A model generated the notes under the pieces. It ran no database searches. It saw nothing but the letters and a program-made list of their open reading frames with translations, and was not told the DNA's origin. Positions 1-64,000 of a DNA stretch of 64,000 bases are shown here, in pieces (positions within the stretch are counted from its first letter, which is position 1; the number at the start of each line of letters is the position of its first letter). Location: contig CAZVAZ010000001.1 in NCBI GenBank assembly GCA_964625235.1, positions 857-64,856 of the forward strand, written 5' to 3'. The stretch is from an uncultured Hyphomicrobiales bacterium (GTDB lineage: Bacteria; Pseudomonadota; Alphaproteobacteria; Rhizobiales; JAJFHR01). The translations under genes were made by a program, and so were the position numbers.

Positions 1-978
1 GTAAGCTGCGTGAACCTTGGCTATATTAACGCCGGAAACGCCTGCCCGGGCGGAAATGGTCATGATCCATAAGGCGGCCAGAAACAGGAGACTGATTTTT
101 CCCGTTTCCCAGATACCAAACCAGATAATTATCAGTGGAATGAGTGCCAGAGGGGGGATGGGCCGCATGAATTCGACAATGGGATCAAACCAGCCGCGAA
201 ACCAGTTGTTTAGGCCCATGGCATAGCCCAGAGGTATGCCCACCAGAGAGCCAAGAATGAAGCCGACGATTACCCGGAATAATGACCAGCCGACGTTTTC
301 CAGAAGCGTTACATTCTGATAGCCATCACGGGAAATTTCTATGAAGCGCGAGACAACAGCTTCTGGTGACGGTAACCAGATCGGTTCCATTTGCCAGCCT
401 TTGTCGGGAACAAAAGACAGGCTGCCCTTGGCTGTCATGTTGACAATGCCATCGGCAACTTCAACAGATTGTTTCGGTGCTATTGGCTGGCCATTTATGG
501 CGGTTACGCGATAGCCTTTTTCCTTACCACCTTCATCATTGTTCTGGACGCGAATAAGATTGCTGCGCCATGCGCCCACCTTCATGGCATCATCTTTGGC
601 AAAACCGGATTGAACGTCATCGGAAATTTCCGGCTTTTCGGTTTTCTCCCCCACCGGTCTGACGCGAATGTAAACCGTCGCATCATCACTCTGGTTTTGC
701 GGGTTGGTTGCCGTATATGTAAAAGATGTATCGCCAATAAACGGGCCGGGCACATGCACAGGTGTAAAATTCGAGCCGGTAAAAGCACCCCAGATCAAAA
801 AAATCGAAACAATCGACATCACTGATGCAGCGCGATTGGGGGTAACGGCACTTTCATCGCCGAAGGTAACTGTTTTGCGCGCTGAAATTCCATCCCGGGA
901 AACCATTCGACCGGCAACCAGGCCATAGAGCACATAGGCCAGAATGAATATTGTGACGTAGATTGCCAGAATCAACAC
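1..978 (-). CDS. tauC: ABC transporter permease, TauC/SsuC (taurine/sulfonate/nitrate) family; 3' end runs off the window
   Basis: Absent from the ORF track because its stop lies outside the window. Manual minus-strand translation gives ...LPSPEAVVSRFIEISRDGYQNVTLLENVGWSLFRVIVGFILGSLVGIPLGYAMG...EFMRPIPPLALIPLIIIWFGIWETGKISLLFLAALW..., the core of this permease family. It follows the ATPase directly. Start is ambiguous: GTG 978 adds a hydrophobic helix, ATG 906 does not. Confidence 0.8.
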   Translation of the reverse strand, partial: MLILAIYVTIFILAYVLYGLVAGRMVSRDGISARKTVTFGDESAVTPNRAASVMSIVSIFLIWGAFTGSNFTPVHVPGPFIGDTSFTYTATNPQNQSDDATVYIRVRPVGEKTEKPEISDDVQSGFAKDDAMKVGAWRSNLIRVQNNDEGGKEKGYRVTAINGQPIAPKQSVEVADGIVNMTAKGSLSFVPDKGWQMEPIWLPSPEAVVSRFIEISRDGYQNVTLLENVGWSLFRVIVGFILGSLVGIPLGYAMGLNNWFRGWFDPIVEFMRPIPPLALIPLIIIWFGIWETGKISLLFLAALWIMTISARAGVSGVNIAKVHAAY

Positions 979-982
979 AGCC

Positions 983-1795
983 TTATTCCTTCTTGCCCAT
1001 GATTTCTTCCTCCATCTCCCAGATCATCGTAAGAATTTCCTCACGCTTGTCGCCGTAATCGCTGCGTTTCTTAACCTCGCGCAAATCGGTAGCCACTCCC
1101 ATTTCAGCAAACGGCAGTCGGTATTCCTTGTGAATGCGCCCCGGTCTCGGCGCCATGACCAAAAGGCGCTCGCCAAGCAGTAATGCTTCTTCCACCGAAT
1201 GGGTAATCAGGATGATGGTTTTGCCGGTATCCTTCCACAGTTTGAGGACCAGTCCCTGCATTTTTTCCCGCGTCAGGGCATCAAGGGCACCGAGCGGCTC
1301 ATCCATCAAAATCACGTCGGGGTCATTGGCCAGACACCGCGCCAGAGCCACGCGCTGCTGCATGCCGCCGGAAAGTTCATAAACAGCTTTTTCGCCAAAA
1401 TCATGCAGGCCGACAATTTCCAGCAACTCATCCACGCGCTGTTTTATTTTCGGGGCCGCAACCCCTTTCATGGCAGGGCCGAAGCCGACATTTTTGCGGA
1501 CCGACATCCACTCGAATAAAGCACCCTGCTGAAATACCATGCCGCGCTCAGGCCCGGGGCCCGTGACCTCCTGATCATTTAGAACAACCTGCCCGCCGGT
1601 GGGTGCAAGGAAGCCTGCGATAATATTCAAAAGCGTTGTTTTACCACACCCCGATGGGCCCAGGACCGACATCAATTCGCCTTCGGCAAGGTCAAGCGAA
1701 ACATCCTTCAAGGCTTCAATCGAGTTGCCGCCGGGCAGGGAGAAGGTCATTGAAATCCGGTCTATATGCAAACTGGATTGTGCGGATTGTGTCAA
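983..1795 (-). CDS. tauB: ABC transporter ATP-binding protein, TauB/SsuB family
   Basis: Walker A GPSGCGKTT, signature LSGGMQQRVALARCL and Walker B ILMDEP. The track ORF (983..1822) starts at a TTG. An in-frame TTG at 1795 sits 5 nt after GGAGG and gives a typical N-terminus. Confidence 0.85.
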   Translation of the reverse strand: MTQSAQSSLHIDRISMTFSLPGGNSIEALKDVSLDLAEGELMSVLGPSGCGKTTLLNIIAGFLAPTGGQVVLNDQEVTGPGPERGMVFQQGALFEWMSVRKNVGFGPAMKGVAAPKIKQRVDELLEIVGLHDFGEKAVYELSGGMQQRVALARCLANDPDVILMDEPLGALDALTREKMQGLVLKLWKDTGKTIILITHSVEEALLLGERLLVMAPRPGRIHKEYRLPFAEMGVATDLREVKKRSDYGDKREEILTMIWEMEEEIMGKKE

Positions 1796-1845
1796 AAATT
1801 CCTCCCAACGAATTAGATGCAATCTTCACGATACATAAAATTAAC

Positions 1846-1873
1846 GCAGTCCGTAAGAAATTTTACGGACTGC
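1846..1873 (-). terminator. Intercistronic stem-loop (attenuator or partial terminator) between the binding-protein and ATPase genes
   Basis: Perfect 11-bp inverted repeat GCAGTCCGTAA / TTACGGACTGC with a 6-nt loop. On the transcribed strand it is followed by GTTAATTTTAT. Confidence 0.55.
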
Positions 1874-1903
1874 GCCAGTTCATGATCTGTAACTTCTTGA
1901 AGG

Positions 1904-2926
1904 CTACATTTTTGATGCTGCTTCGAGGTAGCTGGTATCGACAGCGCTTTCGTAGCTGTCACGTGCTTTGGGGATGGTTCCCTGCTTAACAAAGAAATCT
2001 CCAACTTCTTTGAGAAACTTTTGAGTGCCGCCGCCCAGCCATTTGGCGCTGAGTTGTTCTTTGATGGTGGGAAAGATGAAACCATCCAATGTTTCCTTGG
2101 TGGCTTTTTCATCCATACCCGATGCCTTGGCAATCACCGGCAGCATTTCGCCAACACCTCCGGCTGCATATTTGGCGTTCATGTCGGCGGTGACTTTAAG
2201 GAATTTTGCCAGGAGATCAGCATTTTCTTTGGCCCATTGGGTGGAAACAGTTGTGGCATCAAAAACCTGAATGCCAAGTTCTTCTTTTTCAGCCCCGGTC
2301 AATAAAATATTGCCGTACTCTTTCATCCGGCGCAGTGAGCCACCCCAGCCACAGACCATGTCTAAATTTCCTGAGGCGAAGGCGGCCGCACCGTCGGGAG
2401 GAGCCATATCAACAATTTTCATGGTTGAGGTATTGATGCCAAAATGTTCCATCTGTTTCAAAAAGCCGTAATGTGCAGCTGTTCCCAGAGGTACGCCGAC
2501 CTGTTTGCCTTCCAGCTCCTTGGCGTTGGTCTTGTCGATTTCCAGGCTGGTGCGCACGACGCAATTGTCGTTGCTTGAATAAGATACGGCAACATCAACG
2601 ACCTGCAGGTCCTGGCCGGCGGAAGCGGCGACCACAAATGGTGGAATGCCCTGAGAAAACGAAATCTGAACATCGCCACCCGCCATCGCGGCAGACATGG
2701 CTGTCCCGGCATCAAAAGAAACCCACTTGATGTTGACGCCGAGTTTTTCGTTGTAGATTTTTTTGACCTGCGCAAACTGGTTCGGCGTTGGCCACTCAAG
2801 GAAATACCCAACTGTAATTTCCTGTGCCTTGACTGAAGTTGTTGATGCAACTGTTACGACCATTGAACTTGCGGCGATCAGTGCGATTAAACTGGCTCCG
2901 TAAAGCCTGGCTTTGATGAATTTCAT
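1904..2926 (-). CDS. tauA: Taurine/sulfonate ABC transporter periplasmic substrate-binding protein (TauA family)
   Basis: Signal peptide MKFIKARLYGASLIALIAASSMVV...KAQE. The mature protein is collinear with TauA-type proteins (ITVGY...WVSFDAGTAMSAAMAGGDVQISFSQG...VVAASAG...GVPLGTAAHY). GGAGG lies 5 nt upstream of ATG 2926; the track ORF extends to 3028. Confidence 0.8.
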   Translation of the reverse strand: MKFIKARLYGASLIALIAASSMVVTVASTTSVKAQEITVGYFLEWPTPNQFAQVKKIYNEKLGVNIKWVSFDAGTAMSAAMAGGDVQISFSQGIPPFVVAASAGQDLQVVDVAVSYSSNDNCVVRTSLEIDKTNAKELEGKQVGVPLGTAAHYGFLKQMEHFGINTSTMKIVDMAPPDGAAAFASGNLDMVCGWGGSLRRMKEYGNILLTGAEKEELGIQVFDATTVSTQWAKENADLLAKFLKVTADMNAKYAAGGVGEMLPVIAKASGMDEKATKETLDGFIFPTIKEQLSAKWLGGGTQKFLKEVGDFFVKQGTIPKARDSYESAVDTSYLEAASKM

Positions 2927-3157
2927 TTCTTCCTCCCGTTTGTTGGTAAAATTTCCCACATGCCCAAAGGTTCGTGACCTATGGCAGTCAAGTTTATGTG
3001 ACCAATGGCGGTTAAAATTGGCGGGCAAGTCAAGAAAAACAGCCTAGATTTAAAAAAAATGAATTTTGTTTCCATAAATTCTAAACCTTACTACAATGTG
3101 AGCAGGTAATGGCCGCAATACTGTATCCAGTGTCACTAATTTCCAGGCAGGGTCGCA

Positions 3158-4132
3158 ATGGCAAATAAAAACCAACCGGAGCTGACATTGCGCGGTCTGC
3201 GCGCGTTCGTCGCTGTTGAAGAAACCGGTTCGATCAGCGAAGGCGCCAGCCGCATTGGCGGCAGTTCATCAGGCGTCTCGCAACAAATCACATCACTTGA
3301 GAAATCTGTGGGGGCGAGGCTTTTCGACCGAAACTCCCGACCGCTAAAATTAACCCCGGCGGGCCAATTGCTGCATGCTCATGCCCATAGGATTCTTGAT
3401 GCTACCGCAAAGGCTCACGCCGAGCTGGCAAAGCGCGATCTGGTAGATCTGCCGAAACTCACGCTGGCCATAATTGATGATCTCGACACCTCATTGACAC
3501 CGGTTCTGGTGGCTATTTTGCAGCGCCGGTTTCGCAACTGCTTTGTTAATGCCTACTCGGGCCGCTCCGATCATGTAATTGAAATGTTGCAGCAGCGTGA
3601 AGCTGAAATTTGCGTTTCAGCAAGTGTGCCGGACGATGTCAGCGATTTTCGAACCATTCCGATTTTGCGCGAACCCTTCATTCTTGTAACCGCCAGGGGG
3701 TTATTGAAGAATGATCGTGACATAAGTGCACAATTGGCCGATGCGCCGTTTATTCAGTATTCCGAAGATATTCCTATCGGCAAGACAATCGCCCAGCACC
3801 TGAAACGCGTGCGTTTTGATGTGACGAACAGGTTTGCGCTGGAAGCTTCGCGTTCGGTGATTGCAATGGTTGGCCAGGCTAAAGGCTGGACATTGACGAC
3901 GCCGCTGAACCTGCTTGATGCGGAACGGTTTATTTCCCAGATCGATGTGGCTCCGGTACCGTTCCCGGCATTTTCACGCACAATCTGCCTGATTGCCAGG
4001 CGGGCGGAGCTTGGTGATTTGCCAGATCGCCTTGCTGAAGACTGCCGCCATCTGATTGGCACACAGGTAGTCCCGAGATTTTCTGAAATTGTCCCCCATA
4101 TGGCCGATGCTATTGAAATTGCCGAGGGTTAA
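3158..4132 (+). CDS. LysR-family transcriptional regulator
   Basis: N-terminal HTH LRGLRAFVAVEETGSISEGASRIGGSSSGVSQQITSLEKSVGARLFDR followed by a LysR substrate-binding-type C-terminus. Divergent from tauA. Confidence 0.9.
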   Translation: MANKNQPELTLRGLRAFVAVEETGSISEGASRIGGSSSGVSQQITSLEKSVGARLFDRNSRPLKLTPAGQLLHAHAHRILDATAKAHAELAKRDLVDLPKLTLAIIDDLDTSLTPVLVAILQRRFRNCFVNAYSGRSDHVIEMLQQREAEICVSASVPDDVSDFRTIPILREPFILVTARGLLKNDRDISAQLADAPFIQYSEDIPIGKTIAQHLKRVRFDVTNRFALEASRSVIAMVGQAKGWTLTTPLNLLDAERFISQIDVAPVPFPAFSRTICLIARRAELGDLPDRLAEDCRHLIGTQVVPRFSEIVPHMADAIEIAEG

Positions 4133-4156
4133 TGGGTGCAAAAAATGCTTCCTGTT

Positions 4157-4178
4157 AGTACGGATTTCCGTATTTTTT
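4157..4178 (+). terminator. Putative intrinsic terminator after the LysR gene
   Basis: GTACGG-ATTT-CCGTA stem-loop followed immediately by TTTTTT, 25 nt after the stop codon. The stem is short. Confidence 0.45.
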
Positions 4179-4316
4179 GAAAAATTCTTTTAAAAAAACT
4201 AAATATAGTGAAATAGACTGGAAAATTTTCTCCTTCGGGAGTGAACTCCCACAACGAACGGGGAGATCATCGGGGTTTTTATAAAATTATGAAAATCGAC
4301 ACTTAGGAATCAAGGT

Positions 4317-5624
4317 ATGGAATTTGTAAAACGATCTCAGGTAAGCCAGGCGTCCGCAGACGGCGCAGTTCGCGAGGTCGTTGAAGAGATGCTGGACCGC
4401 ATCCGTAAACTTGGTGAACCTGCGGTGGCAGAATACGCGCGAAATCTGGATGACTGGCACGGAGATTTTGTTTTAACGCAGGATAAAAAGGCCAGCCTGA
4501 TTGCAGAAGTCAGTGAACAGGAAAAAGACGACATCCGGTTTTCCCATTCCCAGGTCGAGCGATTTGCTCAGGCCCAAAAGGCGAGCCTGAGAGAGTTTGA
4601 AATTGAAACCGAGCCTGGTGTACGTCTGGGGCAACGAATTGTACCGGTCGAATGTGCCGGATGTTACGTGCCTGGTGGACGTTACGCCCATGTGGCTTCC
4701 GCGATAATGAGTATTACCACCGCCCGGGTTGCAGGCGTGCCGTTTGTTGTTGCAGCCTCGCCACCTCGAAACGGATCAATTTCGCCCCAGATGACGTACG
4801 CGATGGACCTCGCAGGCGCTGACATGATCCTGGAAATGGGAGGAGTGCAGGCCGTAGCCTCCATGGCGTTTGGTCTGTTTGGCACCCGGCCTGCGGATAT
4901 TCTGGTTGGTCCGGGAAATTCGTATGTTGCAGAAGCCAAACGGCTTTTATTCGGCGAGGTTGGCATCGATGTTATTGCCGGTCCGACGGAAAGTGCAATC
5001 ATTGCCGATGAAACTGCTGATGCCATGACGGTTGCAATTGATCTGGCCGCACAGGCTGAACATGGCCCTGATTCGCCGGTGTGGTTGTTTACCACATCGC
5101 GTGAATTGGCCGGCGCTGTTGCCCGTATCATGCCGAAAATTGCCTCAGACATGCCAAGCGGTGACGTGGTTATGGCGGCCTGGCAGGACTATGGTGAAAT
5201 CATTCTGTGTGACAGTCGCGAAGAAATCTGCGCTGTTAGCGACACTTACGCCAGTGAGCACCTTCAGGTCATTGCTGAAGACCTGGATTGGTGGAAAGAG
5301 CGATTGAAAAATTACGGCTCACTGTTTCTGGGTGAAGGGGCCAATGTTACTCATGGCGACAAGTGCTCGGGCACAAACCACATTTTGCCAACCAGAAAGG
5401 CTGCCCGATACACCGGTGGTCTTAATGTTATGAAATTTTTAAAAATTCTCACCTGGCAGGAAATCAGCGAGGAGGCCAACTTGACCTTCAGTGCCGTGGC
5501 TTCGCGTATCAGTCGGCTTGAAGGTATGGACGGGCATGCACGGGCGTGCGACTGGCGATTGAAAAAATATTTCCCTGACGAAGACTGGCCCTTCGAAGTC
5601 AGCGATCAGCAGCGGTACGATTGA
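4317..5624 (+). CDS. Histidinol-dehydrogenase-family NAD-dependent dehydrogenase; paralog, candidate sulfopropanediol 3-dehydrogenase (HpsN)-like enzyme
   Basis: HisD-family motifs: GGVQAVASMAFG, GPGNSYVAEAKRLLFGEVGIDVIAGPTE, AQAEHG, ASEHL and HGDKCSGTNHILPT. There is no his-operon context; it sits next to the sulfonate importer. Confidence 0.8.
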   Translation: MEFVKRSQVSQASADGAVREVVEEMLDRIRKLGEPAVAEYARNLDDWHGDFVLTQDKKASLIAEVSEQEKDDIRFSHSQVERFAQAQKASLREFEIETEPGVRLGQRIVPVECAGCYVPGGRYAHVASAIMSITTARVAGVPFVVAASPPRNGSISPQMTYAMDLAGADMILEMGGVQAVASMAFGLFGTRPADILVGPGNSYVAEAKRLLFGEVGIDVIAGPTESAIIADETADAMTVAIDLAAQAEHGPDSPVWLFTTSRELAGAVARIMPKIASDMPSGDVVMAAWQDYGEIILCDSREEICAVSDTYASEHLQVIAEDLDWWKERLKNYGSLFLGEGANVTHGDKCSGTNHILPTRKAARYTGGLNVMKFLKILTWQEISEEANLTFSAVASRISRLEGMDGHARACDWRLKKYFPDEDWPFEVSDQQRYD

Positions 5625-5626
5625 CA

Positions 5627-6826
5627 ATGAGCAGGCATTTTAAAAAACCCTTCACCCAGCAGGAAGCTATTTCTGAAACTGCCATTGCACGGGTTGGTGA
5701 AATTTTGCGAACCGGTCGATTGCACAGGTATAATACGATTGCAGAAGAAGTGTCAGAGGCAACCCTGCTTGAGCAGGAATTTGCCCAATGGCAGGGGGTG
5801 GAATATTGCCTGGCAACAACGTCTGGCGGCCAGGCCCTTCAGATTGCGTTGCGTGCAGCCGGTGTTGGTCCAGGCGCAAAGGTGTTAGCCAATGCCTATA
5901 CACTTGCACCTGTTCCCGGCGCAATATTTGCCGTTGGCGGTCGTCCGGTGCTGGTCGAGATTGATGAAAACTGGCACACGGATTTAAACGACCTTCGCAC
6001 CAAGGCTGAAGCAAGCGGGGCTGAATATTTTTTGCTCTCGCACATGCGCGGCCATATTGTCGACATGGATGCAATTGTGTCCATCTGTGAAGAATTCTCC
6101 ATTGTTTTAATTGAGGATTGCGCCCATACGATGGGGGCTAAATGGAAAGGCACACGGTCTGGAAATTTTGGTGATGTTGCCTGTTTTTCGACCCAAACCT
6201 ACAAGCATCTGAATTCGGGTGAAGGCGGGCTGCTTACCACAAGTAATCCGGAACTTGCCGCCCGCGCCGTGGTTGGCTCAGGCTCCTACATGCTGTATGG
6301 CTCCCATGGCGCTATTCCTGCGGAAGAGATTTTCCAAAAGGTCAGGCTTGAGAGCCCTAACTGTTCGGCACGGCTGGATAATTTGCGGGCAGCTATTCTT
6401 CGTACGCAATTGCCTGATCTGGAAGAAAATGTGCGCCGCTGGAATGTCCGTTATTCCATCCTTGAAGACGGGTTTGGTTCGGCACCGGGACTGAAAACCG
6501 TAAAGCGTCAGCAATATGAAGAATTTGTCGGCTCCTCAATTCAATTCCAGGCACCGGGGATTGGCGCCGACAACATTCCCGGTTTTCTGGCTCGATGCGC
6601 TGCACGTGGCGTCGAAATCAAATGGTTCGGCGGCAAAGAGCCAGTAGCCTTTACCAGTCGTTACGACAGCTGGCATTATCTTGGAGAAATGGATCCGCTG
6701 CCAAACACGATCAATATACTTTCCACCACCTGCGACATGCGCGTACCTTTGACGTTTACGGAACAGGATTGTCGGGAAATTGCTGAGATCGTCGCCGACG
6801 AAGCCGCATTGAGTTTGCAGACCTGA
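5627..6826 (+). CDS. DegT/DnrJ/EryC1/StrS-family PLP-dependent aminotransferase
   Basis: Fold-type I AT pattern with the catalytic-lysine segment FSTQTYKHLNSGEGGLL and DCAHTMGA. ATG 5627 lies 3 nt after the upstream stop; the track start 5621 is a TTG. Confidence 0.8.
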   Translation: MSRHFKKPFTQQEAISETAIARVGEILRTGRLHRYNTIAEEVSEATLLEQEFAQWQGVEYCLATTSGGQALQIALRAAGVGPGAKVLANAYTLAPVPGAIFAVGGRPVLVEIDENWHTDLNDLRTKAEASGAEYFLLSHMRGHIVDMDAIVSICEEFSIVLIEDCAHTMGAKWKGTRSGNFGDVACFSTQTYKHLNSGEGGLLTTSNPELAARAVVGSGSYMLYGSHGAIPAEEIFQKVRLESPNCSARLDNLRAAILRTQLPDLEENVRRWNVRYSILEDGFGSAPGLKTVKRQQYEEFVGSSIQFQAPGIGADNIPGFLARCAARGVEIKWFGGKEPVAFTSRYDSWHYLGEMDPLPNTINILSTTCDMRVPLTFTEQDCREIAEIVADEAALSLQT

Positions 6827-7276
6827 CTGTCTGACGTCAGCGCCTGCGCGACAATGTGAGAGCTATGGTGCCAGACAATGAGGGGAATTAATTTTCCGGC
6901 AGGTTACTTCTTTTTACTGTCATCAATTTTCGACAATAAAGTTCCATCGCCACCAAGCCCGAGATCTTTCAGCAAAACATCCACAATAGGTGCCTGAGCA
7001 CGATAGCGCCAAGGCGATCAAAGACATCTGCCGAGCTGAGCCCGCAGCAGCGCCAACTAAAAACCTCTTTTTTCTTTGGCGTGTACCATGACGCTCCCAA
7101 CAAATGACGTTAAGTATTGTGTGGAAATTACATGACAATGGATAATTCATCAATTTTAATCCGCCGACATTTGTACCGTCAATGCAAACTGCGGGCGGTT
7201 GATAAAGGTGGCGAAGCGATGGTGGGTGGGAAGCTGCAATCGCAACGGTATGATCTAAGTTAAAACAACAGGCTTT

Positions 7277-7290
7277 TTGACCTTGATCAA
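7277..7290. promoter_or_regulatory. FNR/CRP-type box TTGACCTTGATCAA upstream of the Crp/Fnr gene
   Basis: Matches the TTGAT-N4-ATCAA consensus at 9 of 10 positions. Centred about 61 nt upstream of ATG 7345. Confidence 0.6.
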
Positions 7291-7344
7291 AGAAAAGGCA
7301 GCTTGAAATCGCGATAATACGGGTACGGAATTATTCTTCTAAAA

Positions 7345-8070
7345 ATGGAGTTTGCAATGCCGAATTTCACTGCCGCTCGTTATGGATGCGAGGCTGCAGG
7401 TTCTTTTACCTGTATGGCTTCTGCGGATGATAATGGCGATGCTCTTGCACGACTGCCTTTTCAGTTGACCAATATTGAAAATGCTTTGGAAAATGCCCGG
7501 CGTGCACCCTATCCAATTATCGTTATTTCCAGTGGTGCTGCTGGTTTGCAACATTTTCTCAAAGACGGCAGACGAACCATTTCCACAATATTTCTGGCAG
7601 GTGAAGTCCTGGATTTTAGTCAGATACGGGGAAGTGGCGGCTCATTATGTTGCCTCCTTCCGGGCCAGGCCCGGATGTTCAATGCAGTGGTTCTCGAAAA
7701 TCTGCGACAGGAAAATCCACAAGCCTGGTCGAGCCTGATGATTGGTAAATTCAGGTGTTGCAGTCAGACAACCAATCATTCTGTAGACCTTGCCCGCAAG
7801 TCGGCGGTTGAGAAGCTGGCTTCATTTATTTTTGAATGCCGCAACCGCCAGACTGCAGAGCGTGGCAAACTGATAAACCTGATTTTAAACCGAATTGATA
7901 TTGCTGATTATATGGGGTTGAGACCGGAAACACTTTCACGTGCTTTCACCAAACTGAAACGGTTAAAAATGATAGCCTGCGAGTGCGGTGATTATATTCA
8001 TATTCTCAATGAGCCGGCCTTGCGGCAAATTGCAAATGGCGCAGCCGATGAGTTTGGCTGTGCTGTTTGA
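7345..8070 (+). CDS. Crp/Fnr-family transcriptional regulator
   Basis: cNMP-binding-like middle region and C-terminal HTH RIDIADYMGLRPETLSRAFTKLKRLKMI carrying the E-x2-SR recognition motif that FNR-type proteins use on TTGA half-sites. Confidence 0.85.
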   Translation: MEFAMPNFTAARYGCEAAGSFTCMASADDNGDALARLPFQLTNIENALENARRAPYPIIVISSGAAGLQHFLKDGRRTISTIFLAGEVLDFSQIRGSGGSLCCLLPGQARMFNAVVLENLRQENPQAWSSLMIGKFRCCSQTTNHSVDLARKSAVEKLASFIFECRNRQTAERGKLINLILNRIDIADYMGLRPETLSRAFTKLKRLKMIACECGDYIHILNEPALRQIANGAADEFGCAV

Positions 8071-8074
8071 GCAC

Positions 8075-9472
8075 TTATGCCCTTGCGGAAAACCCTGACC
8101 GGGTATTTGCGGGCGCCACCTGACCTACGTCAGACAGGTAACGGTTGATTTTGTTCGCGGTTGCACGCGCCTGTTCTATGCAACTGGCCACCGACACACC
8201 ACCCAGATAATTCCCGGTAACATATAGTCCAGGCCGACGCTGGTGCAAAGCCTCTAGGGTTGAAACTTTATCGCTGTGTCCAATCTCATACTGCGGTAAA
8301 CTGCGGGCCCATTGACGACACCGGGAAAGAACGGGTTGACCACTGATTCCCAGCAGACCTGACAGCTCACGGTGTACCAGATGGCTGAGTTCATTGCTGT
8401 TCAGGCAAGCTGCATCATGGTTGCAACTGCCGCCCACATAGGCAGAAATTGAGACAAATCCATCCGGTGCCCGATTGGCAAACATGGTCGAAGGAAACTG
8501 TGCGCCGTTGATAATACCGCCTGTCCCCGCCACGCTCAAAAATCCCAGACTATCGAGAGGATGGCTAACCTGCTGGCGGGCATAGGCCAGAAACACAACG
8601 CTAAGGGGTGGAGCATCAATCTCAGCTGCGGCGGTTGCTGCTGGCTCATCCAACGGCTCAAGCAGGCTGGCGGCGACGTGAGGCTGAACGGCAAAGACAA
8701 TTGTTCTGGAAGTCAGATTACCTGATCTGTGGGTCTCGATCCTGTAGCCTTGCGGGTGATTTGAAACGGATTTGACTGCTGTTGCGGTTTTAATGCAACC
8801 GGGCATCGCGGTTGCCAGGGTTCTTGGCAAAGTTCCAACACCATCGCGAAACGAAAACAACCGTTTACCTGGCTCACTGCCTTGTCTGGCGTGAAGTATA
8901 CCTCGGGTGACAGAGCCAAACTCCTGTTCCATTTTCATCAATTTGGGAAAGGCTGATTTCAAGGACAGGTTGTGACTGTCTCCGGCAAATATTCCAGCCA
9001 CCAGCGGTGCCATGATTTTGTCGGCAAACTCGATACCAAAACGGCGGCATACAAAGGCGTGAATGCTTTCATCTTCGTCATTTGCTTTGCGCGGGCGCAA
9101 TATCTCTGTGATGAGACGGAACCGGCCACGAAGAGACAAATAGGGCGAAAGCAGGAAACCAGTGCGGTTAATTCCGATACCGTGCAGGGTGCCACCCTGG
9201 CGCAGGTAGCGTTTGCGTACATCATTGCCCAGGTCCAGCCGCTGGTTTTCAATATCGAGGTTTTGTGTCAACTCAAGCGCCTGAGGCACCAGGGTGTTGA
9301 GTGTGGTGGGACCATGTTCCATCAGGAAACCATTGATGCGCTGGGATATGGCGTTGCCGCCAACGGTTTGCTGGCGTTCCAGAACAATGACCCGGCGGCC
9401 GCATCGCTGCAGGTCATAAGCTGTGGTCAGGCCGGAAATTCCACCGCCGATTATGGCAACGTCGTAAGTCAT
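8075..9472 (-). CDS. hemY: HemY-type protoporphyrinogen/coproporphyrinogen oxidase-like FAD enzyme
   Basis: N-terminal dinucleotide fold YDVAIIGGGISGLTTAYDL...VLERQQTVGGN, a typical length of 465 aa, and the C-terminal LYVTGNYLGGVSVASCIEQA motif. ATGA overlap with the upstream radical-SAM gene. Confidence 0.75.
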   Translation of the reverse strand: MTYDVAIIGGGISGLTTAYDLQRCGRRVIVLERQQTVGGNAISQRINGFLMEHGPTTLNTLVPQALELTQNLDIENQRLDLGNDVRKRYLRQGGTLHGIGINRTGFLLSPYLSLRGRFRLITEILRPRKANDEDESIHAFVCRRFGIEFADKIMAPLVAGIFAGDSHNLSLKSAFPKLMKMEQEFGSVTRGILHARQGSEPGKRLFSFRDGVGTLPRTLATAMPGCIKTATAVKSVSNHPQGYRIETHRSGNLTSRTIVFAVQPHVAASLLEPLDEPAATAAAEIDAPPLSVVFLAYARQQVSHPLDSLGFLSVAGTGGIINGAQFPSTMFANRAPDGFVSISAYVGGSCNHDAACLNSNELSHLVHRELSGLLGISGQPVLSRCRQWARSLPQYEIGHSDKVSTLEALHQRRPGLYVTGNYLGGVSVASCIEQARATANKINRYLSDVGQVAPANTRSGFSARA

Positions 9473-10743
9473 GACAGCCCGGGCCTTTTGATGCCCGGTG
9501 GCAGGCCATTTTTGAACCGCTCTTTGGCCAGATGCGAAAGGTCATCTGCCGTCACAATTGACCCGCCCTTTGAGCGCACATCCGCCTCCACCCGGTTTTT
9601 AACCATGCGGCGAACGAAACCGGGTATCCGGGCAACGCGTTGTTCAGCATCTTGTGTCCAGTTGAGTGTTGCTTCTCCCGGCTTCAGGACTTCGATAATT
9701 GCCCCGTTTTGCGGCTGGTATGAACACAGGAAATCTTCTCCCATGAGATTGTTTGAGCGCGCCAGCGGCCGTGCGCGACAACCACCACACAGTTTTTGAT
9801 ATTCACAGATCCCACATCGTCCTTCCAGTTGAGGCTGGCGCAGGGCTGTGAAAATCTCACCATCATTCCAGATGTCGGAAAAACTGCTGTGACGCAAAGA
9901 CCCGCCGGAGGTTTCTATAAACGGGCAGGGGGTAACCTCGCCTTCCGGCGTCACGCGGGCATATCGAGTGCCGGCAATACAGCCGCCGGCTTCATAACCA
10001 TGGGCCATGGTGATCGGCCATTCCGGGTCGAGCTCCAGCGCCAGTCGCTTGAAATGCGGGGCGCACTTAGCGCGTACCATCAATTGTTTTTCATCGTGGG
10101 CAGCCTCGACCACGCGCTTGAGCACCTTGTCGTAATTTTCAATTGAAATATCGGTATATTTCTCACCGCGACCGGTGCACACCAGAAAAAATACATTGAG
10201 CACCAAAGCTTGCGCCTGCCGGGCAAAACTGATCATGTCGTCAATTTCACCGGCCGTATGATCAGTAACCGAGAAATGTATCTGGAAAGCCAGGTTCTCT
10301 TTGCGGCAGGCATCAATGGCCGCCATGGTTTTCAACCAGGCGCCTTTGCGACCGCGAAAATCATCATGTTTTTGCGGATCAAGTGAATCTATACTCAACC
10401 CTATGCCTGCAACGCCGGATTTTTTGAGGCTTTTCACCCGGTCAGATGTCAAAGTGATGCCGTTGGATCCGATAACGACCATCAGCCCGAGCCCGCTGGC
10501 GTGGGCCGCGAGTTCCTCGATGTCCGGGCGCAACAGTGGCTCACCGCCGGTCAAAACAATCATGCATTCCGGCCCAACGTCGGCAATATCACTGATGGCC
10601 TTTTTAACTTCGTCGGTGGACAATTCATCGGTGCTGCCGTTTTTTAGAATTTCGGCATCAAGATAACAATGGGCGCATGAGAGATTACATCGTTTTGTCA
10701 GATTGAAGGCGACAAGAAAAGGAGCGTCTACCGGTCTAGTCAT
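9469..10743 (-). CDS. Radical SAM/SPASM protein (NirJ/AhbC/AhbD-like) with a C-terminal PCP_red-like domain
   Basis: CNLSCAHCY (C-x3-C-x2-C). Cys-rich SPASM region GGCIAG...TPCPF...GRCGICEYQKLCGGCRARP. C-terminal NWTQDAEQRVARIPGFVRRMVKNRVEADVRSKGGSIVTADDL resembles the BchB/ChlB C-terminal domain. Confidence 0.8.
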   Translation of the reverse strand: MTRPVDAPFLVAFNLTKRCNLSCAHCYLDAEILKNGSTDELSTDEVKKAISDIADVGPECMIVLTGGEPLLRPDIEELAAHASGLGLMVVIGSNGITLTSDRVKSLKKSGVAGIGLSIDSLDPQKHDDFRGRKGAWLKTMAAIDACRKENLAFQIHFSVTDHTAGEIDDMISFARQAQALVLNVFFLVCTGRGEKYTDISIENYDKVLKRVVEAAHDEKQLMVRAKCAPHFKRLALELDPEWPITMAHGYEAGGCIAGTRYARVTPEGEVTPCPFIETSGGSLRHSSFSDIWNDGEIFTALRQPQLEGRCGICEYQKLCGGCRARPLARSNNLMGEDFLCSYQPQNGAIIEVLKPGEATLNWTQDAEQRVARIPGFVRRMVKNRVEADVRSKGGSIVTADDLSHLAKERFKNGLPPGIKRPGLS

Positions 10744-12397
10744 TATTTAACTCGGTTGCACCGGGCTCCGGGCACATGGCTTTTCGCGCTTTGGCAAATC
10801 CACCTTCGGCTACTTCACCGTCAACGCGGGTTGCACCATTTGCGCGTACATAGTCTTCAATGGTCTGTCTGGCTTTAGCCCGAAATATTTCCGGCACTCT
10901 TTGCAATCGCGCCAGACAGGCTGCTGCCCACTCCAGTTCCGTGTGGCAAGTCTCGGCAACAAAGGGTTCCACGTGCTGCGGCAATACCTCGGTGGCGGCA
11001 TCACGCCGGGCGGATTTTTCCGCTCTCAGGCGAATATTTTCCTTCACCGACTGATCGTTCAGTGTGGTCAGTATGGCAGTTGCCGCGGCATTCCAGGCGA
11101 GTGGTTCGAAACCATCGCTAACGGGTGTTTCACTGCCTTCAGTATTGCCGCCAGGCATCATTTTTTTCATCACGTCTTCAACAAAACGGCTAGTGATGAA
11201 TGTATGTCCCTCTGCGTGGGCCTGGCGAATAACCGAGGTGCGGGCGATACCGCGGACAAAATCGGGTGCGCGCGACATCATCGCATCGGCTTCTTCAGAC
11301 CACATGATGGTTTCTTCAGCGATAACATCAAGCGAGGGATAATGGGTCTTTTGACCAATCCAGATGTGACAGGGTGCCACCCTCAACAGGTTTTCCGTAT
11401 TGCCGCCGATGTCGAGTCCTTCATCAGCATGGACGCCAACTTTGCCCACCATCAACAAGCTCGCTTCAACTCTTTCGAGGTATTTTCGGATGGCCTGAAA
11501 CGGTTTTCCTGAAACCAGTTCACAGGTGATGTTGACGCCTTCTTCTTCAGCTACAGTTTTGGCGATGGCAAGATGCGATTGGTAGATTTTTGCAATACCA
11601 TCATCGATCAGTTCCTCGTGCAGCTGTTCCTGCTCTTTGAAACGAAATACCTTGCCCGCCTCATCAGAGAGAACACCGGCAATCTTGTTAAAGGCAACAT
11701 AGTGATAATAAGGATCGTAAGCGGCAACCGCGTGCACATCTGCGCCGGTTTGACGGGCAATCATCAAAGCCGATTTGAGAACCCCGAATGACTGGGGCGA
11801 GCCGTCAATTCCGACAACTATCGGCCCGTCACCAATGCTCATTTTGCGGTGCTTGATCACCAGCACATCAATTGGCGCGCGCCGTACAACGCGTTCACAA
11901 ACGCTGCCGATAATACTGCCTGCAACCGCTCCCAGCCCGCGAGAGCCTAAGGCGAGCACGTCAAATTCACCGGTTTTGGCAGCATCAATGATGCAGGTGT
12001 AGTTTTTGCCTTCGGGACTTAACCTTTTGAAGTTTACATCGGCATTTTTACATTTTTCCTGTGCGTTATCATGATAGCTGTCGGAGATGATACCAAGACC
12101 CTTGCCAATCAGGTCTTCATGCACATCACGCTGATGTTCCATTTCGGTTTCATAGCGATACCGTTCCGGCAATCCGCCTTCCATCTGCTTGAAACGCCGG
12201 TCGTGCATTTTAGCGGCGTAGGCATGAATGCCGATTATGGTTCCATTGATCGGCTTGACCAGTTTGATAGCTTCGAGAACTGCCTGATTGGCGAGATCTG
12301 ATTGATCAAGGGCGACAAGAATATTGTTCAGGCAAACCGGGGCTGAGCTGATCTGTTCATCAGCAATTTTTTCATTAAGCGCCAATGCTGTAGTCAT
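10736..12397 (-). CDS. Tandem universal-stress-protein (Usp) domains fused to three PCP_red-like repeats
   Basis: Two Usp modules (ILVALDQS...GSRGLGAVAGSIIGSVCERVVRRAPIDVLVIK; IVVGIDGS...LLMVGKVG). C-terminal repeats include MWSEEADAMMSRAPDFVRGIARTSV... and LEWAAACLARLQRVPEIFRAKARQTIEDYVRANG.... ATG 12397 has the SD GGAGCAAAAT; the track start 12433 would overlap the upstream mini-ORF. Confidence 0.7.
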   Translation of the reverse strand: MTTALALNEKIADEQISSAPVCLNNILVALDQSDLANQAVLEAIKLVKPINGTIIGIHAYAAKMHDRRFKQMEGGLPERYRYETEMEHQRDVHEDLIGKGLGIISDSYHDNAQEKCKNADVNFKRLSPEGKNYTCIIDAAKTGEFDVLALGSRGLGAVAGSIIGSVCERVVRRAPIDVLVIKHRKMSIGDGPIVVGIDGSPQSFGVLKSALMIARQTGADVHAVAAYDPYYHYVAFNKIAGVLSDEAGKVFRFKEQEQLHEELIDDGIAKIYQSHLAIAKTVAEEEGVNITCELVSGKPFQAIRKYLERVEASLLMVGKVGVHADEGLDIGGNTENLLRVAPCHIWIGQKTHYPSLDVIAEETIMWSEEADAMMSRAPDFVRGIARTSVIRQAHAEGHTFITSRFVEDVMKKMMPGGNTEGSETPVSDGFEPLAWNAAATAILTTLNDQSVKENIRLRAEKSARRDAATEVLPQHVEPFVAETCHTELEWAAACLARLQRVPEIFRAKARQTIEDYVRANGATRVDGEVAEGGFAKARKAMCPEPGATELNND

Positions 12398-12414
12398 ATT
12401 TTGCTCCTGCGATT

Positions 12415-12525
12415 TTATCCGTACAGCAGCCAATAGCCAACAATCAAAGCTATAACTGCAACATTTACAGCCGCACCAGCCAGTACAAAACCGTCAAAGG
12501 CATTAAGCTTTTTCTTGGGTGTCAT
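12415..12525 (-). CDS. 36-aa single-pass membrane mini-protein
   Basis: Manual translation: MTPKKKLNAFDGFVLAGAAVNVAVIALIVGYWLLYG. Basic N-terminus plus one TM helix. It fits exactly between the cupredoxin and Usp genes. Below the track size cutoff. Confidence 0.5.
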   Translation of the reverse strand: MTPKKKLNAFDGFVLAGAAVNVAVIALIVGYWLLYG

Positions 12526-12551
12526 GGCTTGGGTCCCAGATTGCAGAATGA

Positions 12552-13289
12552 TCAGAATGACAGGTCAATTTTGGTGTCTGCGCCAGCAGTGACCTTTACC
12601 TTGCCACTCTTGATCTCACCTAAAAACCCCTGCCACAGCCGAATTTTGTATTCGCCGGGCGGTACGTTATCGATGGTGAATTCACCGTTTTCACCAACAA
12701 CAGCATAATATGGGTTTGAGGCAACAAACATATAGGCGTGCATGAAGTCATGTGCGTCGCACTCAATTTTCATGCCAGCGCCTTTGCGCATTTTTATTTT
12801 TTTGGTTACTTTGTCCCCGGCGTTGGGCTGCGATACGTTTATTGCCGTGCGTCGCGCCCTGCCGATAAGTTCGTAGGTATGAATATTATGCAGGGTTTCG
12901 TCCGAATTCATGGCGGTCAGATTTCCACCATTCGCTATCACTGAGAAGGCAGGAGTAAATTCGCATTTTTTCTGATTGAGAGTTACATTCATCAACTCTT
13001 TCGGAAATGCCTTGCCCTGCTTGACCTTGTAGAGAAAGACAACTGCATTTTTTACTGTGCCGTTTTCTATTATAACAAAGGGAACGGTTCGATTACCTTC
13101 ACCGCAGATTTGCGTATCCTTGGAAATGGTGAATATTTTTGATTTTTCAACAGCGCTGCCTGCCAGGACTTTTCCCGAAATACTGCCACCGTCGGTGACC
13201 TCTATTTCCGTGTACTTTTTGGCTTGAGCCAGTCCGGTAAAACCGACCAGTGCAACTGTGCAAAGCATCCCTTTAAACAGTTTATTCAT
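12552..13289 (-). CDS. Secreted cupredoxin (amicyanin-like type-1 copper site) flanked by carboxypeptidase-regulatory-like Ig segments
   Basis: Signal peptide MNKLFKGMLCTVALVGFTGLAQA. Candidate Cu ligands are HNIH and C-D-A-H-D-F-M (C-x2-H-x2-M, as in amicyanin). C-terminal GEFTIDNVPPGEYKIRLWQ. Confidence 0.65.
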   Translation of the reverse strand: MNKLFKGMLCTVALVGFTGLAQAKKYTEIEVTDGGSISGKVLAGSAVEKSKIFTISKDTQICGEGNRTVPFVIIENGTVKNAVVFLYKVKQGKAFPKELMNVTLNQKKCEFTPAFSVIANGGNLTAMNSDETLHNIHTYELIGRARRTAINVSQPNAGDKVTKKIKMRKGAGMKIECDAHDFMHAYMFVASNPYYAVVGENGEFTIDNVPPGEYKIRLWQGFLGEIKSGKVKVTAGADTKIDLSF

Positions 13290-13324
13290 CGAGGTTTCCT
13301 CTTGTTGGGTGTTGAAATAATACT

Positions 13325-15490
13325 TCAGGCAACGGCTTGAATATCTCCATTGTCCGAATGGCTGAAAAGATCACTAAGAGCTTCGATAGCTACCAGCCAT
13401 ATCCGCTTTTTATCCTCATCCTTGAGAATTTTTAGATATTTATCCGCCGCTTCATTTGCGTTCCAGCCCTTGAGCATGGCGACAATATCGCGGCGGTGCA
13501 TACCATCATGCGCCAGGGTTAATTCAATAAGAATATCCATTTGTGAGCGCCGGCAGGCAAGGGCTTGAGCAGCGGCAATTCGAACCCCGGAATAATTATC
13601 TTCCAGTGCCAGCAACAAGCTCTCCACATGACCTTTCTTGCGACCAAGTGCTGTGACGGCTTCCCGGCGAACATGCACATCTTCATCACCGCACAACTCA
13701 ATAAGGGTTTCTTCAACATCTTTGCCTTTGATGTATGCAAGACAGCGTGCGCTGAGCATTCGAATAAGGCGATCCTGGTGTTGTGTTTCTGTTCGGATTG
13801 CCGGGTACAGGCGTTTTTTCAACTTGCCTCGTGCAGTTCCGATGAGAGCCAGGCTTTCCAGGCAGGCCTGTTTGAGCTCAACGTCATCATCTTCAAGGGC
13901 CTGATTCAGCACCCGGGTTATCCCAGGAAAATCAAAGTCACCCAGCAGACAGGCGGCAAACCGGCGGACATCTTCATGGGGGGCCACCTTGACGTCCAGC
14001 GATACCTTGCTTTTTCTCATTGCCCGCGATTTTGAGATTTTGATGAACTTTTTATCGTCTTCAGAAAGTTCAACTTCCTCAGCTTCCGGCTTTTCTTCCT
14101 CGCCCGGTTCGGTGCGAATTCCATCGCGCAATATCTGGTCCAGTGTCGAAGTGGCCGGGGGTTGTTCTTGGGGTGCAGCAGCCTCAACGTCTTCTGGCGC
14201 TGCTTCTTCTGTGGCGTCACTTTCCTCGACCGCCTCAACAAGTTCTCCGCGAAGGGCTGCCAGGAGACTGTCACCGGCTCTGTTTGGCCATTTGCCTGAG
14301 GCGGCAATTTTTGCCAGGGCAGACATAGTTGAGATACGGATCTGTCTGTTGCTGTTTGCCACAGTATCCAACAGGTAGGGCAAGCCAGCATCGTTGAGCA
14401 GGCTAAGCGCTTCAATTAAGCCAAGTCGAAAAACCAGTGGTTGTTCAGAGTTTTGCAGTGCCCCGCCGAGACTCTTTGCTGATGCCTCTCCGATCAGGGT
14501 TGCCCAGGCAACAGCTGCGGCACCGGCAACATCCGGTATGCCGACAATCGCCGTGCGAACAACTTCTGAAAAGCCTTCTTTTTTGAACGCTTGAGGTTCA
14601 GCGGCAATTGATCTGAAGATTGTCTGCCTGACTTCCGCAGATTTGTCCGACAATCTCTCCATCGCCAGATCAGGTTCTTTTGCGCTTATTGTTTTGGCAA
14701 TCAGGATGCGCACATCAACGTGTTCGTCACTGAAAAACGCGGCAAGACGCGCATCTTCGGGATCAGTATCAATTATTTTCTCGAGGGCAACATAGCGTAC
14801 TTCACCTGCTTTATCGGCCAAACATTTTTGCAAAAGATCATCAATTTCGGCAGATTGCCCCGGCTCCAAAACCGAACAGACCCGGCGGCGCATGCGTGCA
14901 TCACCCTGGTTATATAATGAGGTCAGTGCGGCCACACCTTCGGTGCCCAGTTGGACCAGAACCGGGACTGTAACCTGCGTCAGGTCCTGACCTTCGTCGT
15001 TTTTCAATTCGTTCATAATTACCGCTACGGATTCAGCTGTTCCAATTTTACCGAGCGCCTTGATTGCTGCCAATTGTATGTCCAGCCAGTCATCCCAGCC
15101 CGTAGCGTAATATTCGTCTCCCCAGTTTATCTCTTCATCCCGGCCGGCGACCATTGTGTGCAACCAGGGGACAACCTGTCGATGGTTTGCTTTGGCAAGC
15201 AATTCAATGGCAGACAGTTTGACTTCAGGGCAGGGATCACCGAGAAGATTTTCCATAATGGCACCGGCGGCTTGTGTCTCTTCGAGTTCCAAGAGGGCGG
15301 CTGCGGCATCAGTGCGTACATCTTCATCCTCATCCAGGAGTGCCTGTTGCAGCACTGGTCCGGCTCCGGGATGAGCAATTTTTCCCAACGCTGTTGCAGC
15401 GGCACAACGATGAATATCCACCCCCGACAAAAGGAGTTTGCTCAGTTGGGTAAATGCTCTTTCTTTTGCAGATTTTGCTCTTGTTACCAT
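13325..15490 (-). CDS. HEAT-repeat (PBS-lyase-type) protein, 721 aa, cytoplasmic
   Basis: Many repeats of the D/E-x-VR-x-A-A-x-ALG type (DEDVRTDAAAALLEL, DVHVRREAVTALG, YSGVRIAAAQALA). Acidic linker near the middle. No signal peptide. Confidence 0.75.
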   Translation of the reverse strand: MVTRAKSAKERAFTQLSKLLLSGVDIHRCAAATALGKIAHPGAGPVLQQALLDEDEDVRTDAAAALLELEETQAAGAIMENLLGDPCPEVKLSAIELLAKANHRQVVPWLHTMVAGRDEEINWGDEYYATGWDDWLDIQLAAIKALGKIGTAESVAVIMNELKNDEGQDLTQVTVPVLVQLGTEGVAALTSLYNQGDARMRRRVCSVLEPGQSAEIDDLLQKCLADKAGEVRYVALEKIIDTDPEDARLAAFFSDEHVDVRILIAKTISAKEPDLAMERLSDKSAEVRQTIFRSIAAEPQAFKKEGFSEVVRTAIVGIPDVAGAAAVAWATLIGEASAKSLGGALQNSEQPLVFRLGLIEALSLLNDAGLPYLLDTVANSNRQIRISTMSALAKIAASGKWPNRAGDSLLAALRGELVEAVEESDATEEAAPEDVEAAAPQEQPPATSTLDQILRDGIRTEPGEEEKPEAEEVELSEDDKKFIKISKSRAMRKSKVSLDVKVAPHEDVRRFAACLLGDFDFPGITRVLNQALEDDDVELKQACLESLALIGTARGKLKKRLYPAIRTETQHQDRLIRMLSARCLAYIKGKDVEETLIELCGDEDVHVRREAVTALGRKKGHVESLLLALEDNYSGVRIAAAQALACRRSQMDILIELTLAHDGMHRRDIVAMLKGWNANEAADKYLKILKDEDKKRIWLVAIEALSDLFSHSDNGDIQAVA

Positions 15491-15553
15491 GATTTATATC
15501 CCAGAATTTCCTAAATTGAGAGTTCAATTGAACACATTCGGCTCAAGCCTCCC

Positions 15554-15567
15554 TTGACATATGTCAA
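15554..15567. promoter_or_regulatory. FNR-type box TTGACATATGTCAA upstream of the HEAT-repeat operon
   Basis: Perfect palindrome with a TTGA-N6-TCAA core, centred about 70 nt upstream of start codon 15490. Confidence 0.6.
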
Positions 15568-15628
15568 GTCTGATCTTTCTAAAATATCTGCGCATAGCCA
15601 TTGCTCGCATCGATTTGAACAATAAAAA

Positions 15629-15654
15629 ACCGGAAGAGATAAATCGCTTCCGGT
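15629..15654 (-). terminator. Intrinsic terminator after the molybdoenzyme gene
   Basis: ACCGGAAG-(10 nt)-CTTCCGGT hairpin flanked by an A-run and a T-run (AAAAAACCGGAAG...CTTCCGGTTTTTTTGTTTTT), 38 nt downstream of stop 15692. Confidence 0.8.
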
Positions 15655-15691
15655 TTTTTTGTTTTTCGACTTCAATCAATCGCGTTTGTGA

Positions 15692-18367
15692 TTACACCCC
15701 GATATCGCGCGGTGCAAAAGACATGGACCGGAACGTGTTCTTGTAAGGGGATATGCCGATTTTCTTGATCCTGGCAACGCCCATCTTGAAGTTGTAATTA
15801 CCACTCATCCAGTCAACAACGCGGCCTTCCAGTGCATTTGCAGGCTGTGATGTGTGAAGGAAATCCATATAAAGAACTCCTTTCTTTACCGCCCGGGTGA
15901 CCATGGCTACAGCGGTAACGGCTGCTTCACTGAACTCCACGTTGCCATTTTTCAACTGGCCGGAGAATTTATAATCGTCGCCTTCCACGCCAAGGACTGT
16001 TTCCTTCAGTGAGGGCACACGATCAGAGTAGATCATAACCATATCACCGCTTTCAATGCCACGGGCTTTGGCATCTTCGGTGTTGATTTCAACCCAGTTT
16101 TCAGGCCAGCGCTGCACGATATAGGGGCGACGGCGATCATCAAAACCTGACTGCCAGCGTTCATTTGAACGACCCGATGTGCACCACAATTCGTCATCCT
16201 TGGGTTTCATCCATTCCCAGTAATCCGAAAACCAGGACCATTGCGCCTTTTCAAGATTGCAACGCCCGGTCTGGGAGTTGAAGTGTGTGGTCTTCTTGTT
16301 GACCATGTTGGCTCCGGCAGGGCCGGTTGGCGACAATTTGCGTTGCGTATCGTGCAGTCGTTTTGTGCCAACCAGAGTGCCATCATCCAACATTGACACC
16401 GGGCCCTGAATACCATTGGTGCCAAATTCCCTGAGTTTTTGATGCAGGGTTTTGCCTTCACGTTTGGCTGCCACGTTGATCATGTTGTAATCTTTACGGC
16501 TGCCGCGTGAAAACCGTGCGGTTTCTTCCGCAACTTCGTTGGAGTTTTTCCAGTCAAAGCCTTTAAAGCCCATGCGGGTGGCCAGTTGAGCAATGATCCA
16601 CCAATCCGGTTTTGATTCACCCGGCGGATCATAGAACTTCTGGTACAGCCGCATGCGGCGCTCACCATTGGCGCGCATAAAGTCCTCTTCACCCCAGGTT
16701 GCAGCCGGGAAGATAATGTCCGCAAACTGGTTGCCAATCGGATCGACCAGATAGATGTCCTGGTTAATGATCACCATGCCGCCTGAATCCGCCCGTTTTT
16801 TCAGGGTTTCGATAATCCTCTCTTTATTGAGGGAGCGCACCTGATGAGGATTACCGTTGGTGAGTTCTTGAAACTTGGCGGCCAGCAGGAATGATCCACA
16901 CATGGACTGGATCCAGGTGGTTCCGATGACATGAGCCATGCGGGTGTGACCGGCCATGGTCCAGGTATCGGTGTCAAGTGCCCGACGGCGACGTCCGGGC
17001 AGTTTCATCGGCGATTTGTTGCGTGGATACTTGCCACCTCTGACGCCGCCACGCTGATGCCCGCCGCCGCGACCGATCATCTGGCCAGGTCTGCCGCCGG
17101 CACCGACGATGATGCCCAGAGCAGAGATGGCGACGGTATTACCGGTATTATTTGACCAGTAAAAACCCTTTTCGATCATGATGGATGTTTTCGGGCGCTT
17201 GCCTTTGACAGGTTTTGCCATCATTTCAGCGGCAAGCTGAATTTTCTTTGCATCAATACCCGAAATTTTCGACGCATTTTCCAGCGTGTAATCATCTTGT
17301 GACAACAGCCATTCTTTCCAGTCATCAAAGCCATCGGTCTGGAACTGGCCCCAGGTGGTGCGCCATTGCCACGGCGTGTTACGCGTGCCCTGGCCAAATC
17401 CTGAAGATGATCCCCACTTGTCGTTGACCCAGTTTTTTATCCATTCCTTGTCCTGCCAGCCGTTTTCTACGATGATACGGGCAATTGCATTGACCACAAG
17501 AAGGTCGGTGCCCGGAGTTACATCAAGCCACAGGCCACCATTTTGCTCTATATAGGCGACACCAGCAGTGCGGCGTGGGACCATCATGATGGTTTTCTGT
17601 CCGTTTTGAATGCCTTTCATAATCCACTGGGTGAACAGGATTGTTTTGGTTTCATAAGGATCGGTTCCGCAGATAAACAGTGTTTCTGCATCGCGCCAGT
17701 CTTCATAAGAAGGTGCAAAGTTGTCAAAACCTGCGTTGCGGAAGCCCGGCGTTGAAGATACGTCCGAAGGAGTGTCATGAAAGGTGAAGTTCGCCGTGTT
17801 AATGGATCCGAGCGCGAATTTAGTGATCGCGTAGGTGTTTTCTATAAATTGATAGGAATATGTTTTGACGCCGTAGGCCAAAGGTCCGTGTTTTTCGATC
17901 ACATGTTTGGCAACAGCGGCGGCCACATCAAGAGCCAGATCCCAGGTCACCGGTTGAAGAATGCCGTGAATACGCATTAACGGTGTGGTCAGGCGATCAC
18001 GGGTGGGCGTTTGGGGATTGTAACATTTTTGTGCGATACAGCCACCGCGAAGCGATGAATCACCGTCCGTATTAACCGCTTCAGTGTCCTTGTCAGGCAG
18101 GATTACCACATGGTGGGGTTCATCTTCGTGAAGCACGATATTATGCTGGTTGGGGGCAACCCAGGGCCCGAGCACTTCCACGGGGAAATCGACACCAAAG
18201 GCATTCTCTGAAGCTTTGGCCCCCCCCCGCCTGCCGCCTTTTACCGGCCAGCGATAAACCTTGTAACCGCAGGCGACGACGCAATAATCGCACGCTGTTG
18301 AAATGACATCCGCATCCTTGGGGGGCAGGGGTACATCTGTTTCTGGAATATAATAAGGTGTTGACAT
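15692..18367 (-). CDS. idrA: AioA/IdrA-family molybdopterin oxidoreductase large subunit (putative iodate reductase catalytic subunit)
   Basis: N-terminal 3Fe-4S-type motif CDYCVVACGYKVYRW (C-x2-C-x3-C) followed by ENAFGVDFP. Collinear with arsenite-oxidase-type large subunits through to the C-terminus. GRGGGHQRGG segment. The Idr call rests on the Rieske partner and two peroxidases directly upstream. Confidence 0.7.
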   Translation of the reverse strand: MSTPYYIPETDVPLPPKDADVISTACDYCVVACGYKVYRWPVKGGRRGGAKASENAFGVDFPVEVLGPWVAPNQHNIVLHEDEPHHVVILPDKDTEAVNTDGDSSLRGGCIAQKCYNPQTPTRDRLTTPLMRIHGILQPVTWDLALDVAAAVAKHVIEKHGPLAYGVKTYSYQFIENTYAITKFALGSINTANFTFHDTPSDVSSTPGFRNAGFDNFAPSYEDWRDAETLFICGTDPYETKTILFTQWIMKGIQNGQKTIMMVPRRTAGVAYIEQNGGLWLDVTPGTDLLVVNAIARIIVENGWQDKEWIKNWVNDKWGSSSGFGQGTRNTPWQWRTTWGQFQTDGFDDWKEWLLSQDDYTLENASKISGIDAKKIQLAAEMMAKPVKGKRPKTSIMIEKGFYWSNNTGNTVAISALGIIVGAGGRPGQMIGRGGGHQRGGVRGGKYPRNKSPMKLPGRRRRALDTDTWTMAGHTRMAHVIGTTWIQSMCGSFLLAAKFQELTNGNPHQVRSLNKERIIETLKKRADSGGMVIINQDIYLVDPIGNQFADIIFPAATWGEEDFMRANGERRMRLYQKFYDPPGESKPDWWIIAQLATRMGFKGFDWKNSNEVAEETARFSRGSRKDYNMINVAAKREGKTLHQKLREFGTNGIQGPVSMLDDGTLVGTKRLHDTQRKLSPTGPAGANMVNKKTTHFNSQTGRCNLEKAQWSWFSDYWEWMKPKDDELWCTSGRSNERWQSGFDDRRRPYIVQRWPENWVEINTEDAKARGIESGDMVMIYSDRVPSLKETVLGVEGDDYKFSGQLKNGNVEFSEAAVTAVAMVTRAVKKGVLYMDFLHTSQPANALEGRVVDWMSGNYNFKMGVARIKKIGISPYKNTFRSMSFAPRDIGV

Positions 18368-18384
18368 AACTCTCTTCTCCCGAA

Positions 18385-18969
18385 TTAGCTGTGCAGATTG
18401 TTTTCGCGACCAAAAATAAGTCCGAAAATGCCGGTGGCATAAACACTGTCACCTTCGATTTCGAGCAAAATTTGCGGCAGACTCTGGTAAGCCTGACCCG
18501 AGATCAAAATGCCGTGGCGGGTGAGGTCATAAGTTGAAAGATGAAGCGGACAGGCTCCAAGTGATTTGGTTTCAGCCTTGTAACTTCCCTCCAGTGTGCT
18601 GCCCTGGTGGGTGCAGGCATAATTGTATGCGACAATATCCTGGTCCTTACCTAAACCGCCGCCGGCTTTAACGCCGAGCTTTACCACCATGTTCTCAGAA
18701 TAGGCGCCCTCATCAGGGTAGTTGAAGTCAAACGGTTCATCCTGCTTCAGTTCAGATAATTTACAGATATACTTACGCGGGTAATTGGTGATCTGGGCGG
18801 GCACACTTTTCGCCTCGGCAGTCCCAGCGTTCAAGGTTATCATCACGGTGGCGGTTGTCGCCCCCGTACCAATTAGAAAGTTGCGGCGTGAAACCAGACA
18901 CTTGTGACCGATTTGTTTTGCCAATTTCTTTCTTGACGAGATGTTTTCATAGACAGTTGTTTTGGCCAT
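18385..18969 (-). CDS. idrB: AioB/IdrB-family Rieske [2Fe-2S] small subunit with Tat signal
   Basis: Twin-arginine signal SRRNFLIGTGATTATV. Rieske ligand motifs CTHQG and CPLH. AioB-like C-terminus GLIFGRENNL. Confidence 0.75.
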   Translation of the reverse strand: MAKTTVYENISSRKKLAKQIGHKCLVSRRNFLIGTGATTATVMITLNAGTAEAKSVPAQITNYPRKYICKLSELKQDEPFDFNYPDEGAYSENMVVKLGVKAGGGLGKDQDIVAYNYACTHQGSTLEGSYKAETKSLGACPLHLSTYDLTRHGILISGQAYQSLPQILLEIEGDSVYATGIFGLIFGRENNLHS

Positions 18970-18981
18970 TTTGGGTCCCCT

Positions 18982-20136
18982 TTAATTTTTTGCCGGATTG
19001 GGCAATGGCGCATATGGTGGAAGTTTTGGTGGTTCGATTACCAGTTCCTCCCCGCTGAAGGCATCAAGGAAAGCCACCAGATCTTCGACTTCTTTTTCAG
19101 ACAGTCCCAGCGGCTTGACTAAAGGCGATTTGCTTTTCGCCATGGTGCCATCGGTAAAATCATTTTCGCCGCCACCCTGGTTGTAAAATTCAACAACCTC
19201 GGTCAGATCCCAGAACGCACCATTGTGCATATAAGGAGCGGTGTACTTGAGATAACGCAGAGGGGCGGTCCTGAACTTGCCCATGTCGACCTTTTGCTTG
19301 GTGCGGTAATAGAGACCTGCATCGTCTTTTATTTTACGATACATTTCCTGCGTCACGCCTTTGGCATATTGCTCATAGCGGAAGGTGATTTGGGCCAGGC
19401 CGTCTTCTTCCCACCGTTCGGAAGGAGGTACACCCAGGTTATAATATTTCTGGTCGGTGGCAAGAGCGCCATTATGGCAGGCAATACAACCAGCCTTGCC
19501 ATTAAACAGCTCCATGCCGCGTACCTGCTGAGTGCTGAGGGCTTTTTTGTCACCACGCAAATATTTATCCAATGGTGTATTGTTGTGGATCATCGTGCGT
19601 TCGAACGATGCAATGGCCTTCCAGGCATCTGAAATCAACGGCCATTCAGTGCCAAATGCTTCTTTGAAAAGTTTGCGGTATTCCGGGATGAAAGCCAGTC
19701 GTGCTTCCATCACATCATTTTCACCATTGCCGGCAACGGCCCCTTTGGCGGCACTTGGAGCCTGCTTTTCCAAAGACGAGGCTGCACCGACCCAGAACAG
19801 TTTCAACAGGTAAGCAGAGTTTACCACCGTTTGACTGTTGCGCCAGTGAACTGTGCCGGGATAACCGCGTGACAATGCATCACCAAACCCCCAACCCTGA
19901 TCGGGCTCGTGACAGGTAACACAGCCGGTGGATGCATCACCACCAAGCCGGGGGTCCCAGAATAACATCTTGCCAAGCTTGATTTTAACTTCCGACTGCT
20001 TGTTATCCAGTGGGATGGGAGGATCTCCCAGAGGTGCTAAAGGTGGCACGTCTGATCCCGCATATGCCATGCCAGCAGTGATGGCAGTGATGAGCGCTCC
20101 AGCAAGGAGACCCGATATTTTCTTTGTATATTTCAT
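18982..20136 (-). CDS. Dihaem cytochrome c peroxidase (CCP/MauG family), IdrP-like
   Basis: Signal peptide. Two haem c motifs (CVTCHEPDQGW and CIACHNGA). FRTAPLRYLKYTAPYMHNG family motif. Confidence 0.85.
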   Translation of the reverse strand: MKYTKKISGLLAGALITAITAGMAYAGSDVPPLAPLGDPPIPLDNKQSEVKIKLGKMLFWDPRLGGDASTGCVTCHEPDQGWGFGDALSRGYPGTVHWRNSQTVVNSAYLLKLFWVGAASSLEKQAPSAAKGAVAGNGENDVMEARLAFIPEYRKLFKEAFGTEWPLISDAWKAIASFERTMIHNNTPLDKYLRGDKKALSTQQVRGMELFNGKAGCIACHNGALATDQKYYNLGVPPSERWEEDGLAQITFRYEQYAKGVTQEMYRKIKDDAGLYYRTKQKVDMGKFRTAPLRYLKYTAPYMHNGAFWDLTEVVEFYNQGGGENDFTDGTMAKSKSPLVKPLGLSEKEVEDLVAFLDAFSGEELVIEPPKLPPYAPLPNPAKN

Positions 20137-20154
20137 CGAATTATCTCCCTTGAT

Positions 20155-21276
20155 CTAGTTTTTTACAGCGCGCCAGTTTTTAATGGCGGTATAATTGGTG
20201 GGGATTTTTTTCTTCCAGACAAATTCCTTGGTGTTCAGTGGATCGCCTGTCAGAGCCTCCAGGAAGTCAACAAGATCCTGTTGCTCAACGAATGTCAGTT
20301 TGAGCGGCTTTAAATCCGGGTTTTTGTTTTTGTCTTCACCGCCACCTTGATTGTAAAAAGCAACCACTTCAAATAGCGATTTAAACATGCCGTTGTGCAT
20401 ATAAGGTGCTGTGAATTTCAATTCGCGCAAAGTCGGTGTAACGAACTTTCCAACATTGGAGCCATCGACTTTGGGGTTGATAATACCTGCACCGACGTCA
20501 CGGCGGATATTCATGATATTTTCAATGCCCATAAATGTGCCAAAGGCTACATAAGTCATATGACGCATTGGATCAGACCAGATTTCCGGATTTTCCGGAA
20601 CACCCAGATTATATGCTTTGTCGTTGGTGAAATTTGCCCCGCTATGGCAGGCGGCACATTGAGCTTTGCCTTTAAACAAGTCATATCCGCGTTTGGCCGA
20701 TGCTGTCATGGACCCTTTGTCAAAGGGGGAGTTGCGCGAAGTCAGTGTTTTCAAATACTCAGGTATGGCTTTTCGGACCGCACCGTTGGAAGGCTCGCCA
20801 TAGCCAGCATCTTTAAACATCTTTACATATACAGGGTCCTGCTTGAGGCGCTCCTGCATCAGGCGCATGTCCATGTTCATGATGTAATCTTCAGTGATCA
20901 TCTCGCGTGTGACATCATTCAGATTGGTGCCAATGCGACCGTCAAGGAACCAGTTTTTACGGACTGCGGTATTTATCAAGGTAGGTGTGTTGCGAAACCC
21001 TTTTGAACCCGGATAGGCTTTGGACAAAGCCAGACCGTCGCTGAAGCCTTTGTCAGGCTGGTGGCAGGTGGCACAACTGATTGCGGCATCGCCGGACAGC
21101 CTTGGGTCAAAAAATAAACGTTTGCCCAGTTCGGCTTTTTTGGCATCGACCTTGATCTGTTTTATTGGCCCCTGACCGTCCTGGCCAGCAATTACGGTAC
21201 CCGATAAAACAAAAAAACCAATCAGCCCCACGGACAGCGCCAGCATACATTGTGTTTTGCTACCGAACGTCTTCAT
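20155..21276 (-). CDS. Dihaem cytochrome c peroxidase (CCP/MauG family), IdrP-like paralog
   Basis: CATCHQPDKGF and CAACHSG haem motifs, plus FVTPTLRELKFTAPYMHNG. ATG 21276 has the SD AAGGGAG and begins a signal peptide (MKTFGSKTQCMLALSVGLIGFF). The track start 21378 lies inside the FNR box. Confidence 0.85.
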   Translation of the reverse strand: MKTFGSKTQCMLALSVGLIGFFVLSGTVIAGQDGQGPIKQIKVDAKKAELGKRLFFDPRLSGDAAISCATCHQPDKGFSDGLALSKAYPGSKGFRNTPTLINTAVRKNWFLDGRIGTNLNDVTREMITEDYIMNMDMRLMQERLKQDPVYVKMFKDAGYGEPSNGAVRKAIPEYLKTLTSRNSPFDKGSMTASAKRGYDLFKGKAQCAACHSGANFTNDKAYNLGVPENPEIWSDPMRHMTYVAFGTFMGIENIMNIRRDVGAGIINPKVDGSNVGKFVTPTLRELKFTAPYMHNGMFKSLFEVVAFYNQGGGEDKNKNPDLKPLKLTFVEQQDLVDFLEALTGDPLNTKEFVWKKKIPTNYTAIKNWRAVKN

Positions 21277-21364
21277 GGCGTTACTCCCTTTTATTCCTGG
21301 TGAGTCGACGAGACCTCGTCCACAAATGCTGCGGTACTGTCGCTGGCAATGCGATATGTGGTCA

Positions 21365-21378
21365 TTGACGAATGTCAA
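21365..21378. promoter_or_regulatory. FNR-type box TTGACGAATGTCAA upstream of the peroxidase/Rieske/molybdoenzyme operon
   Basis: TTGAC-N4-GTCAA, centred about 95 nt upstream of ATG 21276. Confidence 0.55.
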
Positions 21379-21460
21379 GAGTGCGAGTGTAAACGTGCGT
21401 TTAAGTGAAAAAAATCAGGGGATTTTGTCTTTTTTCCAAAATTCCGAACAGCCTTATAGG

Positions 21461-23728
21461 CTATGCAGAAAATTTGCGCCGCTGCAACCGCACCAACCCC
21501 AGGAACAACAGGCCGGCAAACAGACCTGTTCCGGCTGGAACAGCGAAAAGGGTTAACCTGTCTTCGCGTGCGCCCAGCTTCAGCCAGTACCATGAGGTAA
21601 GAGAATGGCGGCCACCTTTTTCACCTGCAAGCCCATCCCAGTTGGCAAAGGAAATCGGTATGTATTTTTCTTCCTCAAATTGTAAATCCAGCGCATTGTC
21701 CGTAACCAGACTGCGGTTGAAAACAACCCGCCACTGTCCATTTTTCCAAACGCCTTTTGCTGCAAGTACACCTGCGGCATTACGTGGGGTGGGGGGAAGA
21801 TCGGGCCCGTTTGCATCCAGCAATATGGTGCGCGCATCGTCTTTGGGTTCAACACTCGGTGCCTGCCAGTACCACATGTTAACAGCACGTTTTTTATCGC
21901 CGTGACGAAATCCGGGCTTTTCGGTTGTAACAGGAATTATTCGCGGCAACTGAATAGCAATTGCATCGCGGGATGGCTTTACACCAGCCAGTCTGTATTG
22001 TTTCTCCAGCTTGTCTCCCGGCACCGAATAGGTGCGGTCATCCACATCAACGCGTATGGCCAGATTCTTGTCATTGAAGAGAACGCGGATTGTGACCTGG
22101 TCGTTCAGGGAAAAGAATAATCGCGGCTCCTTGATAATGTTCGGCGCCATGGCAAATGTCATCGGCGATGCTTTATCCCATTCAGGATCGCCTGGTTCTG
22201 TTGGAAGCTCACCATCCACGCGCAGGGCATTGATAACTGTTTCGCCCTGAGACAGCTGAACGGCGGTGTTTCTTAACGACATAACATAATTGGAAATGTT
22301 CCAACGATCATCTGTTGACATAGCGGTTGTATGCTCAGGCATTGGAGTGGAGCGAATACCCGTTGAGATACGTTCAAACACATCTTTCACCGTTTTGGTG
22401 AAGCGCCAGGTCTCCGGTCGTGTCAGGTTGCGTGGCCAAATGCGGTCTTGCCAATCATCTTTCAGTTTTTTGCCGGAGGTAATATTACCACGCCCGGACA
22501 GCCCGTGACATTGTGCGCAGGATTTCACAAACAATTTCCAGCCTTTGGCGATTGACACAGGCGAGGTTTTTACCTGTTGGCCAGGATCAATGGGTATGTT
22601 CTCAAGCTCTTCTTCATCCCACTCACCAAACTTCTTGATTTTCAATATCAGACCGTCCACTTCGCGTGGAGTGAGAAAGGATTTCCATGGTGGCATGGAT
22701 GTACCCGGCAGACCTTGCAGAATAATCTTGCGCAGATCGTCGTCATAGGGAAATTCATTATCTGCACTGGTTGTCTTGTATTTGAATGAGCCCAGGGTGA
22801 AGTCGCGCGGTTTGGGGTAGAGAAATTCAGCCGCCGGGCCTGCACCATCACCTTCCACACCATGACACTGGGCACAGCGTTTGGCGTAAACAGTCCCGAT
22901 TGAAGCTTCCTCAGTTTCTGTATTCTTTAAGGAAGCAGCAGTCTCTGCTGTCTTGTCCTGGGGCTTTTCAAGTTCCCATGATCGCGGTGCATAGCCGGTG
23001 TAATCATAAAGGAATGTGATGAGTTTCCAGATATCATCTTCCTTCAACGTCTCTTTCCAGGCTGGCATGGCAGATGCCCACGGCGTACCTTCGCGCGGCA
23101 GACCGGGGCCGCCGGTGGTTATGCGCCAGAACAGGTATGATTCCTGCAATTGCGCAATAGTGCCAACATCCTGAAAATTAATCGGCCGGGGGTTGAATGC
23201 CGGAGCAAAAATCCCGGCACCATCAAGCGTGTCACCGTGGCAAAATAAACAATTCCTGTAGTAAAGTTTGCTGCCTTCTTCCACCGCTTTTAGATAACCT
23301 TCAGAACCTTTTGGATTGGCATCACGGACCGGGTTGGTCAATTTGAGCAGGTTGAAGGTTTTGCCATAGACCTTGAGTGATGAAGGTGGTGCGGGGTGCA
23401 CCGTGCGCAGTTCTACCGGCGAGGCCGTTGTTGGCTTTATCTTGCTGTAGGTGACGCCAGCGACGCCACCAACAATCACAATCAGGGCAAACCCGCGGGC
23501 CACGGCCATTTTCGGGCTGCCCAGAAGGGTAGTAATTGGCGCGGCGAACCTTTTGGCGCTAGTATTCTCGAAAGTTGCTACCAGGACAACTGCGACCGCT
23601 ATGATTATCATATACTGAATGACGATCGATTGCGGTAAGGGTGGCGAAATAATTTGTGTGAACAGCACGTAGGCACCGACAAGTGTCAGAATAGACAGAA
23701 ACAGGGGATGTGAAAAAAAACGCTTCAT
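21461..23728 (-). CDS. Membrane-anchored trihaem cytochrome c fused to an EB_dh (ethylbenzene dehydrogenase gamma/DOMON-like) haem-binding domain
   Basis: N-terminal TM helices. Three CxxCH motifs (CLFCH, CAQCH, CAQCH). C-terminal domain has the pattern PEWDKASPM...IRVLFNDKNLAIRVDVDD...DAIAIQL...VNMWYWQA...WKNGQWRVVFNRSL...FANWDG, followed by a terminal TM helix. Confidence 0.75.
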   Translation of the reverse strand: MKRFFSHPLFLSILTLVGAYVLFTQIISPPLPQSIVIQYMIIIAVAVVLVATFENTSAKRFAAPITTLLGSPKMAVARGFALIVIVGGVAGVTYSKIKPTTASPVELRTVHPAPPSSLKVYGKTFNLLKLTNPVRDANPKGSEGYLKAVEEGSKLYYRNCLFCHGDTLDGAGIFAPAFNPRPINFQDVGTIAQLQESYLFWRITTGGPGLPREGTPWASAMPAWKETLKEDDIWKLITFLYDYTGYAPRSWELEKPQDKTAETAASLKNTETEEASIGTVYAKRCAQCHGVEGDGAGPAAEFLYPKPRDFTLGSFKYKTTSADNEFPYDDDLRKIILQGLPGTSMPPWKSFLTPREVDGLILKIKKFGEWDEEELENIPIDPGQQVKTSPVSIAKGWKLFVKSCAQCHGLSGRGNITSGKKLKDDWQDRIWPRNLTRPETWRFTKTVKDVFERISTGIRSTPMPEHTTAMSTDDRWNISNYVMSLRNTAVQLSQGETVINALRVDGELPTEPGDPEWDKASPMTFAMAPNIIKEPRLFFSLNDQVTIRVLFNDKNLAIRVDVDDRTYSVPGDKLEKQYRLAGVKPSRDAIAIQLPRIIPVTTEKPGFRHGDKKRAVNMWYWQAPSVEPKDDARTILLDANGPDLPPTPRNAAGVLAAKGVWKNGQWRVVFNRSLVTDNALDLQFEEEKYIPISFANWDGLAGEKGGRHSLTSWYWLKLGAREDRLTLFAVPAGTGLFAGLLFLGLVRLQRRKFSA

Positions 23729-23730
23729 GG

Positions 23731-24564
23731 TTATTCCGGCAGGTTTTTTATATAATCAATGATCAGGTTCAATTCGCTCACCCGCATCTGCTCGCCAAAG
23801 TCATCCGGCATTATTTCCGCCTCAAAGCCTTCGGTGATTTCTGCATTGGGGTTGATAATTGCTTCGGCAATCTTGGCATCATCCATTTTTTTGGAAAGAC
23901 CATTCAATTTGGGGCCGATATCGGCCTCAGACCCCTCCAGATCATGACAGGCACCGCAACTGAACTTATCCAACGCTGCAACCGCTGTGGTTGCGGGGCC
24001 TTCTTCGTCATCACCGTCTTCACTGCTGGTAACAGGTGTTTCATCCGCACTTGGCAGGGGTACTGTGGGTGTGAGCCCGGCCCTGTCCTGCATAAAAGCG
24101 GTTATTGCATTTATCTCAACAGCGGACAGTGAGATTGGTGGCGAGTCAATTTTTGGCATTTGACTGATCGTATCGCCGGAGCCCTTTTTGCCAAATCCAG
24201 CAACCACATATATCGAAGGATCCAGCATTGATTCATGGAGATACTCGCCAATCGCTTCTGCCCCCTGTTTGGTTTTGGCAGCACCGGTGTAACGCGGATC
24301 AGCAAGGCGCTCGGGGAGAACCCTGGCGAGATCGAGTGCCAGAAGATCAGGAGCGCGAAGCCGCTTGTTGTGACACAGGGTGCAGGTGCCTTTACCGGAA
24401 AACAGTTGTTCCCCAAGCGATACCATGCCCGTCATATTGAGGCTGGCCGTATCAATTTCCTCTTCTGCGGGCGGGTCTCCCTGCACTTGCGGCAATATAT
24501 TGGCAAACCCGGTGTAAATGAGCAGGACAAAGAGCGAAAAACCCATAACGCGAAGGAAGGTCAT
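23731..24564 (-). CDS. Membrane-anchored dihaem cytochrome c
   Basis: N-terminal TM helix. CTLCH and CGACH haem motifs separated by an acidic linker. 4-nt overlap with the CydA-like gene. Confidence 0.8.
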   Translation of the reverse strand: MTFLRVMGFSLFVLLIYTGFANILPQVQGDPPAEEEIDTASLNMTGMVSLGEQLFSGKGTCTLCHNKRLRAPDLLALDLARVLPERLADPRYTGAAKTKQGAEAIGEYLHESMLDPSIYVVAGFGKKGSGDTISQMPKIDSPPISLSAVEINAITAFMQDRAGLTPTVPLPSADETPVTSSEDGDDEEGPATTAVAALDKFSCGACHDLEGSEADIGPKLNGLSKKMDDAKIAEAIINPNAEITEGFEAEIMPDDFGEQMRVSELNLIIDYIKNLPE

Positions 24565-26318
24565 GCCGGTTTTTCCTGCCTGGTTTCACCCAGCCTGGAA
24601 AGCCAGAAGACGAAAACCATAATTGCCATGAAACTCAACGTGATGATCGTGATTGTATTGCCGGCTTCTCCAATTGTGGGAATATAGGCTTCAGGGGATT
24701 TGTCTTTCATGATGGTGTAAACATGCCAGTTGGTGCGAAGGCTTGAGCGGATATACCCCATCAAACCCATCAGCCAGGTGAAGGCCACCGGCAGGACGAA
24801 CAAAGCATATTGCGAACGCTCGGGCATGCGGCCCCAATGTACCTTGGTGGTTTTGGCACCCCGTAACATAAAGACGTCAATGACGACGGCAAAAATGATG
24901 ATCGACAGTGTGGTTATCACCTGAGGAACCGAAGCGCCTACTTTATAGACTGTCGGCGTGAGATAGCCGTAGATGCCCGCTGCAATAATATTGGCACAAC
25001 CAATCACGTAAAGTGCGATGATCACCATGTTTCCCTGCCTGGCCCAGGAGACGGTGGGTATGCGGCTGGAGCGATAGAACATCTGAAACGACAGAAAGGT
25101 AAAAACCAGCATCAGATTCACAGCTGTATTCTTGGCAGGCATAATACCAAGTGGCCCCAGAAACTTGTGGCCAACCCCGCCCAGCTGGCGGATTTCCTCA
25201 GTGGTCAAAATGAGTGAGTTCGGTGTCACCCAGACTAAAAACCCGATGACAATGACAGCGGCTATATATTTGACATATTTGGCGTATTCAGCGCCACGGT
25301 CGGTGCGCATCAGACCGCACCACAGATAGTAGTTGGCGGCGAGCACGATGGTGCCGATAAGCACCGCCTGAATGATAAACAACCAGGCCAGGATGCCGCC
25401 CATGGCGGTAATGCCCATCTGCTGCGAATAGGCATAGACTTCGGCCATGAGCCAGTATCCGGCAAAAGGCAGGGGCAGAAAACCGGCGACGGCGATGAAA
25501 TTTGAGGTGTAACCCATCCAGTCATAATGGGCTTTGAGTTCCTTGTTCTTCTCAGCCAGGAACATATAGGCGGCATATCCTCCGACAATGGCTCCGCCAT
25601 AAGCGATATTGGCTAAAAATCGATGCAGATTAACCGGGTTCCACAAGGGATTGCGGGTGGCTTCCCATACGCTGCCAACCACGGCACCTGTGGCGGGATC
25701 AACCCCGGCGGGCGACATCATGAACGTTGCCCAGGCGTTGGCCACAAACATCAATGTCAGCCCGACGGTATTGAGCACAAGACCGATAGACATATGACAC
25801 CACTTGGCGTTGCCGTAACGCAAGGCTTTCCAGGAATAATAATAAAGGTAAAGCGTCACCGATTCCAAAAGAAACAGCAGGGCGTAAAGAAGCATCTGAC
25901 CTTTAAAAACCTTCATCAGATACCCCATCAGATGGGGATAAAGTACAAACAATCCCAGCGCCAGAGAGCCGCCAAACAGGGCCGTCAGTGAATAGGCCGA
26001 CATGGTGATTCTCATGAATTCGTATGCCATGTTATCATAGCGTTCATCACCGGTCACATGGCCCAGAAACTCCATTGAAATTGCAAATAACGGCACAGCG
26101 AGCACGAAGGCTGCCAGGAATAAATGCATTTGCGCCAGACCCCAGACCAAGGTGCGCGAGTTAATGCCGGCTATTTTGGGGTAATCTGCCCGGCCGGGTC
26201 TGGGAGCGCCTGCTGCAACGTCGCCCGCATCGGTTGCCGCAAGCACAAGTTCTGGAAACAGAACCAGCAAGGCCACAGCAAGGAGGATGAAGAGACTTGA
26301 AAAATTTCTAAAGTTCAT
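24561..26318 (-). CDS. Cytochrome bd subunit-I-like (CydA-like) polytopic membrane protein; no CydB partner and no recognisable Q-loop
   Basis: Collinear CydA landmarks: LAQMHLFLAAFVLAVPL (His19 region), FLLESVTLYLYYYSW (FFLES region), MFVANAWATFM (VANGWMQ region), NLHRFLANIAYGG (His186 region). 585 aa, strongly hydrophobic throughout. Confidence 0.75.
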   Translation of the reverse strand: MNFRNFSSLFILLAVALLVLFPELVLAATDAGDVAAGAPRPGRADYPKIAGINSRTLVWGLAQMHLFLAAFVLAVPLFAISMEFLGHVTGDERYDNMAYEFMRITMSAYSLTALFGGSLALGLFVLYPHLMGYLMKVFKGQMLLYALLFLLESVTLYLYYYSWKALRYGNAKWCHMSIGLVLNTVGLTLMFVANAWATFMMSPAGVDPATGAVVGSVWEATRNPLWNPVNLHRFLANIAYGGAIVGGYAAYMFLAEKNKELKAHYDWMGYTSNFIAVAGFLPLPFAGYWLMAEVYAYSQQMGITAMGGILAWLFIIQAVLIGTIVLAANYYLWCGLMRTDRGAEYAKYVKYIAAVIVIGFLVWVTPNSLILTTEEIRQLGGVGHKFLGPLGIMPAKNTAVNLMLVFTFLSFQMFYRSSRIPTVSWARQGNMVIIALYVIGCANIIAAGIYGYLTPTVYKVGASVPQVITTLSIIIFAVVIDVFMLRGAKTTKVHWGRMPERSQYALFVLPVAFTWLMGLMGYIRSSLRTNWHVYTIMKDKSPEAYIPTIGEAGNTITIITLSFMAIMVFVFWLSRLGETRQEKPA

Positions 26319-26324
26319 AAGAGG

Positions 26325-26453
26325 CTACCGTGGCATCAGGTTGAATTTTACCGGCAGGCCCTGGGCCTCCATGATCATCCAGTCCATGGTGTGAAAATAA
26401 GCTGTCCACACAATCAGGGCGGCAATTAACACCACCCATTTATTTGAAAACAT
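26325..26453 (-). CDS. 42-aa single-pass membrane mini-protein (possible small subunit of the bd-like complex)
   Basis: MFSNKWVVLIAALIVWTAYFHTMDWMIMEAQGLPVKFNLMPR. SD GAGGGA upstream of ATG 26453. Ends 7 nt before the CydA-like start. Confidence 0.5.
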   Translation of the reverse strand: MFSNKWVVLIAALIVWTAYFHTMDWMIMEAQGLPVKFNLMPR

Positions 26454-26481
26454 GCTTTCCCTCTTTCTGTTTCCGCCACGC

Positions 26482-26604
26482 TCAATGGGTGGATACAACC
26501 CCATGGTCATAGATCAACAGCCACCAGAAAAAGACCAGCATGGCAATGGTAGTGAGTGCAAATATCGTTTTGCCAATTACTTCGCTGTTTTCATTTGACG
26601 CCAT
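26482..26604 (-). CDS. 40-aa single-pass membrane mini-protein, first gene of the unit
   Basis: Manual translation: MASNENSEVIGKTIFALTTIAMLVFFWWLLIYDHGVVSTH. Below the track cutoff. Positioned between the FNR box and the next mini-ORF. Confidence 0.45.
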   Translation of the reverse strand: MASNENSEVIGKTIFALTTIAMLVFFWWLLIYDHGVVSTH

Positions 26605-26672
26605 AGCAGTGCCGTTTCCCAAAACTGTTTTTCCTAGTGAGGGGAAGTATGCTTGTTGATGATGTTTTGTAA

Positions 26673-26686
26673 TTGACCAAGATCAA
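26673..26686. promoter_or_regulatory. FNR-type box TTGACCAAGATCAA upstream of the bd-like/cytochrome c operon
   Basis: TTGAC-N4-ATCAA, centred about 75 nt upstream of ATG 26604. Confidence 0.6.
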
Positions 26687-26703
26687 TAAGGCGAAATTGG
26701 TTT

Positions 26704-27003
26704 TCAACGGCCAATGCAGGTTTGAATAAGATGAATGCGTAACCGCTCCATATATGCAGTAACGTTCTCATCGCTTTGTTGAGGGACAAGAAAAATCAGT
26801 TTTGCAGCGACAATGAAAGGTCGCTTGCTGGCCTGTCCAACAGGTTCGCCCGTTGTCAAAATGATACCAACCCGCTCAATCACCCCGGTTTGATCGGTGC
26901 AGTATCGTGGTATTGCCGAGCGTTCGGCATATTGTTCTGCGGCTGAGAACACCAGCAGTAACACTGCTGTTGTCACAGCAAATACCAGCAAGATTTTCTT
27001 CAT
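26704..27003 (-). CDS. Hypothetical small membrane-anchored or secreted protein
   Basis: MKKILLVFAVTTAVLLLVFSAAEQ... N-terminal hydrophobic anchor. No recognisable family. The track start 27060 would run into the IS fragment. Confidence 0.45.
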   Translation of the reverse strand: MKKILLVFAVTTAVLLLVFSAAEQYAERSAIPRYCTDQTGVIERVGIILTTGEPVGQASKRPFIVAAKLIFLVPQQSDENVTAYMERLRIHLIQTCIGR

Positions 27004-27044
27004 TTTCGATTTACTTTGAGTTTCAATTTGTGATCTGGTTCCAT

Positions 27045-27150
27045 TGTCCTGGGCATCCATTTTCGCCGCCGATTATTCAACATGCCATTTGGTTGTATTT
27101 CAAGCTTCCACTCAGCTATCGGGATGTGGAAGATTTGCTGGCGAAACAAT
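27045..27150 (+). mobile_element. Remnant of an IS6-family transposase gene (N-terminal ~35 codons only)
   Basis: Translation PGHPFSPPIIQHAIWLYFKLPLSYRDVEDLLAKQ parallels the IS26-type N-terminus KGRHFQRDIILWAVRWYCKYGISYRELQEMLAERG. The similarity then stops and no intact ORF follows. Confidence 0.6.
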
Positions 27151-27188
27151 GTGACAGTACCCTGACGAAACAACAACCAAAAGCTCAA

Positions 27189-27986
27189 CTATCCACCAGG
27201 CGAAATCATGCGTGCCGTTTCCATGACCAATGGGGCAATTTTAGCTGCCATGTCTTTTCTTGAAAATTTGCTTCTGGAACAAGCTGCGGTGATAGTGGCT
27301 ACGACATCGCCAGCGCCGTTAAAGACAGGCGCGGCGAGATTGATATCACCCATAAGGATTTCCTGATCGGTGACGCAATACCCTTGCGAGCGGACAATTT
27401 CGAGTTCATTCATGATGGCGCTGGTATCGGTGATTGTCATTGGTGTGATTTTTTTTCGATCACAGCGTTTGATTATCGCCAGAGCTTTTTCCTCTTTGAG
27501 ATAGGCAAGGAGAACCCGGCCGGTGGTTGAGCAGAACAATGGAACCCGAAACCCCGGATGGGCCGTTCGAAACGCTGCCTGGTTACTCAGCAAAGGTATC
27601 AGATACATAGCGCTTAATCCGTGCCGGCAGCCAAGGCCGATACGGGCGTTGAGTTGACGGCGCAGCTCAACAATATGTGGCATGGCCTTGCTGACCAATG
27701 GGTCGACATGCAAAAAACTGTTGGCGCTCTCCAGAACCCGGCGCGAAAGCATGTAGCGCCGCGATGACGCATCCTTTTCAAGGTATCCCAGGCGGTGAAG
27801 TGTATGCGTGAACCGCTGGGCTGCGCTCTTGTTAAGGCCAGTGCGTTTGATAATTTCCACTAACCCCAAATCGCGTCTGTCAGCATCAAATGCCTCCAGC
27901 ACCCTGAATGCTTTTTCAACAGATTCGACAAAAAGCTGGTCGTCGTTTTTTTTGGTGTTTTTCACCACTTCCACGGCATCGTTCAT
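27189..27986 (-). CDS. IclR-family transcriptional regulator
   Basis: N-terminal wHTH SVEKAFRVLEAF...LGLVEIIKRTGLNKSAAQRFTHTLHRLGYL and an IclR-type effector domain. Divergent from the ABC importer. Confidence 0.9.
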   Translation of the reverse strand: MNDAVEVVKNTKKNDDQLFVESVEKAFRVLEAFDADRRDLGLVEIIKRTGLNKSAAQRFTHTLHRLGYLEKDASSRRYMLSRRVLESANSFLHVDPLVSKAMPHIVELRRQLNARIGLGCRHGLSAMYLIPLLSNQAAFRTAHPGFRVPLFCSTTGRVLLAYLKEEKALAIIKRCDRKKITPMTITDTSAIMNELEIVRSQGYCVTDQEILMGDINLAAPVFNGAGDVVATITAACSRSKFSRKDMAAKIAPLVMETARMISPGG

Positions 27987-28096
27987 TCTGTTCCAATTTT
28001 GTGAGTTTATCCCGACCGCGGCAGCAGACCATTGAAGCTATCACAGTAAAATCTTGACAGTACAAAAAATAATACGCATATTAAATTATCAATATA

Positions 28097-28117
28097 AAGT
28101 ATTACATAACGATACTT
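28097..28117. promoter_or_regulatory. Inverted repeat AAGTAT-N9-ATACTT in the IclR/ABC divergent promoter region (candidate operator)
   Basis: Perfect 6-bp arms located 21 nt upstream of ATG 28138. The assignment to IclR is inference only. Confidence 0.3.
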
Positions 28118-28137
28118 AATGTCAATGGGAGATAAAA

Positions 28138-29658
28138 ATGAATTATTTGAAATACACTTTGACGGGCGCGGTGCTGTTAGGCCTGGCAGTGCTGCCGGAG
28201 CCTGCCCAGGCAGGAAAAGCGGATGACACCCTGAATATCGGCCTTGCACGCGAACTGCAAAATATGGATTCCTATTTCAATACGGATCGGATTGGCATCA
28301 TTTTCGCACGCCACATATGGGATAGCCTGCTGTATCGCGACCCGGTCGATTTCAGCTACAAACCGGCACTTGCCAAATCCTATAAGTGGATTGATGAACT
28401 GACGCTGGAATTCGAACTGCGCAAGGGCATCAAATTTCACAATGGCGAGGTATTTGACGCGGATGATGTTGTCTATACCTTCAACTTCATTTCCAACCCG
28501 GAAAACAAGGTACTGAACCAGCGCAATGTGAACTGGATCAAGAATGCCGAGAAGATTGACGCCTACCGGGTGCGCATCAATCTCAAAAAAACGTTTCCAG
28601 CGGCACTCGATTTCATCGCCGGACCTCTGCCGATTTACCCGAATGAATATTATGCCAAAGTTGGTCCGGAGGGCATGAACAAAAACCCGATTGGCACGGG
28701 GCCATATCGTGTCACCAGTGTGGAGCCGGGCAAGAAAATTGTATTCGAAAAGAATTCTTCTTATTATGCCCAGAGCCCCAAGGGACAACCAGACATCGGC
28801 AAACTGGTATTCCGTATCATCCCGGATGCCAATACTCTGGTGGCGGAATTGATGACAGAGGGTATAGACTGGTTGTGGCAGCTGTCACGCGATCAGGGTG
28901 AAAACCTGAAAGCCAATCCAAACCTGACTGTGACCGGTGGCGGGACCATGCGTATCGGGTATTTGCAAATGGATGCGGCGGGCCGTTCCGGTGATCATCC
29001 ATTAAAGGATGTACGTGTACGCCGCGCGATTGCCCATGCAATCAACCGCCAGGCTGTGGTTGACAATCTCTTGCCCGAGGGTGCCAATGTTGTTGATGCA
29101 GCTTGTTATCCCACGCAGGTTGGCTGCATCAGCGATGTGCCGACTTATGAATACAGCCCGGAGAAGGCCAGGGCACTGTTGGCCGAAGCCGGTTATCCCG
29201 ATGGTTTCACAGTCCCGCTTGACGCCTATCGCGACCGGAGTTTCGCAGAATCGATGATTGGCGATTTGCGTGCTGTCGGCATTAAGGCGGTAATGAAGTT
29301 TAATAAGTATGCGCCCACCCGTGACAATGTGGTTGGCGGCAAATCTACAATCAACTTCATGACCTGGGGATCGTATTCGATCAATGATATTTCGGCGATT
29401 ACCAGCCATTTCTTCAAAAAAGGACCAAATGACATTGCACGCGATGACGATGTGGCAAACTGGCTGGAAATGGGCGACACCTCTGTTGATCCAGCGGTTC
29501 GGACCGAGAATTACTCAAAGGCGCTAAAGAAGATTGCGGATCAGGCCTATTGGCTCTCTTTGTGGAACTACGCCTATATCTATGCGTTCAGCAAGGATCT
29601 CGATTTCACACCGGCGGCAGACGAGATTCCCCGGTTCTTCACGGCGCGTTGGAAGTAG
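28138..29658 (+). CDS. ABC transporter substrate-binding protein, family 5 (peptide/opine/nickel type)
   Basis: Signal peptide, 506 aa, and typical SBP_bac_5 segments (LARELQNMD, YKPALAKSYKWIDELTLEFELRKGIKFHNGE, GTGPYRV). Confidence 0.9.
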   Translation: MNYLKYTLTGAVLLGLAVLPEPAQAGKADDTLNIGLARELQNMDSYFNTDRIGIIFARHIWDSLLYRDPVDFSYKPALAKSYKWIDELTLEFELRKGIKFHNGEVFDADDVVYTFNFISNPENKVLNQRNVNWIKNAEKIDAYRVRINLKKTFPAALDFIAGPLPIYPNEYYAKVGPEGMNKNPIGTGPYRVTSVEPGKKIVFEKNSSYYAQSPKGQPDIGKLVFRIIPDANTLVAELMTEGIDWLWQLSRDQGENLKANPNLTVTGGGTMRIGYLQMDAAGRSGDHPLKDVRVRRAIAHAINRQAVVDNLLPEGANVVDAACYPTQVGCISDVPTYEYSPEKARALLAEAGYPDGFTVPLDAYRDRSFAESMIGDLRAVGIKAVMKFNKYAPTRDNVVGGKSTINFMTWGSYSINDISAITSHFFKKGPNDIARDDDVANWLEMGDTSVDPAVRTENYSKALKKIADQAYWLSLWNYAYIYAFSKDLDFTPAADEIPRFFTARWK

Positions 29659-29703
29659 ACCTTCTCCCTGGCGCGTTAATTGTCACATGCCACGCGCGGA
29701 TTT

Positions 29704-29731
29704 GGGGCTCCAGAACTGGAGCCCCATTTTT
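29704..29731 (+). terminator. Strong stem-loop with T-run after the binding-protein gene (intra-operon attenuator/terminator)
   Basis: GGGGCTCCAG-AA-CTGGAGCCCC, perfect 10-bp arms, followed by ATTTTT. Confidence 0.75.
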
Positions 29732-29754
29732 CTACCTATAATAAGGAACTGGAT

Positions 29755-30672
29755 ATGCTTGCGTTCACAATGAAGCGTCTTGGAATAGCATTGCTGGTTG
29801 CGTTCACCGTGTCGATCATCAGTTTCAGCCTGGTCCGCATGACAGGTGATGTCGCCACCGCGATTGCCGGAGAAGGTGCTACGGAAGCCGACATCAAAAA
29901 CATCACCCAGTTATATGGACTTGATCGGCCTTTGGTCGTGCAATACCTGGAATGGGCTGGAAAAATCGTGCGTGGTGATCTGGGAGATTCGTTGTTCTTT
30001 CGGCGCCCGGTAGCGGAATTGATGGCGGAAAAACTTCCGATCACCTTGACGCTTGGATTATTCGCGCTCGGATTTGCCATTTTGCTTGCTGTCCCATTGG
30101 GCGTATTGGCGGCGGTACGTCCCAACAGCCTGTTTGACCGTATCAGCCTGTTTATCGCCGTAATGGGCCAGGCAATGCCGACATTCTGGTTTTCTCTTGT
30201 AATGATGATATTTTTCGGGGTCACATTGCGATGGTTGCCTGTATCGGGTACTGGCACGCTGGCGCATTTTGTCATGCCGGCCATCGCGCTTGGCTATCAT
30301 GCCACGCCTGCGATTATGCGGCTGACACGTGCGGGCATGCTGGATGTGCTCTCGTCCGACTATATTCGGACCGCCAGGGCCAAGGGGCTGGATACCCACG
30401 TCATCTTGTTTAAACACGCGCTGCGCAATGCGGTAATACCGGTGGTGGCACTCGCCGCTGTGCAACTGGGTTTTATGCTTGGCGGCTCGATTATTGTCGA
30501 ATCCATATTCTCCATTCAAGGCGTTGGGCATCTGGCGCTACTGTCGATTGAACGCGCTGATTTTCCTGTCGTTCAAGGGATCGTACTGGTGCTGGCGGTG
30601 CTTTACATCCTTCTCACATTGTTGGCCGATCTATTGAATGGCTGGCTCGATCCACGCATCCGGCTTGCTTGA
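29755..30672 (+). CDS. ABC transporter permease (DppB/OppB type)
   Basis: MLAFTMKRLGIALLVAF... typical N-terminus, with SD AAGGAA upstream. BPD_transp_1 core YIRTARAKGL. The track start 29680 is upstream of the terminator hairpin. Confidence 0.9.
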   Translation: MLAFTMKRLGIALLVAFTVSIISFSLVRMTGDVATAIAGEGATEADIKNITQLYGLDRPLVVQYLEWAGKIVRGDLGDSLFFRRPVAELMAEKLPITLTLGLFALGFAILLAVPLGVLAAVRPNSLFDRISLFIAVMGQAMPTFWFSLVMMIFFGVTLRWLPVSGTGTLAHFVMPAIALGYHATPAIMRLTRAGMLDVLSSDYIRTARAKGLDTHVILFKHALRNAVIPVVALAAVQLGFMLGGSIIVESIFSIQGVGHLALLSIERADFPVVQGIVLVLAVLYILLTLLADLLNGWLDPRIRLA

Positions 30673-30683
30673 GGATTATAATC

Positions 30684-31589
30684 ATGACATCAAAGACCAC
30701 CATACAAAATCCATCAACACCAAATCTGCGGCCAACGCCGCGCCAGCAGATGATTGCCCGGATCAAAACGCATTACAGCCTTCAGTTTGGTGCAGCGGTC
30801 CTGATTTTTATCATTCTAATGGCGGTTTTCGCGCCCCTCTTGGCGCCGCATGATCCCTATGCCCAGGATCTTTCCAACAGACTGATCGACCCTATCTGGG
30901 GTTCCACTGGCACCTGGGTGCATCCTTTGGGAACGGATTCACTGGGCCGTGATTATTTGAGCAGATTGATGTACGGGTCGCGTATCGCGCTCTTGATCGG
31001 GTTTTCCGCCATGTTGATTTCCGGTGTGATAGGGACGGTACTAGGGGTGTCTGCCGGTTATTTCGGCGGTCGGGTTGATACCGTGATCAGCTTTTTCATT
31101 CTCAACAGGCTGTCATTACCGGTCACACTGGTGGCGCTCGCGGTTGTTTCCGTGATTGGAAGTTCCTTAATTGTTGTGGTGACGGTGCTTGGATTGCTGA
31201 TCTGGGACCGTTTTGCCGTTGTGTTGCGCGCCGCCACGCTGCAGGTGCGCAACATGGAGTATGTTGCTGCAGCCGAGGTTTTGGGCGCAAGTACACCACG
31301 CATTATTTTTAAAGACATCCTGCCCAATATCAGTAATCACCTGATCGTTGTGGCAACCCTTGAAATGGCCCATGCCATTCTGCTTGAGGCGGCTTTGTCG
31401 TTTTTGGGAATGGGCGTACAGCCACCGCTTCCATCGTGGGGGCTGATGGTATCGGAAGGTCGTGATTTCATGTTTTTCAAGGCCTGGATGATTACGGTAC
31501 CAGGCGCGGCCCTGTTCCTTCTCGTATTGGCAATCAACCTGCTCGGAGACGGCATTCGTGACGTTACGACACCGGAGGGGAGGAATTAG
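30684..31589 (+). CDS. ABC transporter permease (DppC/OppC type)
   Basis: LLAPHDPY and LGTDSLGRDYLSRLMYGSR motifs, plus YVAAAEVLGAS. ATG 30684 follows GAGGA; the track start 30669 is a TTG. Confidence 0.9.
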   Translation: MTSKTTIQNPSTPNLRPTPRQQMIARIKTHYSLQFGAAVLIFIILMAVFAPLLAPHDPYAQDLSNRLIDPIWGSTGTWVHPLGTDSLGRDYLSRLMYGSRIALLIGFSAMLISGVIGTVLGVSAGYFGGRVDTVISFFILNRLSLPVTLVALAVVSVIGSSLIVVVTVLGLLIWDRFAVVLRAATLQVRNMEYVAAAEVLGASTPRIIFKDILPNISNHLIVVATLEMAHAILLEAALSFLGMGVQPPLPSWGLMVSEGRDFMFFKAWMITVPGAALFLLVLAINLLGDGIRDVTTPEGRN

Positions 31590-31590
31590 A

Positions 31591-33231
31591 ATGAAACGCT
31601 CCAGTACGACTGAAGCCGTTCTCAGCATCGAAGGCCTGTCGATTACCCTGCCAGTCGGGGGCGACCGGCCATTTGCAGTCGAAAACATCGATCTTGAGGT
31701 AAGGTCGGGAGAAATCCTCTGCGTTGTTGGGGAATCGGGTTCGGGTAAATCGGTCACCGCCTTTGCCACCATGGGTCTGTTGCCGAAAACTCTCAATCCG
31801 TCTTCAGGCCGGATTATGTTTGAGGGACAGGATTTACTCACCCTGCCGGAGAAAGACCGCAAGAAGTTGCGTGGCAACCGCATGGCGATGATTTTCCAGG
31901 AACCTATGTCGGCGCTCAATCCCTGTTACACGGTCGGCAACCAGATCGAGGAAGTGTTCAAGAAGCATCGCCGAATGAGTGCATCGCAACGCCGGTCACA
32001 AGTGCTGCGGCTTCTTGATGAGGTTAAACTCCCGGATCCCGAGCACCTTCGTTTCGCCTATCCCCACCAGCTTTCCGGTGGTCAGCGTCAGCGTGTCATG
32101 ATCGCAATGGCGCTGGCGCTGGATCCCAAACTGTTGATCGCCGACGAACCGACGACGGCACTGGATGTGACCACACAGGCGCAGATCCTGAAACTGATCA
32201 AACAACTGAAAACCACTCACAGTGCGGGGATCATGTTCGTTACCCATGATTTCGGCGTTGTGGCCGAGATCGCCGACCGTATTGTTGTTATGCAAAATGG
32301 CCACATTGTCGAGCAGGGCAGCGCCGATGAAGTCCTGAACCGACCCCGGCACCCTTATACAAAACTCCTGATTGCGGCGGTGCCGCGAAAAAGTGAGCGG
32401 CCAGAGCGGCCCATTCAGGACAATCCTGTCGCCCTGAGGGCCGATAAGGTAGTCAAGACGTTTCAATCTCCCGGCCGCCTGTTTGGCAAGGGCCGGACGG
32501 TCCACGCGGTCAAGGCGGCGGATTTCACGGTTCGGCGGGGAGAAACACTTGGCATTGTCGGAGAATCCGGCTCCGGCAAAACCACATTGGTACGCTGCCT
32601 GATCCGTTTGATTGATCCTGATAGCGGAGAAATTGATATCAACGGCGTTGACTTCGCCGGATTGAGCAAGGGCGCATTGCGCCAACATCGAAAAGACATT
32701 CAGATCGTCTTTCAGGATCCTTATGGATCGCTCAATCCACGCCGAACTATCGGTGATCTGATCATCGAGGGACCGATTAATTTCGGTGTGCCTCGTGGAG
32801 AAGCGCTGAAGCGCGCGCGCGAACTGCTTGAAATTGTCCGTCTCGATCCCGACTGCATGAGCCGTTATCCGTCCCAATTTTCCGGTGGCCAGCGGCAGCG
32901 GATCTGCATCGCACGCGCTCTTGCGGTCGAGCCCAAGGTGCTGATCGCGGATGAGGCGGTGTCGGCACTTGATGTATCGGTGCAAAAAGAAGTGCTGGCG
33001 CTGATCAATGATATCCGTGACAGCTTCGGCCTGACTGTCCTTTTTATCACCCATGATCTGCGCGTGGCAGCACAGATTTGCGACAATATTATTGTCATGA
33101 AGGATGGCGAGATTGTCGAGCGCGGTGGTGTCGGCAAGGTGTTTGGCGCACCTGAACACGAATATACAAAAACGCTATTGGCCGCCGAGCCCGGCAAGGA
33201 CTGGATTATTCCGGAGTTTCACAATGCGTGA
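31591..33231 (+). CDS. Fused double ATP-binding protein of the peptide-type ABC importer (DppD/DppF fusion)
   Basis: Two Walker A motifs (GESGSGKSV, GESGSGKTT) and two LSGGQRQR signatures. ATG 31591 follows GGAGG. Confidence 0.9.
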   Translation: MKRSSTTEAVLSIEGLSITLPVGGDRPFAVENIDLEVRSGEILCVVGESGSGKSVTAFATMGLLPKTLNPSSGRIMFEGQDLLTLPEKDRKKLRGNRMAMIFQEPMSALNPCYTVGNQIEEVFKKHRRMSASQRRSQVLRLLDEVKLPDPEHLRFAYPHQLSGGQRQRVMIAMALALDPKLLIADEPTTALDVTTQAQILKLIKQLKTTHSAGIMFVTHDFGVVAEIADRIVVMQNGHIVEQGSADEVLNRPRHPYTKLLIAAVPRKSERPERPIQDNPVALRADKVVKTFQSPGRLFGKGRTVHAVKAADFTVRRGETLGIVGESGSGKTTLVRCLIRLIDPDSGEIDINGVDFAGLSKGALRQHRKDIQIVFQDPYGSLNPRRTIGDLIIEGPINFGVPRGEALKRARELLEIVRLDPDCMSRYPSQFSGGQRQRICIARALAVEPKVLIADEAVSALDVSVQKEVLALINDIRDSFGLTVLFITHDLRVAAQICDNIIVMKDGEIVERGGVGKVFGAPEHEYTKTLLAAEPGKDWIIPEFHNA

Positions 33232-33266
33232 GCCGGTCAAAAAATGCTGAATTCGTTCATGACATC

Positions 33267-34694
33267 ATGAGTACAAAAATGAACAACATTATCGAAACAA
33301 GGGCTGTGGATATTGTCTCAGCACTTCGCCGCGAAGAAATCTCCCCGCACGACCTTCTTGATGCGCTTGAAACACGCATTGGCGAGGTTGATGGCGATGT
33401 TAATGCACTGCCGATACTGTGCTTTGATCGCGCAAGAGTTCACGCCGATCAATTGCTGCGCCTGCCAGTGGAAAATCGGGGAACCCTGTGTGGCCTGCCG
33501 ATACCAATCAAGGATTTGACACATGTCAAGGGTATGCGGACGACATTCGGTTCTCCTGTTTATGCCGATCATATCTCGGATCACAGCGATGTAATGGTTG
33601 AGCGGCTGGAAACCGAAGGCGCCATTGTCTTTGCCAAATCCAACACACCGGAATTCGGTGCCGGTGCCAATACATTCAACAAAGTCCTTGGCACCACCCG
33701 CAATCCATATGATCTGTCCCGGTCCGTTGCGGGGTCATCCGGTGGTGCTGCCGCATCATTGTCAACGGGTACGGCCTGGTTGGCGCAAGGCTCTGACAAT
33801 GCCGGCTCTCTTCGTAATCCGGCAAGTTTCTGCGGTGTTGTTGGACTGCGGCCATCACTGGGCCGAGTGGCACAGGGGCCGACCCCCAATCCTTATCAAA
33901 CACTTGCGGTGAGCGGTCCAATGGCCCGTAATGTTGAGGATACCGCGTTGTTTCTGGATGCTATGTCAGGCGAAAACCCACAAGATCCCATGTCCCTGCC
34001 AAAGCCGAAATCGTCGTTTCTGCGCCAAGCGCGCCAGCGTCGCAAACCGGTCAAAATCGCTTTCAGTGTCGATCTTGGCATTACACCAGTCGACCCGGAG
34101 ATCGCTGAAATCTGCAGAAGTGCTGCTCTTCGATTCCAGGGCATTGGCGTGATTGTTGAAGAAGCTGCACCAGATTTTACCGGTGTTCATGAAACCTACC
34201 AGACATTGCGTGCCTACGATTTTGCATCAGCCCGCGGTGAACTCCTGAGTTTTCACCGGGAAAGTTTGAATCCTGATTTGATCGATAATATTGAAAAAGG
34301 CATTAACCTGACAATGGATGATCTTTTGAGGGCAAAACGGGCTCGGGTTGTTCTTCGTCAAAACGCCATGAGCTTTTTCGAAGATTTCGACCTCTTGCTG
34401 ACACCCGCCACAATCGTTCCTCCTTACCCGGTTGAACAACGCTACGTGGAGAACTGCAATGGCGTTGCCTTCACCAGCTATATCGATTGGCTGGCCATCG
34501 CTTACGCAATAACACTTGTTTCCCTGCCCGCATTGTCACTGCCGTGCGGCTTCACCAAAACCGGCCTGCCTGTCGGCTTGCAGATAGTTGGCCGTGCTCG
34601 CGGTGAGGCTGACCTGCTTGCAGGTGCTTTGTTGCTGGAAGAAGCTCTCGACCTTGACCTTCGACCCGTCAAGCCAGCCAAACAACTACATTGA
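33267..34694 (+). CDS. Amidase-signature (AS) family amidase
   Basis: GGSSGGAAA signature (VAGSSGGAAASLSTG) and the GLPIPIKD motif. The start among 33228, 33267 and 33279 is uncertain. Confidence 0.85.
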   Translation: MSTKMNNIIETRAVDIVSALRREEISPHDLLDALETRIGEVDGDVNALPILCFDRARVHADQLLRLPVENRGTLCGLPIPIKDLTHVKGMRTTFGSPVYADHISDHSDVMVERLETEGAIVFAKSNTPEFGAGANTFNKVLGTTRNPYDLSRSVAGSSGGAAASLSTGTAWLAQGSDNAGSLRNPASFCGVVGLRPSLGRVAQGPTPNPYQTLAVSGPMARNVEDTALFLDAMSGENPQDPMSLPKPKSSFLRQARQRRKPVKIAFSVDLGITPVDPEIAEICRSAALRFQGIGVIVEEAAPDFTGVHETYQTLRAYDFASARGELLSFHRESLNPDLIDNIEKGINLTMDDLLRAKRARVVLRQNAMSFFEDFDLLLTPATIVPPYPVEQRYVENCNGVAFTSYIDWLAIAYAITLVSLPALSLPCGFTKTGLPVGLQIVGRARGEADLLAGALLLEEALDLDLRPVKPAKQLH

Positions 34695-35109
34695 GAAGTC
34701 AGTAGCCAAGCATGAAATGGAAATACAGCCAGACCGCATGCTGGATGTTTAGTCCCGGAGCGGTTCAGCTTGGCACGGACGGTAAATACCTGCTGTTGTC
34801 CTATGACCAACTCAAGATAGCTCCCCTCACGGTTGAACGCACACAAGATCAGCCGACAATGAAATCAGGAAGGAAAAGTTCATAAACGGAACAGGACCTG
34901 ACAGACACAACCGCAAAAACCGGTAACCGTCAGATCAGGTCCGCACCACTACATTTTAATGGGTCAATTCCACCGTGCCTTGCTTTGAATGACTGCCGGG
35001 GAAAACTGATAGCGTATTTAAAAATTTTGTTCATTTTCTAAACGTAAAATGTATTGATAAATCTGACCAGCAAGTTAACCTGACGATAGCGAAGGATGCC
35101 CGGTTGACC

Positions 35110-36915
35110 ATGTCTGAAACATTGAAAATCATCACTGAACACAACACCCCTGGGTCCCTCCTGTTCACTTTTGCAATTATTACTGATACGCATATTCGCC
35201 CGGCGCAAGGCGATCAGTCATCGCCTTTTGCGGTCAATGAGCTTGCCAATGGGCGGGCGCGTTTTGCTGTTGCGGCAATCGCCCGCCATGCACCGGATTT
35301 TACCATTCATCTGGGCGACATGGTGCATCCGCTGCCAAATTTGCCGAGCTATGGATCGGCTGCGGATGAAGCTCTGTCGATCCTGGAGCCGATCGCCAAA
35401 GGTCTGCGTTTCGTTGCGGGCAATCATGACGTTGGCGACAAACCCATGCCGGCCACGCCGGCGGCCCCGGTCGATCAACACAGTATCAAAATTTACCAGA
35501 AATATTTCGGTCCCGGCCACTACAGTTTTGACCATGGCGGTGTGCATTTTGTTGTCGTAAATTCGTCCCTCGTCAATGCCGCCAACAGCTTTGAGGAAAG
35601 CCAGCGACAGTGGCTTGAAAACGATCTGGCCCAGAACACAGCTGAGCGGACAATCCTGTTTTCCCATTACCCGCCGTTCATCGATGATGCATCAGAACCG
35701 TCGCATTATGACAATTACGGCGAGCCGGGCCGCTCGTGGCTGCTTGGTCTGCTTGAGCGCTACAATGTGGAGGCGGTTTTTTCCGGTCATGTGCACCAGT
35801 TTTTCTATAACCGCATTGCGGACATGAAACTTTACTGTCTGCCGCCGACGAGTTTTACCCGGCAGGATTACAGTGAGCTTTATGGTATTGGTCCGGCCGA
35901 CCAGTATGGCCGCAATGATACCGGCAAATTCAGCTATGCGATGATAGATGTCTTTGAGCGCGGACACCGGCTCAGGGTCTATCCTACCGAAGGTCAGGGC
36001 CTCGATGAAGGTGTGGCTATTGAGCCGGATACCGTTCCGGGCGGTGGAACAATGAACCCCGTCACCGTGCATTTGCGTCACGGCTGGGCGAGGTCGATGG
36101 ACATGCCTTACAACGGCCCGATGGAGGAGTTTTCGCGCAAGCGCGCCCGCAACGACTATCCCTTGTTGCGCCTGTGGCAGATGGGCATCAGCCGCATCAG
36201 AACACCGCTGTCCGATTTGCTTGACGAGGAGTATGGTGCCCGGGTTCAGGATTATCACGCCGCTGGATGCAGCTTTACTTTTTTCTGCGCCGGGGTGCCG
36301 GAGAAAACCGTATGGGAGCAGTGCTGCCAAAACGCTGAATTGATTGATGCGGTGGAGTTTGTTTCCTGCGCTGCTGACCTTTCGGACATAGGCGATGCTG
36401 TGAAAGCTTTTGAGCCTGGAACAGGGCCAGAGATTCACCTTGGAAAATTTCATTCCTCTGCCGATGAACCCAAACACGGCTCAACATTCGCCCATTCGGT
36501 GAGCTTTGGATTCAAATGGGACGACCGCCACGTGCTGCTTGCGGCACTGCGAGGAATTGACCCTACCGGCCTCATCAAGGCGCTGGTCTTTCAGGTTAAT
36601 CTCGAGGATGATCTTGCCACGCGGCTGGGTGAGCTGGATCAATTGGCAAACGACAATGGGGTGAAGGTGGTCGCCAATATCCGCTTCGCCAATGTCAACC
36701 CGGCAATTGCCAGCTTTGACGATGAGATAATTTCAATGCGCGTCGAAGAAGCCGTAAACCTTGCGTCCGGCTTAAAATACACCACCCTGCAATTCGATAC
36801 GTTTGCTGATATTGACCGTGGTTACCATCCCCGCCACGGGTTACTTGATGGGCGTTATAATTTTCGCCGTGCCGGTCGCGTGTTGATGGAGCGCTTTAAT
36901 CGAACTCCGGCTTAA
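35110..36915 (+). CDS. Calcineurin-like metallophosphoesterase fused to a ~300-aa C-terminal domain of unknown function
   Basis: MPE motifs ITDTH, HLGDMVH, GNHD, FSHYPP and GHVH lie in the first ~250 aa. I do not recognise the remainder. Confidence 0.7.
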   Translation: MSETLKIITEHNTPGSLLFTFAIITDTHIRPAQGDQSSPFAVNELANGRARFAVAAIARHAPDFTIHLGDMVHPLPNLPSYGSAADEALSILEPIAKGLRFVAGNHDVGDKPMPATPAAPVDQHSIKIYQKYFGPGHYSFDHGGVHFVVVNSSLVNAANSFEESQRQWLENDLAQNTAERTILFSHYPPFIDDASEPSHYDNYGEPGRSWLLGLLERYNVEAVFSGHVHQFFYNRIADMKLYCLPPTSFTRQDYSELYGIGPADQYGRNDTGKFSYAMIDVFERGHRLRVYPTEGQGLDEGVAIEPDTVPGGGTMNPVTVHLRHGWARSMDMPYNGPMEEFSRKRARNDYPLLRLWQMGISRIRTPLSDLLDEEYGARVQDYHAAGCSFTFFCAGVPEKTVWEQCCQNAELIDAVEFVSCAADLSDIGDAVKAFEPGTGPEIHLGKFHSSADEPKHGSTFAHSVSFGFKWDDRHVLLAALRGIDPTGLIKALVFQVNLEDDLATRLGELDQLANDNGVKVVANIRFANVNPAIASFDDEIISMRVEEAVNLASGLKYTTLQFDTFADIDRGYHPRHGLLDGRYNFRRAGRVLMERFNRTPA

Positions 36916-38356
36916 CCCCGGGTGGCATGGAAAATCCCAGATCGCCGCGCTCAATAACAGCTGCGCGCCCGCCTTTTTCCTGCAGCAGTTTTTTCTGCGC
37001 CTCTTTGGCTTCGGTGTCGATGGCATGAGGGTCGCAAACCTTAAACAACTCAGCCGTCAACTCGTCCAGAACAGGCTTGGCGTTGGCATCTTCTGCAATA
37101 TCATTGAGTTCTTCCGGGTCGCTTTCAAGGTCAAACAGTTGCGGCGGGTAATGGGCGTAATAGATAAGTTTGTATGCGCCTTTGCGGATCATGTAGGCGG
37201 CGGTTTTCGAGCCCATGGCGTGGTATTCGGAAAATACCGCGCGGCTCTTTTCCTCCCCGGCAATCAGCCGCATCACATCGATGCCCGGGTGGTCATCACT
37301 GATGGTATCGGGTGAAGCTTCGCCTGCGCATTGCATGAAGAAGGGATAAAGATCGAGTAGATTGGTCGGCGTATCCACTGACATGCCAGCGGGAATATCG
37401 GGACCGCTCATGATTAGCGGCACGCCTACTGATTCCTCCAGCATGGTCGATTTGCCCCATAGCCCGCGTGCTCCCAGATTGTCACCATGATCAGAAGTGT
37501 AAACAACGCGCGTAGTGCCGTTCAACCCGGCATCCTCCATCGCCTGAAGAACGTTGCCGATATTGTTGTCGAGAAAACTGCACAGGCCGAGGTATCCCGC
37601 CTGGGCGCGCTTGACCATATCCGCAGTTTCAAAAAAATCATCATAGGCGAAGGATTTACGGTAGTCCTCCAGGAACGGATGCAGCGGCTCATTACGCGAA
37701 GCGTAAAGTTTTGGCTCCGGTAAATCCTGATCATAATAAGGGTAAAAGTATTCCGGTGGTGCCGTTAGTGGAAAATGCGGGCAGACGAAGGAAACAAACA
37801 GCACCCAGGGCTTGTCGGTATATTTTCCGGCCTCCTCACGCAGCCACACCTGCGCGCGCGCCGCAATCTCGCGATCATAGGTGGTGTAAACAGATTCGCC
37901 CGGCCCCGCCATGCGGGCCATCTTGTAGGCCCCGGCACGTTTGGGCATATCCTCATCACGCACAAGGCCGAGTAAATCGCCGTCGCCATCAATAATGTGC
38001 ATACCGATCTGCTCGTCGGAAAATCCGTTGTCATCGTCACTGGAATGAAAATGAAGCTTTCCGATTGAAACCACCTGATGTCCGCGATCGCGCAACAGCG
38101 CATGCCAGTTGGGCAATGAGCCGTCAAACGGCATGGCATTATCCCACAGTCCGATCTGATGGACATATTTACCGGTTGCAAAAGCGCCCCGTGCCGGGAC
38201 ACAGACCGGACACGGCGTGTAAGCTGCCTCAAACCGCGTACCTTCTTGCGCCACCCGGTCAAGGTTAGGAGTTTTGACAATGTCATGACCATAGCACCCC
38301 GCCAGCCTGCGGTTGTGCTGGTCAGACATGATGATGATAAGATTGCTCGGTTTCAT
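36896..38356 (-). CDS. Cys-type (formylglycine) sulfatase
   Basis: NLIIIMSDQHN and the active-site signature CPVCVPARGAFATGK (C-x-P-x-R). The 3' end overlaps the convergent gene by 20 nt. Confidence 0.85.
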   Translation of the reverse strand: MKPSNLIIIMSDQHNRRLAGCYGHDIVKTPNLDRVAQEGTRFEAAYTPCPVCVPARGAFATGKYVHQIGLWDNAMPFDGSLPNWHALLRDRGHQVVSIGKLHFHSSDDDNGFSDEQIGMHIIDGDGDLLGLVRDEDMPKRAGAYKMARMAGPGESVYTTYDREIAARAQVWLREEAGKYTDKPWVLFVSFVCPHFPLTAPPEYFYPYYDQDLPEPKLYASRNEPLHPFLEDYRKSFAYDDFFETADMVKRAQAGYLGLCSFLDNNIGNVLQAMEDAGLNGTTRVVYTSDHGDNLGARGLWGKSTMLEESVGVPLIMSGPDIPAGMSVDTPTNLLDLYPFFMQCAGEASPDTISDDHPGIDVMRLIAGEEKSRAVFSEYHAMGSKTAAYMIRKGAYKLIYYAHYPPQLFDLESDPEELNDIAEDANAKPVLDELTAELFKVCDPHAIDTEAKEAQKKLLQEKGGRAAVIERGDLGFSMPPGVKPEFD

Positions 38357-38358
38357 AT

Positions 38359-40644
38359 CTACCTGAAAATATAAATCGGGCTCGACCAGGCCTGGTGGCC
38401 ATCCTCCTGGGTAACTCTGACATAGAGGGCATTGTCGCCCGTATCAGTTAGTTCTATGTCCTGCTCAATTGTCATGGCGAGGTGAGAATTTTCGTTTGGC
38501 AAACGGAACAGCCGCAGCTTGCGGCCAAGCTTGCCTGCATCGAACACGATATCATCAAAGCCAATATCAGCAATATCAACGCTCTGCGTCATCACCGGTG
38601 TCTGAATATTGATGCTTCCGTTTTTTGCGTCTTCAAGCCAGGCATCAAAACCGCCATAATTCCCGGTGGTAAGCGCCTTCCATTGCAGCAAGTTGCCGCT
38701 GGTCATATCGAGTTTTTTGTCTTTGTTGAGAAAGTTGATGCCGCTTGCCCGGGTCATGTTATTGCCCTTGATTTCGGCCTGACCATCCCAGATAACCTGG
38801 CGGAAACGGCCACGATATTCAGCACCCTCCCAGATCACCCGGATGCGATTACCCAACTCGTCTTCGGTGTAGGGGCGATGTGTCGATACATGCTCAAGAC
38901 CGTTGAAAATATCAACCCGTTCGATTGGTGCCGAGCCGACCACATCAATTTCGAGCACCGTACCACCTGAGTGCAGTTGCACGATATCGCCCATTATGGC
39001 GACGCGTGACGGTCTGCCTTGCGCGTCTCCAAGTGCGGGATCATCATGGTAGAGTTGTCCCTCTGCTTCGAAGCGCGCTTTAACATCAAGGATCATGCGG
39101 TTGCCGGTGGTGCCATAGTGGTGCCGCTTGCGGTAACAGTCAAAAATTGCTGCCCGCGTCAATTCTGATGTGAGGAAGCAGGTAAGCCCGCCAATGGCGC
39201 CGAATTTGGCTGAGCCGGGGTAGCTTGCACCGGGCCTGCCCTTGTGGCCATCGGAGTTGCAGACAACGCCCATGCGATAGCCCATCTCAAGGGCATCGTG
39301 CAAAATCCACTCAAAAGTTCCCCATGAGGAATGGACTTCAACAGCTGTTTCCACCCGGCCATCATGAGCCACTTTTACGTCAGCATAGCGGCCACCGCAG
39401 TGCGCCAGACAGACGGCATCTTCGCCATTTTCGATGAGCTTTTCAAACAACTCGGCAGCGGTGCCGCAATCGGTTTCAGCATCGCTAAGATCGTTTATGA
39501 GGGCGTGCGAGGAGCGGTAAATTGGCCTGTCTTCTGTCATGTAGAACACGTTGCGGTCGCCACCGAGAAATGTGTTTCCCGACCATTCATAGCCGGGCAG
39601 GGTGACGAATTCTCCCGGCGCGTTAAACTCACCAATCAAGTTGTTGAGTTCGGCCCAGAATTCTTTGGTGATCTGAAAGTCGTTGCCCTGATGGCCGGTG
39701 ACATCGACAAACGCCTTGTCGCGCGCGAATTCGAGGTACTCACGTGCACTGCCGGTGCCGATAGTTTCCTCGCTCTGGCCATGCACATCGCCCCAGAAAT
39801 GCAGCAACTGGTCCGGAGTTTGCTCAACGATGCGGATGGGATTGCTCACCGCCAGTATGTCACCGGCGTCATCCAGAACTTCAATAGTGTAGACCCCTGG
39901 CACATCCGCCTTGAGCCCCTCCACTACATGCGAGAATTCACCGGGAACAAACGACACGCTTTCGGGCAGACCCGGCAGGGGCGGGGTGCAGCGTAACTTG
40001 ACGCTTGCGCTGATTTGGTTGCTCGGATTATCCCATTTATCCTCAGCCTTCAAACAAAGCCGGAACGGCTGCCCCACCGGATGCATTGTCGGTGCAATGG
40101 CGCGCCAGGTCTCGGGCGGACCCGGTACAATGGAGATTACCGGCTGGTCAGGTAAGGAGGCATAGGTGTAGGTGGCGATGGCATCGACGAGGACGCGGAA
40201 TTCGAATGTGTCTTCGCAAAATGTCTGCAGCCGCATGCCGGGTGAGCCGCCGCTCTGGTCGCCAAAGACGATGGTGATTGTATCACCTTCCTTCATGAAG
40301 CCGTTGACGATTTTGATATAGAGCGTTCTGTCCCAGGGTCTGACATTGCCCTTGGGGTCGTAGCGGACCTCCAGTTTGGCATTGTTGCTGGCGGTGACAG
40401 TGGTGTAACCCGGTGCGGTGGGATCATCGAACTGGGGATTGGTCTGGTCAGAGGCGAAGCGCGACACAATTTTGAGGCTGCCACTGTCATCGATGCCGTA
40501 AAAGCCCGCTGTATAGGTAAGTGTAAAGGTAGCCCAGGAGCCAGCCTCAATTGCACCCGATGGCTCTATGGTTGCGGTCCCTGAAAGTTCCAGCGGGATA
40601 TTCCCTGAAAGATTGCCCAGAAACTGGTTATGGCTTGCCTCCAC
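38359..40644 (-). CDS. Large DUF3604/PHP-like putative metal-dependent hydrolase with an N-terminal beta-rich region
   Basis: Ordered motifs resemble DUF3604: FWGDVHGQSEET, GYEWSGNTFLGGDRNVFY, LAHCGG, EVHSSWGTFEW, CNSDGHKGRPG, HYGTTGNRM. In-frame GTG 40644 lies 7 nt after AAGGAG; the track start is 40713. Confidence 0.55.
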   Translation of the reverse strand: MEASHNQFLGNLSGNIPLELSGTATIEPSGAIEAGSWATFTLTYTAGFYGIDDSGSLKIVSRFASDQTNPQFDDPTAPGYTTVTASNNAKLEVRYDPKGNVRPWDRTLYIKIVNGFMKEGDTITIVFGDQSGGSPGMRLQTFCEDTFEFRVLVDAIATYTYASLPDQPVISIVPGPPETWRAIAPTMHPVGQPFRLCLKAEDKWDNPSNQISASVKLRCTPPLPGLPESVSFVPGEFSHVVEGLKADVPGVYTIEVLDDAGDILAVSNPIRIVEQTPDQLLHFWGDVHGQSEETIGTGSAREYLEFARDKAFVDVTGHQGNDFQITKEFWAELNNLIGEFNAPGEFVTLPGYEWSGNTFLGGDRNVFYMTEDRPIYRSSHALINDLSDAETDCGTAAELFEKLIENGEDAVCLAHCGGRYADVKVAHDGRVETAVEVHSSWGTFEWILHDALEMGYRMGVVCNSDGHKGRPGASYPGSAKFGAIGGLTCFLTSELTRAAIFDCYRKRHHYGTTGNRMILDVKARFEAEGQLYHDDPALGDAQGRPSRVAIMGDIVQLHSGGTVLEIDVVGSAPIERVDIFNGLEHVSTHRPYTEDELGNRIRVIWEGAEYRGRFRQVIWDGQAEIKGNNMTRASGINFLNKDKKLDMTSGNLLQWKALTTGNYGGFDAWLEDAKNGSINIQTPVMTQSVDIADIGFDDIVFDAGKLGRKLRLFRLPNENSHLAMTIEQDIELTDTGDNALYVRVTQEDGHQAWSSPIYIFR

Positions 40645-40752
40645 CTCATTCTCCTTTAATTTTCCGGCCCGGTTCAGGCACACAGATGGCCACCGGGCGA
40701 AATGCAACAACATTACACCGTAAATACGGAATTCTTATCAGTTATGCCCCTC

Positions 40753-41616
40753 TCAGGCCGCAGCAGCCTGGCGCAATGCTGCACCTTTGATCGTCGTTCG
40801 ATGCATGGTTCGTTCATGTGCAGAAAAATCGTAAGGCGTGGCACAGTGCATCGTACAGCGGTTATCCCACATCACAATGTCACCGGCTTGCCATTTGTGG
40901 GCATAGATAAATTCAGGCTGAACGGCGTGAGCGTAGAGCCGTGCCAGCAGAGCCTCGCTTTCGGCAGGTTCCATCCCCTTGATTGAAACCGTGAACCCCT
41001 CATTGACGAACAACGCCTTGCGTCCGCTTTCAGGATGCGTGAGCACAATTCCATGCTCAGTGTCGCGCCACTGGGCCAGTTGCTCCGCCGTTGGTGCGGC
41101 ACGTTTTCCACCTTCGGCCATTTTCATATAGCGGTGGCGGTAGGAATGAATGGCAGTTCGCCCTTCGATCAACGCCTTGGTTTCATCATCCAGCGCCGCA
41201 TATGCTGCGTACATGTCGGTATAGAGCGTATCGCCACCTTCGGGTGGCACGATAAGGCCGTGCAGTATCGACCCCATCGGCGGAACAAGCTCATATGTCA
41301 TGTCGGAATGCCAATAGGCACCGCCGTTATCCAGCGGCTTGACACCGCCGCGCCCGCGGTTGGACAGCACGAGTATTTCGGGATGGGCAGGTAAAAGCCA
41401 ATCCTTTACGGTGTGATCCTGCAGGTCGCCTAAATGGCGGGAAAAGGCAATATGTTGTTCTTCGGTAATTTTTTGACCGCGCAGCACCAGAATTGAATGG
41501 TCCCACCACGCCTGACGGATTGCTGCAATTGTTTTGGCATCCACAGGCTTTGACAGGTCAATGCCCTCGACTTCAGCAACAAAAGCATTACCTGTCTTTT
41601 TCAACGACATTGTCAT
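40753..41616 (-). CDS. TauD/TfdA-family Fe(II)/2-oxoglutarate dioxygenase (taurine dioxygenase or AtsK-like)
   Basis: WHSDMTYELVPPMGSILHGLIVPPEGGDTLYTDM (H-x-D facial-triad region) and a C-terminal CTMHCATPYD region. Confidence 0.85.
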   Translation of the reverse strand: MTMSLKKTGNAFVAEVEGIDLSKPVDAKTIAAIRQAWWDHSILVLRGQKITEEQHIAFSRHLGDLQDHTVKDWLLPAHPEILVLSNRGRGGVKPLDNGGAYWHSDMTYELVPPMGSILHGLIVPPEGGDTLYTDMYAAYAALDDETKALIEGRTAIHSYRHRYMKMAEGGKRAAPTAEQLAQWRDTEHGIVLTHPESGRKALFVNEGFTVSIKGMEPAESEALLARLYAHAVQPEFIYAHKWQAGDIVMWDNRCTMHCATPYDFSAHERTMHRTTIKGAALRQAAAA

Positions 41617-41625
41617 GATGTTCTC

Positions 41626-42528
41626 CTAACGCTGCATGCCCCACCGGTTAACGGTGCGACGCTCAATATTCCTGAACACTATATTTTCTACGAAAAATCC
41701 AATCAGAATGACCATAAACAGACCGGCAAAAACGCCGTCTGTATCGATGTTCTGGCTCGATTCGAAAATGTACCAGCCAAGGCCGCCGCTGCCTGATGAT
41801 GCACCAAACACCAACTCGGCACCAATCAGCGTTCGCCAGGCAAACGCCCAGCCAATTTTCATGCCGGCAAGGATTGAGGGTAAGGCTGCGGGAACGAGAA
41901 TTTTCCAGACATAGCCGAAACCTTTCAAGCCATAATTTCGCCCGATCATCCGCAAAGTCTGGCTTACACCTTCAAAGCCGCTGTGGGTGCTGAGGGCCAC
42001 CGCCCACAAAACCGAGTGGATGAGAACGAACACCAGGCTTGCTGTGCCAAGGCCAAACCACAGCATGGCCAAGGGCAAAAGAGCAATGGCGGGTAACGGA
42101 TTGAACATGGCGGTTGACATGGAAATAAAGTCACTGCCAAACCGTGAAACAGTCGCCCACAGGATCAGGATAGCGGCCAGGAACAATCCGGCAGTGTAGC
42201 CGATGAGCAATACTTTTATCGAAAACCAGACCTTCCAAATGAGATCGCTGTAGAACAGATCCCTGATCAGCGTCGAAAAAGACACCCAGAAACTCGGCAG
42301 CATTAAAGGTTCGACATCCAATCCAACCGTATAGACCTGCCAGGCAACGACCAGACTGAGCAGAATGGTGAACTTGCGAACGCCGTCGATATTCCAGATG
42401 CGCTCAAGCGTTGACAGTTTGCGCGCAACTTCAGTCGTTTGCGCCTGTTCAATACCTGAAACTTCAAATTCCGGACGGAAGACCAGTTGCGGAATTGAGT
42501 TTTTTTCATTTTTTACCGGAGTGTTCAT
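41626..42528 (-). CDS. ABC transporter permease, SsuC/TauC family (second of two)
   Basis: MFNPLPAIALLPLAMLWFGLG core. ATG 42528 overlaps the upstream stop (ATGA). Confidence 0.85.
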   Translation of the reverse strand: MNTPVKNEKNSIPQLVFRPEFEVSGIEQAQTTEVARKLSTLERIWNIDGVRKFTILLSLVVAWQVYTVGLDVEPLMLPSFWVSFSTLIRDLFYSDLIWKVWFSIKVLLIGYTAGLFLAAILILWATVSRFGSDFISMSTAMFNPLPAIALLPLAMLWFGLGTASLVFVLIHSVLWAVALSTHSGFEGVSQTLRMIGRNYGLKGFGYVWKILVPAALPSILAGMKIGWAFAWRTLIGAELVFGASSGSGGLGWYIFESSQNIDTDGVFAGLFMVILIGFFVENIVFRNIERRTVNRWGMQR

Positions 42529-43424
42529 CGTGCCTGCATCCCCCATTTGCGGATCGTAAGGCTCTCGATTTTGTTAAAGACGACGGTTTCAACCACAACG
42601 CCTACTAAAATGACCATGAACAATCCGGCAAATACATAAGCGATGCGCAAATCCATCTGGCTGGCGAAAATGAACCAGCCAAGACCACCGGACGCTCCTT
42701 CGCTGGTATCCGAGATGGAGCCGCCGAACACCAGTTCGGCTGCAATCAGCGTGCGCCACGCATAGGACCAGCCGATTTTAAGACCCATCAGTATTTGCGG
42801 GAAAGCGGCAGGGATAAGAAGCTTGACGACGTAAACAATACCGCGCAGGCCGTAATTGCGCCCGACCATGCGCTGGGTTTCGCTGACGCTCATAAAACCC
42901 ACATGTGCATTAAGGGCAACCGGCCAGATAACCGAATGCAACAGCGTGAAAATAATAGCATCGGCACCGAGCCCGAACCACAACAGAGCCAGCGGCAAAA
43001 GAGCAATCGCGGGCAACGGATTGAGCATTGCTGTTAGCGTCGAGAGAATATCACTGCCAAAACGCGTTGTCGCCGCGGCTGTGGTCAGCAAAGTTGCAAT
43101 CACGATACCGATTACATAGCCGGTTATCAGTACGGTGATTGAATTCCACACCATATAAAGAAGTTGTTCGCTGAACACGGCATCGGCCAGTGCTAATGCG
43201 GTCGCCGAGAATTTCGGCATGATCAACTCGGAAACACCGCTAAATTGCGAATAAACTTCCCATACGATGATCAGCATCACCAGGATGGAAAGCTTGCGCA
43301 CGGAATTCATGTCCGATATGCGCTCCATCAGCGTCAGTTTGCGCGCAACATCCGCCTTACTGGCTTTGCCAAGGTCGCTGGCCTCAAATTCCGGGCGGAC
43401 AAGAACGTCGGGAATTTTACTCAT
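42525..43424 (-). CDS. ABC transporter permease, SsuC/TauC family (first of two)
   Basis: MLNPLPAIALLPLALLWFGLG core, paralogous to the downstream permease. TGATG overlap with the ATPase stop. Confidence 0.85.
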   Translation of the reverse strand: MSKIPDVLVRPEFEASDLGKASKADVARKLTLMERISDMNSVRKLSILVMLIIVWEVYSQFSGVSELIMPKFSATALALADAVFSEQLLYMVWNSITVLITGYVIGIVIATLLTTAAATTRFGSDILSTLTAMLNPLPAIALLPLALLWFGLGADAIIFTLLHSVIWPVALNAHVGFMSVSETQRMVGRNYGLRGIVYVVKLLIPAAFPQILMGLKIGWSYAWRTLIAAELVFGGSISDTSEGASGGLGWFIFASQMDLRIAYVFAGLFMVILVGVVVETVVFNKIESLTIRKWGMQAR

Positions 43425-44272
43425 CAGCTCTTGTCTCCGGCCTGAATTTCATCTTCCAGGATTCTGTCCGCGAATAACATGTCGTGGATGCGCTGCTGCA
43501 CCCTGGTAAACTCTTTGGTGCCGACATTTTCGTGGTTGAGATCAAAGGCGTTGAGTTCGGCCTTGACCTGACCGGGATGGGGGGAGAGTACCAAAATTCT
43601 GCTGCCGACAATAAGCGCTTCTTCAATGGAGTGGGTTACGAACAGCACCGTAAAGTGGGTGTCCTCCCACAATTGCAGCAGCTCTTTTTGCATTTGCAGA
43701 CGCGTAAGCGCATCAAGTGCTGCGAATGGTTCATCCATCAACAACACGTCCGGCTCCATCGCCATACCGCGCGCTATCGCGACGCGCTGTTTCATACCGC
43801 CTGACAGCATATGCGGATATGTGTCTTCAAAACCACTCAGCTTGACCTTCTGGATATACTCCATGGCGATATCGTTGGCCTCAGCCGCACTGCTGGATTT
43901 ACCACCATTTTGAAGCGCGAAAGTGATGTTTTGCTTGACTGTCTTCCACGGCAGCAACTGGTCGAATTCCTGAAACACCATGACCCGGTCGGGTCCGGGG
44001 TCGGAAATTTCCTTACCCTTGAGACGAATGGCACCTTCCACCGGCTTCATGTAACCGGCAATGCCCTTCAGCAGGGTTGACTTGCCACAGCCTGAGGGGC
44101 CGAGAAGTACGAACCTGTCAGCCGGATAGACATCGAACCCGACGCGATATGTCGCGGTGATCAGATGCTCTTTGGTCTTGTACTGAAGCGTGACCCCGTC
44201 AACCTCAAGAATCGGTTTGGCGTCAGCTGCAGCGGGCGTGGAGCCCGCTGCAGTTGTATTTTTCGTATTCAT
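43424..44272 (-). CDS. ABC transporter ATP-binding protein, SsuB/TauB family
   Basis: Walker A GPSGCGKSTLLK, signature LSGGMKQRVAIARG and Walker B LLMDEP. Confidence 0.9.
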   Translation of the reverse strand: MNTKNTTAAGSTPAAADAKPILEVDGVTLQYKTKEHLITATYRVGFDVYPADRFVLLGPSGCGKSTLLKGIAGYMKPVEGAIRLKGKEISDPGPDRVMVFQEFDQLLPWKTVKQNITFALQNGGKSSSAAEANDIAMEYIQKVKLSGFEDTYPHMLSGGMKQRVAIARGMAMEPDVLLMDEPFAALDALTRLQMQKELLQLWEDTHFTVLFVTHSIEEALIVGSRILVLSPHPGQVKAELNAFDLNHENVGTKEFTRVQQRIHDMLFADRILEDEIQAGDKS

Positions 44273-44275
44273 AGA

Positions 44276-45322
44276 TCAACTACCGTCCTGATCGTAGTTA
44301 TTTTCCCAGTAGTAGTCTTTCCAGCTCGTTGGCATATTCTTGATGGAGCCGATGGAATTCATGAATTTCGCAAATTCCATGGTCCGCTCCGGTTTGTACG
44401 AATACAGCATCTCGTTGGGATCGCCGATCATCTTTTCCACATCGGCAAGTGCCAGCTTGGATTTGGTGAAGCGAACATACAGTGCTGCTGCATCTTTCTT
44501 GTTGCCGTTGATCCAGTCAATCGCCGTGCGATATGAACTGGCAACGCAGTCATAAAGCTTGGGATTGGATTTTTTCCACTTCTCCTTATTATACATGGCA
44601 ACGGTGGAATGGCGTCCGCCGAGCACATCATAAGAAGTGAGAACTGTGCGTATTTTGTCACTTTTCAGTTCCATAAAAGAAGTCGGCAGAGTGGCAAAAT
44701 GGCTCTTCACCGCCTGACCACCGGCCATAAGGGCTGCCATTGCTGAGGGATGTTTCATCGAAACCGTCATCGAATCAAGTTTGAATGCCTGATCTGCGCC
44801 CCATTTTTTCTTTGCGGCCATTTGCAGAACCACCGCCTGTATTGATACCTTGACCGAAGGTGTTGCGATTTTGTGATCTTCCAGTCCGACAAAGTCCTCA
44901 ATCTTGGTGACCCGCGGATCGTTGGTATTCAACTTGAGCGGCATGGCTGAAAGCGTCATCATGGCGCGAACATTAAGGCGACCTTTGGTTTTGTCCCAGA
45001 GCTTCAGAAGCGGGCCCATACCCCCGGCTGCAAAATCCACATTGTCAGACAACAGAGCCTGGTTGACAGCGGCACCGCCACTGAAGCGATGCATGGTGAC
45101 CTTGATGTCGCCAAGGCCGGCTTTGGACGCACAGCCCTGCACCAGCTTTTTGTCAACGACCACATGCATGGGGAGATAAAGCAGCCCGAATTGCTGGGCA
45201 AATCTCACCTGGTTGGCTTCCTGTGCAAAAGCGGTTACCGGTATAGAAGTCCCGGCGATCGCAAGGATTGCCACACTGGCGGCAATTCTGCGAATTGGAT
45301 GTTTTTTAAAAGTTTTCGTCAC
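44276..45322 (-). CDS. ABC transporter substrate-binding protein, NMT1/SsuA-like
   Basis: Signal peptide ending AFAQE. 348 aa periplasmic protein leading a sulfonate/nitrate-type ABC operon. GTG start 8 nt after GGAGG. Confidence 0.75.
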   Translation of the reverse strand: MTKTFKKHPIRRIAASVAILAIAGTSIPVTAFAQEANQVRFAQQFGLLYLPMHVVVDKKLVQGCASKAGLGDIKVTMHRFSGGAAVNQALLSDNVDFAAGGMGPLLKLWDKTKGRLNVRAMMTLSAMPLKLNTNDPRVTKIEDFVGLEDHKIATPSVKVSIQAVVLQMAAKKKWGADQAFKLDSMTVSMKHPSAMAALMAGGQAVKSHFATLPTSFMELKSDKIRTVLTSYDVLGGRHSTVAMYNKEKWKKSNPKLYDCVASSYRTAIDWINGNKKDAAALYVRFTKSKLALADVEKMIGDPNEMLYSYKPERTMEFAKFMNSIGSIKNMPTSWKDYYWENNYDQDGS

Positions 45323-45433
45323 TTGGTATTCCTCCCTTTTTTATGCTGCTCGATGAATGGCCCGATATTATTGTATGGACCGGTTTTTAAACTCTCGTCA
45401 CTTGTTTGATCGCGTCGGGGATTTTCCTCCACC

Positions 45434-46258
45434 TCACTCCGCCGCCACTGCCAGACAATCCGGCCCCACGACACTGAGACCAACGCGCAAGGCTTCGGTT
45501 TCAAAAACATCATGAGGCATTACATTGGCCAGATTGACATCCGGGCCAAATTCCGAAATCAGAAATTTCTTAAGATCATAAACGTCGCAATTATGCGTGC
45601 CGGGTACCCACGGTCCGATCAACTCGAAAATCACCCGGCTCACATCAAGGCCGTCGCGAAGCTCGCTCAGTAACGCCCGGTTGGGCTCACCATTGATGAG
45701 AAGCTCTGCACCCTCCACCAGAACGACGTCCGCTCCGGCATCAAAACATTCCTCCGCCTGTGCAATAAGTGTTGCTGCACCGGTGTCTTCGCTTTTCGAG
45801 CCGACTTCACCATGGACCTCCAGGCCGCAGTCTACGGCAGTACGTATCAGGGTCCGGCGCGCCTGACTGTCCAGCGGCACGCAATTGTCCGACACTTCAA
45901 TTGCTTCGAAACCAAGTCGTTTAGCTTCTTCAAAATACGGTTTCGCGCTTGCCAGGCCTTGCGTTGCATATATATATTCGAGGAACTGGCCGCCGATAAA
46001 CGGATGCACATTATGGTTTTTATACAGCGCTATCTTTTGCAGCAGATAGTCTTCTTCATAAAGCCGGGCAGTGCCGGCAACGAACTTGGCCAGATCGATA
46101 AATGGCGCATTGAGATCGAGCCATTCCCGCTGTGCGCCCAGCGGCAGGCCCCAGTCCATCATCATCGTCACCCCGCTTTTGCGCGGCTTGTCCATGGAGC
46201 GATCAACTGAACGCGGAACAAGGGAGAAAGGCTCCGAATGTGACACAGGACCTGTCAT
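45434..46258 (-). CDS. Phosphosulfolactate synthase (ComA) family protein
   Basis: DKPRKSGVTMMMDWGLPLG...FIDLAKFVAGTARLY...HPFIGGQFLEY...AKRLGFEAIEVSDNCVPL...GLEVHGEVGSK follows the ComA/YitD family pattern. ATGA overlap with the upstream GntR gene. Confidence 0.75.
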   Translation of the reverse strand: MTGPVSHSEPFSLVPRSVDRSMDKPRKSGVTMMMDWGLPLGAQREWLDLNAPFIDLAKFVAGTARLYEEDYLLQKIALYKNHNVHPFIGGQFLEYIYATQGLASAKPYFEEAKRLGFEAIEVSDNCVPLDSQARRTLIRTAVDCGLEVHGEVGSKSEDTGAATLIAQAEECFDAGADVVLVEGAELLINGEPNRALLSELRDGLDVSRVIFELIGPWVPGTHNCDVYDLKKFLISEFGPDVNLANVMPHDVFETEALRVGLSVVGPDCLAVAAE

Positions 46259-47148
46259 TCCAACCTCTCCGAAAGCTCAAGAGGCAGGTGGCCGGGGGGA
46301 AGAAAAACCTGCTGGTAGGTTGCGGGCGCATCCCGGTAGGAGCGGCCAAGGATTTGCCAGAATGTGCCGAAGCTGCCCTCGGCAAGCCCCAGTTTTTTGC
46401 AAACATCAGGAGCGAATTGTTCGCACTGCACCAGATGCTCGAAACGAAAGGTGGGCATGTTGAAGGTCTTGTTGAGGTACTCGCGCAAGGTCAGCCCGCT
46501 CAATTCCTCAGGAGTTCGCTCAAGCAAGGATCCGCATCGTTCGAACGGCAGATAGAACCGGGTAAATCCTTTAAAGCGATCAGCAACATTCATGATGCGC
46601 TCTATTCGAACCAGCGATTTTCCAGTAGTCAGAAATTCCGCCCAGGGAAATTTGAGTCCCTCCGCCACGGGGTCAATTTTCGCAATGGACTCAACGTGCA
46701 GATATATGGGCAGAAGTGGTTGACTATTGTCTGACCTGAAACGGAAATGGAGCAGTTCGACCTTTGCGACCTTTTTTTCATCTGAGAGATCGGCTTGCGA
46801 GGCAGCACCGGAAACGAACGTGCCCATCCCAGCGCGCCGGAAGACAACGCCCTGTTCCACAAGAGCGTTCATTGCCTTTTGAATTGTACCCAGGCTGATG
46901 GGCAGGGTATCCATCAGGTCTCTTTCACCCGGCATCTTTGAACCTGGTCTGTATTCGCCGGATTCAATCGCGTCCAGCATGGCATTGGACAATCGGAGAT
47001 ATTTCGGAACCCTCTCCATGCCAAAGGCCGACGATTGCGAAAATCGCTGTGCAATGGAAGATGTGTTGTGAGTTTGGCTCACGTTCGCATGTCCCCCCAA
47101 TCCCGTTGACACCGGCTCATTAAGGCCATGAACGGGACCTACATCCAT
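46255..47148 (-). CDS. GntR-family transcriptional regulator (HutC/UTRA-like effector domain likely)
   Basis: wHTH YLRLSNAMLDAIESGEYRPGSKMPGERDLMDTLPISLGTIQKAMNALVEQGVVFRRAGMGTFV. The start may be ATG 47019 rather than 47148. Confidence 0.8.
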   Translation of the reverse strand: MDVGPVHGLNEPVSTGLGGHANVSQTHNTSSIAQRFSQSSAFGMERVPKYLRLSNAMLDAIESGEYRPGSKMPGERDLMDTLPISLGTIQKAMNALVEQGVVFRRAGMGTFVSGAASQADLSDEKKVAKVELLHFRFRSDNSQPLLPIYLHVESIAKIDPVAEGLKFPWAEFLTTGKSLVRIERIMNVADRFKGFTRFYLPFERCGSLLERTPEELSGLTLREYLNKTFNMPTFRFEHLVQCEQFAPDVCKKLGLAEGSFGTFWQILGRSYRDAPATYQQVFLPPGHLPLELSERLE

Positions 47149-47169
47149 AAACTATATAGCTTTATAGCT

Positions 47170-47625
47170 TTATGAGGTGGCGCTGTCAATGTCATCTTGC
47201 GTCCTCCTGATGATTGTCAGTCTGCCCGTGGCCGGATTAACCTCGACAATGTCGCCGGTTTCAACGAAGCCGGTTACATCCTGCTCGAAACGGTCCAGCA
47301 ACGGCAAATCCGCGTAAGCTGCGCCTTGCGCCATGATCGGATTGGCAAAATTGAGCACCAGTGCCTTCGGCCCCATGTTGCGCGACACCATTTCCCTGAG
47401 CATCCAGGCAGAGGCGACACCGCCCTTGGCGGCATTGAGAATGAGGATCCTATCCACATAGCTCTGGCCAAACAGCCTGTGCTGCGGCCGCGAAAACACT
47501 CCCTTCAACCGGTCCAGATCATAACGCGCACTAAAGTTATCCAGCGCTACCAGAGCCTCGCCCTGGACCGTCTGCCCAATCCCGGTATGGCCTTTGAGAA
47601 TTCTGACTTCTGCTGTCGTGGTCAT
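47170..47625 (-). CDS. Aconitase X small (swivel, DUF126) subunit
   Basis: VQGEALVALDNFSARYDLD...GQSYVDRILILNAAKGGVASAWMLREM pattern. 4-nt overlap with the DUF521 gene upstream. Confidence 0.75.
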   Translation of the reverse strand: MTTTAEVRILKGHTGIGQTVQGEALVALDNFSARYDLDRLKGVFSRPQHRLFGQSYVDRILILNAAKGGVASAWMLREMVSRNMGPKALVLNFANPIMAQGAAYADLPLLDRFEQDVTGFVETGDIVEVNPATGRLTIIRRTQDDIDSATS

Positions 47626-48875
47626 CGCACCAGCCTTCCCTTGATGGCTGATTCCACGCAGCTCTCCAGCGATGCCAGCACCGGCTCATAGCCATAACCG
47701 CCAATGATATTGACCAGCTTGGCAGAATTGGTCAGCAGCCGCTTCCATCCGTTCGCTTCGCCGATTTCGCGGGCGCACATCTGATAAAAACAAACGCCCT
47801 GAAGCAGCATGGCACCTGAGCCCTCGATCTTTGCCGTTATTCCCATGCGGTCGGCGGCTGATTTCACTTCCGGCGACACTGTGGCGATAACAGCAACCTT
47901 TTCATTGATGTGGCGGCCATCAAGCAAATCTGCAAGCGCACTAATTTCAATCAGTGACAGTTGCGGAGCAGCGAAAACCACCACATCCACAACGTCGTCG
48001 GCGGGCCAGTAAGCCTCGATAAAGGCATCGATATCGCCTTTGCTGACCGGCGTCATTGTTTGCGGCTGGTCAACCATCGCCACGCGTCCATCGGCAGCTT
48101 CCGGCGTAACACCGGGCATATGAAACAGCGGCGTTGAACCGTAGCTCGCCAGGGCAGCGCCAAAATGCTTGAGTTCGTCCGAATTAGGTCTTTGATCGAG
48201 CGAGGCAAGTTCAATCACCGGCACATCCCAGTAAGAATCCATCTGCCGCCCGATGATACCGCCAAGTGCGCCCCATTGGGCAAAGTCATCGGGACGATCA
48301 CTCACCTTGAATATCTTACTCCCCCGGCGGCATTCGTCGAGATGAAAACCATACCGCGGTGCCCGCCCGGTCAGTGCCGAAGCAAGTGCGGAAGGCCCGC
48401 CCTGAAAATTGGTGCGCGCGCCCTGCACAGAATTAGCATAGATTGTCGAGCCGGTATCACCAAAGGCCAGATGTTCGCCCAGCACCGGCGGCATGATGGT
48501 CTGGTAGTTGATGCAGGTATCTGTCATCATCACACCGAGGGCACGAAAGGCATCAATGGCGCGTTGCTCCAGATCGGCCTGGGCATCACTTTGACCAAGG
48601 GCTTTATAATGCTCGAAATCGATCCCGCGCGGGTCAGTTACCGTCGGTACCTTGACGTGGCGAAGTTCCTCAGGGTACCCCGCCAGCTTTTCAAGGAATA
48701 AAACACCATCCTCACCCAGCGATTCGGTGTCGGCCATCAGATGCACCTGGGCAATCTCGACACAATCTTCGGCATCGAAAAAATTTCCGACCGTGACGAT
48801 CTGCTCCATACCGAACTGGCGCGGCCAGCCGTGTTTGCCTTCGAGCATGTCCTGCTCATATTCACTCAATCGCAT
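47622..48875 (-). CDS. Aconitase X catalytic (DUF521) large subunit
   Basis: MRLSEYEQDMLEGKHG N-terminus and the AFGDTGSTIYANSVQGARTN region are typical of DUF521. ATG 48875 follows GGAGGG; the track start is 48911. Confidence 0.75.
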   Translation of the reverse strand: MRLSEYEQDMLEGKHGWPRQFGMEQIVTVGNFFDAEDCVEIAQVHLMADTESLGEDGVLFLEKLAGYPEELRHVKVPTVTDPRGIDFEHYKALGQSDAQADLEQRAIDAFRALGVMMTDTCINYQTIMPPVLGEHLAFGDTGSTIYANSVQGARTNFQGGPSALASALTGRAPRYGFHLDECRRGSKIFKVSDRPDDFAQWGALGGIIGRQMDSYWDVPVIELASLDQRPNSDELKHFGAALASYGSTPLFHMPGVTPEAADGRVAMVDQPQTMTPVSKGDIDAFIEAYWPADDVVDVVVFAAPQLSLIEISALADLLDGRHINEKVAVIATVSPEVKSAADRMGITAKIEGSGAMLLQGVCFYQMCAREIGEANGWKRLLTNSAKLVNIIGGYGYEPVLASLESCVESAIKGRLVR

Positions 48876-48914
48876 TGACCCTCCAAACCCTCCTGTACCT
48901 GTTGGTTGCATTGC

Positions 48915-50291
48915 TTACGAAACCCCGGCTTCCTCAAGCCGGTAACTTGCCTCTTCAACATAGCGCGTGGTCGCCAGTTCCTCGCAAAAAACAGGATCGC
49001 GCAGAACCTGATCGAGAAACGCCAGATTTGTCGAAACACCTTCGATTTTAATTTCGCCCAGCGCCTGCAACATCTGTGCAATGGCCTCACCACGGGTTTT
49101 TCCCCGCGTAATGACCTTGGCGATCATCGGATCATAGTAGGGCGTGATACGATCACCTTGCCGCAGGCCGGTATCAATACGCAGCACGTCGCTTTCCTCG
49201 GGAAAGTCAAAGCATGTCAATTCTCCCGGCGAGGGCAGAAAATTTTTCTCCGGGCGCTCGGCATATATGCGGCATTCGATGGCATGGCCATCGGCTGAAA
49301 TCGCACTCTGCTCAGGCAGTATGAATTCTCCCGCCGCCAGTTCAATCTGGGCCGCCACCAGATCGGCCCCGGTAATCATCTCGGTTACGGCATGCTCAAC
49401 CTGTATGCGGGTGTTCATTTCCAGGAAATAGAAGACCTGTGCTTCGCGGTCATAGATGAATTCGACCGTCCCGGCACCGCGATAATTGACATGTTTGACC
49501 AGCGCCAGTGCGGCAGCGCTTAAGGCGGTGCGTATGTCATCAGACAGGCCCGGTGCCGGGGCTTCTTCGATGATCTTTTGAAAACGCCGCTGCACCGAAC
49601 AATCCCGGTCGAGAAAATGCACACCCCTGCCATCGCCCATGCCAAAGACCTGAACCTCGATATGGCGGGCACGTGGGATAAAGCGTTCCAGATAGACCGT
49701 ACCATCGCCGAAACTGCGTTCGGCCAGGCTCTGTGTGGTCTCAACCTGGGCCTGCAAATCCTGGGGGTCGGTGACGAGGCGCATGCCGATACCGCCGCCG
49801 CCTGCCGCCGCTTTAACCAGAAGCGGATAGCCAACTTCTTTGCCCGCCGCCGCCAACCCGGTTGTATCGCCGGGCGAAAACCGTGCACTCCCCGGCACCA
49901 CGGGAATACCGGCGGCACGGGCTATTTCCCGGGCGCGCTCCTTGTCCCCCATGGCCTCAATGGTTTCAGGCCGCGGCCCGATCCAGATGCAGTCCATACG
50001 CTCCACTGCTTCGGCAAAGCGAGCGTTTTCGGCTAAAAATCCGTACCCCGGGTGCACGGCGTCCGCGCCCGATACACGTAGCGCCATAAGCAAAGCATCC
50101 TGGTTGAGATAACTCTTGGCCACTGGTGCGGGGCCGATCTCAAGACTATGGCTGGCCTCAGCCACATGCAGTGCGTCTGCATCAGCTTGTGAATAGACCG
50201 CCACCGTTTTGATGTTCATCGCACGGCAGCTGCGAATGATCCGGCAGGCGATTTCGCCGCGATTGGCGATAAAAACTTTGGCGATGCTCAT
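48915..50291 (-). CDS. Biotin carboxylase subunit (ATP-grasp) of a biotin-dependent carboxylase
   Basis: KVFIANRGEIACRIIRSCRAMNIKTVAVYS, GYPLLVKAAAGGGGIGMR, EMNTRIQVEH. Confidence 0.9.
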   Translation of the reverse strand: MSIAKVFIANRGEIACRIIRSCRAMNIKTVAVYSQADADALHVAEASHSLEIGPAPVAKSYLNQDALLMALRVSGADAVHPGYGFLAENARFAEAVERMDCIWIGPRPETIEAMGDKERAREIARAAGIPVVPGSARFSPGDTTGLAAAGKEVGYPLLVKAAAGGGGIGMRLVTDPQDLQAQVETTQSLAERSFGDGTVYLERFIPRARHIEVQVFGMGDGRGVHFLDRDCSVQRRFQKIIEEAPAPGLSDDIRTALSAAALALVKHVNYRGAGTVEFIYDREAQVFYFLEMNTRIQVEHAVTEMITGADLVAAQIELAAGEFILPEQSAISADGHAIECRIYAERPEKNFLPSPGELTCFDFPEESDVLRIDTGLRQGDRITPYYDPMIAKVITRGKTRGEAIAQMLQALGEIKIEGVSTNLAFLDQVLRDPVFCEELATTRYVEEASYRLEEAGVS

Positions 50292-50301
50292 ACCGGGTAC
50301 C

Positions 50302-51897
50302 TCATGGCGCTACACCCGCCCTGGCACGAGGCCCGAGATTGATCTTCAGGCGCTGTTGAGCCAGTGCCACATAATCGCACAAGACAGGTCTGGTTTCGCG
50401 CGGGTCTATAATCTCCTCCACGCCCAGCGCTTCAGCTGTGCGGAAGGGCGAGGTATAGGCGCGCAACTCAGCTTCCAGTTCCTTCTCGCGCGCCTTGGGG
50501 TCATCAGCTGCTGCGATTTCACGGCGAAAGGCTGCCGCCACGCCGCCTTCGACCGGCAGTGATCCCCATTCGCCACTGGGCCAGGCAAGCTTCAGATCGA
50601 TGTCGTTCTTGTTGCAGGTGGCCATACCGGCCATGCCGTAGCATTTGCGGATAACGAGCGTCAGCGTTGGCACTTTTAACTGCCCGGCGGTATAGACAAC
50701 GCGCATACCCTCGCGCAATGTGCCTTCCTGTTCCGCCTTGAGGCCGACCATAAAGCCCGGCACGTCGACAAGAAATACCAGCGGGATGTGGAAGGTATCG
50801 CACAGCTCCATAAAGTGTATCTGCTTGCGTGCGGCATCGGCATCCATGGCACCGCCATAGATCATCGGATTATTGGCAATGATACCCACAGGCCGCCCGC
50901 CAAGGCGTGCCAGCATGGTGATAACGGCGCGGCCAAAAGCAGGCCGGATTTCAAACCCGGAATTGCGGTCGATGACCAGTTCAACCAGCTTTTTCATATT
51001 GTACGGCCGGGTCCGCTGTTCGGGCACTATGCTTAAAAGTGCCTCTTCGCAGCGTTCAACGGGATCTTCTACGGGCAGAACCGGCGGCAGCTCCCAGACA
51101 TTCTGCGGCATGAAGGAGAGGAAACGTTTGATCTGGACAAAAGCATCTTCTTCGCTTGCCGCCACATTGTGTATGGAGCCGGCCTTTTTGACCGCAACAT
51201 CCGGGCCGCCCAAGTCTTCCTTGGAGATGGTCTGTCCCAAAGAGCGCTTCACCACCGGCGGTCCGGCCGCGAATATCTGGCTGGTACCTTCAACCATGAC
51301 GGAAAAATGCGACAGGATGGCGCGGCCTGCCGGACCGCCCGCTGCAGTTCCCAGAACAGCGGAGATCACCGGAACCTCACCCAGCAATCCGACCGAGCGC
51401 TCGAAGCCGTCAACACCGGGAAAGACAACAAACCCCCGTCGTTTGGCCGATGTAACCGAGCCACCGGCACCATCAATGAGATTTATCAGCGGTATCTTGT
51501 AGTGATAGGCGAGGTCCTCAATATACCCGCCTTGACCGCCCTTGCGGCGCATGGCACCAAAACTGATGCCGCCACGGACTGTAAAATCCTCACCGCCAAT
51601 AGCAACCGGGCGTCCTTCGATGCGGGCTGTTCCGGCCACATAAGTGGCGGGGGTCACTTTTTTCAGCTTTAAATTGTCATCATATTCTCCGGTTCCAGCC
51701 AGCGTGCCGATTTCGCGAAAGCTGCTTTTATCGGTGAGCTGGGCGAGGCGCTCACGCACGGTGAGGCGGCCCGCGTCATGCTGGCGTGCGATATTTTCCG
51801 CACCCCCCATCTCAGCGGCAAAGGCTCGTCTGCGGTTGAGTTCATCTATCTGTTCAGCCCAGAATCCGGCACCTTCTTCTAGCTCTCGATCAGGCAT
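50302..51897 (-). CDS. Carboxyltransferase subunit (PccB/MccB-type), paralog 2
   Basis: Crotonase-fold CT pattern: GRLTVRERL, GRPVAIGGEDFTVRGG, AGGPAGRA, GRPVGIIANNP. Confidence 0.85.
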   Translation of the reverse strand: MPDRELEEGAGFWAEQIDELNRRRAFAAEMGGAENIARQHDAGRLTVRERLAQLTDKSSFREIGTLAGTGEYDDNLKLKKVTPATYVAGTARIEGRPVAIGGEDFTVRGGISFGAMRRKGGQGGYIEDLAYHYKIPLINLIDGAGGSVTSAKRRGFVVFPGVDGFERSVGLLGEVPVISAVLGTAAGGPAGRAILSHFSVMVEGTSQIFAAGPPVVKRSLGQTISKEDLGGPDVAVKKAGSIHNVAASEEDAFVQIKRFLSFMPQNVWELPPVLPVEDPVERCEEALLSIVPEQRTRPYNMKKLVELVIDRNSGFEIRPAFGRAVITMLARLGGRPVGIIANNPMIYGGAMDADAARKQIHFMELCDTFHIPLVFLVDVPGFMVGLKAEQEGTLREGMRVVYTAGQLKVPTLTLVIRKCYGMAGMATCNKNDIDLKLAWPSGEWGSLPVEGGVAAAFRREIAAADDPKAREKELEAELRAYTSPFRTAEALGVEEIIDPRETRPVLCDYVALAQQRLKINLGPRARAGVAP

Positions 51898-52103
51898 AGT
51901 ATCTGGTCCTCCTCCACGGATTCTTCGGGCATCACTTTGATCTCAACAAGAACACCGGCCACGGGTGCCTCGACCGGGATTTCCATTTTCATAGATTCCA
52001 GAATCATGATCAGATCACCCTCAGAAATACTGTCTCCAACGGCTTTTTCGACTTTCCATACGGTGCCAATCACCTCAGAGGTAACCTCGGTTGTTGCCAT
52101 CAA
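51879..52103 (-). CDS. Biotin carboxyl carrier protein (stand-alone lipoyl/biotinyl domain)
   Basis: Biotinylation motif ILESMKMEIPVEAPVAGVL in a 74-aa protein. Confidence 0.85.
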   Translation of the reverse strand: MMATTEVTSEVIGTVWKVEKAVGDSISEGDLIMILESMKMEIPVEAPVAGVLVEIKVMPEESVEEDQILCLIES

Positions 52104-52117
52104 TATTTCTCCCTTGT

Positions 52118-53656
52118 TTAAAAAGTCGTCGGCCAGGCGGCCATACGGTGTGCGCCGACATTGCCCGACAGGCGCATTTGGTGAATTTCAAGCTGCTGGA
52201 TCAGGTATCGCCGTGTCTCAGTTGGATCTATCACCGCCTGGGCTGCGTAAATTTCGGCAAGACCATAGGCAGAGTTGTCCTTTTCCATCTGCGCGCGGAT
52301 TTCCTGCTTGCGTTCATCCGTTGCCTGCTGACCCCATGTTACGATCTCGGTGGCAAAGTGGGGGTCCATGAAGCTGATCTCGGCGCTCGGCCACACAGCA
52401 ACATCATCCGAGTTGCGCCCGCCGCCCATGTTCAGGTAGGCTTGGCCGTAGCTCTTGCGCATGATGATTGAAAGTTTCGGCACTGTGCACATCTGCAGGG
52501 CCTGCATGAAATTCATGATTTTCCCCGGTGCCTTCTGCTTCTCGCCTTCGATGCCGATAACAAAACCCGGCGTATCGACGAGCAGTATCAGGGGGATGTT
52601 GAAGCTGTCGCACATAACTGTGAAGCGCGTTGCTTTCTCGCAACCGGCAACATCGAGCGCACCGGCCTTGCCCATGGGGTTGGAGGCGATAAAGCCGACG
52701 GTGCGCCCGTCCATCCGCGCAAGGCCGGTTACCGCCGTGCGCCCGAATTTCGGCTTGAATTCAAAAAAACTGTCGAGATCAACCAGGCATTCAATAATCT
52801 TGCGCACATCATAAGCACGCTTGCGGCTTTCGGGAAGAATGTCAGCAATACGCACGGAGCCCTCATCGCTGCCAGCGGGCACGGACACACGCGGCGGTGG
52901 CTCGCCGCAATGAGACGGCATATAGCTTAAGAACTTCCTGATTTCGGCCAGTGCTTCTTCGTCGGTTTCAACCACACGGTCGATGAGGCCGGAAACCTGA
53001 GCATGCAGTTTCCATCCGCCCAACTCCTCCGCCTCCACCTTCTGGCCGATGGCAAACGAAGCAAGGCCGGGGCTTGCCACTGCCATGATCGCGCCTTTGC
53101 GCATGACGACGAAATCGGAAAGACACGTATACCAGGCCGAAGACCCGTAACATTGCCCGAGCACGGCTGCAGCCCACGGGGTCTGGCGGGTGCGCACATA
53201 TTGCTGCGGGTCGTGGCCAAGGTTGGATCCCATGCCCCTGGAGCCCATGTTGTCGGGCATGCGGGCACCGGAGGACTCACCAAAAAAGACCAGCGGCAGG
53301 CCACGCTCCGTCGCCACCCGTTTGACGTGGCCGACCTTTTTCATGTTGGTGGCGCTGGATGAAGCGCCTTTTACGGTAAAGTCATTGGACGCAATGGCCA
53401 CCATGCGACCGTCCACTTTGGCAAATCCGGTAACCTTGCCGTCAGCGGGGGTTTTTTCGCGGTCTTCCGCTACCATGGAGGAAACCGCCAGCAGCCCGGT
53501 TTCCACCCAGGTCCCGGGGTCGATGAACGCCTCAATCCGGCTGCGCGCATTGAGCAGACCTTGAGCTTCGCGCCGTGCCAACCGGTCAGGCCCGCCCATG
53601 GCTCTTGCCTTGGCTTCGCGGGTTTTCAGGTCTTTGAGCCTGTCATCTAAACTCAT
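52118..53656 (-). CDS. Carboxyltransferase subunit (PccB/MccB-type), paralog 1
   Basis: GLLNARSRIE, GRMVAIASNDFTVKGAS, GRTVGFIASNP. Confidence 0.85.
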   Translation of the reverse strand: MSLDDRLKDLKTREAKARAMGGPDRLARREAQGLLNARSRIEAFIDPGTWVETGLLAVSSMVAEDREKTPADGKVTGFAKVDGRMVAIASNDFTVKGASSSATNMKKVGHVKRVATERGLPLVFFGESSGARMPDNMGSRGMGSNLGHDPQQYVRTRQTPWAAAVLGQCYGSSAWYTCLSDFVVMRKGAIMAVASPGLASFAIGQKVEAEELGGWKLHAQVSGLIDRVVETDEEALAEIRKFLSYMPSHCGEPPPRVSVPAGSDEGSVRIADILPESRKRAYDVRKIIECLVDLDSFFEFKPKFGRTAVTGLARMDGRTVGFIASNPMGKAGALDVAGCEKATRFTVMCDSFNIPLILLVDTPGFVIGIEGEKQKAPGKIMNFMQALQMCTVPKLSIIMRKSYGQAYLNMGGGRNSDDVAVWPSAEISFMDPHFATEIVTWGQQATDERKQEIRAQMEKDNSAYGLAEIYAAQAVIDPTETRRYLIQQLEIHQMRLSGNVGAHRMAAWPTTF

Positions 53657-54906
53657 GATTTATCTCCATCTGGCCCAAGGCCGGGACCGGCGACAACGCC
53701 ATCACGGGCCAGCGTTTCAATTTCGGCTTCGGCCAGATTGAGTTCAGTCTTGAGGACATCCACCGTATCCGCGCCGATATCGCGCCCGGCCCAGCGAACC
53801 GAGCCCGGCGTTGCAGATAATTTTGGTACAACACCGGTGACGGTTACCGGCCCCAACTCTCGGTCCTCGACTTCTAAAAGCATGTCGCGGCTGCGGTAGT
53901 GGGGATCAGCGAAAATATCCTCAACTGTATAAATCGGTGCGGCGGGAACTTTAGCTGCCTTGAGGGCCGTTTCAACCTGCTCCAGATCGAGAGAACGGGT
54001 CCAGTTTGCAATAATGGCATCACAGGCATCTTCATTCTCCACCCGCTTTAAAGCGGTGGCAAAACGCGGATCGTTTTCCAGCGCAGGCTTCCCCATGGCT
54101 TTTGCCAGGCGGGCAAAAACCGGGTTGGAGGCTGCTGCCAGAACGATATGGCGGTGATCGCGGGTCTCATAAAGAGAGTTCGGTGTATTGCCGGGCAGTC
54201 TCGGGCCTGCCCGCCTGGCGATCTCTCCCAATTGCTGAAAGGCCGGGATATGCGGTTCCATGAAACTGAAAGAACCCTCATAAAGTGCTGAATCGACAAT
54301 CTGTCCTTGCCCTGTGTTAACACGTTCCAGCAGCGCCATTACCGCACCGAAGGCACCATATAACCCGGCGACATAGTCGGTCAGCGAAGTGGCGATGCGC
54401 GGGGGAGGGCGGTCCGGGTCTCCGGTAATCTCGCGTAGTCCGCTGACCGCCTCGCAGACAACGCCGTAGCCGCCGCGGCTACTGTAAGGCCCGTCCTGGC
54501 CAAAGCCGCTGATGCGCACCATGACCAGACCCGGATTGACCGCGCTCAATGTGTCATAGCCCAGCCCCCAGCGCTCCATGGTTTGGGGGCGGAAGTTTTC
54601 GATGACAATATCGGCCTTTTCGCACAGGCGGCGCACCAGAGTGCGGCCTTCTTCAGTGCGCAGATTAATTGAGACCGCACGCTTGCCGCGCAATATCGAT
54701 GCGCCATAAAGCGAACGCCCCTTGCACTGGCGGCCCATGGAGCGCACCGCATCTCCCTCGCCCTGTTCGACCTTGATGACATCAGCGCCGAAGTCGGCCA
54801 GAAGGCGGGCGCAAAACGGTCCGGCGACAGTCGAACCCAGTTCAATGGCACGCATCCCGGCCAGCGGACCTGATGCCTGTGGTTCAGTTTTCGCTTCGGC
54901 CATCAT
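53653..54906 (-). CDS. Family III CoA-transferase (CaiB/BaiF type)
   Basis: PLAGMRAIELGSTVAGPFCARLLADFGADVIKVE is a typical N-terminus. ATG 54906 or 54903 follows AGGGGA; the track start 54954 would overlap the GntR gene. Confidence 0.85.
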   Translation of the reverse strand: MMAEAKTEPQASGPLAGMRAIELGSTVAGPFCARLLADFGADVIKVEQGEGDAVRSMGRQCKGRSLYGASILRGKRAVSINLRTEEGRTLVRRLCEKADIVIENFRPQTMERWGLGYDTLSAVNPGLVMVRISGFGQDGPYSSRGGYGVVCEAVSGLREITGDPDRPPPRIATSLTDYVAGLYGAFGAVMALLERVNTGQGQIVDSALYEGSFSFMEPHIPAFQQLGEIARRAGPRLPGNTPNSLYETRDHRHIVLAAASNPVFARLAKAMGKPALENDPRFATALKRVENEDACDAIIANWTRSLDLEQVETALKAAKVPAAPIYTVEDIFADPHYRSRDMLLEVEDRELGPVTVTGVVPKLSATPGSVRWAGRDIGADTVDVLKTELNLAEAEIETLARDGVVAGPGLGPDGDKS

Positions 54907-54910
54907 TCCC

Positions 54911-55600
54911 CTACAAAAGATATTTCTGATAATTTTTGAACCAGTCGCGGGCACTGCGAATATTGGCCCGCTTCAGTTGCTCAGCTTCGTCGGCCTTTCC
55001 TGCACGCATGGCGGCGAGGATTTCGCGGTGCTGGCGCATGCCCTCCTGCATCCGCCCGGGTACCAGTATGAGACGCCGGATCAGCACCTGGGTGCGGTCA
55101 TAAAGACTGTCGAGAAGATTGCTCAGCACTTCATTGTCGGCAGCAGTGATACATTTTCGCCGGAACTGGTAGTTGGCTTGCGCATAGGCATCGAAATCGT
55201 TTCGGGCCAGCGTGTCTTCCATAGCGGGGCCGAACAGGTCAATCAGTTCATCCCAGGTCTCGGGCGGTGCCTTTTGCGTCGCCAGGCGCACCATCTGTGC
55301 TTCCAGAGCCTCGCGGACCTCGAACAGTTCCTTGACCTTGTCTGCTTCGAGCCGGGTAACGATGGCACCGCGATTGGGGATTCGCTCGATCAGCCCGCGT
55401 TCTTCAAGTATCCCGAACGTTTCACGGATGCGGGCCCGGGATACGCCGAATTCGTCGGCTAAATCCTGCTCACGCAACCGCGATCCGGGGGCAAGTTCAT
55501 GATTGACGATGCGCCGCCGCAACTCACTGAGCAGCTTTTCCGCTCCCGGATTGAGGCTGTCCAGCCCTATCACTTTTCTGCTTGTTTTTCGCACCGCCAC
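54911..55600 (-). CDS. GntR-family regulator with FCD effector domain
   Basis: wHTH LSELRRRIVNHELAPGSRLREQDLADEFGVSRARIRETFGILEERGLIERIPNRGAIV plus an alpha-helical C-terminal domain. Confidence 0.85.
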   Translation of the reverse strand: MAVRKTSRKVIGLDSLNPGAEKLLSELRRRIVNHELAPGSRLREQDLADEFGVSRARIRETFGILEERGLIERIPNRGAIVTRLEADKVKELFEVREALEAQMVRLATQKAPPETWDELIDLFGPAMEDTLARNDFDAYAQANYQFRRKCITAADNEVLSNLLDSLYDRTQVLIRRLILVPGRMQEGMRQHREILAAMRAGKADEAEQLKRANIRSARDWFKNYQKYLL

Positions 55601-55890
55601 AACGGTTCCCCCCGGTTGAAAGAGGTGTAGGTTGAATTATGGCGGCAATATTGTCAACAATTTTAACAACAATCTTTGATTTTTAGCTACCTTGCCATTA
55701 CATCATTGTCACTTTCGCCATAAAGTTCCTTCGATGCATGCGTTGCGTGCCATTTGAAATTGCACTCTACAACTGCCGCATCTTGATTATGATGTGGAAA
55801 TCTGTTTGGAGTATGCCCGCGTGGTTAATCCGGACATTAAAAGCCATCCGGCTTTCAGCAAAAATGGCGAGACTCCAGAGGCATCTGATA

Positions 55891-56604
55891 ATGATTTCAA
55901 TTTTGTTTTTAGGATTTTTACTGGGCATGCGTCACGCTGTTGAAGCCGACCATATTGCTGCGGTTGCCTCGTTGTCATCGCGCACCGATTCAATCCGGGA
56001 AGGCGTGCGGCAGGGGGCTGCCTGGGGTCTGGGACACACGCTCACTTTGTTTCTTTTCGGCTCTATTGTGCTATTTGTCGCCAATATTGTGCCCGAACAG
56101 ATAGTTCGCGGCATCGAATTTGTCGTCGGCATCATGTTGATTGTTCTGGGTGGTGATGTGCTCAGGCATGTGCTTCGTGATCGCGTCCATTTTCACACCC
56201 ATACACATACTCAAATTGACGGGTCTGACACGCGCCACTTTCATGCCCATTCTCACAAAGGTGAAGAAAAACGCGACCATAATGCTGCCAGCCACCAGCA
56301 TGTCCACCCGCGAGGTTTTCCCGTCCGCGCCCTGCTGGTGGGTTTGATGCATGGTATGGCGGGCTCAGCTGCCTTGATTTTACTGACCTTGCAAACCCTG
56401 TCCTCGCCGTGGCTCGGCTTAGTCTATATTGCTGTATTCGGCATTGGCTCGATTGCCGGAATGGCGCTGTTTTCAATCGTCATTGCAATTCCTCTGCGCG
56501 CCGCCCGCCACATGACACTGGTGTACAACGGTCTGCAGACAACCATTGGTGTTGCCACTATCGCCTTGGGCATATTCATTCTGGTTCAAAATTCCAGTGT
56601 CTAA
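55891..56604 (+). CDS. NicO/RcnA-type nickel/cobalt transporter family membrane protein
   Basis: Signature LLGMRHAVEADHIAAV, the His-rich loop HFHTHTHTQIDGSDTRHFHAHSH, and GLMHGMAGSAA. Start chosen at the MISILFLG hydrophobic N-terminus. Confidence 0.65.
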   Translation: MISILFLGFLLGMRHAVEADHIAAVASLSSRTDSIREGVRQGAAWGLGHTLTLFLFGSIVLFVANIVPEQIVRGIEFVVGIMLIVLGGDVLRHVLRDRVHFHTHTHTQIDGSDTRHFHAHSHKGEEKRDHNAASHQHVHPRGFPVRALLVGLMHGMAGSAALILLTLQTLSSPWLGLVYIAVFGIGSIAGMALFSIVIAIPLRAARHMTLVYNGLQTTIGVATIALGIFILVQNSSV

Positions 56605-56660
56605 GCGGGAATCAAAAACAGTTTATTGATTTAATTTATTGGTCCTGCCCCCCAAGTGCC

Positions 56661-57215
56661 TCAACACCCTGCAAATGGTACTGAGCGGTATCGGATCAGA
56701 ATTTCTTCGCCACTGGCTATGGGTCGAATGGCAATCATGTCCATTTGCTCTTCTTTTGTATGTTGAACCATCACCGCATTGGCCTGGTTTTCATCGGCTG
56801 CATGATTGCACAATCCTGCAACTCCAAAAACAATGGCAGCTGTCTCACCGCCCTGGTCGGCTGGACGGTTCCAGACAAACATGTACATTATTGAGCTTTT
56901 TGCCGCCGTGTAAGACTGGTCGGAACCAAGGACAGCGTCAGGGTTGTGCAGCAAAACTTCCAGGCTTTTTGTTAAAACCTTGACCGCTGGCCAGTCATGA
57001 TCAGCCAGTTGCCTTTCGGCATAGCTGTCCAGTGCCGGCATCATCCGCAACATGCTGAATTCGAGATCACCAAGTATTTTAACCGGCGCGCGACTAATCA
57101 GTTCATCCGCGGCAATGTTGCTGGCGGCGACAATGCCGCGTCCTTTTGCTCCCACCGGTTTAATCACAACCTTTGGATTGTCACTATTCATCAGGAAACC
57201 CCAGATTTTGTTCAA
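56661..57215 (-). CDS. SET-domain protein (putative lysine methyltransferase)
   Basis: GRGIVAASNIAADELI, LCNHAADENQANA (NHS/C-type motif) and a C-terminal GEEILIRY. Confidence 0.65.
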   Translation of the reverse strand: MNKIWGFLMNSDNPKVVIKPVGAKGRGIVAASNIAADELISRAPVKILGDLEFSMLRMMPALDSYAERQLADHDWPAVKVLTKSLEVLLHNPDAVLGSDQSYTAAKSSIMYMFVWNRPADQGGETAAIVFGVAGLCNHAADENQANAVMVQHTKEEQMDMIAIRPIASGEEILIRYRSVPFAGC

Positions 57216-57438
57216 CGAGTTTTACAAACCGGTGGACAGGCAGGTGGTAGTGAACGGAAATCTCCGCTTCAGATAATCCAAATGTCAGCTGACCAAATCG
57301 GTTGCGCAAGGATAATACCAATTGCTCAACAGCTTTTTGCCATTGCTGCCGGGTTTTCTGGTTGGCTGGTATCAAATTCGTATCGCGATGTTCATCTGGT
57401 ATTTCAAGAAACTCAAAAAGCCGTTTTTCTATAGACAT
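57184..57438 (-). CDS. Hypothetical 84-aa protein upstream of the SET-domain gene
   Basis: ORF only, no family recognised. Overlaps or abuts the SET gene, which suggests co-transcription. Confidence 0.35.
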   Translation of the reverse strand: MSIEKRLFEFLEIPDEHRDTNLIPANQKTRQQWQKAVEQLVLSLRNRFGQLTFGLSEAEISVHYHLPVHRFVKLVEQNLGFPDE

Positions 57439-57677
57439 GCCTCAGCCTCGTGTTGAGAAAGTTACTTCAGCAGTTGCCCGGTCGAATTTTTCACCCGGTT
57501 TTTAACCGTGACATCTGGTGGGTTTGTTACCTGGACAGACCTTTGGGCATGTGCCGTGAACTCAACGTGATTCTGTCGCAGCATCGACACATTTTGTGGT
57601 GCTAAATAGCAATCACGGAAGAATCACGTTCGCAATGGTTTGTTTTAAATGACCTGTCAGGTGAAAGGGAACGCAGT

Positions 57678-59465
57678 ATGGGATTTCATGGCGAATTGGA
57701 TGGCGGTTTCGATAATCCCGTCGAAATACATGACGGTACCGGCTCAAACGATCCACGAAATCAGCAAAGATCGAGCACTTCATCGCAGCACCCAAATGAT
57801 TATACAAATATTTTCGGTTCCCCGGAAAGCAGGTCTGATTATTTTATCGGGGTCAGGAAACCGGGCTCAGACAACGTTCGCGATGTCGCCAAAACACAGG
57901 CCTTGATTGACAAATTATCGTTGCGAATGATGCGAAAGGCGGATTGGAGCGGCCAAGCCAAAGTAAACAAAAATATTCCCGCCGGATATACATACTTTGG
58001 CCAAATAATTGCCCATGATCTCGTCCAAAGCAGTACGCCTTTTTCAGGAGGCGGAGGGGGAGGAGCTGTAAGCCCGCAACGCGACTTTAGAGATGCGAGG
58101 CTCGTGCTTGACACGATTTACGGCGGCGGGCCGGGCATAACACCATTGGCCTATGAGCCGCCAGACCCGACGGGGGATGGTGTTGTGCTGCTGCGATTGG
58201 GCCCAACAAAAATGGATGGTGATCTCGAGGGTGAGCCAAGTGGCCCGGTACGTGATTTTTCACGCGGGGCAGGGTGTCCGTTCGTTGAGGGCAATACATC
58301 GAACATGCAACTTCGTCGCGATGTTTATGTGGCCGATCCGCGCAACGATGACAATTTCTTTGTGTCGCAACTGTCCACTCTGTTCTTCACTTTTCACAAT
58401 CTTGTATATCGCAGCTTGAGCGAGGAGCGATTTGACGGTTACTTCGCAGTTCCGAACAATACGGAGCTGAAACGTTTTTCACTTGCAAGACGGATTACCG
58501 CCCTGGTTTACCGCCGCGCGGTGGAAAATGATTTTCTCAAAAAAATACTGAACGAAGATGTCTGGAAACTGTATACGCAGGGAAAGCTCGCCAGTGGCAC
58601 ACTAGGTTCGCAGCTGGACCAGCGCATCCCGGTGGAATTTTCCCATGCGGCATTCCGGCTGGGCCATGCGATGGTGCTCGATGACTACAAAGTCAATGAC
58701 ACTTTACCAACCGATGCCGGGGTGGGGTCTGCTACCGGGCGCTTAAGATTAAGTGAAGCGCTCAGGTCGTCGTCGGCGAGATTTTTGAATTTTGTACCGA
58801 TTAAAACGACCTGGCTCATTAGCTGGGCAAAGTTTTTTAAAGTTAAAGATCCTGCCAACCCGCAATCAAGCCGGCGCATCAGTCCGTTTATGGCGGGTGC
58901 TCTGCGTAAAAGCGAATTGGGCTTCTTTCCTAATGTAAATGGCAATGGCACCGGGTTGATCTTTCGCGATCTTCTGCGCAGTGCCAACACCGGGCTGCGG
59001 TCGGTCACCTCCATAATGGCCAGCCTGCAAACTCAGCTGGAGGCGGCTGACAGTGATATTTTCGAAGAATACCGAAGCCAGTATGACACCCACTGGAATG
59101 AAACCACTCTTGGTGAGTGGCTGAACGCTGAAGATGACATTGAATTTACTGCCGAAGAGATATCGCAGCTCCATTTTGATCCACCATTGTTTTTCTATTT
59201 ATTGTTCGAGGCATTCAAGTTTGAAGATGGCTATAAATGGGGGCTGATGTCTTCCATCATTGTTGCCGAAGTTATTTTTTCGGCAAAGAACCAAACAAAA
59301 ATATTCATCGAGGATGACCCGGAAGTCAATGAGCTTGCGCAGATGATTTTTGAAAACAACGTACCCGATACCATGCCGGGAATGATTGGCTGGATGGCCG
59401 ATAAAGTAAAAGACAACCCTGATTTCAATGCCGGGGAAGGTGATGAATTTCCGGCATTTATCTGA
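57678..59465 (+). CDS. Peroxidase-cyclooxygenase superfamily (animal haem peroxidase-like) protein
   Basis: Distal-side motif YTYFGQIIAHDL and proximal-His motif FSHAAFRLGHAM. SD AAAGGGAA lies upstream. No signal peptide is evident. Confidence 0.7.
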   Translation: MGFHGELDGGFDNPVEIHDGTGSNDPRNQQRSSTSSQHPNDYTNIFGSPESRSDYFIGVRKPGSDNVRDVAKTQALIDKLSLRMMRKADWSGQAKVNKNIPAGYTYFGQIIAHDLVQSSTPFSGGGGGGAVSPQRDFRDARLVLDTIYGGGPGITPLAYEPPDPTGDGVVLLRLGPTKMDGDLEGEPSGPVRDFSRGAGCPFVEGNTSNMQLRRDVYVADPRNDDNFFVSQLSTLFFTFHNLVYRSLSEERFDGYFAVPNNTELKRFSLARRITALVYRRAVENDFLKKILNEDVWKLYTQGKLASGTLGSQLDQRIPVEFSHAAFRLGHAMVLDDYKVNDTLPTDAGVGSATGRLRLSEALRSSSARFLNFVPIKTTWLISWAKFFKVKDPANPQSSRRISPFMAGALRKSELGFFPNVNGNGTGLIFRDLLRSANTGLRSVTSIMASLQTQLEAADSDIFEEYRSQYDTHWNETTLGEWLNAEDDIEFTAEEISQLHFDPPLFFYLLFEAFKFEDGYKWGLMSSIIVAEVIFSAKNQTKIFIEDDPEVNELAQMIFENNVPDTMPGMIGWMADKVKDNPDFNAGEGDEFPAFI

Positions 59466-59500
59466 GTGACCCTACATCAACAATAACAGGAGAAAAGAAA

Positions 59501-60013
59501 ATGACGAAATTAGGCACAAACGTCCTTGGTCCCAATTATGTTGGACTGGGCCGCGATAAAGTTTCCAAATGGGCCAAAGGAGGAACGGGTTCCTGGCCTG
59601 CCGGGACGGACCTGGATTTCGGTGACGGATTGACTGCGCGCAATGTGGCGGATGTCGGAGAACCTTCCGGCCCCAATCCCGCAGACCCTGATGGCCCGCT
59701 TGTCGAGGGCTCAGGCCTTAAAGGCGAGTTGTGGCCGATTGAGGAGGGTGAAAATCAGATGGTCAGGCTCCCGGACAGAATTTGCCGCATCGTTTTTGTT
59801 CAACCTGACAATGAGACTTATATTGTACGGCTGCCGCCCAAAGATCTGGTGGAACAGTCCGAAGTGGAAAACAAAGCGGATGGCAGCGATTACGGGTTTC
59901 ATAAATTTTACATTCGTCAACTGGTGCCCGGTTCCGGGCTCGGTGACAAACTGGATAATATTGATGTATTGTACAGCCGTATTGCCGATTATACCTTTGC
60001 CCATTGCAAATAA
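59501..60013 (+). CDS. Hypothetical 170-aa protein, probably co-transcribed with the peroxidase-like gene
   Basis: Starts 36 nt after the peroxidase stop, with the SD AGGAGAAAAG. No family recognised. Confidence 0.45.
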   Translation: MTKLGTNVLGPNYVGLGRDKVSKWAKGGTGSWPAGTDLDFGDGLTARNVADVGEPSGPNPADPDGPLVEGSGLKGELWPIEEGENQMVRLPDRICRIVFVQPDNETYIVRLPPKDLVEQSEVENKADGSDYGFHKFYIRQLVPGSGLGDKLDNIDVLYSRIADYTFAHCK

Positions 60014-60047
60014 GCACCTGTAAGCCGACGGCTTGCGACCTGGTGTT

Positions 60048-62102
60048 TTACTCGACGCGAACGCCTGCGAGAACCAAACCATCACGCAGGCGTTCCCAGA
60101 CTTTTTGATCACGAATTGGAAAGCAGTGTAACAGCCATCTGGCTATCTCTGCGTCATTGGGATTTGAACTGCCCCGCCAGTTTTTTCGAGTAACCTGCAG
60201 AAATTTCTGTGCCTCGTCGCGGGCTTCTTCAGGGCGTTTCAAGTGGGCCAGCGCGGCTGATTTCCATGCCGATACATATCCAATTGTATCTTTCGACTGG
60301 CTGGCAGCTTCAATGCAGGCCTCATAATCCCCACAGATAAAATGAACACCGGCGCGATAGGCCAGATGCAGCGGGGATGAACTAAGGCCAACGGCAAGAG
60401 CCTGTGTGCTTAAATTGGCGGCCTCGTCGGGTTCGCCGCAATATGCCAGACCAAGCGCGCTGGACACAAGTGTCCACGGATCATTTTCATTTAACTGGCC
60501 GGCGAGGCGATAGTTGAGGATTGCCTTGTCGTAACTGGCATTCATTGCATATGACCAGGCCAGCGAAAGCTGGGTTCGCGAATCAAGGGGATCATTTCTC
60601 ACCGCTTTTTTGGCAAATTCCAAAGCTTCGATGTGTTGTTCATCGGAACGAAAGATGCCTGGATGAATGTGATGTCGGGAATTCATAATTTGGGCCAGGC
60701 TGCTGTAGGCGGTCGCATACTGGGGGCTATCATCGATGATCGAGCGGAAAATTTCTTCGGCCTTTTCTTCATCCCCAAACCGCCAGCGATAGCTTAATTC
60801 CTGGCCGAGGAGCCAGCGGCCGTAAATATCCGACGAGACTGCGATTTGCCCGGTCGTTCGCTGCATCCTGTCAACTGACAGGTAAACATTGAGCGATATT
60901 GCCACGCGACGAACAATGAGCCGTTGCGCCTTGAACCAGCTTTCATCCGTCAGGTCGAGACGTTCACTCCAGACATATCGGGATTGCCCGGTATCTTTAA
61001 GGGTTATAACCATGTGAACACTGTCACCATCTTCCAGATAAGAGCCTTCCAGTGAATAGTCGGTTACAATCCGCGAAGCGGTGGCATCGTCAGTGTTCGT
61101 GTTAAGCTCATCAAACGGGTGGCCCTGCTCAATTATCGACCATTCTCTAAATCGAATGAGGGCTGCTACCATTTCGCGCCTGAAACCATCAATCAGGAAT
61201 TTTTCGCGTCGCCACGGGCCAGCTTGAACAAAGTTTCGAATACCAATGACCGGCAGCTTTTCTTCAGGTGTAATTATTGGCTTTCCCGGCGGGGGGGTGG
61301 TTACCACAATGCGGTTTGATACTACATAGGTTCCACTCTTGACTTCTCCAATAAGATTGACGGTCTCACCATCCGGCTCCATATCGAATTCATTGTCGAG
61401 ATGGTCCCAGAGAGATTTGTATTGCTTCAAAGCGGCAGGCGTGTTGCCCATGTCGGCGTAGTGGCGAATTAAATGGCGATGGGCTTCTTCATGGGTTGGA
61501 TCAATTCTCACCAGCGCCTCAGCCGCTCTGGCGGTTTGAGATGCGCTGAAATCCCCGTTTTTCATGATGGTTTGCAAACCACCATTCAACCGGTCATGCC
61601 AATGCTTTCGAACCACATGGAGCCAGGCGCCAAAAGAGTCGTCCAGCGCTTCATAGCCATAAAGAATACGCTCGGGAATTGATGGTCCATCTGTCAATAT
61701 ATCGTTGACGTGGCCCTCTTTCAGATCATCGTCAATAGAGTTGAGATCCAGGTGAATGAAGTTTCTGTCGAGGAGGACTTCCTGTCGCTCAACCTGCAAT
61801 CCGCCAAAGCCAGTCCTGTCGCATTGATCACGAAGTTGTTTGAGGCATTGTCTGAGGGATGCGCGGGCACGCTCTTCGTCCCGCTCACTCCACAATAAGC
61901 CGGCGATGCGTTCGCGGCTTTCAATTTGATTTTGACCAAGGACCAGATACGCAAGGATTCCGCGGGCCTTGCGGTTTGTGATTGATATTTGTTCCCCGTT
62001 CGCATTTTCCAGCGCGAAACCATCAATTAATCTGACTATCCACCGCTCACCATCAGCGACCTGCTGGATAGATGCCAGCGTACCCATCCACGCCCCAAAC
62101 AA
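60048..62102 (-). CDS. SARP/BTAD-type transcriptional regulator with C-terminal TPR region
   Basis: OmpR-type wHTH (RKARGILAYLVL...SRERIAGLLW). BTAD segment (EEAHRHLIRHYADMGNTPAALKQYKSLWDHLDNEFDMEP). TPR-like helical repeats toward the C-terminus. Confidence 0.7.
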   Translation of the reverse strand: MFGAWMGTLASIQQVADGERWIVRLIDGFALENANGEQISITNRKARGILAYLVLGQNQIESRERIAGLLWSERDEERARASLRQCLKQLRDQCDRTGFGGLQVERQEVLLDRNFIHLDLNSIDDDLKEGHVNDILTDGPSIPERILYGYEALDDSFGAWLHVVRKHWHDRLNGGLQTIMKNGDFSASQTARAAEALVRIDPTHEEAHRHLIRHYADMGNTPAALKQYKSLWDHLDNEFDMEPDGETVNLIGEVKSGTYVVSNRIVVTTPPPGKPIITPEEKLPVIGIRNFVQAGPWRREKFLIDGFRREMVAALIRFREWSIIEQGHPFDELNTNTDDATASRIVTDYSLEGSYLEDGDSVHMVITLKDTGQSRYVWSERLDLTDESWFKAQRLIVRRVAISLNVYLSVDRMQRTTGQIAVSSDIYGRWLLGQELSYRWRFGDEEKAEEIFRSIIDDSPQYATAYSSLAQIMNSRHHIHPGIFRSDEQHIEALEFAKKAVRNDPLDSRTQLSLAWSYAMNASYDKAILNYRLAGQLNENDPWTLVSSALGLAYCGEPDEAANLSTQALAVGLSSSPLHLAYRAGVHFICGDYEACIEAASQSKDTIGYVSAWKSAALAHLKRPEEARDEAQKFLQVTRKNWRGSSNPNDAEIARWLLHCFPIRDQKVWERLRDGLVLAGVRVE

Positions 62103-62156
62103 ATTAATTCAATTAAACTGTGCAAAAATCGATTGTTCCACAATTTACCAAAGTAA

Positions 62157-63515
62157 TCAAATCGGGGAGAGTTTGTTTTCAAAACTGCAATGATCAGCAC
62201 CGGTTTTACTGGCGATGTTTTTGAGTCTTGGACTTATCCAATCGGCTTTTGCCGATTGTAGCCCGGGCACGAGAACACGAACGACAGGTATGTTTATATC
62301 CGGTCGACTGAGATCGATGACGAAGGGGGTGAAGCCGGATTGATCCAGCATCTCAATGACCATGTTATGAGGATCTGACCAAGTTGCCGAAAGGGGGCGA
62401 GTGGCCGGTTTGCATTCTGTCAGCAGGGGGTATTTCCTGATGGACAGGTTTTTATGGCGATTGAGCCAGATGCGGTCTTGTGCACTTAGTCGATTTTCAC
62501 CAAAATACTCGTGCTTGGCTATCGAAATCTCCTGGGCAATTTCCATCTGACACACTTCAAGAAACGCCTTTTTTGCGGCGATTAAAGGATCCGGGTCAGC
62601 TGCAAAGCCAGCGACAACAGCGCTGCCATCAGGCATGGAAGAAAATGCCGCAACTACCGGTACGGCAATCTCGGTGGAAATATCCAGAAACCATATCTGG
62701 CGATCACTGGTACCGCGGCAATCGAGAATAACCTCTTTGAATTCGCTGTTATTTTCAATTTCCGGATTTAAGGCGTATGCGGGTTTTTCACCAAACCACC
62801 ACAAGGCAAAGGCATCACGCTCTATCACTTCTGTCATGCCGGAAAAAACGGCGTGATTGTAATCCCGGCCAGCTCCCACGCCATTACTTTCGGCAGGCCG
62901 CTGTGCCCAGCGAGCGTTGCCAGGCTGTCTTAGAACCAGTCCGCCGGGAAACCAGACGGTGCGCTCATCAATCAGTGAGCTGGCCTGTATCCGAGCGTCC
63001 ATCCCGGGAGCGTCCGGTTGGCCAGGCCCCAATACAGCCTGCACCCAGTCGCGTTCTTGCGGCTGCAGGCCGTCATCGCCATTTCTCAATATGACAACAG
63101 GGTCATTTGGTCTTTGCAGAAATGACAGGTATTCTGCAGCTTCGCCAACACAGCTCTCAAACGCCTGTTGAACAGTGTAGCCACGTCCACCAACGCCGAC
63201 CGACGTTTTACCAAAGCCAAAGAACCCGAATGTTTCAGGTTCTATTATCGCTCCAAAAAAACTGACCTTTGACGAGTACCGGCTCGGCAGGTGAAAAATA
63301 TCCTTAAGCCGCGAGGCGAGGCCCAGCAATGCGCAACGATTCTGGATCGAAGCAGGGGATTGATTTTCCTCAGGCAAATAATTGAGTGTGCTCAAAAAAT
63401 TGGTAACCTGCTGATCCTGAAACCGCGTCTGTGCTGAGTGCGCCAAATGCCTCTCGCAATCGAGAAAAAAGTTCGATTGTACAGGCACGTACTCTGTTTG
63501 ATGTGCTTCAGACAA
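62157..63515 (-). CDS. YcaO-domain protein (ATP-dependent amide-activating enzyme), stand-alone
   Basis: AFESCVGEAAEYLS, ESNGVGAGRDYNHAVFSGMTEVIERDAF and a C-terminal NIPVVRVLVPGLQ. Confidence 0.75.
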   Translation of the reverse strand: MSEAHQTEYVPVQSNFFLDCERHLAHSAQTRFQDQQVTNFLSTLNYLPEENQSPASIQNRCALLGLASRLKDIFHLPSRYSSKVSFFGAIIEPETFGFFGFGKTSVGVGGRGYTVQQAFESCVGEAAEYLSFLQRPNDPVVILRNGDDGLQPQERDWVQAVLGPGQPDAPGMDARIQASSLIDERTVWFPGGLVLRQPGNARWAQRPAESNGVGAGRDYNHAVFSGMTEVIERDAFALWWFGEKPAYALNPEIENNSEFKEVILDCRGTSDRQIWFLDISTEIAVPVVAAFSSMPDGSAVVAGFAADPDPLIAAKKAFLEVCQMEIAQEISIAKHEYFGENRLSAQDRIWLNRHKNLSIRKYPLLTECKPATRPLSATWSDPHNMVIEMLDQSGFTPFVIDLSRPDINIPVVRVLVPGLQSAKADWISPRLKNIASKTGADHCSFENKLSPI

Positions 63516-64000
63516 AACCTATATCCTCCGGGCCGTCAACGATTTTTATTTCGTCGGTTGCTTCAAATGCACCACCAGAAACGTCATGGGGTTGAACTGC
63601 AGACAGATCAAGTCCGCTGAGTTCTGCGATAATATGTATTGGCAGGCGATGGGTTTTGTAATCGCCGAAAGCTTCTTCGATTGAAGGAATGAGGTTTTTT
63701 TGCGTATGAAGATAACCAACGGATCGTAATTCCGATCCGGTTTTGGCGACCGCCACTTTCCAGTAATCTGCCGGTACCTGTACCAGGTTGCGATACAGGG
63801 GATCATCGGCCCGAAAAACCGGCCCGGTAAAAATGGTCAGGCGCTGGCCTTTGTCTTCAGCCCAGTTCAAAAGATAATCTTCAAGCTCCAGCCAGATTTT
63901 GCGGTTCAGCCGGGCATGTTGAGGAGCGGATACGGTATAATGGAATGTGTCAGCTTCAGCGAAACGTGCATCATCCTGCGACCCCCACATTGGTGCCAGG
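63508..64000 (-). CDS. DNA/RNA non-specific (NS/NucA-type) endonuclease, 5' end outside the window
   Basis: The frame is open to the window edge. SAPQHARLNRKIWLELEDYL matches the N-x(n)-PQ-x(n)-N-x2-W-x2-LE core of the family. 8-nt overlap with the YcaO start. Confidence 0.6.
   Translation of the reverse strand, partial: LAPMWGSQDDARFAEADTFHYTVSAPQHARLNRKIWLELEDYLLNWAEDKGQRLTIFTGPVFRADDPLYRNLVQVPADYWKVAVAKTGSELRSVGYLHTQKNLIPSIEEAFGDYKTHRLPIHIIAELSGLDLSAVQPHDVSGGAFEATDEIKIVDGPEDIGFV

Follow-up and report, generated by a model that had tools for sequence, protein, structure and literature searches.

The locus raises the question of whether the AioA-like molybdopterin protein encoded in this 64-kb window (the whole stretch of DNA analysed) is an arsenite oxidase or, as proposed in the initial annotation, the large subunit of an iodate reductase encoded by a four-gene idrP-idrP-idrB-idrA-like operon. 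Based on sequence comparisons, we consider that idrP2-idrP1-idrB-idrA probably forms the operon of a periplasmic Mo-dependent iodate reductase, with a probability of about 0.82.

Genes and products of the idr operon

The four genes were found on the minus strand at 15692-21276, as initially described, and are tightly spaced, with intergenic gaps of 18, 12 and 17 nt:

20155..21276, minus strand: idrP2, 373 aa from the ATG at 21276, first of the four genes; di-haem cytochrome c peroxidase paralog
18982..20136, minus strand: idrP1, 384 aa; di-haem cytochrome c peroxidase paralog adjoining idrB
18385..18969, minus strand: idrB, 194 aa; predicted Tat-exported Rieske [2Fe-2S] small subunit
15692..18367, minus strand: idrA, 891 aa, ~100 kDa, without signal peptide; predicted catalytic molybdopterin subunit of iodate reductase

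The idrP2 reading frame remains open beyond its ATG, to a TTG at 21378, and the sequence AGGGAG is located 7 nt 5' of the ATG. The order P2-P1-B-A is kept in all 80 related loci and in Azonexus, all four genes being visible in the 68 of the 80 loci that are complete on the upstream side, and relatives are present in at least 534 species genomes. The peroxidase adjoining idrB is presumably P1, judging from the order of the accession numbers in Azoarcus DN11 (PMC10149662).

IdrA matches the Pfam families Rieske_3 (3Fe-4S), Molybdopterin and Molydop_binding. The AioA-type C-x2-C-x3-C motif reported initially is readily apparent in its translation, as C26-x2-C29-x3-C33-x70-S104. The calculated mass is 100.1 kDa, and that of Roseovarius azorensis IdrA is 99.4 kDa (PMC11445184). 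IdrB, encoded just upstream of the large subunit, exhibits a twin-arginine (Tat) motif, SRRNFL, and a C-T-H-x18-C-P-L-H motif. It matches Pfam Rieske and TIGR02694 (arsenite_ox_S, 112.9 bits for a cut-off of 95.65), and is 51% identical to IdrB of Azonexus NCP973 and 40% identical to AioB of NT-26. The two peroxidase paralogs match CCP_MauG in Pfam (E 6.9e-41 for IdrP2 and 2.3e-38 for IdrP1) and carry two CxxCH motifs each, CATCH and CAACH with a hydrophobic N-terminal signal peptide in IdrP2, CVTCH and CIACH with a hydrophobic N-terminal signal in IdrP1. IdrP1, whose nearest solved structures are bacterial di-haem peroxidases, is the one-to-one ortholog of the second Azonexus peroxidase (58% identity), and IdrP2 is 49% identical to the first. 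The initial annotation had likewise pointed out a Tat-exported Rieske subunit and two dihaem peroxidase paralogs.

Position of IdrA relative to AioA and the question of the substrate

The initial annotation had proposed placing the 891-aa protein in a maximum-likelihood tree with AioA references. In the tree that we obtained, which is a neighbour-joining tree, IdrA is not nested among AioA proteins: it falls in a marine clade (100% bootstrap), which clusters with the clade that includes Azonexus NCP973 IdrA, this sister relation having a bootstrap of only 59%. Together, the two clades are split with 100% support from validated NT-26 AioA and Thermus, and the AioA clade is itself 100% supported. 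The sole isolate-validated IdrA sequence in the tree is that of Azonexus NCP973, a proven iodate respirer (PMC13455634). Identity of the window IdrA is 74-96% within its clade, 66% to Vibrio and 49% to Azonexus, and then drops to 27-31% for AioA. Within the clade, it reaches 75% with Labrenzia alba IdrA, listed among the carriers of dissimilatory iodate-reduction genes (Table S3 of PMC8692401), and 81% with the IdrA of an alphaproteobacterial Arabian Sea MAG (L036).

Active-site residues were compared using NT-26 AioA (PDB 4AAY) and a 50-sequence alignment. The AioA segment HNRPAYNSE aligns with HDTPSDVSS in IdrA, where the His is kept and Ser205 occupies the column of Glu203 (A. faecalis numbering), which we take to be an AioA active-site position. 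The AioA segment R-L-G-G-H-Q-E aligns with R-G-G-G-H-Q-R, so the Arg and His are kept, as initially noted, while GGHQEG of AioA is GGHQRG in the window IdrA. The columns separating IdrA from AioA are HD(T/K) versus HNR and GGHQR versus GGHQE. It had also been suggested that an acidic residue is lost after the conserved His. This is correct for the Glu203 column, but the segment contains acidic residues elsewhere (D198 and D202), and, as the validated Azonexus IdrA clade has Asp in the Glu203 column and the marine clade Ser, the loss is a trait of the marine clade and not of all IdrA.

These pocket differences bear on the substrate. The enzyme could be an Idr-type reductase of another oxidant, such as bromate, chlorate, selenate or reactive iodine or oxygen species, or a low-oxygen electron sink or detoxifier and not part of an energy-conserving respiration, which we regard as unlikely. 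Besides Ser instead of Asp, the marine clade has T-P where the isolate-validated clade has K-C or K-P, and the initial caveat on bromate, chlorate and selenate stands, substrate range not being readable from sequence. Moreover, the alphaproteobacterial hosts studied are aerobes which reduce iodate mainly when static, and the physiological role has been called unclear (PMC11445184). As empty-vector E. coli already reduces ~28% of iodate (PMC13455634), heterologous tests are not very discriminating. Nevertheless, R. azorensis idrA is induced by 0.1 µM iodate under static conditions, and its product is present in an activity-stained band that reduces iodate (PMC11445184). Iodate is also the only such oxyanion found at a steady level in seawater, ~0.45 µM (PMC8692401).

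A divergent arsenite oxidase (AioBA), oxidising arsenite and transferring the electrons to cytochrome c or azurin, is very improbable, even if database annotation points to it. IdrA scores only 406.5 bits on the NCBIfam AioA model TIGR02693 (arsenite_ox_L) but formally passes its cut-off of 359, as IdrB does for arsenite_ox_S. In addition, PGAP and JGI label all relatives as arsenite oxidase or 'arsenate reductase (azurin)', AioA provides the nearest solved structures, and, of the four active-site residues of AioA, three are retained. However, the identity to validated AioA is ~30%, the protein lies outside the AioA clade, Ser replaces Glu203, and both HNR and HQE are altered. Homologs of AioX, AioS, AioR, ArsR and arsenic transporters were not found in the 64-kb window by tblastn and a Pfam survey, as the initial annotation had stated for aioXSR and ars genes, and phosphate/arsenate transport genes are likewise absent from it, whereas NT-26, Hydrogenophaga and Cytobacillus have aioXSR, ars or phosphate-arsenate transport genes beside aioBA. 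Finally, the operon contains two peroxidases, while aio loci are without them (PMC8692401).

In contrast, the assignment as an iodate reductase, preferred from the start over arsenite oxidase, is supported because every sequence-level feature by which the literature separates idrABP1P2 from aioBA is found here: a clade outside AioA, two adjacent di-haem peroxidases in a kept order, a Rieske subunit with a Tat signal, the 3Fe-4S motif and the absence of aioXSR (PMC8692401, PMC10149662).

Membrane and haem proteins beside the operon

The idr operon sits inside a ~19-kb island with four FNR/FixK-type boxes, which also comprises a bd-like membrane protein, two ~40-aa proteins, di- and tri-haem cytochromes, a HEAT protein, a candidate copper protein and genes of haem synthesis:

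26673..26686, unstranded: FNR/FixK-type box TTGACCAAGATCAA, ~75 nt upstream of small ORF 1
26482..26604, minus strand: small ORF 1, 40-aa single-helix protein, motif FFWWLLIYDHGV
26325..26453, minus strand: small ORF 2, 42-aa single-helix protein, motif MEAQGLPV
24561..26318, minus strand: cytochrome-bd-subunit-I-like integral membrane protein, 585 aa, ~12 hydrophobic segments
23731..24564, minus strand: membrane-anchored di-haem cytochrome c, 277 aa; CTLCH and CGACH, N-terminal hydrophobic anchor; Pfam Cytochrom_C
21461..23728, minus strand: membrane-anchored tri-haem cytochrome c fused to an NxrC/EbdC-like haem-b domain, 755 aa
21365..21378, unstranded: FNR/FixK-type box TTGACGAATGTCAA, ~95 nt upstream of idrP2
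15554..15567, unstranded: FNR/FixK-type box TTGACATATGTCAA, between idrA and the HEAT-repeat gene
13325..15490, minus strand: cytoplasmic HEAT-repeat protein, 721 aa, directly 3' of idrA
12552..13289, minus strand: periplasmic protein, 245 aa; signal peptide, C-terminal prealbumin-like beta-sandwich
10736..12433, minus strand: universal-stress-protein (Usp) and PCP_red domains (Pfam 1.7e-36 and 5e-18); start codon uncertain
9469..10743, minus strand: radical SAM/SPASM enzyme of AhbD/NirJ2 type; Pfam Radical_SAM, SPASM and C-terminal PCP_red
8075..9472, minus strand: HemY-type protoporphyrinogen/coproporphyrinogen oxidase; TIGR00562 276 bits for a cut-off of 97.85, Pfam Amino_oxidase
7345..8070, plus strand: Crp/Fnr-family regulator (FixK/FnrL-like), with its own FNR-type box at 7277-7290

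Exact TTGA-N6-TCAA sites occur seven times in the 64 kb, for 1.53 expected, and none of 100 shuffles reached seven. In 31 of the 67 related loci examined for it, idrP2 is preceded by a box at a distance of no more than 450 nt (~2.5 expected); the HEAT gene has a box 37-77 nt upstream in 17 of 60 loci, and at 117 nt in one more. The box at 26673..26686 likely marks the start of the upstream transcription unit; the same distance to the bd-like start codon, 343-379 nt, is observed in 8 of 38 loci. The regulator matches FixK (64 bits), Fnr and FnrL weakly, with scores below threshold. In Roseibium, Labrenzia, Pseudovibrio and Polycladidibacter, its homologs are encoded divergently a short distance upstream of idrP2, and in Profundibacter they adjoin the island. 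This enrichment and positional conservation of the boxes agree with induction under oxygen limitation.

The bd-like protein matches Pfam Cyt_bd_oxida_I (1.8e-16) in its N-terminal half only, and no CydB partner was found nearby. In an alignment with CydA from the PDB, H65, E152 and H232 pair with identical residues, at what we take to be the haem-ligand positions of CydA. The AlphaFold model (pLDDT 66.8) has CydA chains as top Foldseek matches (probability 1.0, TM 0.4-0.5). The bd-like gene adjoins idr in 38 of 63 assessable loci, and the di-haem cytochrome gene keeps its position between it and the 755-aa gene. The latter, found in 38 of 80 related loci, encodes three CxxCH motifs and hydrophobic segments at both termini. 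Its product matches Pfam Cytochrome_CBB3/Cytochrom_C and EB_dh as well as TIGR03477 DMSO_red_II_gam (85 bits), a match to the Kuenenia di-haem cytochrome 6h5l_B (E 4e-37) covers residues 278-485, and the matches to EbdC and NxrC are weak. Both small ORFs are kept in 13 loci, ORF 2 just upstream of the bd-like gene (tblastn); they are annotated as genes of 41 aa (ORF 1) and 42 aa (ORF 2) in Profundibacter amoris, and ORF 1 as a 40-aa gene in a further locus (L089).

On the other side of the operon, the HEAT gene (Pfam HEAT_2 1.5e-44 and HEAT_PBS; no signal peptide) directly follows idrA in 51 of 70 loci with enough flank. The 245-aa protein matches fn3_3/CarboxypepD_reg over residues 194-243; H134-N135 and C177-x2-H180-x-F182-M183 do not vary among 28 homologs, and an amicyanin-like candidate copper-ligand pattern in its N-terminal part makes a copper protein possible, an assignment without statistical support. 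The Usp/PCP_red gene is co-located in 15 of 80 loci and in one more (L088). The radical SAM enzyme scores 300 bits for TIGR04055 NirJ2 and 286 bits for TIGR04545 AhbD, both below the cut-off of 500. Many uncultured relatives, and the cultured Profundibacter amoris, also have parts of the island adjacent to idr. We found no report in the literature of a link between idr and this conserved membrane/haem-protein block, the only unreported feature found, which may supply electrons to the reductase.

The same block could suggest an oxidative island, in which the Mo enzyme oxidises iodide, HOI or another compound and the cytochromes feed the bd-like protein as terminal oxidase: AioAB, which is the closest relative to have been characterised, is an oxidase, and a bd-like protein, c-type cytochromes and an NxrC-like protein accompany the oxidising NXR of Nitrospira, Nitrospina and anammox bacteria, one such bd-like paralog being a proposed terminal oxidase (PMC6606698). 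This is highly doubtful, given that the FNR-type boxes indicate low-oxygen induction, that all experimental results on idr clusters are reductive, and that the operon peroxidases suit oxidant release during reduction. The oxidation of iodide to iodate also yields very little energy.

Proposed function and comparison with known systems

For iodate reduction, by analogy with what the literature describes for characterised relatives, the Tat signal of IdrB would carry cofactor-loaded IdrA into the periplasm. Electrons would pass from the Rieske [2Fe-2S] cluster of IdrB to the [3Fe-4S] cluster of IdrA and the Mo-bis-MGD centre, where iodate would be reduced, probably via hypoiodous acid, to iodide. 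The two Sec-exported peroxidases may co-purify with IdrA and would clear the H2O2 or other oxidant formed. A Crp/Fnr-type regulator probably turns on expression under oxygen limitation through the TTGA-N6-TCAA boxes. More tentatively, electrons from the quinol pool might reach the reductase through the bd-like protein, the two small subunits and the di-haem and tri-haem/haem-b cytochromes, and perhaps also through the candidate copper protein.

The idrABP1P2 genes were described in 2020 to 2022, and iodate reduction by marine aerobic alphaproteobacteria was reported in 2024 (PMC11445184). Knockout of Denitromonas idrA abolishes iodate respiration (PMC8692401). In a 2026 report, two idr clusters from oxygen-minimum-zone MAGs reduce iodate when expressed in E. 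coli, and MAG IdrA proteins of Alphaproteobacteria and SAR324 from these zones form one clade, to which the two expressed ones belong (PMC13455634). Thus, the operon is an intact copy of an already described and well-populated iodate-reductase family, whose operons are routinely mislabelled as arsenite oxidase.

The operon resembles idrABP1P2 of Pseudomonas sp. SCT, Denitromonas iodatirespirans IR-12, Azoarcus sp. DN11, Aromatoleum TC-10 and Azonexus hydrophilus NCP973 in its four genes and their order, and shares with them CX2CX3CX70S, CXHX18CX2H, a Tat signal in IdrB and, in each peroxidase, a Sec signal with two CX2CH motifs (PMC10149662). It differs from Azonexus in the 49% IdrA identity, the separate marine clade and the Ser that replaces Asp in the Glu203 column. 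Azonexus idr is flanked by a histidine kinase, a sigma-54 regulator, a small cytochrome c and moaA, whereas Fnr-type control and the bd-like/cytochrome/HEAT block are found here. Host class, marine habitat and a ~100 kDa subunit are common to the idr systems of R. azorensis, of Notoacmeibacter marinus and of Aliiroseovarius sediminilitoris (PMC11445184); the same class and habitat apply to Fu_MAG_99 and Arabian10_MAG_27 (PMC13455634). The 74-96% identity was obtained with alphaproteobacterial relatives including Labrenzia alba and the Arabian Sea MAG. Oxygen-limited expression in marine aerobic Alphaproteobacteria fits the FNR-type boxes; unlike the window, the inspected cultured Roseibium, Ruegeria and Pseudovibrio loci are without the bd-like/cytochrome block.

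With AioBA of Alcaligenes faecalis (1G8K) and Rhizobium/Pseudorhizobium NT-26 (4AAY), the system shares a 3Fe-4S and Mo-bis-MGD large subunit, a Tat-Rieske small subunit and the equivalents of His195, Arg419 and His423, but it differs in overall identity, clade, Glu203 to Ser, HNR to HDT, the lack of aioXSR and the presence of peroxidases. The block itself recalls the bd-like 'oxidase', two c-type cytochromes and alternative NxrC that cluster with nitrite oxidoreductase in Nitrospira, Nitrospina and anammox bacteria (PMC6606698). In the window, however, a single 755-aa fusion protein combines the cytochrome c and NxrC-like parts, and the partner enzyme is a member of the Aio/Idr branch instead of the Nar/Nxr branch.

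The idr operon and its relatives

The four open reading frames lie exactly where the initial annotation had placed them, between 15692 and 21276, and all are on the minus strand.

Genes of the operon, listed from idrP2 to idrA (window coordinates)
20155..21276, minus strand: idrP2, 373 aa from its ATG, CCP_MauG match (Pfam)
18982..20136, minus strand: idrP1, 384 aa, CCP_MauG match (Pfam)
18385..18969, minus strand: idrB, 194 aa, Rieske (Pfam) and arsenite_ox_S (NCBIfam) matches
15692..18367, minus strand: idrA, 891 aa, Pfam Rieske_3 (3Fe-4S), Molybdopterin and Molydop_binding matches

An AGGGAG sequence is located 7 nt upstream of the idrP2 ATG, and this frame is open as far as a TTG at 21378. 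The gaps between successive genes are 18, 12 and 17 nt, which suggests that the four genes are likely co-transcribed. The large subunit, for which an AioA-type C-x2-C-x3-C 3Fe-4S motif had been claimed, exhibits the motif CX2CX3CX70S as C26, C29, C33 and S104, and a hydrophobic N-terminus or signal peptide is absent. The Rieske subunit encoded just upstream, IdrB, exhibits the twin-arginine signal SRRNFL, in agreement with the Tat export read initially, and the Rieske motif C-T-H-x18-C-P-L-H (CXHX18CX2H). IdrP1 and IdrP2 each exhibit an N-terminal (Sec) signal and two CX2CH motifs which, together with the CCP_MauG matches, confirm the presence of two di-haem peroxidase paralogs in the operon. 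Every motif of the Idr protein set listed in PMC10149662 was found in the window proteins.

The definition of the idrABP1P2 genes comes from work on Pseudomonas SCT and Denitromonas that included an idrA knockout (PMC8692401). Azonexus hydrophilus NCP973, which PMC13455634 presents as one of five isolated dissimilatory iodate reducers, exhibits the four genes in an order identical to that of the window, and the window peroxidases are one-to-one orthologs of the two Azonexus peroxidase genes. Unlike in the window, the upstream neighbours of the Azonexus operon (plasmid positions 235994-256648) are a histidine kinase and a sigma-54 regulator; its downstream neighbours are a small cytochrome c and moaA, and the vicinity also includes IS21 and Tn7-like genes.

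A first homolog search with IdrA returned 1476 relatives, with identities of 74-96% throughout the top 120; a scan covering one genome per species found a relative in at least 534 genomes. The best 80 of these loci are all from Alphaproteobacteria, and the P2-P1-B-A order is kept in 80 of the 80, as far as each locus extends. The nearest of the 80 belongs to a deep-sea MAG (96% protein identity and 86.7% DNA identity over 13 kb), followed by an Anderseniella MAG and Hyphomicrobiales MAGs at approximately 91%. The window therefore comes from a related alphaproteobacterium. Labrenzia alba, whose IdrA is 75% identical to that of the window, is included in a published table of idr gene carriers (PMC8692401). 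Three marine aerobic Alphaproteobacteria reduce iodate in static culture, and the IdrA of R. azorensis, of 99.4 kDa, was identified in an activity band (PMC11445184); the calculated mass of the window IdrA is 100.1 kDa. According to PMC13455634, the IdrA of oxygen-minimum-zone MAGs (Alphaproteobacteria, SAR324) forms a distinct clade, two members of which reduced iodate when expressed in E. coli.

Iodate reductase or arsenite oxidase

The reading as AioBA, the arsenite oxidase, draws on marginal passes of two NCBIfam equivalog models: IdrA scores 406.5 bits on the AioA model TIGR02693 (cut-off 359) and IdrB 112.9 bits on TIGR02694 (cut-off 95.65). These passes are not decisive for AioBA, because the models do not exclude IdrA. 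The IdrA criterion of Reyes-Umana et al. is a profile HMM score of at least 640 (PMC8692401). The best solved relative of the window IdrA is the AioA of NT-26, at only 274 bits. When a plasmid collection was searched by tblastn, the closest matches were those of Vibrio THAF190c (66% identity), Azonexus hydrophilus NCP973 (48.8%) and Thiothrix (48.6%), whereas every annotated AioA, including those of NT-26, NT-25, Agrobacterium, Thermus HB8 and Ralstonia, is 27-31% identical, leaving a clean gap between the IdrA relatives (at least 48.6%) and AioA in this collection.

A neighbour-joining tree (Kimura distances, 50 sequences, 801 columns, 100 bootstraps) took in relatives of the window IdrA and named genomes, Azonexus, cluster representatives at 50% identity drawn from an exhaustive search, validated AioA and, as outgroups, distant sequences. 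The one validated IdrA in this tree is that of Azonexus NCP973. A homolog search seeded with the Azonexus IdrA recovered a freshwater/groundwater clade, in which no member bore the name of Pseudomonas SCT, Denitromonas IR-12, Azoarcus DN11, R. azorensis (WP_093034476.1) or Fu_MAG_99. The window IdrA belongs to a marine clade (100% support) with Labrenzia alba, Roseibium, Ruegeria, Pseudovibrio, an Arabian Sea oxygen-minimum-zone MAG and Vibrio. The marine and Azonexus clades and one deeper representative form one group with 100% support, and AioA (NT-26, Hydrogenophaga, Thermus) forms a separate clade, also with 100% support. Because the tree separates these two groups, the window IdrA does not nest inside the bona fide AioA clade, and both this placement and the identity of 27-31% are at odds with an AioBA assignment. 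Every named relative in both IdrA clades is labelled as the large subunit of arsenite oxidase or of "arsenate reductase (azurin)"; these arsenite-oxidase labels are a systematic misannotation, to which the marginal passes of TIGR02693 and TIGR02694 lead.

With regard to the catalytic pocket, the aligned AioA sequences exhibit H-N-R-P-A-Y-N-S-E and G-G-H-Q-E-G, and the window and all marine-clade members exhibit H-D-T-P-S-D-V-(S/T)-(S/A) and G-G-H-Q-R-G. We take the AioA active-site tetrad to be His195/Glu203/Arg419/His423 (A. faecalis numbering). In the window IdrA, the His, Arg and His residues are retained and Glu203 is replaced by Ser205, which is invariant in 19 aligned clade relatives, so the full tetrad of an arsenite oxidase is not present. 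The by-eye reading that the acidic residue after the conserved His is lost, with the R-G-G-G-H segment retained, was therefore correct. The loss is a trait of the marine clade, because the Azonexus clade exhibits an Asp in the Glu203 column (HDKCSATND); the second pocket motif of Azonexus is GGHQCG. In these alignments, HD(T/K) and HQR are the more general IdrA signatures. The residue equivalent to Ala199 of AioA, the Mo-ligand position in other family members, is Ser201 in the window.

The genomic context is also free of arsenic genes, as initially reported: neither tblastn (E<=1e-3) nor a Pfam survey found homologs of aioXSR, ars or arsenic-locus genes anywhere in the 64-kb window. In NT-26, aioX, aioS and aioR lie directly upstream of aioBA; the Hydrogenophaga aio locus exhibits a PhnD-like binding protein, a kinase and a sigma-54 regulator, and that of Cytobacillus exhibits pst and ars genes. 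Taken together, the placement in the IdrA clade, the motifs, the peroxidases, the gene order and the absence of aio and ars genes support an IdrA-type iodate reductase rather than an AioA.

The remaining genes of the window encode ordinary transporters, an amidase, a sulfatase, TauD and an acyl-CoA carboxylase. An organosulfur-related run on the minus strand (36896-46258) comprises a sulfatase, a TauD-family dioxygenase, an ABC transporter and a phosphosulfolactate synthase (ComA) homolog. The plus strand at 57678-59465 encodes a 595-aa member of the animal haem peroxidase family (Pfam An_peroxidase, 2.5e-14). This superfamily includes proteins that can oxidise halides; the location of the gene 36 kb from the iodate reductase may be a coincidence. 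On the minus strand at 60048-63990, a YcaO cyclodehydratase-family gene (62157..63515), a BTAD-domain regulator (60048..62102) and an adjoining 160-aa ORF may form a small peptide-modification locus. Searches of the window for Rfam families and tRNAs gave no match.

The accessory island around the operon

The operon itself is already known biology; to specialists, only the conserved accessory island of roughly 19 kb around it might be new.

Features of the island outside the operon (window coordinates)
21461-26686, minus strand: upstream block, three larger genes (the triad) and two ORFs of about 40 aa, directly upstream of idrP2
26482..26604, minus strand: small ORF 1, 40 aa, one transmembrane helix, motif FFWWLLIYDHGV, unannotated
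26325..26453, minus strand: small ORF 2, 42 aa, one transmembrane helix, motif MEAQGLPV, unannotated
24561..26318, minus strand: bd-like membrane protein, CydA-like (Pfam/CydA similarity)
23731..24564, minus strand: di-haem cytochrome c (CxxCH motifs)
21461..23728, minus strand: 755-aa protein, N- and C-terminal membrane segments, three CxxCH motifs, EB_dh/NxrC-like haem-b domain
8075-15490, minus strand: tetrapyrrole-related sub-cluster, comprising HEAT/PBS-lyase-like, Usp+PCP_red, AhbD/NirJ2-like radical SAM (PCP_red tail) and HemY-type oxidase genes
downstream of idrA, minus strand: HEAT-repeat protein, 721 aa, cytoplasmic
12552-13289, minus strand: 245-aa periplasmic protein, amicyanin-like pattern followed by a prealbumin-like beta-sandwich
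beyond the HemY-type gene, divergently transcribed: Crp/Fnr-family regulator (Pfam/NCBIfam)
7277-7290, intergenic: TTGA-N6-TCAA box upstream of the regulator gene
15554-15567, intergenic: TTGA-N6-TCAA box upstream of the HEAT gene
21365-21378, intergenic: TTGA-N6-TCAA box upstream of idrP2
26673-26686, intergenic: TTGA-N6-TCAA box upstream of small ORF 1

In 38 of the 63 assessable loci, the triad is found no more than 10 kb away from idr. In 13 of these loci it is located upstream of idrP2, like that of the window; in the other 25 it is located downstream of the gene for the 245-aa protein, and the copies in this second arrangement are only approximately 40% identical to those of the window. 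This linkage, which survives both rearrangement and divergence, argues for a functional coupling of the triad and idr. It is frequent and not absolute, because one metagenomic contig (JGI 3300032277, 318052-339866) exhibits the triad and Usp, radical-SAM and HemY genes with a PAS kinase and a sigma-54 regulator, and no idr in the downstream 10 kb, where a transposase fragment is found. The triad is absent from 25 loci with full flanks, mostly of cultured Roseibium, Ruegeria and Pseudovibrio. Both small ORFs precede the bd-like gene in 13 loci and are annotated as genes in Profundibacter amoris; they probably encode small subunits of a bd-like complex.

In sequence, the bd-like protein resembles CydA over roughly its first five helices only. 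There, the residues His65, Glu152 and His232, which we take to be at the haem-ligand positions of CydA, are paired with identical CydA residues. The AlphaFold model is of moderate quality (pLDDT 66.8), and its top Foldseek matches are the CydA chains of every solved bd oxidase, with a probability of 1.0 but TM-scores of only 0.4-0.5. No CydB gene is present near the bd-like gene. Among the PDB matches of the 755-aa protein, which are no more than hints of orthology to the nitrite oxidoreductase module genes of Nitrospira, Nitrospina or Kuenenia, that to Kuenenia NxrC (7b04_C) is weak (E 5.9e-6 over 57 residues), and the Kuenenia di-haem cytochrome 6h5l_B is matched at E 4e-37.

Downstream of the operon, the HEAT gene directly follows idrA in 51 of the 70 loci with enough flank. 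In Profundibacter amoris and in a second locus, L089, a ferrochelatase is added to the haem sub-cluster. This sub-cluster could provide an oxygen-independent route to haem b via coproporphyrin, or a haem-modification pathway. The 245-aa protein exhibits H134-N135 and C177-x2-H180-x-F182-M183, which are invariant in 28 homologs and correspond to the His-Asn ... Cys-x2-His-x2-Met pattern of an amicyanin-type blue copper site. A role as copper carrier would be in keeping with AioAB, which uses azurin, and with bacterial peroxidases, which can use pseudoazurin. Neither Pfam (E<=10) nor a profile search against the PDB matched more than the C-terminal beta-sandwich. An hhalign comparison with an approximate amicyanin sequence placed the four ligand positions in register, but with P=0.04 and a probability of 1%, and a single-sequence AlphaFold model was unusable (pLDDT 39). 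A cupredoxin fold was thus not confirmed by these profile and structure tests, each of which failed or was weak, and the invariant residues make a copper carrier a lead only.

With regard to regulation, seven exact TTGA-N6-TCAA sites are observed in the window against 1.53 expected, a number reached in none of 100 shuffles. Four are intergenic, each located upstream of one unit of the island. Among related loci, a box occurs within 450 nt upstream of idrP2 in 31 of 67 (approximately 2.5 expected), upstream of the HEAT gene in 18 of 60 (37-77 nt away in 17), and, in 8 of 38, at a constant spacing of approximately 350 nt to the start codon of the bd-like gene. The classical FNR site TTGAT-N4-ATCAA, with one mismatch allowed, is not enriched in the window (3 sites against 3.3 expected), and generic sigma-70 and terminator scans gave nothing interpretable. 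The boxes and the adjacent Crp/Fnr-type gene support an oxygen-responsive control of the island, presumably through binding of this regulator to the boxes, and such control would agree with the induction seen in static cultures of R. azorensis. As for signs of a mobile island, neither an integrase nor a clear GC shift was found.

Profundibacter amoris, a cultured deep-sea isolate with a complete genome (CP032125.1, 308005-329762), shares the architecture of the window between the Crp regulator and the HEAT gene, in the order Crp regulator, ferrochelatase, small ORFs, bd-like gene, cytochromes, idrP2P1BA and HEAT gene; L089 shares it. As this cultured organism carries the extended island, the hypotheses on its function are experimentally testable.

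A possible route leading from the pool of quinones to iodate

From relatives alone, the Mo-dependent reduction of iodate to iodide is known to be periplasmic and induced by iodate (PMC8692401, PMC11445184, PMC13455634) and by low oxygen; their peroxidases co-purify and probably detoxify. For the window, quinol would be the electron source, and the bd-like complex, the cytochromes and perhaps also the copper protein would carry the electrons onward to IdrB and to both peroxidases. Under oxygen scarcity, haem would be provided by the neighbouring HemY and AhbD-like genes, the HEAT protein might take part in cofactor or assembly steps, and the island would be under Fnr-type control.

We propose tentatively, with a probability of about 40%, that a large, mostly uncultured group of marine Alphaproteobacteria, together with the cultured Profundibacter amoris, has its iodate reductase wired to the quinone pool by a membrane complex dedicated to this enzyme. 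This complex would comprise the CydA-like haem protein, two 40-aa subunits, the di-haem cytochrome c, the tri-haem cytochrome c with its fused NxrC-like haem-b domain and, as a further possibility, a blue-copper carrier. Parts of these kinds also make up the uncharacterised bd-like module of nitrite oxidoreductase (NXR) systems, and dedicated haem-synthesis genes under Fnr control would go with the complex.

The operon serves chiefly as a correction: among no fewer than 534 species genomes, it is a further case in which public annotation names an arsenite oxidase or an "arsenate reductase (azurin)" and the evidence is for an iodate reductase. Such mislabelling affects inferences on both the arsenic and the iodine cycles from marine metagenomes. 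The iodide formed by iodate reduction in low-oxygen seawater governs both ozone deposition to the sea surface and the emission of iodine to the atmosphere. The neighbouring block, if real, would be a candidate answer to how Idr is supplied with electrons in marine alphaproteobacteria, for which published models assume the bc1 complex and cytochrome c.

No report linking the bd-like module to idr was found in the literature searched, nor anything relevant on idrA with HEAT repeats or on iodate with bd-like proteins; the 2026 oxygen-minimum-zone paper (PMC13455634) makes no mention of cytochromes or neighbouring genes. A known system of similar make-up is that of Mundinger et al.: Nitrospira, Nitrospina and anammox bacteria share a conserved cluster in which a bd-like protein, two c-type cytochromes and an alternative NxrC are encoded, and its proposed role is to give nitrite oxidoreductase an anchor and a link to the quinone pool (PMC6606698). 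If the proposed wiring holds, the bd-like module would be a general device for coupling the membrane to periplasmic molybdoenzymes, and Profundibacter amoris would open a module resembling that of nitrifiers and anammox bacteria to genetics in a tractable, cultured heterotroph. The two systems are alike in their parts, and this likeness is one of make-up; the partner in the window is a different periplasmic molybdoenzyme.

Follow-up and report, generated by a model that had tools for sequence, protein, structure and literature searches.

A divergent branch of the ComA family in a putative organosulfur catabolic locus of an uncultured Hyphomicrobiales bacterium

The closest described relatives of the protein studied here are ComA of M. 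jannaschii (1QWG), YitD of B. subtilis (1U83) and XcbB of Xanthobacter autotrophicus Py2 (Xaut_5052), with which it shares the Pfam family, the TIM barrel, a set of acidic residues and a lysine aligned with K137 of the M. jannaschii protein. We take K137 to be the general acid/base, as has been proposed, and the acidic residues, located where strands 4, 5 and 6 end, are presumably Mg2+ ligands. Enolate chemistry at C2/C3 of a carboxylate is likely common to these enzymes and to the branch described below, hereafter called type II. The genomic setting differs: in the loci gathered, type II genes never adjoin comB, comC or xcbC, but are accompanied by an importer, a sulfatase, TauD and DUF3604 instead. 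Another non-canonical branch, the HSA32-type or PrpD-linked homologues of plants, a Bradyrhizobium plasmid and the SAR11 TTT islands, is likewise found near transporters and has no assigned function. However, this group carries the motif E-x-S-E-D and a short G-P-x-x-W loop, falls on the canonical side of a split with a support of 99, and has PrpD/PrpF and TTT transporters as neighbours, not sulfatase, TauD or DUF3604.

To our knowledge only a handful of desulfonating enzymes is known (Xsc, SuyAB, CuyA, the TauD/SsuD types and glycyl-radical lyases). The (R)-sulfolactate sulfo-lyase SuyAB is the functional analogue that we propose for the type II protein, as it releases sulfite by beta-elimination from a C3 sulfonate and is encoded in a catabolic, transporter-linked locus. 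The folds are unrelated, SuyAB being a two-subunit enzyme of the UxaA/altronate-dehydratase type, whereas the ComA-like protein has the ComA fold. In C3/C2 sulfonate catabolism, desulfonation is also the task of CuyA (L-cysteate sulfo-lyase) and Xsc (sulfoacetaldehyde acetyltransferase), which resembles the role proposed here, but CuyA requires PLP and Xsc thiamine diphosphate, and neither is related to the ComA-like protein in sequence or mechanism.

The ComA-like gene and its family

The gene under study lies in the window, i.e. the whole stretch of 64,000 nucleotides that was analysed:

45434..46258, minus strand: type II ComA-like TIM-barrel protein, ATG start, 274 aa (Pfam PF02679, TIGR03849, AF2 model and tree)

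The initial annotation had named it a ComA-family homolog, and this was borne out. The Pfam ComA profile PF02679 matched with E=7.7e-56 and 189.7 bits (cut-off 25.2) over nearly its whole length, from profile position 4 to 240 of 243. The AF2 model (pLDDT 86.7) contained eight strands, and a Foldseek search with this model gave 1qwg as the best match (TM 0.76/0.82) and 1u83 with TM 0.73/0.87, while the next folds reached 0.57 at most. Compared with these two solved synthases the protein showed 28-30% identity and a TM of 0.73-0.76 when normalised to the model, and a profile search found 1qwg at 4.7e-38. Profile score, superposable TIM barrel and conserved residues agree, and the protein is a member of the ComA superfamily (PF02679). 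We concluded that the gene at 45434..46258 is real and encodes a new variant within a known enzyme family. The score against TIGR03849, the equivalog model of phosphosulfolactate (PSL) synthase (EC 4.4.1.19), which makes (2R)-phospho-3-sulfolactate from PEP and sulfite, was 162.7 bits, below the cut-off of 280.

This ORF was the only ComA-family hit in its own genome, a MAG of 3.23 Mb in 535 contigs that is 80% complete. Within the genus 3 of 4 other species carried the gene, and of 36 further families sampled in the order a single one did. In 400 genomes of the class no close homologue was found, and the 3 distant ones had 35-40% identity. The family was scanned for exhaustively with HMMER among 1.84 billion cluster representatives (clusters at 50% identity), which gave 861 clusters at E<=1e-3 and 77 at E<=1e-30. 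Public database entries for ComA-like proteins that carry a name are called "phosphosulfolactate synthase".

Conserved residues, altered motifs and clade

The residues E121, E151, K155, E182 and E185 of the ComA-like protein aligned with E103, E133, K137, E168 and E171 of 1qwg and were invariant within the subfamily alignment; the acidic ones are placed after strands 4, 5 and 6. The motifs E-V-S-D, E-V-G-S-K and E-G-x-E showed no variation among 24 subfamily members of 62-96% identity. Other positions were altered. The lysine of the D-K-G motif after strand 1 was replaced by W36 (D-W-G), the S-D-G of the synthases by S-D-N, and the E-[AG]-R-E-S-G-x-G-x-G loop after strand 6 was reduced to E-G-A-E-L, with the loop deleted. 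After strand 7 a conserved insertion of about 11 residues was found (G-P-W-x-P-G-T...Y-x-L-K-K-F), and in the protein's own subclade an invariant arginine was added after strand 2 (G-T-A-R). R65 and K230 were the new invariant cationic residues. In the AF2 model all altered positions came directly after strands 1, 2, 4, 6 or 7, which in a TIM barrel is the catalytic face. The lost lysine and arginine (the D-K-G lysine and R170) may have bound the phosphate of PEP. As far as alignment and model can tell, the chemistry was probably retained and the substrate changed.

For the assignment of motif classes, full-length cluster representatives were aligned with reference proteins, giving 106 sequences (95 library representatives and 11 references), which fell into the following types:

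Type I: the three assayed synthases (M. jannaschii ComA, B. subtilis YitD and Xanthobacter XcbB) and the ComB-adjacent proteins of Brevibacillus and Legionella; D-K-G after strand 1, E-[IV]-S-D-G, E-[AG]-R-E-S-G-x-G-x-G-[IL]-[YF] after strand 6 and a short W-E-A-P-x-K-x-Q-Q after strand 7
Type II: 59 sequences out of the 106, with the ComA-like protein of the window and the plasmid-encoded proteins of Chelativorans sp. AA-79 (NZ_CP120363, WP_277367918.1) and Arthrobacter sp. ERGS1:01 (WP_054009260.1); D-[WFYLM]-G, E-[VI]-S-D-N, E-[AG]-A-E-L without the Gly-rich loop, and, following strand 7, a conserved extra segment of about 11 residues, G-P-W-x-P-G-T...D-V-Y-x-L-K-K-F
Type III: the HSA32/PrpD-linked group, to which the Bradyrhizobium plasmid gene belongs; E-x-S-E-D

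In the tree, obtained by a quick IQ-TREE search, a branch with an SH-aLRT support of 99 separated type I, type III (HSA32-like) and a few unclassified rows from all type II rows. The ComA-like protein of the window was located in a subclade of 26 rows, also with a support of 99. One sub-branch of type II (P0139, P0144, P0162, P0167 and P0173) was without the catalytic lysine. Judged by sequence, type II is not an ordinary PSL synthase but a separate clade without the residues common to every verified synthase, where the D-K-G lysine and the R-E-S-G loop are taken as the defining synthase features because we infer them from the synthase sequences. The label "phosphosulfolactate synthase" on type II proteins is probably wrong.

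Gene neighbourhood in the window and in homologous loci

The genes around the ComA-like gene are, in descending coordinates:

47170..48911, minus strand: two-subunit aconitase X, small subunit 47170-47625 and large subunit 47622-48911 (Pfam AcnX, AcnX_swivel)
46255..47148, minus strand: GntR/HutC-type regulator with a UTRA effector domain (Pfam GntR and UTRA)
44276..45322, minus strand: periplasmic binding protein of an ABC importer, weakly SsuA-like (TIGR01728 SsuA_fam, 46 bits, below cut-off)
43424..44272, minus strand: ABC ATPase of the NitT/TauT type, TauB-like (best NCBIfam match taurine ABC ATPase, 216.7 bits, below cut-off)
42525..43424, minus strand: ABC permease 1, SsuC/TauC-like (BPD_transp_1)
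41626..42546, minus strand: ABC permease 2, SsuC/TauC-like (BPD_transp_1)
40753..41616, minus strand: TauD-family Fe(II)/2-oxoglutarate dioxygenase (Pfam TauD, E=4.8e-73)
38359..40713, minus strand: DUF3604 protein, 784 aa (Pfam DUF3604, 45 bits)
36896..38356, minus strand: Cys-type (formylglycine) sulfatase, choline-sulfatase-like (Pfam Sulfatase; C-V-P-A-R..F-A-T-G motif)
35104..36915, plus strand: calcineurin-like metallophosphoesterase, convergent on the sulfatase (Pfam Metallophos)

The TGA stop of the GntR gene and the ATG of the ComA-like gene overlap as ATGA, in agreement with the translational coupling claimed before, and a Shine-Dalgarno-like GGAGAGG stretch precedes the ComA-like start. 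Between the ComA-like gene and the binding-protein gene there is a gap of 112 nt, and the genes from the importer to the sulfatase lie on the same strand. Upstream of the GntR gene are the aconitase X genes and a biotin carboxylase/CoA-transferase module. The binding protein had no Pfam match and no relative in a sequence search of the PDB. The TauD-like protein contains the H-x-D and R-x-M-H-R-x-T motifs, and its nearest PDB entries were RdpA (6d1o, 186.6 bits) and TauD (3pvj, 183.9 bits). The closest solved structures to the sulfatase were choline sulfatases (6fny, 212 bits). In the DUF3604 protein the positions D-x-H, H, E, H, H and D-G-H are conserved, and it is putatively a PHP-like metal hydrolase flanked by beta-sandwich domains. 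A sequence search of the PDB gave no match for it; its AF2 model, made with a 12-sequence alignment, had a pLDDT of 67.9 with the presumed catalytic middle (310-510) poorly predicted, and a Foldseek comparison of this model with the PDB returned only Ig-like beta-sandwich noise with TM <=0.17.

Loci with ComA-like homologues of 46-96% identity were gathered, 99 in all; they were fetched via two peptide patterns, and the relatives among them are not independent. All-against-all clustering of their ORFs showed that the most frequent companions were the window's own neighbours. As shadow ORFs in the GC-rich loci disturbed the ORF-based count, the neighbours were tallied by tblastn in 42 non-redundant loci whose flanks span 8 kb or more. 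The TauD-like gene was present in 21 of these loci, the sulfatase in 20 (within 300 bp of the ComA-like gene in 10), DUF3604 in 19 (directly upstream of the ComA-like gene in two, L103 and L105), the binding protein in 18 and the GntR/UTRA regulator in 15 (adjacent to the ComA-like gene in 7). The large subunit of aconitase X and a HAD-type protein were each found in 9/42, a family III CoA-transferase in 7/42, a gamma-glutamyltranspeptidase in 6/42, and a BisC-like molybdoenzyme and Metallophos in 5/42 each, with the Ectothiorhodospiraceae locus L026 among those of the latter. At least one of sulfatase, TauD and DUF3604 occurred in 31 loci; the remaining 11 of the 42, about a quarter, had none of the sulfur-related neighbours. 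Aconitase X was also encoded in loci without carboxylase genes (L004, L006, L007, L014 and L015).

In the group of 74-96% identity the gene order was GntR > ComA > importer > TauD > DUF3604 > sulfatase, and in the group of 54-60% identity it was sulfatase > ComA (> BisC-like), facing HAD < TauD < importer. Two different gene orders point to selection on the gene set and not to inherited synteny. In distant type II members of 40-41% identity the ComA-like gene was still downstream of a sulfatase, on contigs that for the deep type II representatives were mostly 1-6 kb long. Since the neighbours of the window recur around homologues of 48-96% identity, the shared context is far beyond chance, and the coupling to GntR and the sulfonate-type importer and TauD-like enzyme that the initial annotation had noted next to the gene are conserved.

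The same annotation had suggested catabolic rather than biosynthetic partners, with co-conservation of comB/comC-type genes as the counter-sign. Homologues of ComB, XcbC and Ldh_2 (ComC-type), and likewise of SuyB-like proteins and glycerate kinase, were found in 0/99 subfamily loci, and ComB (PF04029) had no match in the organism's own genome, which is 80% complete. No kinase was seen among the annotated recurring neighbour clusters. The HAD-type neighbour scored above the equivalog cut-off of TIGR01428 (L-2-haloacid dehalogenase), and it was rejected as a candidate ComB-like phosphatase on this ground. Directly after the ComA-like gene, four related loci had a gene of the HIBADH family, whose best NCBIfam match was sulfolactaldehyde 3-reductase with 256 bits, below the cut-off of 348. 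The locus L105 (48% identity) contained IclR, a SucCD-like CoA ligase, an aldehyde dehydrogenase, Xsc, DUF3604, ComA-like, GST and an ABC importer; its Xsc, two genes upstream of the ComA-like gene, is a true Xsc (925 bits, cut-off 676), and L105 is a recognisable sulfonate-degradation locus. An organosulfur catabolic context of the ComA-like gene is well supported by these data. In the literature we found no description of the type II clade, of its link to sulfatase/TauD/DUF3604 or of a sulfatase/TauD/sulfolactate cluster.

Elsewhere in the genome a true Xsc was encoded on contig C13 (978 bits). On contig C191 a small SAF-like ORF was accompanied by a UxaA-type large subunit that is split and by an Ldh_2 gene truncated where the contig ends; the set appears to be a SuyAB/ComC-type arrangement. 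Seven TauE-family genes and two SorA-type genes were also present. The Xsc and the SuyAB-like and Ldh_2 locus indicate that the organism already degrades sulfonates by known routes, which fits a catabolic reading of the ComA-like gene. At the same time the ComA-like enzyme need not act on sulfolactate itself; given the genome's own SuyAB-like pair and Ldh_2, its substrate is probably another one. The fold, the clade, the motif changes and the conserved neighbourhood are what was observed for this gene.

Proposed reaction and alternative explanations

Concerning the reaction direction, the leaving group and the substrate, we infer, as a tentative choice held at somewhat less than an even chance, that the ComA-like enzyme is a catabolic beta-elimination lyase acting on an imported, non-phosphorylated sulfur-bearing acid. 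An organosulfur carboxylic acid or a close derivative would enter via the adjacent NitT/TauT-type ABC system and be sensed by the coupled GntR/UTRA regulator. The ComA-like enzyme, metal-dependent, would take the alpha-proton to form an enolate, from which a sulfur oxyanion would then be eliminated at C3; of the possible leaving groups sulfite would be the likeliest, and the main alternative would be sulfate released from an ester. This would be the reverse of the ComA addition, carried out on an acid not phosphorylated at position 2, for example a sulfolactate- or cysteate-like one, and would leave a 2-substituted acrylate or enol, itself collapsing towards metabolites of the pyruvate type. 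The enolate machinery of the family (the acidic residues and the K137-aligned lysine) would have been kept and the substrate pocket rebuilt. The sulfatase, the TauD-like dioxygenase and DUF3604 may cut further bonds, to sulfur or in esters, within this family of substrates, and aconitase X may act on the enoate/3-hydroxy acid pair. In the large subunit of the window's AcnX, Asp, Glu and Asp occupy the positions of Ser50, Lys52 and Asn79 of T. kodakarensis AcnX, which lie around the phosphate of mevalonate 5-phosphate. As a weak lead, these acidic residues are not suggestive of phosphorylated intermediates and may hint at an amino-bearing substrate.

Several observations speak against a lyase of this kind. 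Every characterised member of the family is a synthase joining PEP and sulfite (PMC9457059), R65 and K230 could provide the pocket with a new phosphate site at another place, and Metallophos, the PHP-like DUF3604 and the sulfatase, a member of the alkaline phosphatase superfamily, could be phosphoesterases, which would fit a phosphorylated intermediate. Sulfite from TauD-type enzymes could feed a synthase, the true Xsc and the SuyAB-like/Ldh_2 locus make a further route unneeded for sulfolactate itself, and the 11 loci mentioned above are without sulfur-related neighbours. Some of these points lead to the view that the protein is a canonical PSL synthase, which would join sulfite released by TauD to PEP, after which a non-ComB phosphoesterase (DUF3604 or Metallophos) would yield sulfolactate. 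The catalytic lysine and the acidic residues are indeed retained, and a sulfite source and phosphoesterase-like genes lie within the same array. We nevertheless regard a synthase as quite improbable: the TIGR03849 score is below its cut-off, the D-K-G lysine and R-E-S-G loop of every verified synthase are missing, type II forms its own clade at an SH-aLRT of 99, and the downstream biosynthetic genes are absent from all 99 loci. Moreover, the genes are set amid an importer and a HutC-type regulator, and the SuyAB-like locus of the genome could render sulfolactate synthesis futile.

The initial annotation had favoured a reverse action on a phosphorylated C3 sulfonate. A reversed ComA reaction is not a new idea, having been speculated for SAR11 paralogues next to transporters (PMC11796062), and in this form a kinase would phosphorylate sulfolactate before the ComA-like enzyme splits PSL into PEP and sulfite. 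The catabolic context stands, but the phosphorylated substrate is not supported, as the annotated recurring clusters held no kinase, the glycerate-kinase query was negative in all 99 loci, the lysine and the Arg/Gly-rich loop of the three verified synthases, which accompany the use of PSL/PEP, have been replaced or lost, and the partner AcnX is acidic where the T. kodakarensis enzyme binds phosphate. Cleavage of PSL is therefore very unlikely in our view. The other option of that annotation, a different enol-phosphate, held only in half: a different substrate agrees better with the data, while the evidence points away from a phosphate ester.

Closer to the proposed lyase is a related elimination or addition with another leaving group or nucleophile, such as the loss of sulfate from a 3-O-sulfo acid (serine O-sulfate or glycerate sulfate), or action on an analogue of PSL/PEP with a monoanionic 2-O-sulfo group, with the adjacent sulfatase taking the step before or after. 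We consider it unlikely, although no gene stays next to the ComA-like one more persistently than the sulfatase, which adjoins it in 10 of the 42 loci and again at 40-41% identity. The canonical pocket has lost two cationic residues, which would favour a 2-substituent of lower charge, an enzyme of the L-2-haloacid dehalogenase type (TIGR01428) accompanies 9/42 loci, and the TauD-like protein resembles TauD and RdpA equally closely, the latter an enzyme acting on 2-substituted propionates. However, no such reaction is known in the ComA family, none of the candidate substrates is an established natural metabolite in such habitats, and both the Xsc-linked L105 and the SLA-reductase-like neighbours point to sulfonates and not to sulfate esters. 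Plant HSA32 may be non-enzymatic, and a non-catalytic or regulatory role, e.g. as a ligand-binding partner of the GntR regulator, could likewise be imagined from the translational coupling of the two genes and from the type II sub-branch without the catalytic lysine. Such a role is highly improbable, as the catalytic-type residues are invariant in the window's subclade across 62-96% identity and the regulator does not adjoin the ComA-like gene in many loci.

Returning to the beta-elimination lyase, a more far-reaching version is conceivable but doubtful. Type II would then be a new class of desulfonating C-S lyase that uses a metal ion only and no organic cofactor, and performs a reversed Michael addition on non-phosphorylated C3 sulfonates. 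Together with the formylglycine sulfatase, DUF3604 and the TauD-like enzyme it would form a widespread, undescribed marine organosulfur catabolic module, in which aconitase X may hydrate the enoate, resulting in a net hydrolytic desulfonation.

In the sea, sulfonates, among them DHPS, sulfolactate, taurine and cysteate, are a principal medium through which carbon and sulfur are exchanged. The automatic annotation "phosphosulfolactate synthase" probably misreports the coenzyme M/sulfolactate biosynthetic potential in metagenomes. The link to type II offers an initial clue to what DUF3604 does. The ComA family, some 860 clusters when grouped at 50% identity, is small, and a function has been assigned to one branch only; the second, well-delimited branch, tied to sulfatase/TauD/importer operons, is a candidate for a new C-S (or C-O-S) cleaving activity.

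SuyAB-like and aconitase X genes in the genome

Outside the window, contig C191 of the same metagenome-assembled genome carried three genes in locus L125, in an arrangement that looks like a SuyAB sulfolactate sulfo-lyase with a ComC/SlcC-type dehydrogenase.

Genes of contig C191, all within L125:2925-5005
SAF-like ORF, 139 aa
Split UxaA-type dehydratase, 389 aa (GD_AH_second and GD_AH_C)
Ldh_2 dehydrogenase, truncated by the contig end

The large subunit of the aconitase X of the window (47622-48911, minus strand) was closest to the mevalonate-5-phosphate dehydratase of T. kodakarensis (7cnr, 175.6 bits). Ser50, Lys52 and Asn79, which in that enzyme are part of the phosphate site or close to it, are replaced by Asp, Glu and Asp, respectively. 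These exchanges weakly suggest a substrate that is non-phosphorylated and perhaps cationic.

Neighbourhoods of the ComA-like genes

Just past the metallophosphoesterase gene of the window, and behind an IclR regulator (27189-27986), a further importer was found together with an amidase; in locus L004 an amidase likewise lies close to the ComA-like gene.

28138-34694, plus strand: amidase and an ABC importer of the Opp/Dpp type, made up of SBP_bac_5, two permeases and a fused double ATPase

In an Ectothiorhodospiraceae locus (L026) a Peptidase_M19 dipeptidase gene precedes the importer, and a sulfotransferase-like gene is situated between two TauD paralogues. Together with the GGT genes of other loci, the dipeptidase, the TauD pair and the sulfotransferase-like gene hint at sulfur substrates that are glutathione- or gamma-glutamyl-linked.

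L026:5058-6038 and L026:12983-15854: Peptidase_M19 and TauD-sulfotransferase region

One locus with 66% identity (L023:10874-13738) shows a different gene context: after the ComA-like gene come genes for an arylmalonate-decarboxylase-like protein, a PEP_hydrolase-like TIM barrel (PF09370) and UPF0261.

In the branch with 57-60% identity (L068, L069, L080, L084, L091) a gene for a BisC-family S/N-oxide reductase (1010 bits vs a cut-off of 1017.55) was observed directly 3' of the ComA-like gene. A 979-aa PhsA/Fdh-like Fe-S/molybdopterin fusion and a membrane protein with approx. 5 TM segments are also encoded nearby, and these two possibly form a Soe/Psr-like oxidoreductase. In 9 of the 42 loci, L091 and L099 among them, the gene of an L-2-haloacid-dehalogenase-type HAD enzyme, with a TIGR01428 match above the cut-off, adjoins the TauD-like gene.

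L068:10866-13199 and L068:1779-4718: BisC-like and Fe-S/molybdopterin gene region
L091:13208-13891 and L099:10805-11479: L-2-haloacid-dehalogenase-type HAD gene

Divergent ComA-family proteins and cultured isolates

In the alignment, a sub-branch of the type II clade (P0139, P0144, P0162, P0167, P0173) lacked the Lys corresponding to K137 of M. jannaschii, the motif reading E-V-G-Q-L, E-V-G-G-V and similar. These proteins may be inactive or perform a different chemistry. A protein labelled phosphosulfolactate synthase on the Legionella lytica plasmid pLlyPCM2298_1 has its ComA domain confined to the C-terminus, beyond the N-terminal 680 residues; its gene is flanked by an aminotransferase gene (5') and a ComB phosphatase gene (3').

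L115:3871-6783: protein labelled phosphosulfolactate synthase, 970 aa

Type II genes were also found in two cultured isolates, on plasmids in both. The gene of Chelativorans sp. AA-79 (L112; NZ_CP120363, 59% identity) is surrounded by GntR, amidohydrolases, SDRs, aldehyde dehydrogenase, a Dpp-type ABC system, lactonase and DUF3604, whereas in Arthrobacter sp. ERGS1:01 (L114) the neighbouring genes encode a CocE/NonD hydrolase and TrxB/TrxA as well as an ABC system of the NitT/TauT type. Both isolates are suitable as test organisms.

Follow-up and report, generated by a model that had tools for sequence, protein, structure and literature searches.

Separable aconitase X and two-carboxyltransferase modules joined in a possible organosulfur island of an uncultured Hyphomicrobiales bacterium

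The window analysed here, a 64,000-nt stretch from an uncultured Hyphomicrobiales bacterium (GCA_964625235.1 CAZVAZ010000001.1:857-64856), carries on one strand a two-subunit aconitase X (AcnX) and a biotin-dependent carboxylase with two carboxyltransferase paralogs (CT1 and CT2), which are two separable modules joined at this site. Their adjacency is non-random, because accessory genes or hydro-lyases recur in other architectures and the same type of ABC transporter partners both modules. Tentatively, the same-strand row in which they lie (55600–36896) can be read as a composite island, itself made of two separable modules, for the catabolism of an organosulfur acid. By its sequence, the AcnX of this row belongs to a subclass distinct from both characterised AcnX enzymes.

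In the literature searched, no assigned function was found for this AcnX subclass or for the two-CT carboxylase module. The window places both families in one putative organosulfur gene set on one strand, which makes a link between them testable; it also points to small sulfonated or sulfated acids as a class of substrates, and offers a candidate operator, a binding protein and carriers in culture as starting points. Were the sulfur reading true, gaps in the cycling of sulfonate carbon, for instance over what becomes of 3-sulfopropanoate, would be closed and aconitase X would gain a third chemistry; if the reading is false, the carboxylase stays a highly conserved CO2-fixing catabolic module.

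Organisation of the row

Genes were identified by Pfam and NCBIfam profile matches, which bore out the initial annotation, all eight genes being found on the minus strand. Contrary to the boundary proposed, the feature continues beyond 47170: the row extends on the same strand from the GntR/FCD gene at 55600, which opens the carboxylase unit, to a sulfatase gene ending at 36896.

54911–55600, minus: GntR-family regulator with FCD ligand domain (PF00392, PF07729)
53653–54906, minus: CoA-transferase family III (CaiB/BaiF), dicarboxylate type (PF02515, positions 1–366 of 366)
52118–53656, minus: CT1, carboxyltransferase paralog, 512 aa (PF01039)
51879–52103, minus: BCCP, stand-alone, 73–74 aa (PF00364; ESMKME biotinylation motif)
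50302–51897, minus: CT2, carboxyltransferase paralog, 531 aa, core CT of the module (PF01039)
48915–50291, minus: biotin carboxylase (BC), AccC-like, without fused BCCP (PF00289, PF02786, PF02785)
47622–48875 (longest ORF from 48911), minus: AcnX large (catalytic) subunit, AcnX-L, 417 aa (PF04412, E 1.3e-107)
47170–47625, minus: AcnX small (swivel) subunit, AcnX-S (PF01989, E 1.8e-20)
47150–47191, minus: probable internal promoter, TTGACA–17 nt–TATAAA, overlapping the palindromic box AGCTATAAAGCTATATAG (sequence)
46255–47082, minus: GntR-family regulator with UTRA domain, HutC type (PF00392, PF07702)
45434–46258, minus: ComA-like (phosphosulfolactate synthase family) protein (PF02679, E 8e-56)
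41626–45322, minus: ABC importer of taurine/aliphatic-sulfonate type (SsuA-like binding protein, ATPase, two permeases)
40753–41616, minus: TauD-family 2-oxoglutarate dioxygenase (PF02668)
38359–40713, minus: DUF3604 protein, 784 aa, probable metallohydrolase (PF12228)
36896–38356, minus: formylglycine-type sulfatase, choline-sulfatase-like (PF00884)
35104–36915, plus: metallophosphoesterase, convergent on the sulfatase (PF00149)

An assembly chimera is excluded, since the gene order recurs identically in three independent assemblies (L001, L002, L003; L numbers denote the loci compared). The row probably forms two transcription units, given the promoter-like site and conserved box at 47150–47191. 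This box occurs once in the window, keeps its location in L001–L005 and also lies upstream of AcnX operons in L036, L045, L053 and L177; it is a candidate operator of the HutC-type GntR, whose likely start is the GTG at 47082 (longest ORF from 47148; the L081 homolog has 275 aa).

Translational coupling had been proposed throughout the carboxylase and AcnX genes. It fits CoA-transferase/CT1 (4-nt overlap), BCCP/CT2 (19-nt overlap, recurring in L084, L172 and L173) and AcnX-L/AcnX-S (4-nt overlap), and does not fit CT1→BCCP (14-nt gap), CT2→BC (10-nt gap) or BC→AcnX-L (39-nt gap). The true start of AcnX-L is the ATG at 48875, preceded by a GGAGGG Shine-Dalgarno sequence and in agreement with the 417 aa of its homologs; as it falls 39 nt past the BC stop, BC and AcnX are not translationally coupled. 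AcnX is probably on the same transcript as the carboxylase in the window. At the other end of the unit, the CoA-transferase start (ATG 54906) sits 4 nt past the GntR stop.

Modules found apart and together

The GntR(FCD)–CoA-transferase–CT1–BCCP–CT2–BC set is a widespread, self-contained module present in marine, soil and plasmid sequences, with CT2 orthologs (66–92% identity) at 84 loci. The combination of two CT paralogs with a BC and a BCCP encoded as separate proteins, pointed out initially as unusual, is real and recurs across these loci. Where at least 6 kb is available on both sides of CT2 (n=20), the CoA-transferase, GntR and BCCP genes are each found in 20/20 loci, the GntR homolog always immediately 5' of the CoA-transferase, CT1 in 17/20 and BC in 15/20; BC is missing within 6 kb or more in L084, L102, L146, L156 and L158, and CT1 is absent in CT2-only variants of the module.

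That AcnX is integral to the carboxylase, as first supposed, does not hold: the carboxylase stands without AcnX in 82 of the 84 loci found with CT2, and the AcnX pair without the carboxylase in 77 of 80 genome loci with AcnX homologs, counts that are not phylogenetically independent. AcnX lies beside the carboxylase in only 3/80 loci, all near-identical relatives, and appears in only 2/84 CT2 loci. The next relatives, L004 and L081 (85%) and L005 (83%), keep the downstream cluster and lack the carboxylase; in L081, AcnX (85–86% identity) is the first gene after a 500-bp gap and is followed by the GntR–ComA–ABC–TauD–DUF3604–sulfatase row. In these nearest relatives without carboxylase, the AcnX genes head their own operon. 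Conversely, L172 has the carboxylase module alone, among unrelated genes.

A hydro-lyase nevertheless adjoins the carboxylase in other architectures. In L101 and L102, the carboxylase is followed by convergent ComA–AcnXL–AcnXS genes, then by Metallophos, TauD and DUF3604 genes. TauD, ComA, sulfatase and carboxylase genes are followed in L093 and L173 by convergent TtdA/TtdB-like genes, at the position held by AcnX in the window, and a Variovorax plasmid (L171) carries a split UxaA (SuyAB-like) hydro-lyase, Ldh_2 and a 2-hydroxyacid dehydrogenase between CT2 and BCCP–BC. A lack of synteny in relatives, which the initial annotation took as decisive against a link, is seen in the next relatives but not in the whole set of loci, since independent arrangements bring the association back.

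The downstream genes recur beside either module. The ComA-like protein (TIGR03849, 163 bits for a cutoff of 280; PF02679, 190 bits; ~30% identity to M. jannaschii ComA, 1qwg) has its gene beside AcnX or the carboxylase in L046, L050, L093, L101, L102 and L173. Homologs of the ABC importer (ATPase 63–73% identity) are found in or beside carboxylase operons in L113, L114, L127, L137 and others, and beside AcnX in L038 and L043. TauD (222 bits with the taurine dioxygenase model, cutoff 313) has homologs immediately upstream of GntR–CoA-transferase in L093, L094 and L173. DUF3604, which gave a weak CehA/McbA match and for which a search for a solved relative found none, is immediately upstream of AcnX in five loci (L036, L042, L045, L053, L054), as are homologs of the sulfatase (TIGR03417, 301 bits for a cutoff of 433) in about seven, including L006, L029, L048, L055, L062 and L080. 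The metallophosphoesterase shares 47% identity with the Metallophos gene lying between ComA and TauD in L101/L102 and is a probable accessory member. TauE/SafE (sulfite-exporter) genes occur in 9/80 AcnX loci, in most of them immediately upstream of AcnX, and L016 and L017 have minimal TctCBA–TauE–AcnXLS operons. AcnX has other contexts too, with genes of the glyoxylate/glycolate type in L009-type loci and L177 and SDH/fumarase-like genes in L053 and L175.

These bacteria commonly carry TauD, sulfatase and ABC genes, and a general short-chain acid module (e.g. propionate-type) could have been inserted by chance upstream of an unrelated sulfur-scavenging cluster, with no pathway in common. Such an event would account for the absence of the carboxylase at the site in L004, L005 and L081, for its setting among unrelated genes in L172, for the CT2 loci devoid of AcnX and for the separate promoter and operator predicted for the downstream genes. 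We consider it unlikely in view of the ComA-like, TauD, DUF3604 or sulfatase, and hydro-lyase genes found beside the carboxylase in two other orders (52–85% identity), the non-orthologous displacement of the hydro-lyase at one position and the transporter family common to both modules.

Enzyme signatures and possible chemistry

Both AcnX subunits exceed the gathering scores of PF04412 and PF01989, and the best solved match of AcnX-L is TkAcnX (7cnr, E 1e-50); the subclass is part of a set of 7,822 related proteins retrieved at E ≤ 0.001. The account of AcnX functions given initially was incomplete: the two-subunit enzymes of type IIa in bacteria are dehydratases of cis-3-hydroxy-L-proline (C3LHyp), and no function has been characterised for subclasses IIc–f (PMC8184944). 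The residues of AcnX-L match neither known activity. Of the C3LHyp dehydratase landmarks, AtAcnX Asp203, Ser70-Cys71-Thr72 and Cys508-X-Cys510 are replaced by Met59, Gly-Val-Ala and C374-F-Y, all invariant in the family and leaving no C-X-C motif, and the NCBIfam equivalog scores 204 bits for a cutoff of 700. Among those of the type IIb mevalonate-5-phosphate dehydratase (phosphate-binding Ser50/Asn53/Asn79; cluster ligands Cys110/Cys283/Cys342), Ser50 is changed to Asp61, Asn79 to Asp93 and Cys283 to Ala315, only the Cys110 and Cys342 ligands being kept. The substitutions at AtAcnX and TkAcnX landmarks are invariant across 79–83 family members. Three cysteines (C133, C374, C418) are invariant too, and so in AcnX-S is an AKGGVA(T/S) motif replacing the KGSTVGS of TkAcnX, with KGG instead of KGS and hence without the canonical catalytic serine position.

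The carboxylase has the predicted hallmarks of an acyl-CoA carboxylase: a three-domain ATP-grasp BC (Biotin_carb_N, CPSase_L_D2, Biotin_carb_C; NCBIfam PRK08591, 576 bits), a BCCP with an MKM motif and crotonase-fold CTs. CT1 and CT2 share 32% identity, and each retains its own invariant active-site motifs, G-x-C-(Y/F)-G-S-S and K-(S/T)-Y-G-Q-A-Y-L-N in CT1 (56 orthologs), GTAAGGPAG and KCYGMAGM in CT2 (93 sequences). A PccB identity was rejected, the Asp of the ScPccB-422/MePCC-407 specificity position being replaced by Leu in 53/56 CT1 sequences and by an invariant Met in the 93 CT2 sequences. A hydrophobic residue at this position is an ACC-like, promiscuous signature, reportedly described by Diacovich in 2004. 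The CoA-transferase matches PF02515 over its full length, scores below all NCBIfam equivalog cutoffs and has YfdE, formyl-CoA transferase (Frc) and SUGCT as closest solved relatives.

The analysis establishes the gene content, the separability of the modules, their repeated co-occurrence, the residue signatures and the regulatory box; the substrate, the order of the reactions and the CoA donor are deduced. For the composite island, we infer that unit 1 would activate an imported small organic anion through its CoA-transferase, with succinyl-CoA as the likely CoA donor. A biotin enzyme of PCC/ACC type, assembled from separate BC, 74-aa BCCP and the two distinct CTs, would then add a carboxyl group to the alpha carbon of the thioester, to give a (substituted) malonyl/methylmalonyl-CoA that housekeeping enzymes could convert to succinyl-CoA. 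In the window's lineage, this unit may have acquired the AcnX genes at its 3' end. Unit 2, from the HutC-type GntR through the ComA-like protein, SsuA-type importer, TauD and DUF3604 to the sulfatase, with its own predicted promoter and operator, would supply uptake and sulfur-removing or ester-cleaving steps. The substrate of AcnX, as a putative Fe-S hydro-lyase, could be a C3–C4 acid, sulfonated or hydroxylated and in free form, not a CoA ester, with either sulfite released by a sulfolactate-type beta-elimination or sulfoacrylate hydrated. A study of bacterial CoM synthesis is said to derive sulfoacrylate from phosphosulfolactate (PSL). Degradation of 3-sulfopropanoate has been reported to proceed via sulfoacrylate and sulfolactate (PMC11489063).

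Several observations speak against an organosulfur substrate. Most carboxylase loci have no sulfur-related gene except the ABC transporter, so that the carboxylase substrate may be a non-sulfonate, and we found no chemically compelling role for ATP-dependent carboxylation in desulfonation. The contexts of AcnX are heterogeneous across loci, and D61, E63 and D93, invariant acidic residues of its distal pocket, would repel a sulfonate in the absence of a bridging metal ion. AcnX-S, for its part, has lost the canonical catalytic serine position. A rather speculative extension would make this AcnX subclass a new desulfonating hydro-lyase of Fe-S type (sulfo-lyase or sulfoacrylate hydratase) within a new biotin-dependent route for C2–C3 sulfonates. 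Such an AcnX would be interchangeable in function with SuyAB-like and TtdAB-like enzymes, and together with the ComA-like protein and the two-CT carboxylase/CoA-transferase it would make up an ATP- and biotin-dependent route for substrates such as 3-sulfopropanoate or sulfoacetate. To our knowledge, the aerobic fate of the carbon of these two compounds is largely unknown.

The initial annotation favoured a linear pathway resembling the methylcrotonyl-CoA/methylglutaconyl-CoA branch, the acid being CoA-activated and carboxylated before AcnX takes the place of a crotonase. BC and AcnX do lie in tandem, 39 nt apart and with no terminator found between them, three architectures place a two-subunit hydro-lyase after BC, the closest solved relative of AcnX dehydrates a 3-hydroxy-3-methyl acid and the CoA-transferase is related to SUGCT, a user of hydroxymethylglutarate. 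The analogy fails on the CTs, which both resemble PccB, 12S, MmdA and AccD5 (250–318 bits) rather than MCC/GCC beta (135–184 bits) or GcdA (80–108 bits), MccB/AtuC identity being rejected here on the basis of bit scores. Moreover, known AcnX enzymes bind a free carboxylate adjacent to the reacting carbons (PMC8184944), the phosphate/anion-binding residues of TkAcnX have become invariant Asp, and each module mostly occurs without the other, which makes this pathway improbable.

Still less probable is that CT1–BCCP–CT2 is an acyl-CoA:acyl-CoA transcarboxylase merely primed by BC, one CT taking CO2 from a substituted malonyl-CoA that the CoA-transferase supplies, and the other handing it on to a second acyl-CoA. 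Two CTs with different invariant active-site motifs flank one BCCP, both resemble the 12S subunit and MmdA, and BC is lacking from a quarter of the well-flanked loci (5/20); against this, BC is present in the other 15 and in CT2-only variants, and loci without it could draw on a housekeeping AccC. Mycobacterial AccD4/AccD5 provide a precedent in which two CT paralogs simply broaden the substrate range of a carboxylase. A transcarboxylase of P. shermanii type was rejected, as the two 12S-like CTs and small carrier come without a 5S homolog and with a BC. That the AcnX pair is a C3LHyp or mevalonate-5-phosphate dehydratase is most improbable: its two-subunit architecture fits type II and it matches the Pfam and NCBIfam families, always below equivalog cutoffs, but the AtAcnX and TkAcnX landmarks are lost and no hydroxyproline or mevalonate genes were found nearby.

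Comparison with known systems

Type IIb AcnX from T. kodakarensis (TkAcnX, 7cnr/7cns) and A. pernix (ApAcnX) consists, like that of the row, of PF04412 and PF01989 subunits. Equivalents of Cys110, Cys342, Lys361 and TNS-x-K are kept and Glu129 is conservatively replaced by Asp, whereas Asp stands for Ser50 and Asn79 and Ala for Cys283, the third invariant Cys (C418) is placed elsewhere, Gly stands in for Ser62 in the small subunit, and the host is bacterial, without mevalonate context. C3LHyp dehydratases belong to the same superfamily with weaker similarity (E 4e-39); their elimination of a beta-leaving group next to an alpha-heteroatom, yielding a 2-oxo/imino acid, resembles the proposed sulfolactate-type reaction, but their landmark residues are absent from the row and no Lhp genes lie nearby.

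The archaeal acetyl/propionyl-CoA carboxylase (Metallosphaera/Acidianus) is formed by three separate polypeptides, AccC, AccB and PccB. Unit 1 likewise has separate BC and BCCP and a ~520-aa fused PCC-type CT, and differs by its additional 32%-identical CT paralog, its BCCP of only 74 aa, the CoA-transferase, GntR and transporter genes in its operon and its catabolic, bacterial setting. Mycobacterial and corynebacterial AccD4–AccD5 and AccD2–AccD3 (PDB 9t97 series) also have two PccB-like CTs per biotin carrier, and AccD4–AccD5 9t97 entries are among the matches of both CTs; unlike unit 1, these enzymes have BC and BCCP fused in AccA3, an epsilon subunit, a role in mycolic-acid biosynthesis and no CoA-transferase.

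The sulfolactate set of Chromohalobacter, Roseovarius and Paracoccus comprises SlcHFG (TTT transporter), SlcC/ComC, SuyAB and a DUF81 exporter. The carboxylase is not part of that known pathway, and in the window the lyase is AcnX instead of UxaA/SuyAB and the SlcC and ComC dehydrogenases are absent. The likeness lies in other loci: L016 and L017 combine a TTT transporter, TauE/SafE (DUF81) and a two-subunit Fe-dependent lyase in a minimal operon, and the Variovorax island embeds a split UxaA of SuyAB architecture, with Ldh_2, among its carboxylase genes.

Gene row and its probable transcription units

On the minus strand of the window, a row of same-strand genes runs without a break from 55600 to 36896, with one plus-strand gene converging on its end:

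55600–54911, minus: GntR(FCD) regulator
54906–53653, minus: family III CoA-transferase (CoAT)
53656–52118, minus: first carboxyltransferase paralog (CT1)
52103–51879, minus: biotin carboxyl carrier protein (BCCP), 74 aa, biotinylation motif ESMKME
51897–50302, minus: second carboxyltransferase paralog (CT2)
50291–48915, minus: biotin carboxylase (BC)
48875–47622, minus: aconitase X large catalytic subunit (AcnX-L)
47625–47170, minus: aconitase X small swivel subunit (AcnX-S)
47082–46255, minus: HutC/UTRA-type GntR regulator
46258–45434, minus: ComA-like protein
45322–44276, minus: SsuA-like binding protein
44272–43424, minus: ABC ATPase
43424–41626, minus: two permeases
41616–40753, minus: TauD-family dioxygenase
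40713–38359, minus: DUF3604 protein
38356–36896, minus: choline-sulfatase-like sulfatase
35104–36915, plus: metallophosphoesterase (Metallophos gene), convergent on the row end

The initial annotation had described the aconitase X pair (AcnXLS) next to a split carboxylase and a CoA-transferase. All parts are present in the order described, which is confirmed by the domains found and by an identical gene order in L001, L002 and L003, assemblies that are independent of one another (L-numbers designate homologous loci). The DNA comes from a Hyphomicrobiales-like alphaproteobacterium. The translational coupling also proposed there holds for CoAT/CT1 (4 nt), BCCP/CT2 (19 nt) and AcnX-L/AcnX-S (4 nt), but not for BC and AcnX-L. 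The latter starts 39 nt past the BC stop and without overlap, since its ATG at 48875 has a Shine-Dalgarno sequence (GGAGGG) 4 nt upstream and its homologs are 417 aa long. The GntR and ComA genes overlap by 4 nt.

Between AcnX-S and the HutC-type GntR gene lies a near-consensus promoter-like site, TTGACA–17 nt–TATAAA (47150–47191), overlapped by the palindromic box AGCTATAAAGCTATATAG. This box occurs once in the window, is kept in the same place in L001–L005, and also precedes operons that include AcnX in Magnetovibrio (L053), in two Rhodospirillaceae MAGs (L036 and L045) and on the Pseudorhizobium NT-26 plasmid (L177). The promoter-like site and the conserved box suggest that the row probably consists of two transcription units, AcnX forming the tail of the first. 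An automated promoter and terminator scan gave hits no commoner than in shuffled sequence, and passed over this site owing to the condition that it sets on the sixth base of the −10 hexamer. Searches with the region in E. coli genomes gave no match, an Rfam search of the entire window returned no RNA family, and no relative with a solved structure was found for the DUF3604 protein. The reading of the Metallophos gene as SoxB found no support, and the NicO-like membrane gene at 55738, considered as a TauE homolog, showed no similarity.

Other parts of the window display several unusual gene sets. A molybdopterin oxidoreductase of 891 aa, similar to the arsenite oxidase AioA and bearing a Rieske-3Fe-4S domain at its N terminus, and an adjoining 194-aa ORF (15692–18969) are followed by a di-haem cytochrome c peroxidase (18982–20136). 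The segment 21461–26318 encodes a 755-aa multihaem cytochrome c whose EB_dh domain resembles ethylbenzene dehydrogenase, a 277-aa cytochrome c, and a protein of 585 aa that bears a weak similarity to subunit I of cytochrome bd. Upstream of the Metallophos gene, the plus strand holds a cluster of its own (27189–34694), made up of genes for an IclR regulator, an amidase and an ABC transporter of the Dpp/Opp type. At 56661–59465, genes for two proteins of kinds unusual in bacteria lie side by side: a bacterial SET-domain protein of 184 aa and a 595-aa protein that carries an animal haem peroxidase domain. The segments 8075–12433 and 62157–63515 hold a radical SAM/SPASM protein and a Usp protein, each with a PCP_red domain, beside an amine oxidase and, separately, a YcaO cyclodehydratase near a BTAD/TPR regulator, which may represent a RiPP-like locus.

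A conserved carboxylase module

The loci around 84 CT2 homologs were examined, 20 of which had 6 kb or more of sequence on each side. CoAT, GntR(FCD) and BCCP were each present in all 20 well-flanked loci, CT1 in 17 and BC in 15; these counts, like those for the AcnX loci below, derive from tblastn with the window proteins and precomputed Pfam calls, crude ORF calling having lost genes in GC-rich loci. Orthologs of CT2 with 66–92% identity are distributed across many lineages, and Betaproteobacteria, as well as plasmids of Cupriavidus and Variovorax, have a variant with CT2 only. Cultured bacteria with the carboxylase include Variovorax sp. SRS16, Cupriavidus oxalaticus X32, C. necator N-1, Sneathiella and Orrella. 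The sole other regular partner of the module is an organic-anion transporter of three kinds (SsuA-type ABC, TAXI/TRAP or TctC-type binding protein), often located between CT2 and BC. BC was not found near otherwise complete CoAT–CT1–BCCP–CT2 modules in L102 (10627–11081), L084, L146, L156 and L158; a housekeeping AccC may serve these modules, or the CT pair may work as a transcarboxylase.

CT1 and CT2 share 32% identity. Since each retains its own invariant active-site motifs (GTAAGGPAG and KCYGMAGM in 93 CT2 sequences; G-x-C-(Y/F)-G-S-S and K-(S/T)-Y-G-Q-A-Y-L-N in 56 CT1 sequences), both are predicted to be functional and distinct. An analogy with the methylcrotonyl/methylglutaconyl pathway, put forward in the initial annotation, is contradicted by their affiliation, as both are much nearer to PccB, 12S, MmdA and ACC-beta than to MCC/GCC-beta or GcdA. 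The position of PccB D422 is occupied by Met in CT2 and Leu in CT1, which speaks against this analogy and equally against a strict propionyl-CoA enzyme. The CoA-transferase is nearest to the dicarboxylate-type enzymes YfdE, formyl-CoA transferase and SUGCT. Of the 93 CT2 orthologs, 54 have His and 36 have Asp at residue 163 (51411–51409), the neighbour of the residue that corresponds to MePCC Tyr143; a polar side chain at this point of the acyl pocket might contact a polar group on the substrate. A literature search found no function assigned to the module.

The aconitase X subclass and its genomic contexts

AcnX types I and IIa are cis-3-hydroxy-L-proline (C3LHyp) dehydratases and type IIb is the archaeal mevalonate-5-phosphate dehydratase, while types IIc–f are uncharacterised and without the landmark residues (PMC5144071; PMC8184944). 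The window AcnX was mapped on the mevalonate-5-phosphate dehydratase of T. kodakarensis (Tk) and the C3LHyp dehydratase AtAcnX (At), with a residue profile over 79–83 family members. Cysteines C133 (Tk C110), C374 (Tk C342) and a new C418 are invariant, and Tk K361 is retained. Tk C283 is replaced by Ala, Tk E129, S130 and S131 by D, T and G, and the phosphate binders Tk S50 and N79 by Asp61 and Asp93, both invariant, as is Glu63. The equivalent of At D203 is Met, and the small-subunit KGSTVGS becomes AKGGVA(T/S). Judged by these replacements, the window AcnX is predicted to be neither a C3LHyp nor a mevalonate-5-phosphate dehydratase; no functional assignment of its subclass was found in the literature searched.

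Among 80 genome loci with AcnX-L homologs, the carboxylase is adjacent only in three near-identical relatives. The next relatives, BMS3Bbin10 (L004/L081, 85–86% identity) and SZUA-148 (L005, 83%), keep AcnXLS–GntR–ComA–ABC–TauD–DUF3604–sulfatase without the carboxylase, AcnX being the first gene behind a 500-bp gap and a divergent gene. AcnX thus belongs to another module and is accessory, neither a subunit nor an obligate partner of the carboxylase. The interpretation in the initial annotation was right on the parts and on the reality of the operon, and erred on the pathway analogy and on the place of AcnX.

More distantly related AcnX pairs (55–72% identity) have recurrent neighbours. Cultured bacteria with AcnX include Hyphomicrobium zavarzinii, Filomicrobium insigne, Sulfitobacter sp. 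S190 and Pseudorhizobium banfieldiae NT-26. Homologs of TctA (TctCBA transporters) occur in 19 of the 80 loci, directly upstream of AcnX in several, and TauE/SafE sulfite-exporter-family genes in 9, immediately upstream in most; L016 and L017 are minimal TctCBA–TauE–AcnXLS operons. A sulfatase gene immediately precedes AcnX in about seven loci, and L036, L042, L045 and L053 carry GntR–DUF3604–AcnXLS–glyoxalase-like–TfrB/TfrA-like operons. PLP enzymes and CoA-transferases are other neighbours, with glyoxylate/glycolate genes in some loci. On the Pseudorhizobium banfieldiae NT-26 plasmid (L177, 6677–19215), a SulP anion transporter gene is followed by AcnXLS, malate synthase G, GlcDEF and Acs; upstream of these lie TRAP and GntR genes together with genes for a choline-dehydrogenase-like protein and a ThDP enzyme. 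This gene set ties the subclass to glycolate/glyoxylate metabolism, a tie that the organosulfur model below leaves unexplained.

Recurrent junction and a tentative organosulfur pathway

The junction between carboxylase and AcnX is no accident. In a second architecture (L101/L102; CT2 80% and AcnX-L 61% identical to the window), GntR–CoAT–CT1–BCCP–CT2(–BC) is followed by convergent ComA–AcnXL–AcnXS and, beyond AcnX, by a Metallophos gene (47% identical to that of the window), TauD and DUF3604. A third (L093/L173) combines TauD, a HAD gene, ComA, a sulfatase, a second TauD and the full carboxylase with a convergent two-subunit TtdA/TtdB-like Fe-S hydro-lyase at exactly the place of AcnX in the window. 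The Variovorax SRS16 plasmid carries, between CT2 and BCCP–BC, a split UxaA-family hydro-lyase (96 + 386 aa) of SuyAB architecture, an Ldh_2 enzyme and a 2-hydroxyacid dehydrogenase. The three architectures and this plasmid thus identify a two-subunit iron-dependent hydro-lyase as a recurrent, replaceable companion of the carboxylase. Counterparts of the window's SsuA-type ABC system, with 63–73% identity in the ATPase, occur both within carboxylase operons and beside AcnX alone, and different genomes join the three modules two at a time. In a soil alphaproteobacterial MAG (L038, 5600–19800), UxaA-like, TfrB-like, TauE, AcnXLS, SsuA-type ABC, TtdAB-like, TfrA-like, 2-hydroxyacid dehydrogenase and Ldh_2 genes together have the look of a full gene set for a pathway that acts on a sulfonated C3/C4 acid.

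Taking module structure, enzyme classes and recurrent partners as established, we infer the following steps. A small anionic acid would be imported, and the sulfatase, DUF3604, TauD and ComA-like enzymes would strip its ester and sulfonate groups. AcnX would carry out a hydro-lyase step on a free C3–C4 acid, and a short acid would undergo CoA transfer and α-carboxylation to a malonyl- or methylmalonyl-type thioester, which could return to succinyl-CoA via central metabolism. Sulfite β-elimination from sulfolactate-type substrates is one candidate role of AcnX and sulfoacrylate hydration another; according to a thesis cited in PMC11489063, 3-sulfopropanoate is degraded via sulfoacrylate and sulfolactate. 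Both roles would fit the TauE, TTT-transporter and sulfatase contexts and the occupation of the same gene position by TtdAB-like or UxaA/SuyAB-like enzymes.

A convincing chemical rationale for the carboxylation step was sought and none was derived. Natural glycolyl-CoA carboxylation, carnitine-type substrates (prompted by the acidic pocket) and a scheme in which 3-sulfopropanoyl-CoA is carboxylated and then loses sulfite to give methylenemalonate were considered and dropped: they are without direct support, and none accounts for the finding that most carboxylase loci carry no desulfonating gene. A pairing of the ComA-like protein, as phosphosulfolactate synthase, with a phosphatase was weakened by the HAD gene of L173, a type II haloacid dehalogenase. 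The overall model of a composite row for organosulfur acids is plausible, if somewhat short of probable, and the row has a real potential to reveal an undescribed organosulfur pathway. Its components fall in the known AcnX superfamily and among the biotin-dependent acyl-CoA carboxylases, and the proposed sulfolactate elimination would follow the α-heteroatom, β-leaving-group logic of C3LHyp dehydratase, tartrate dehydratase and SuyAB.
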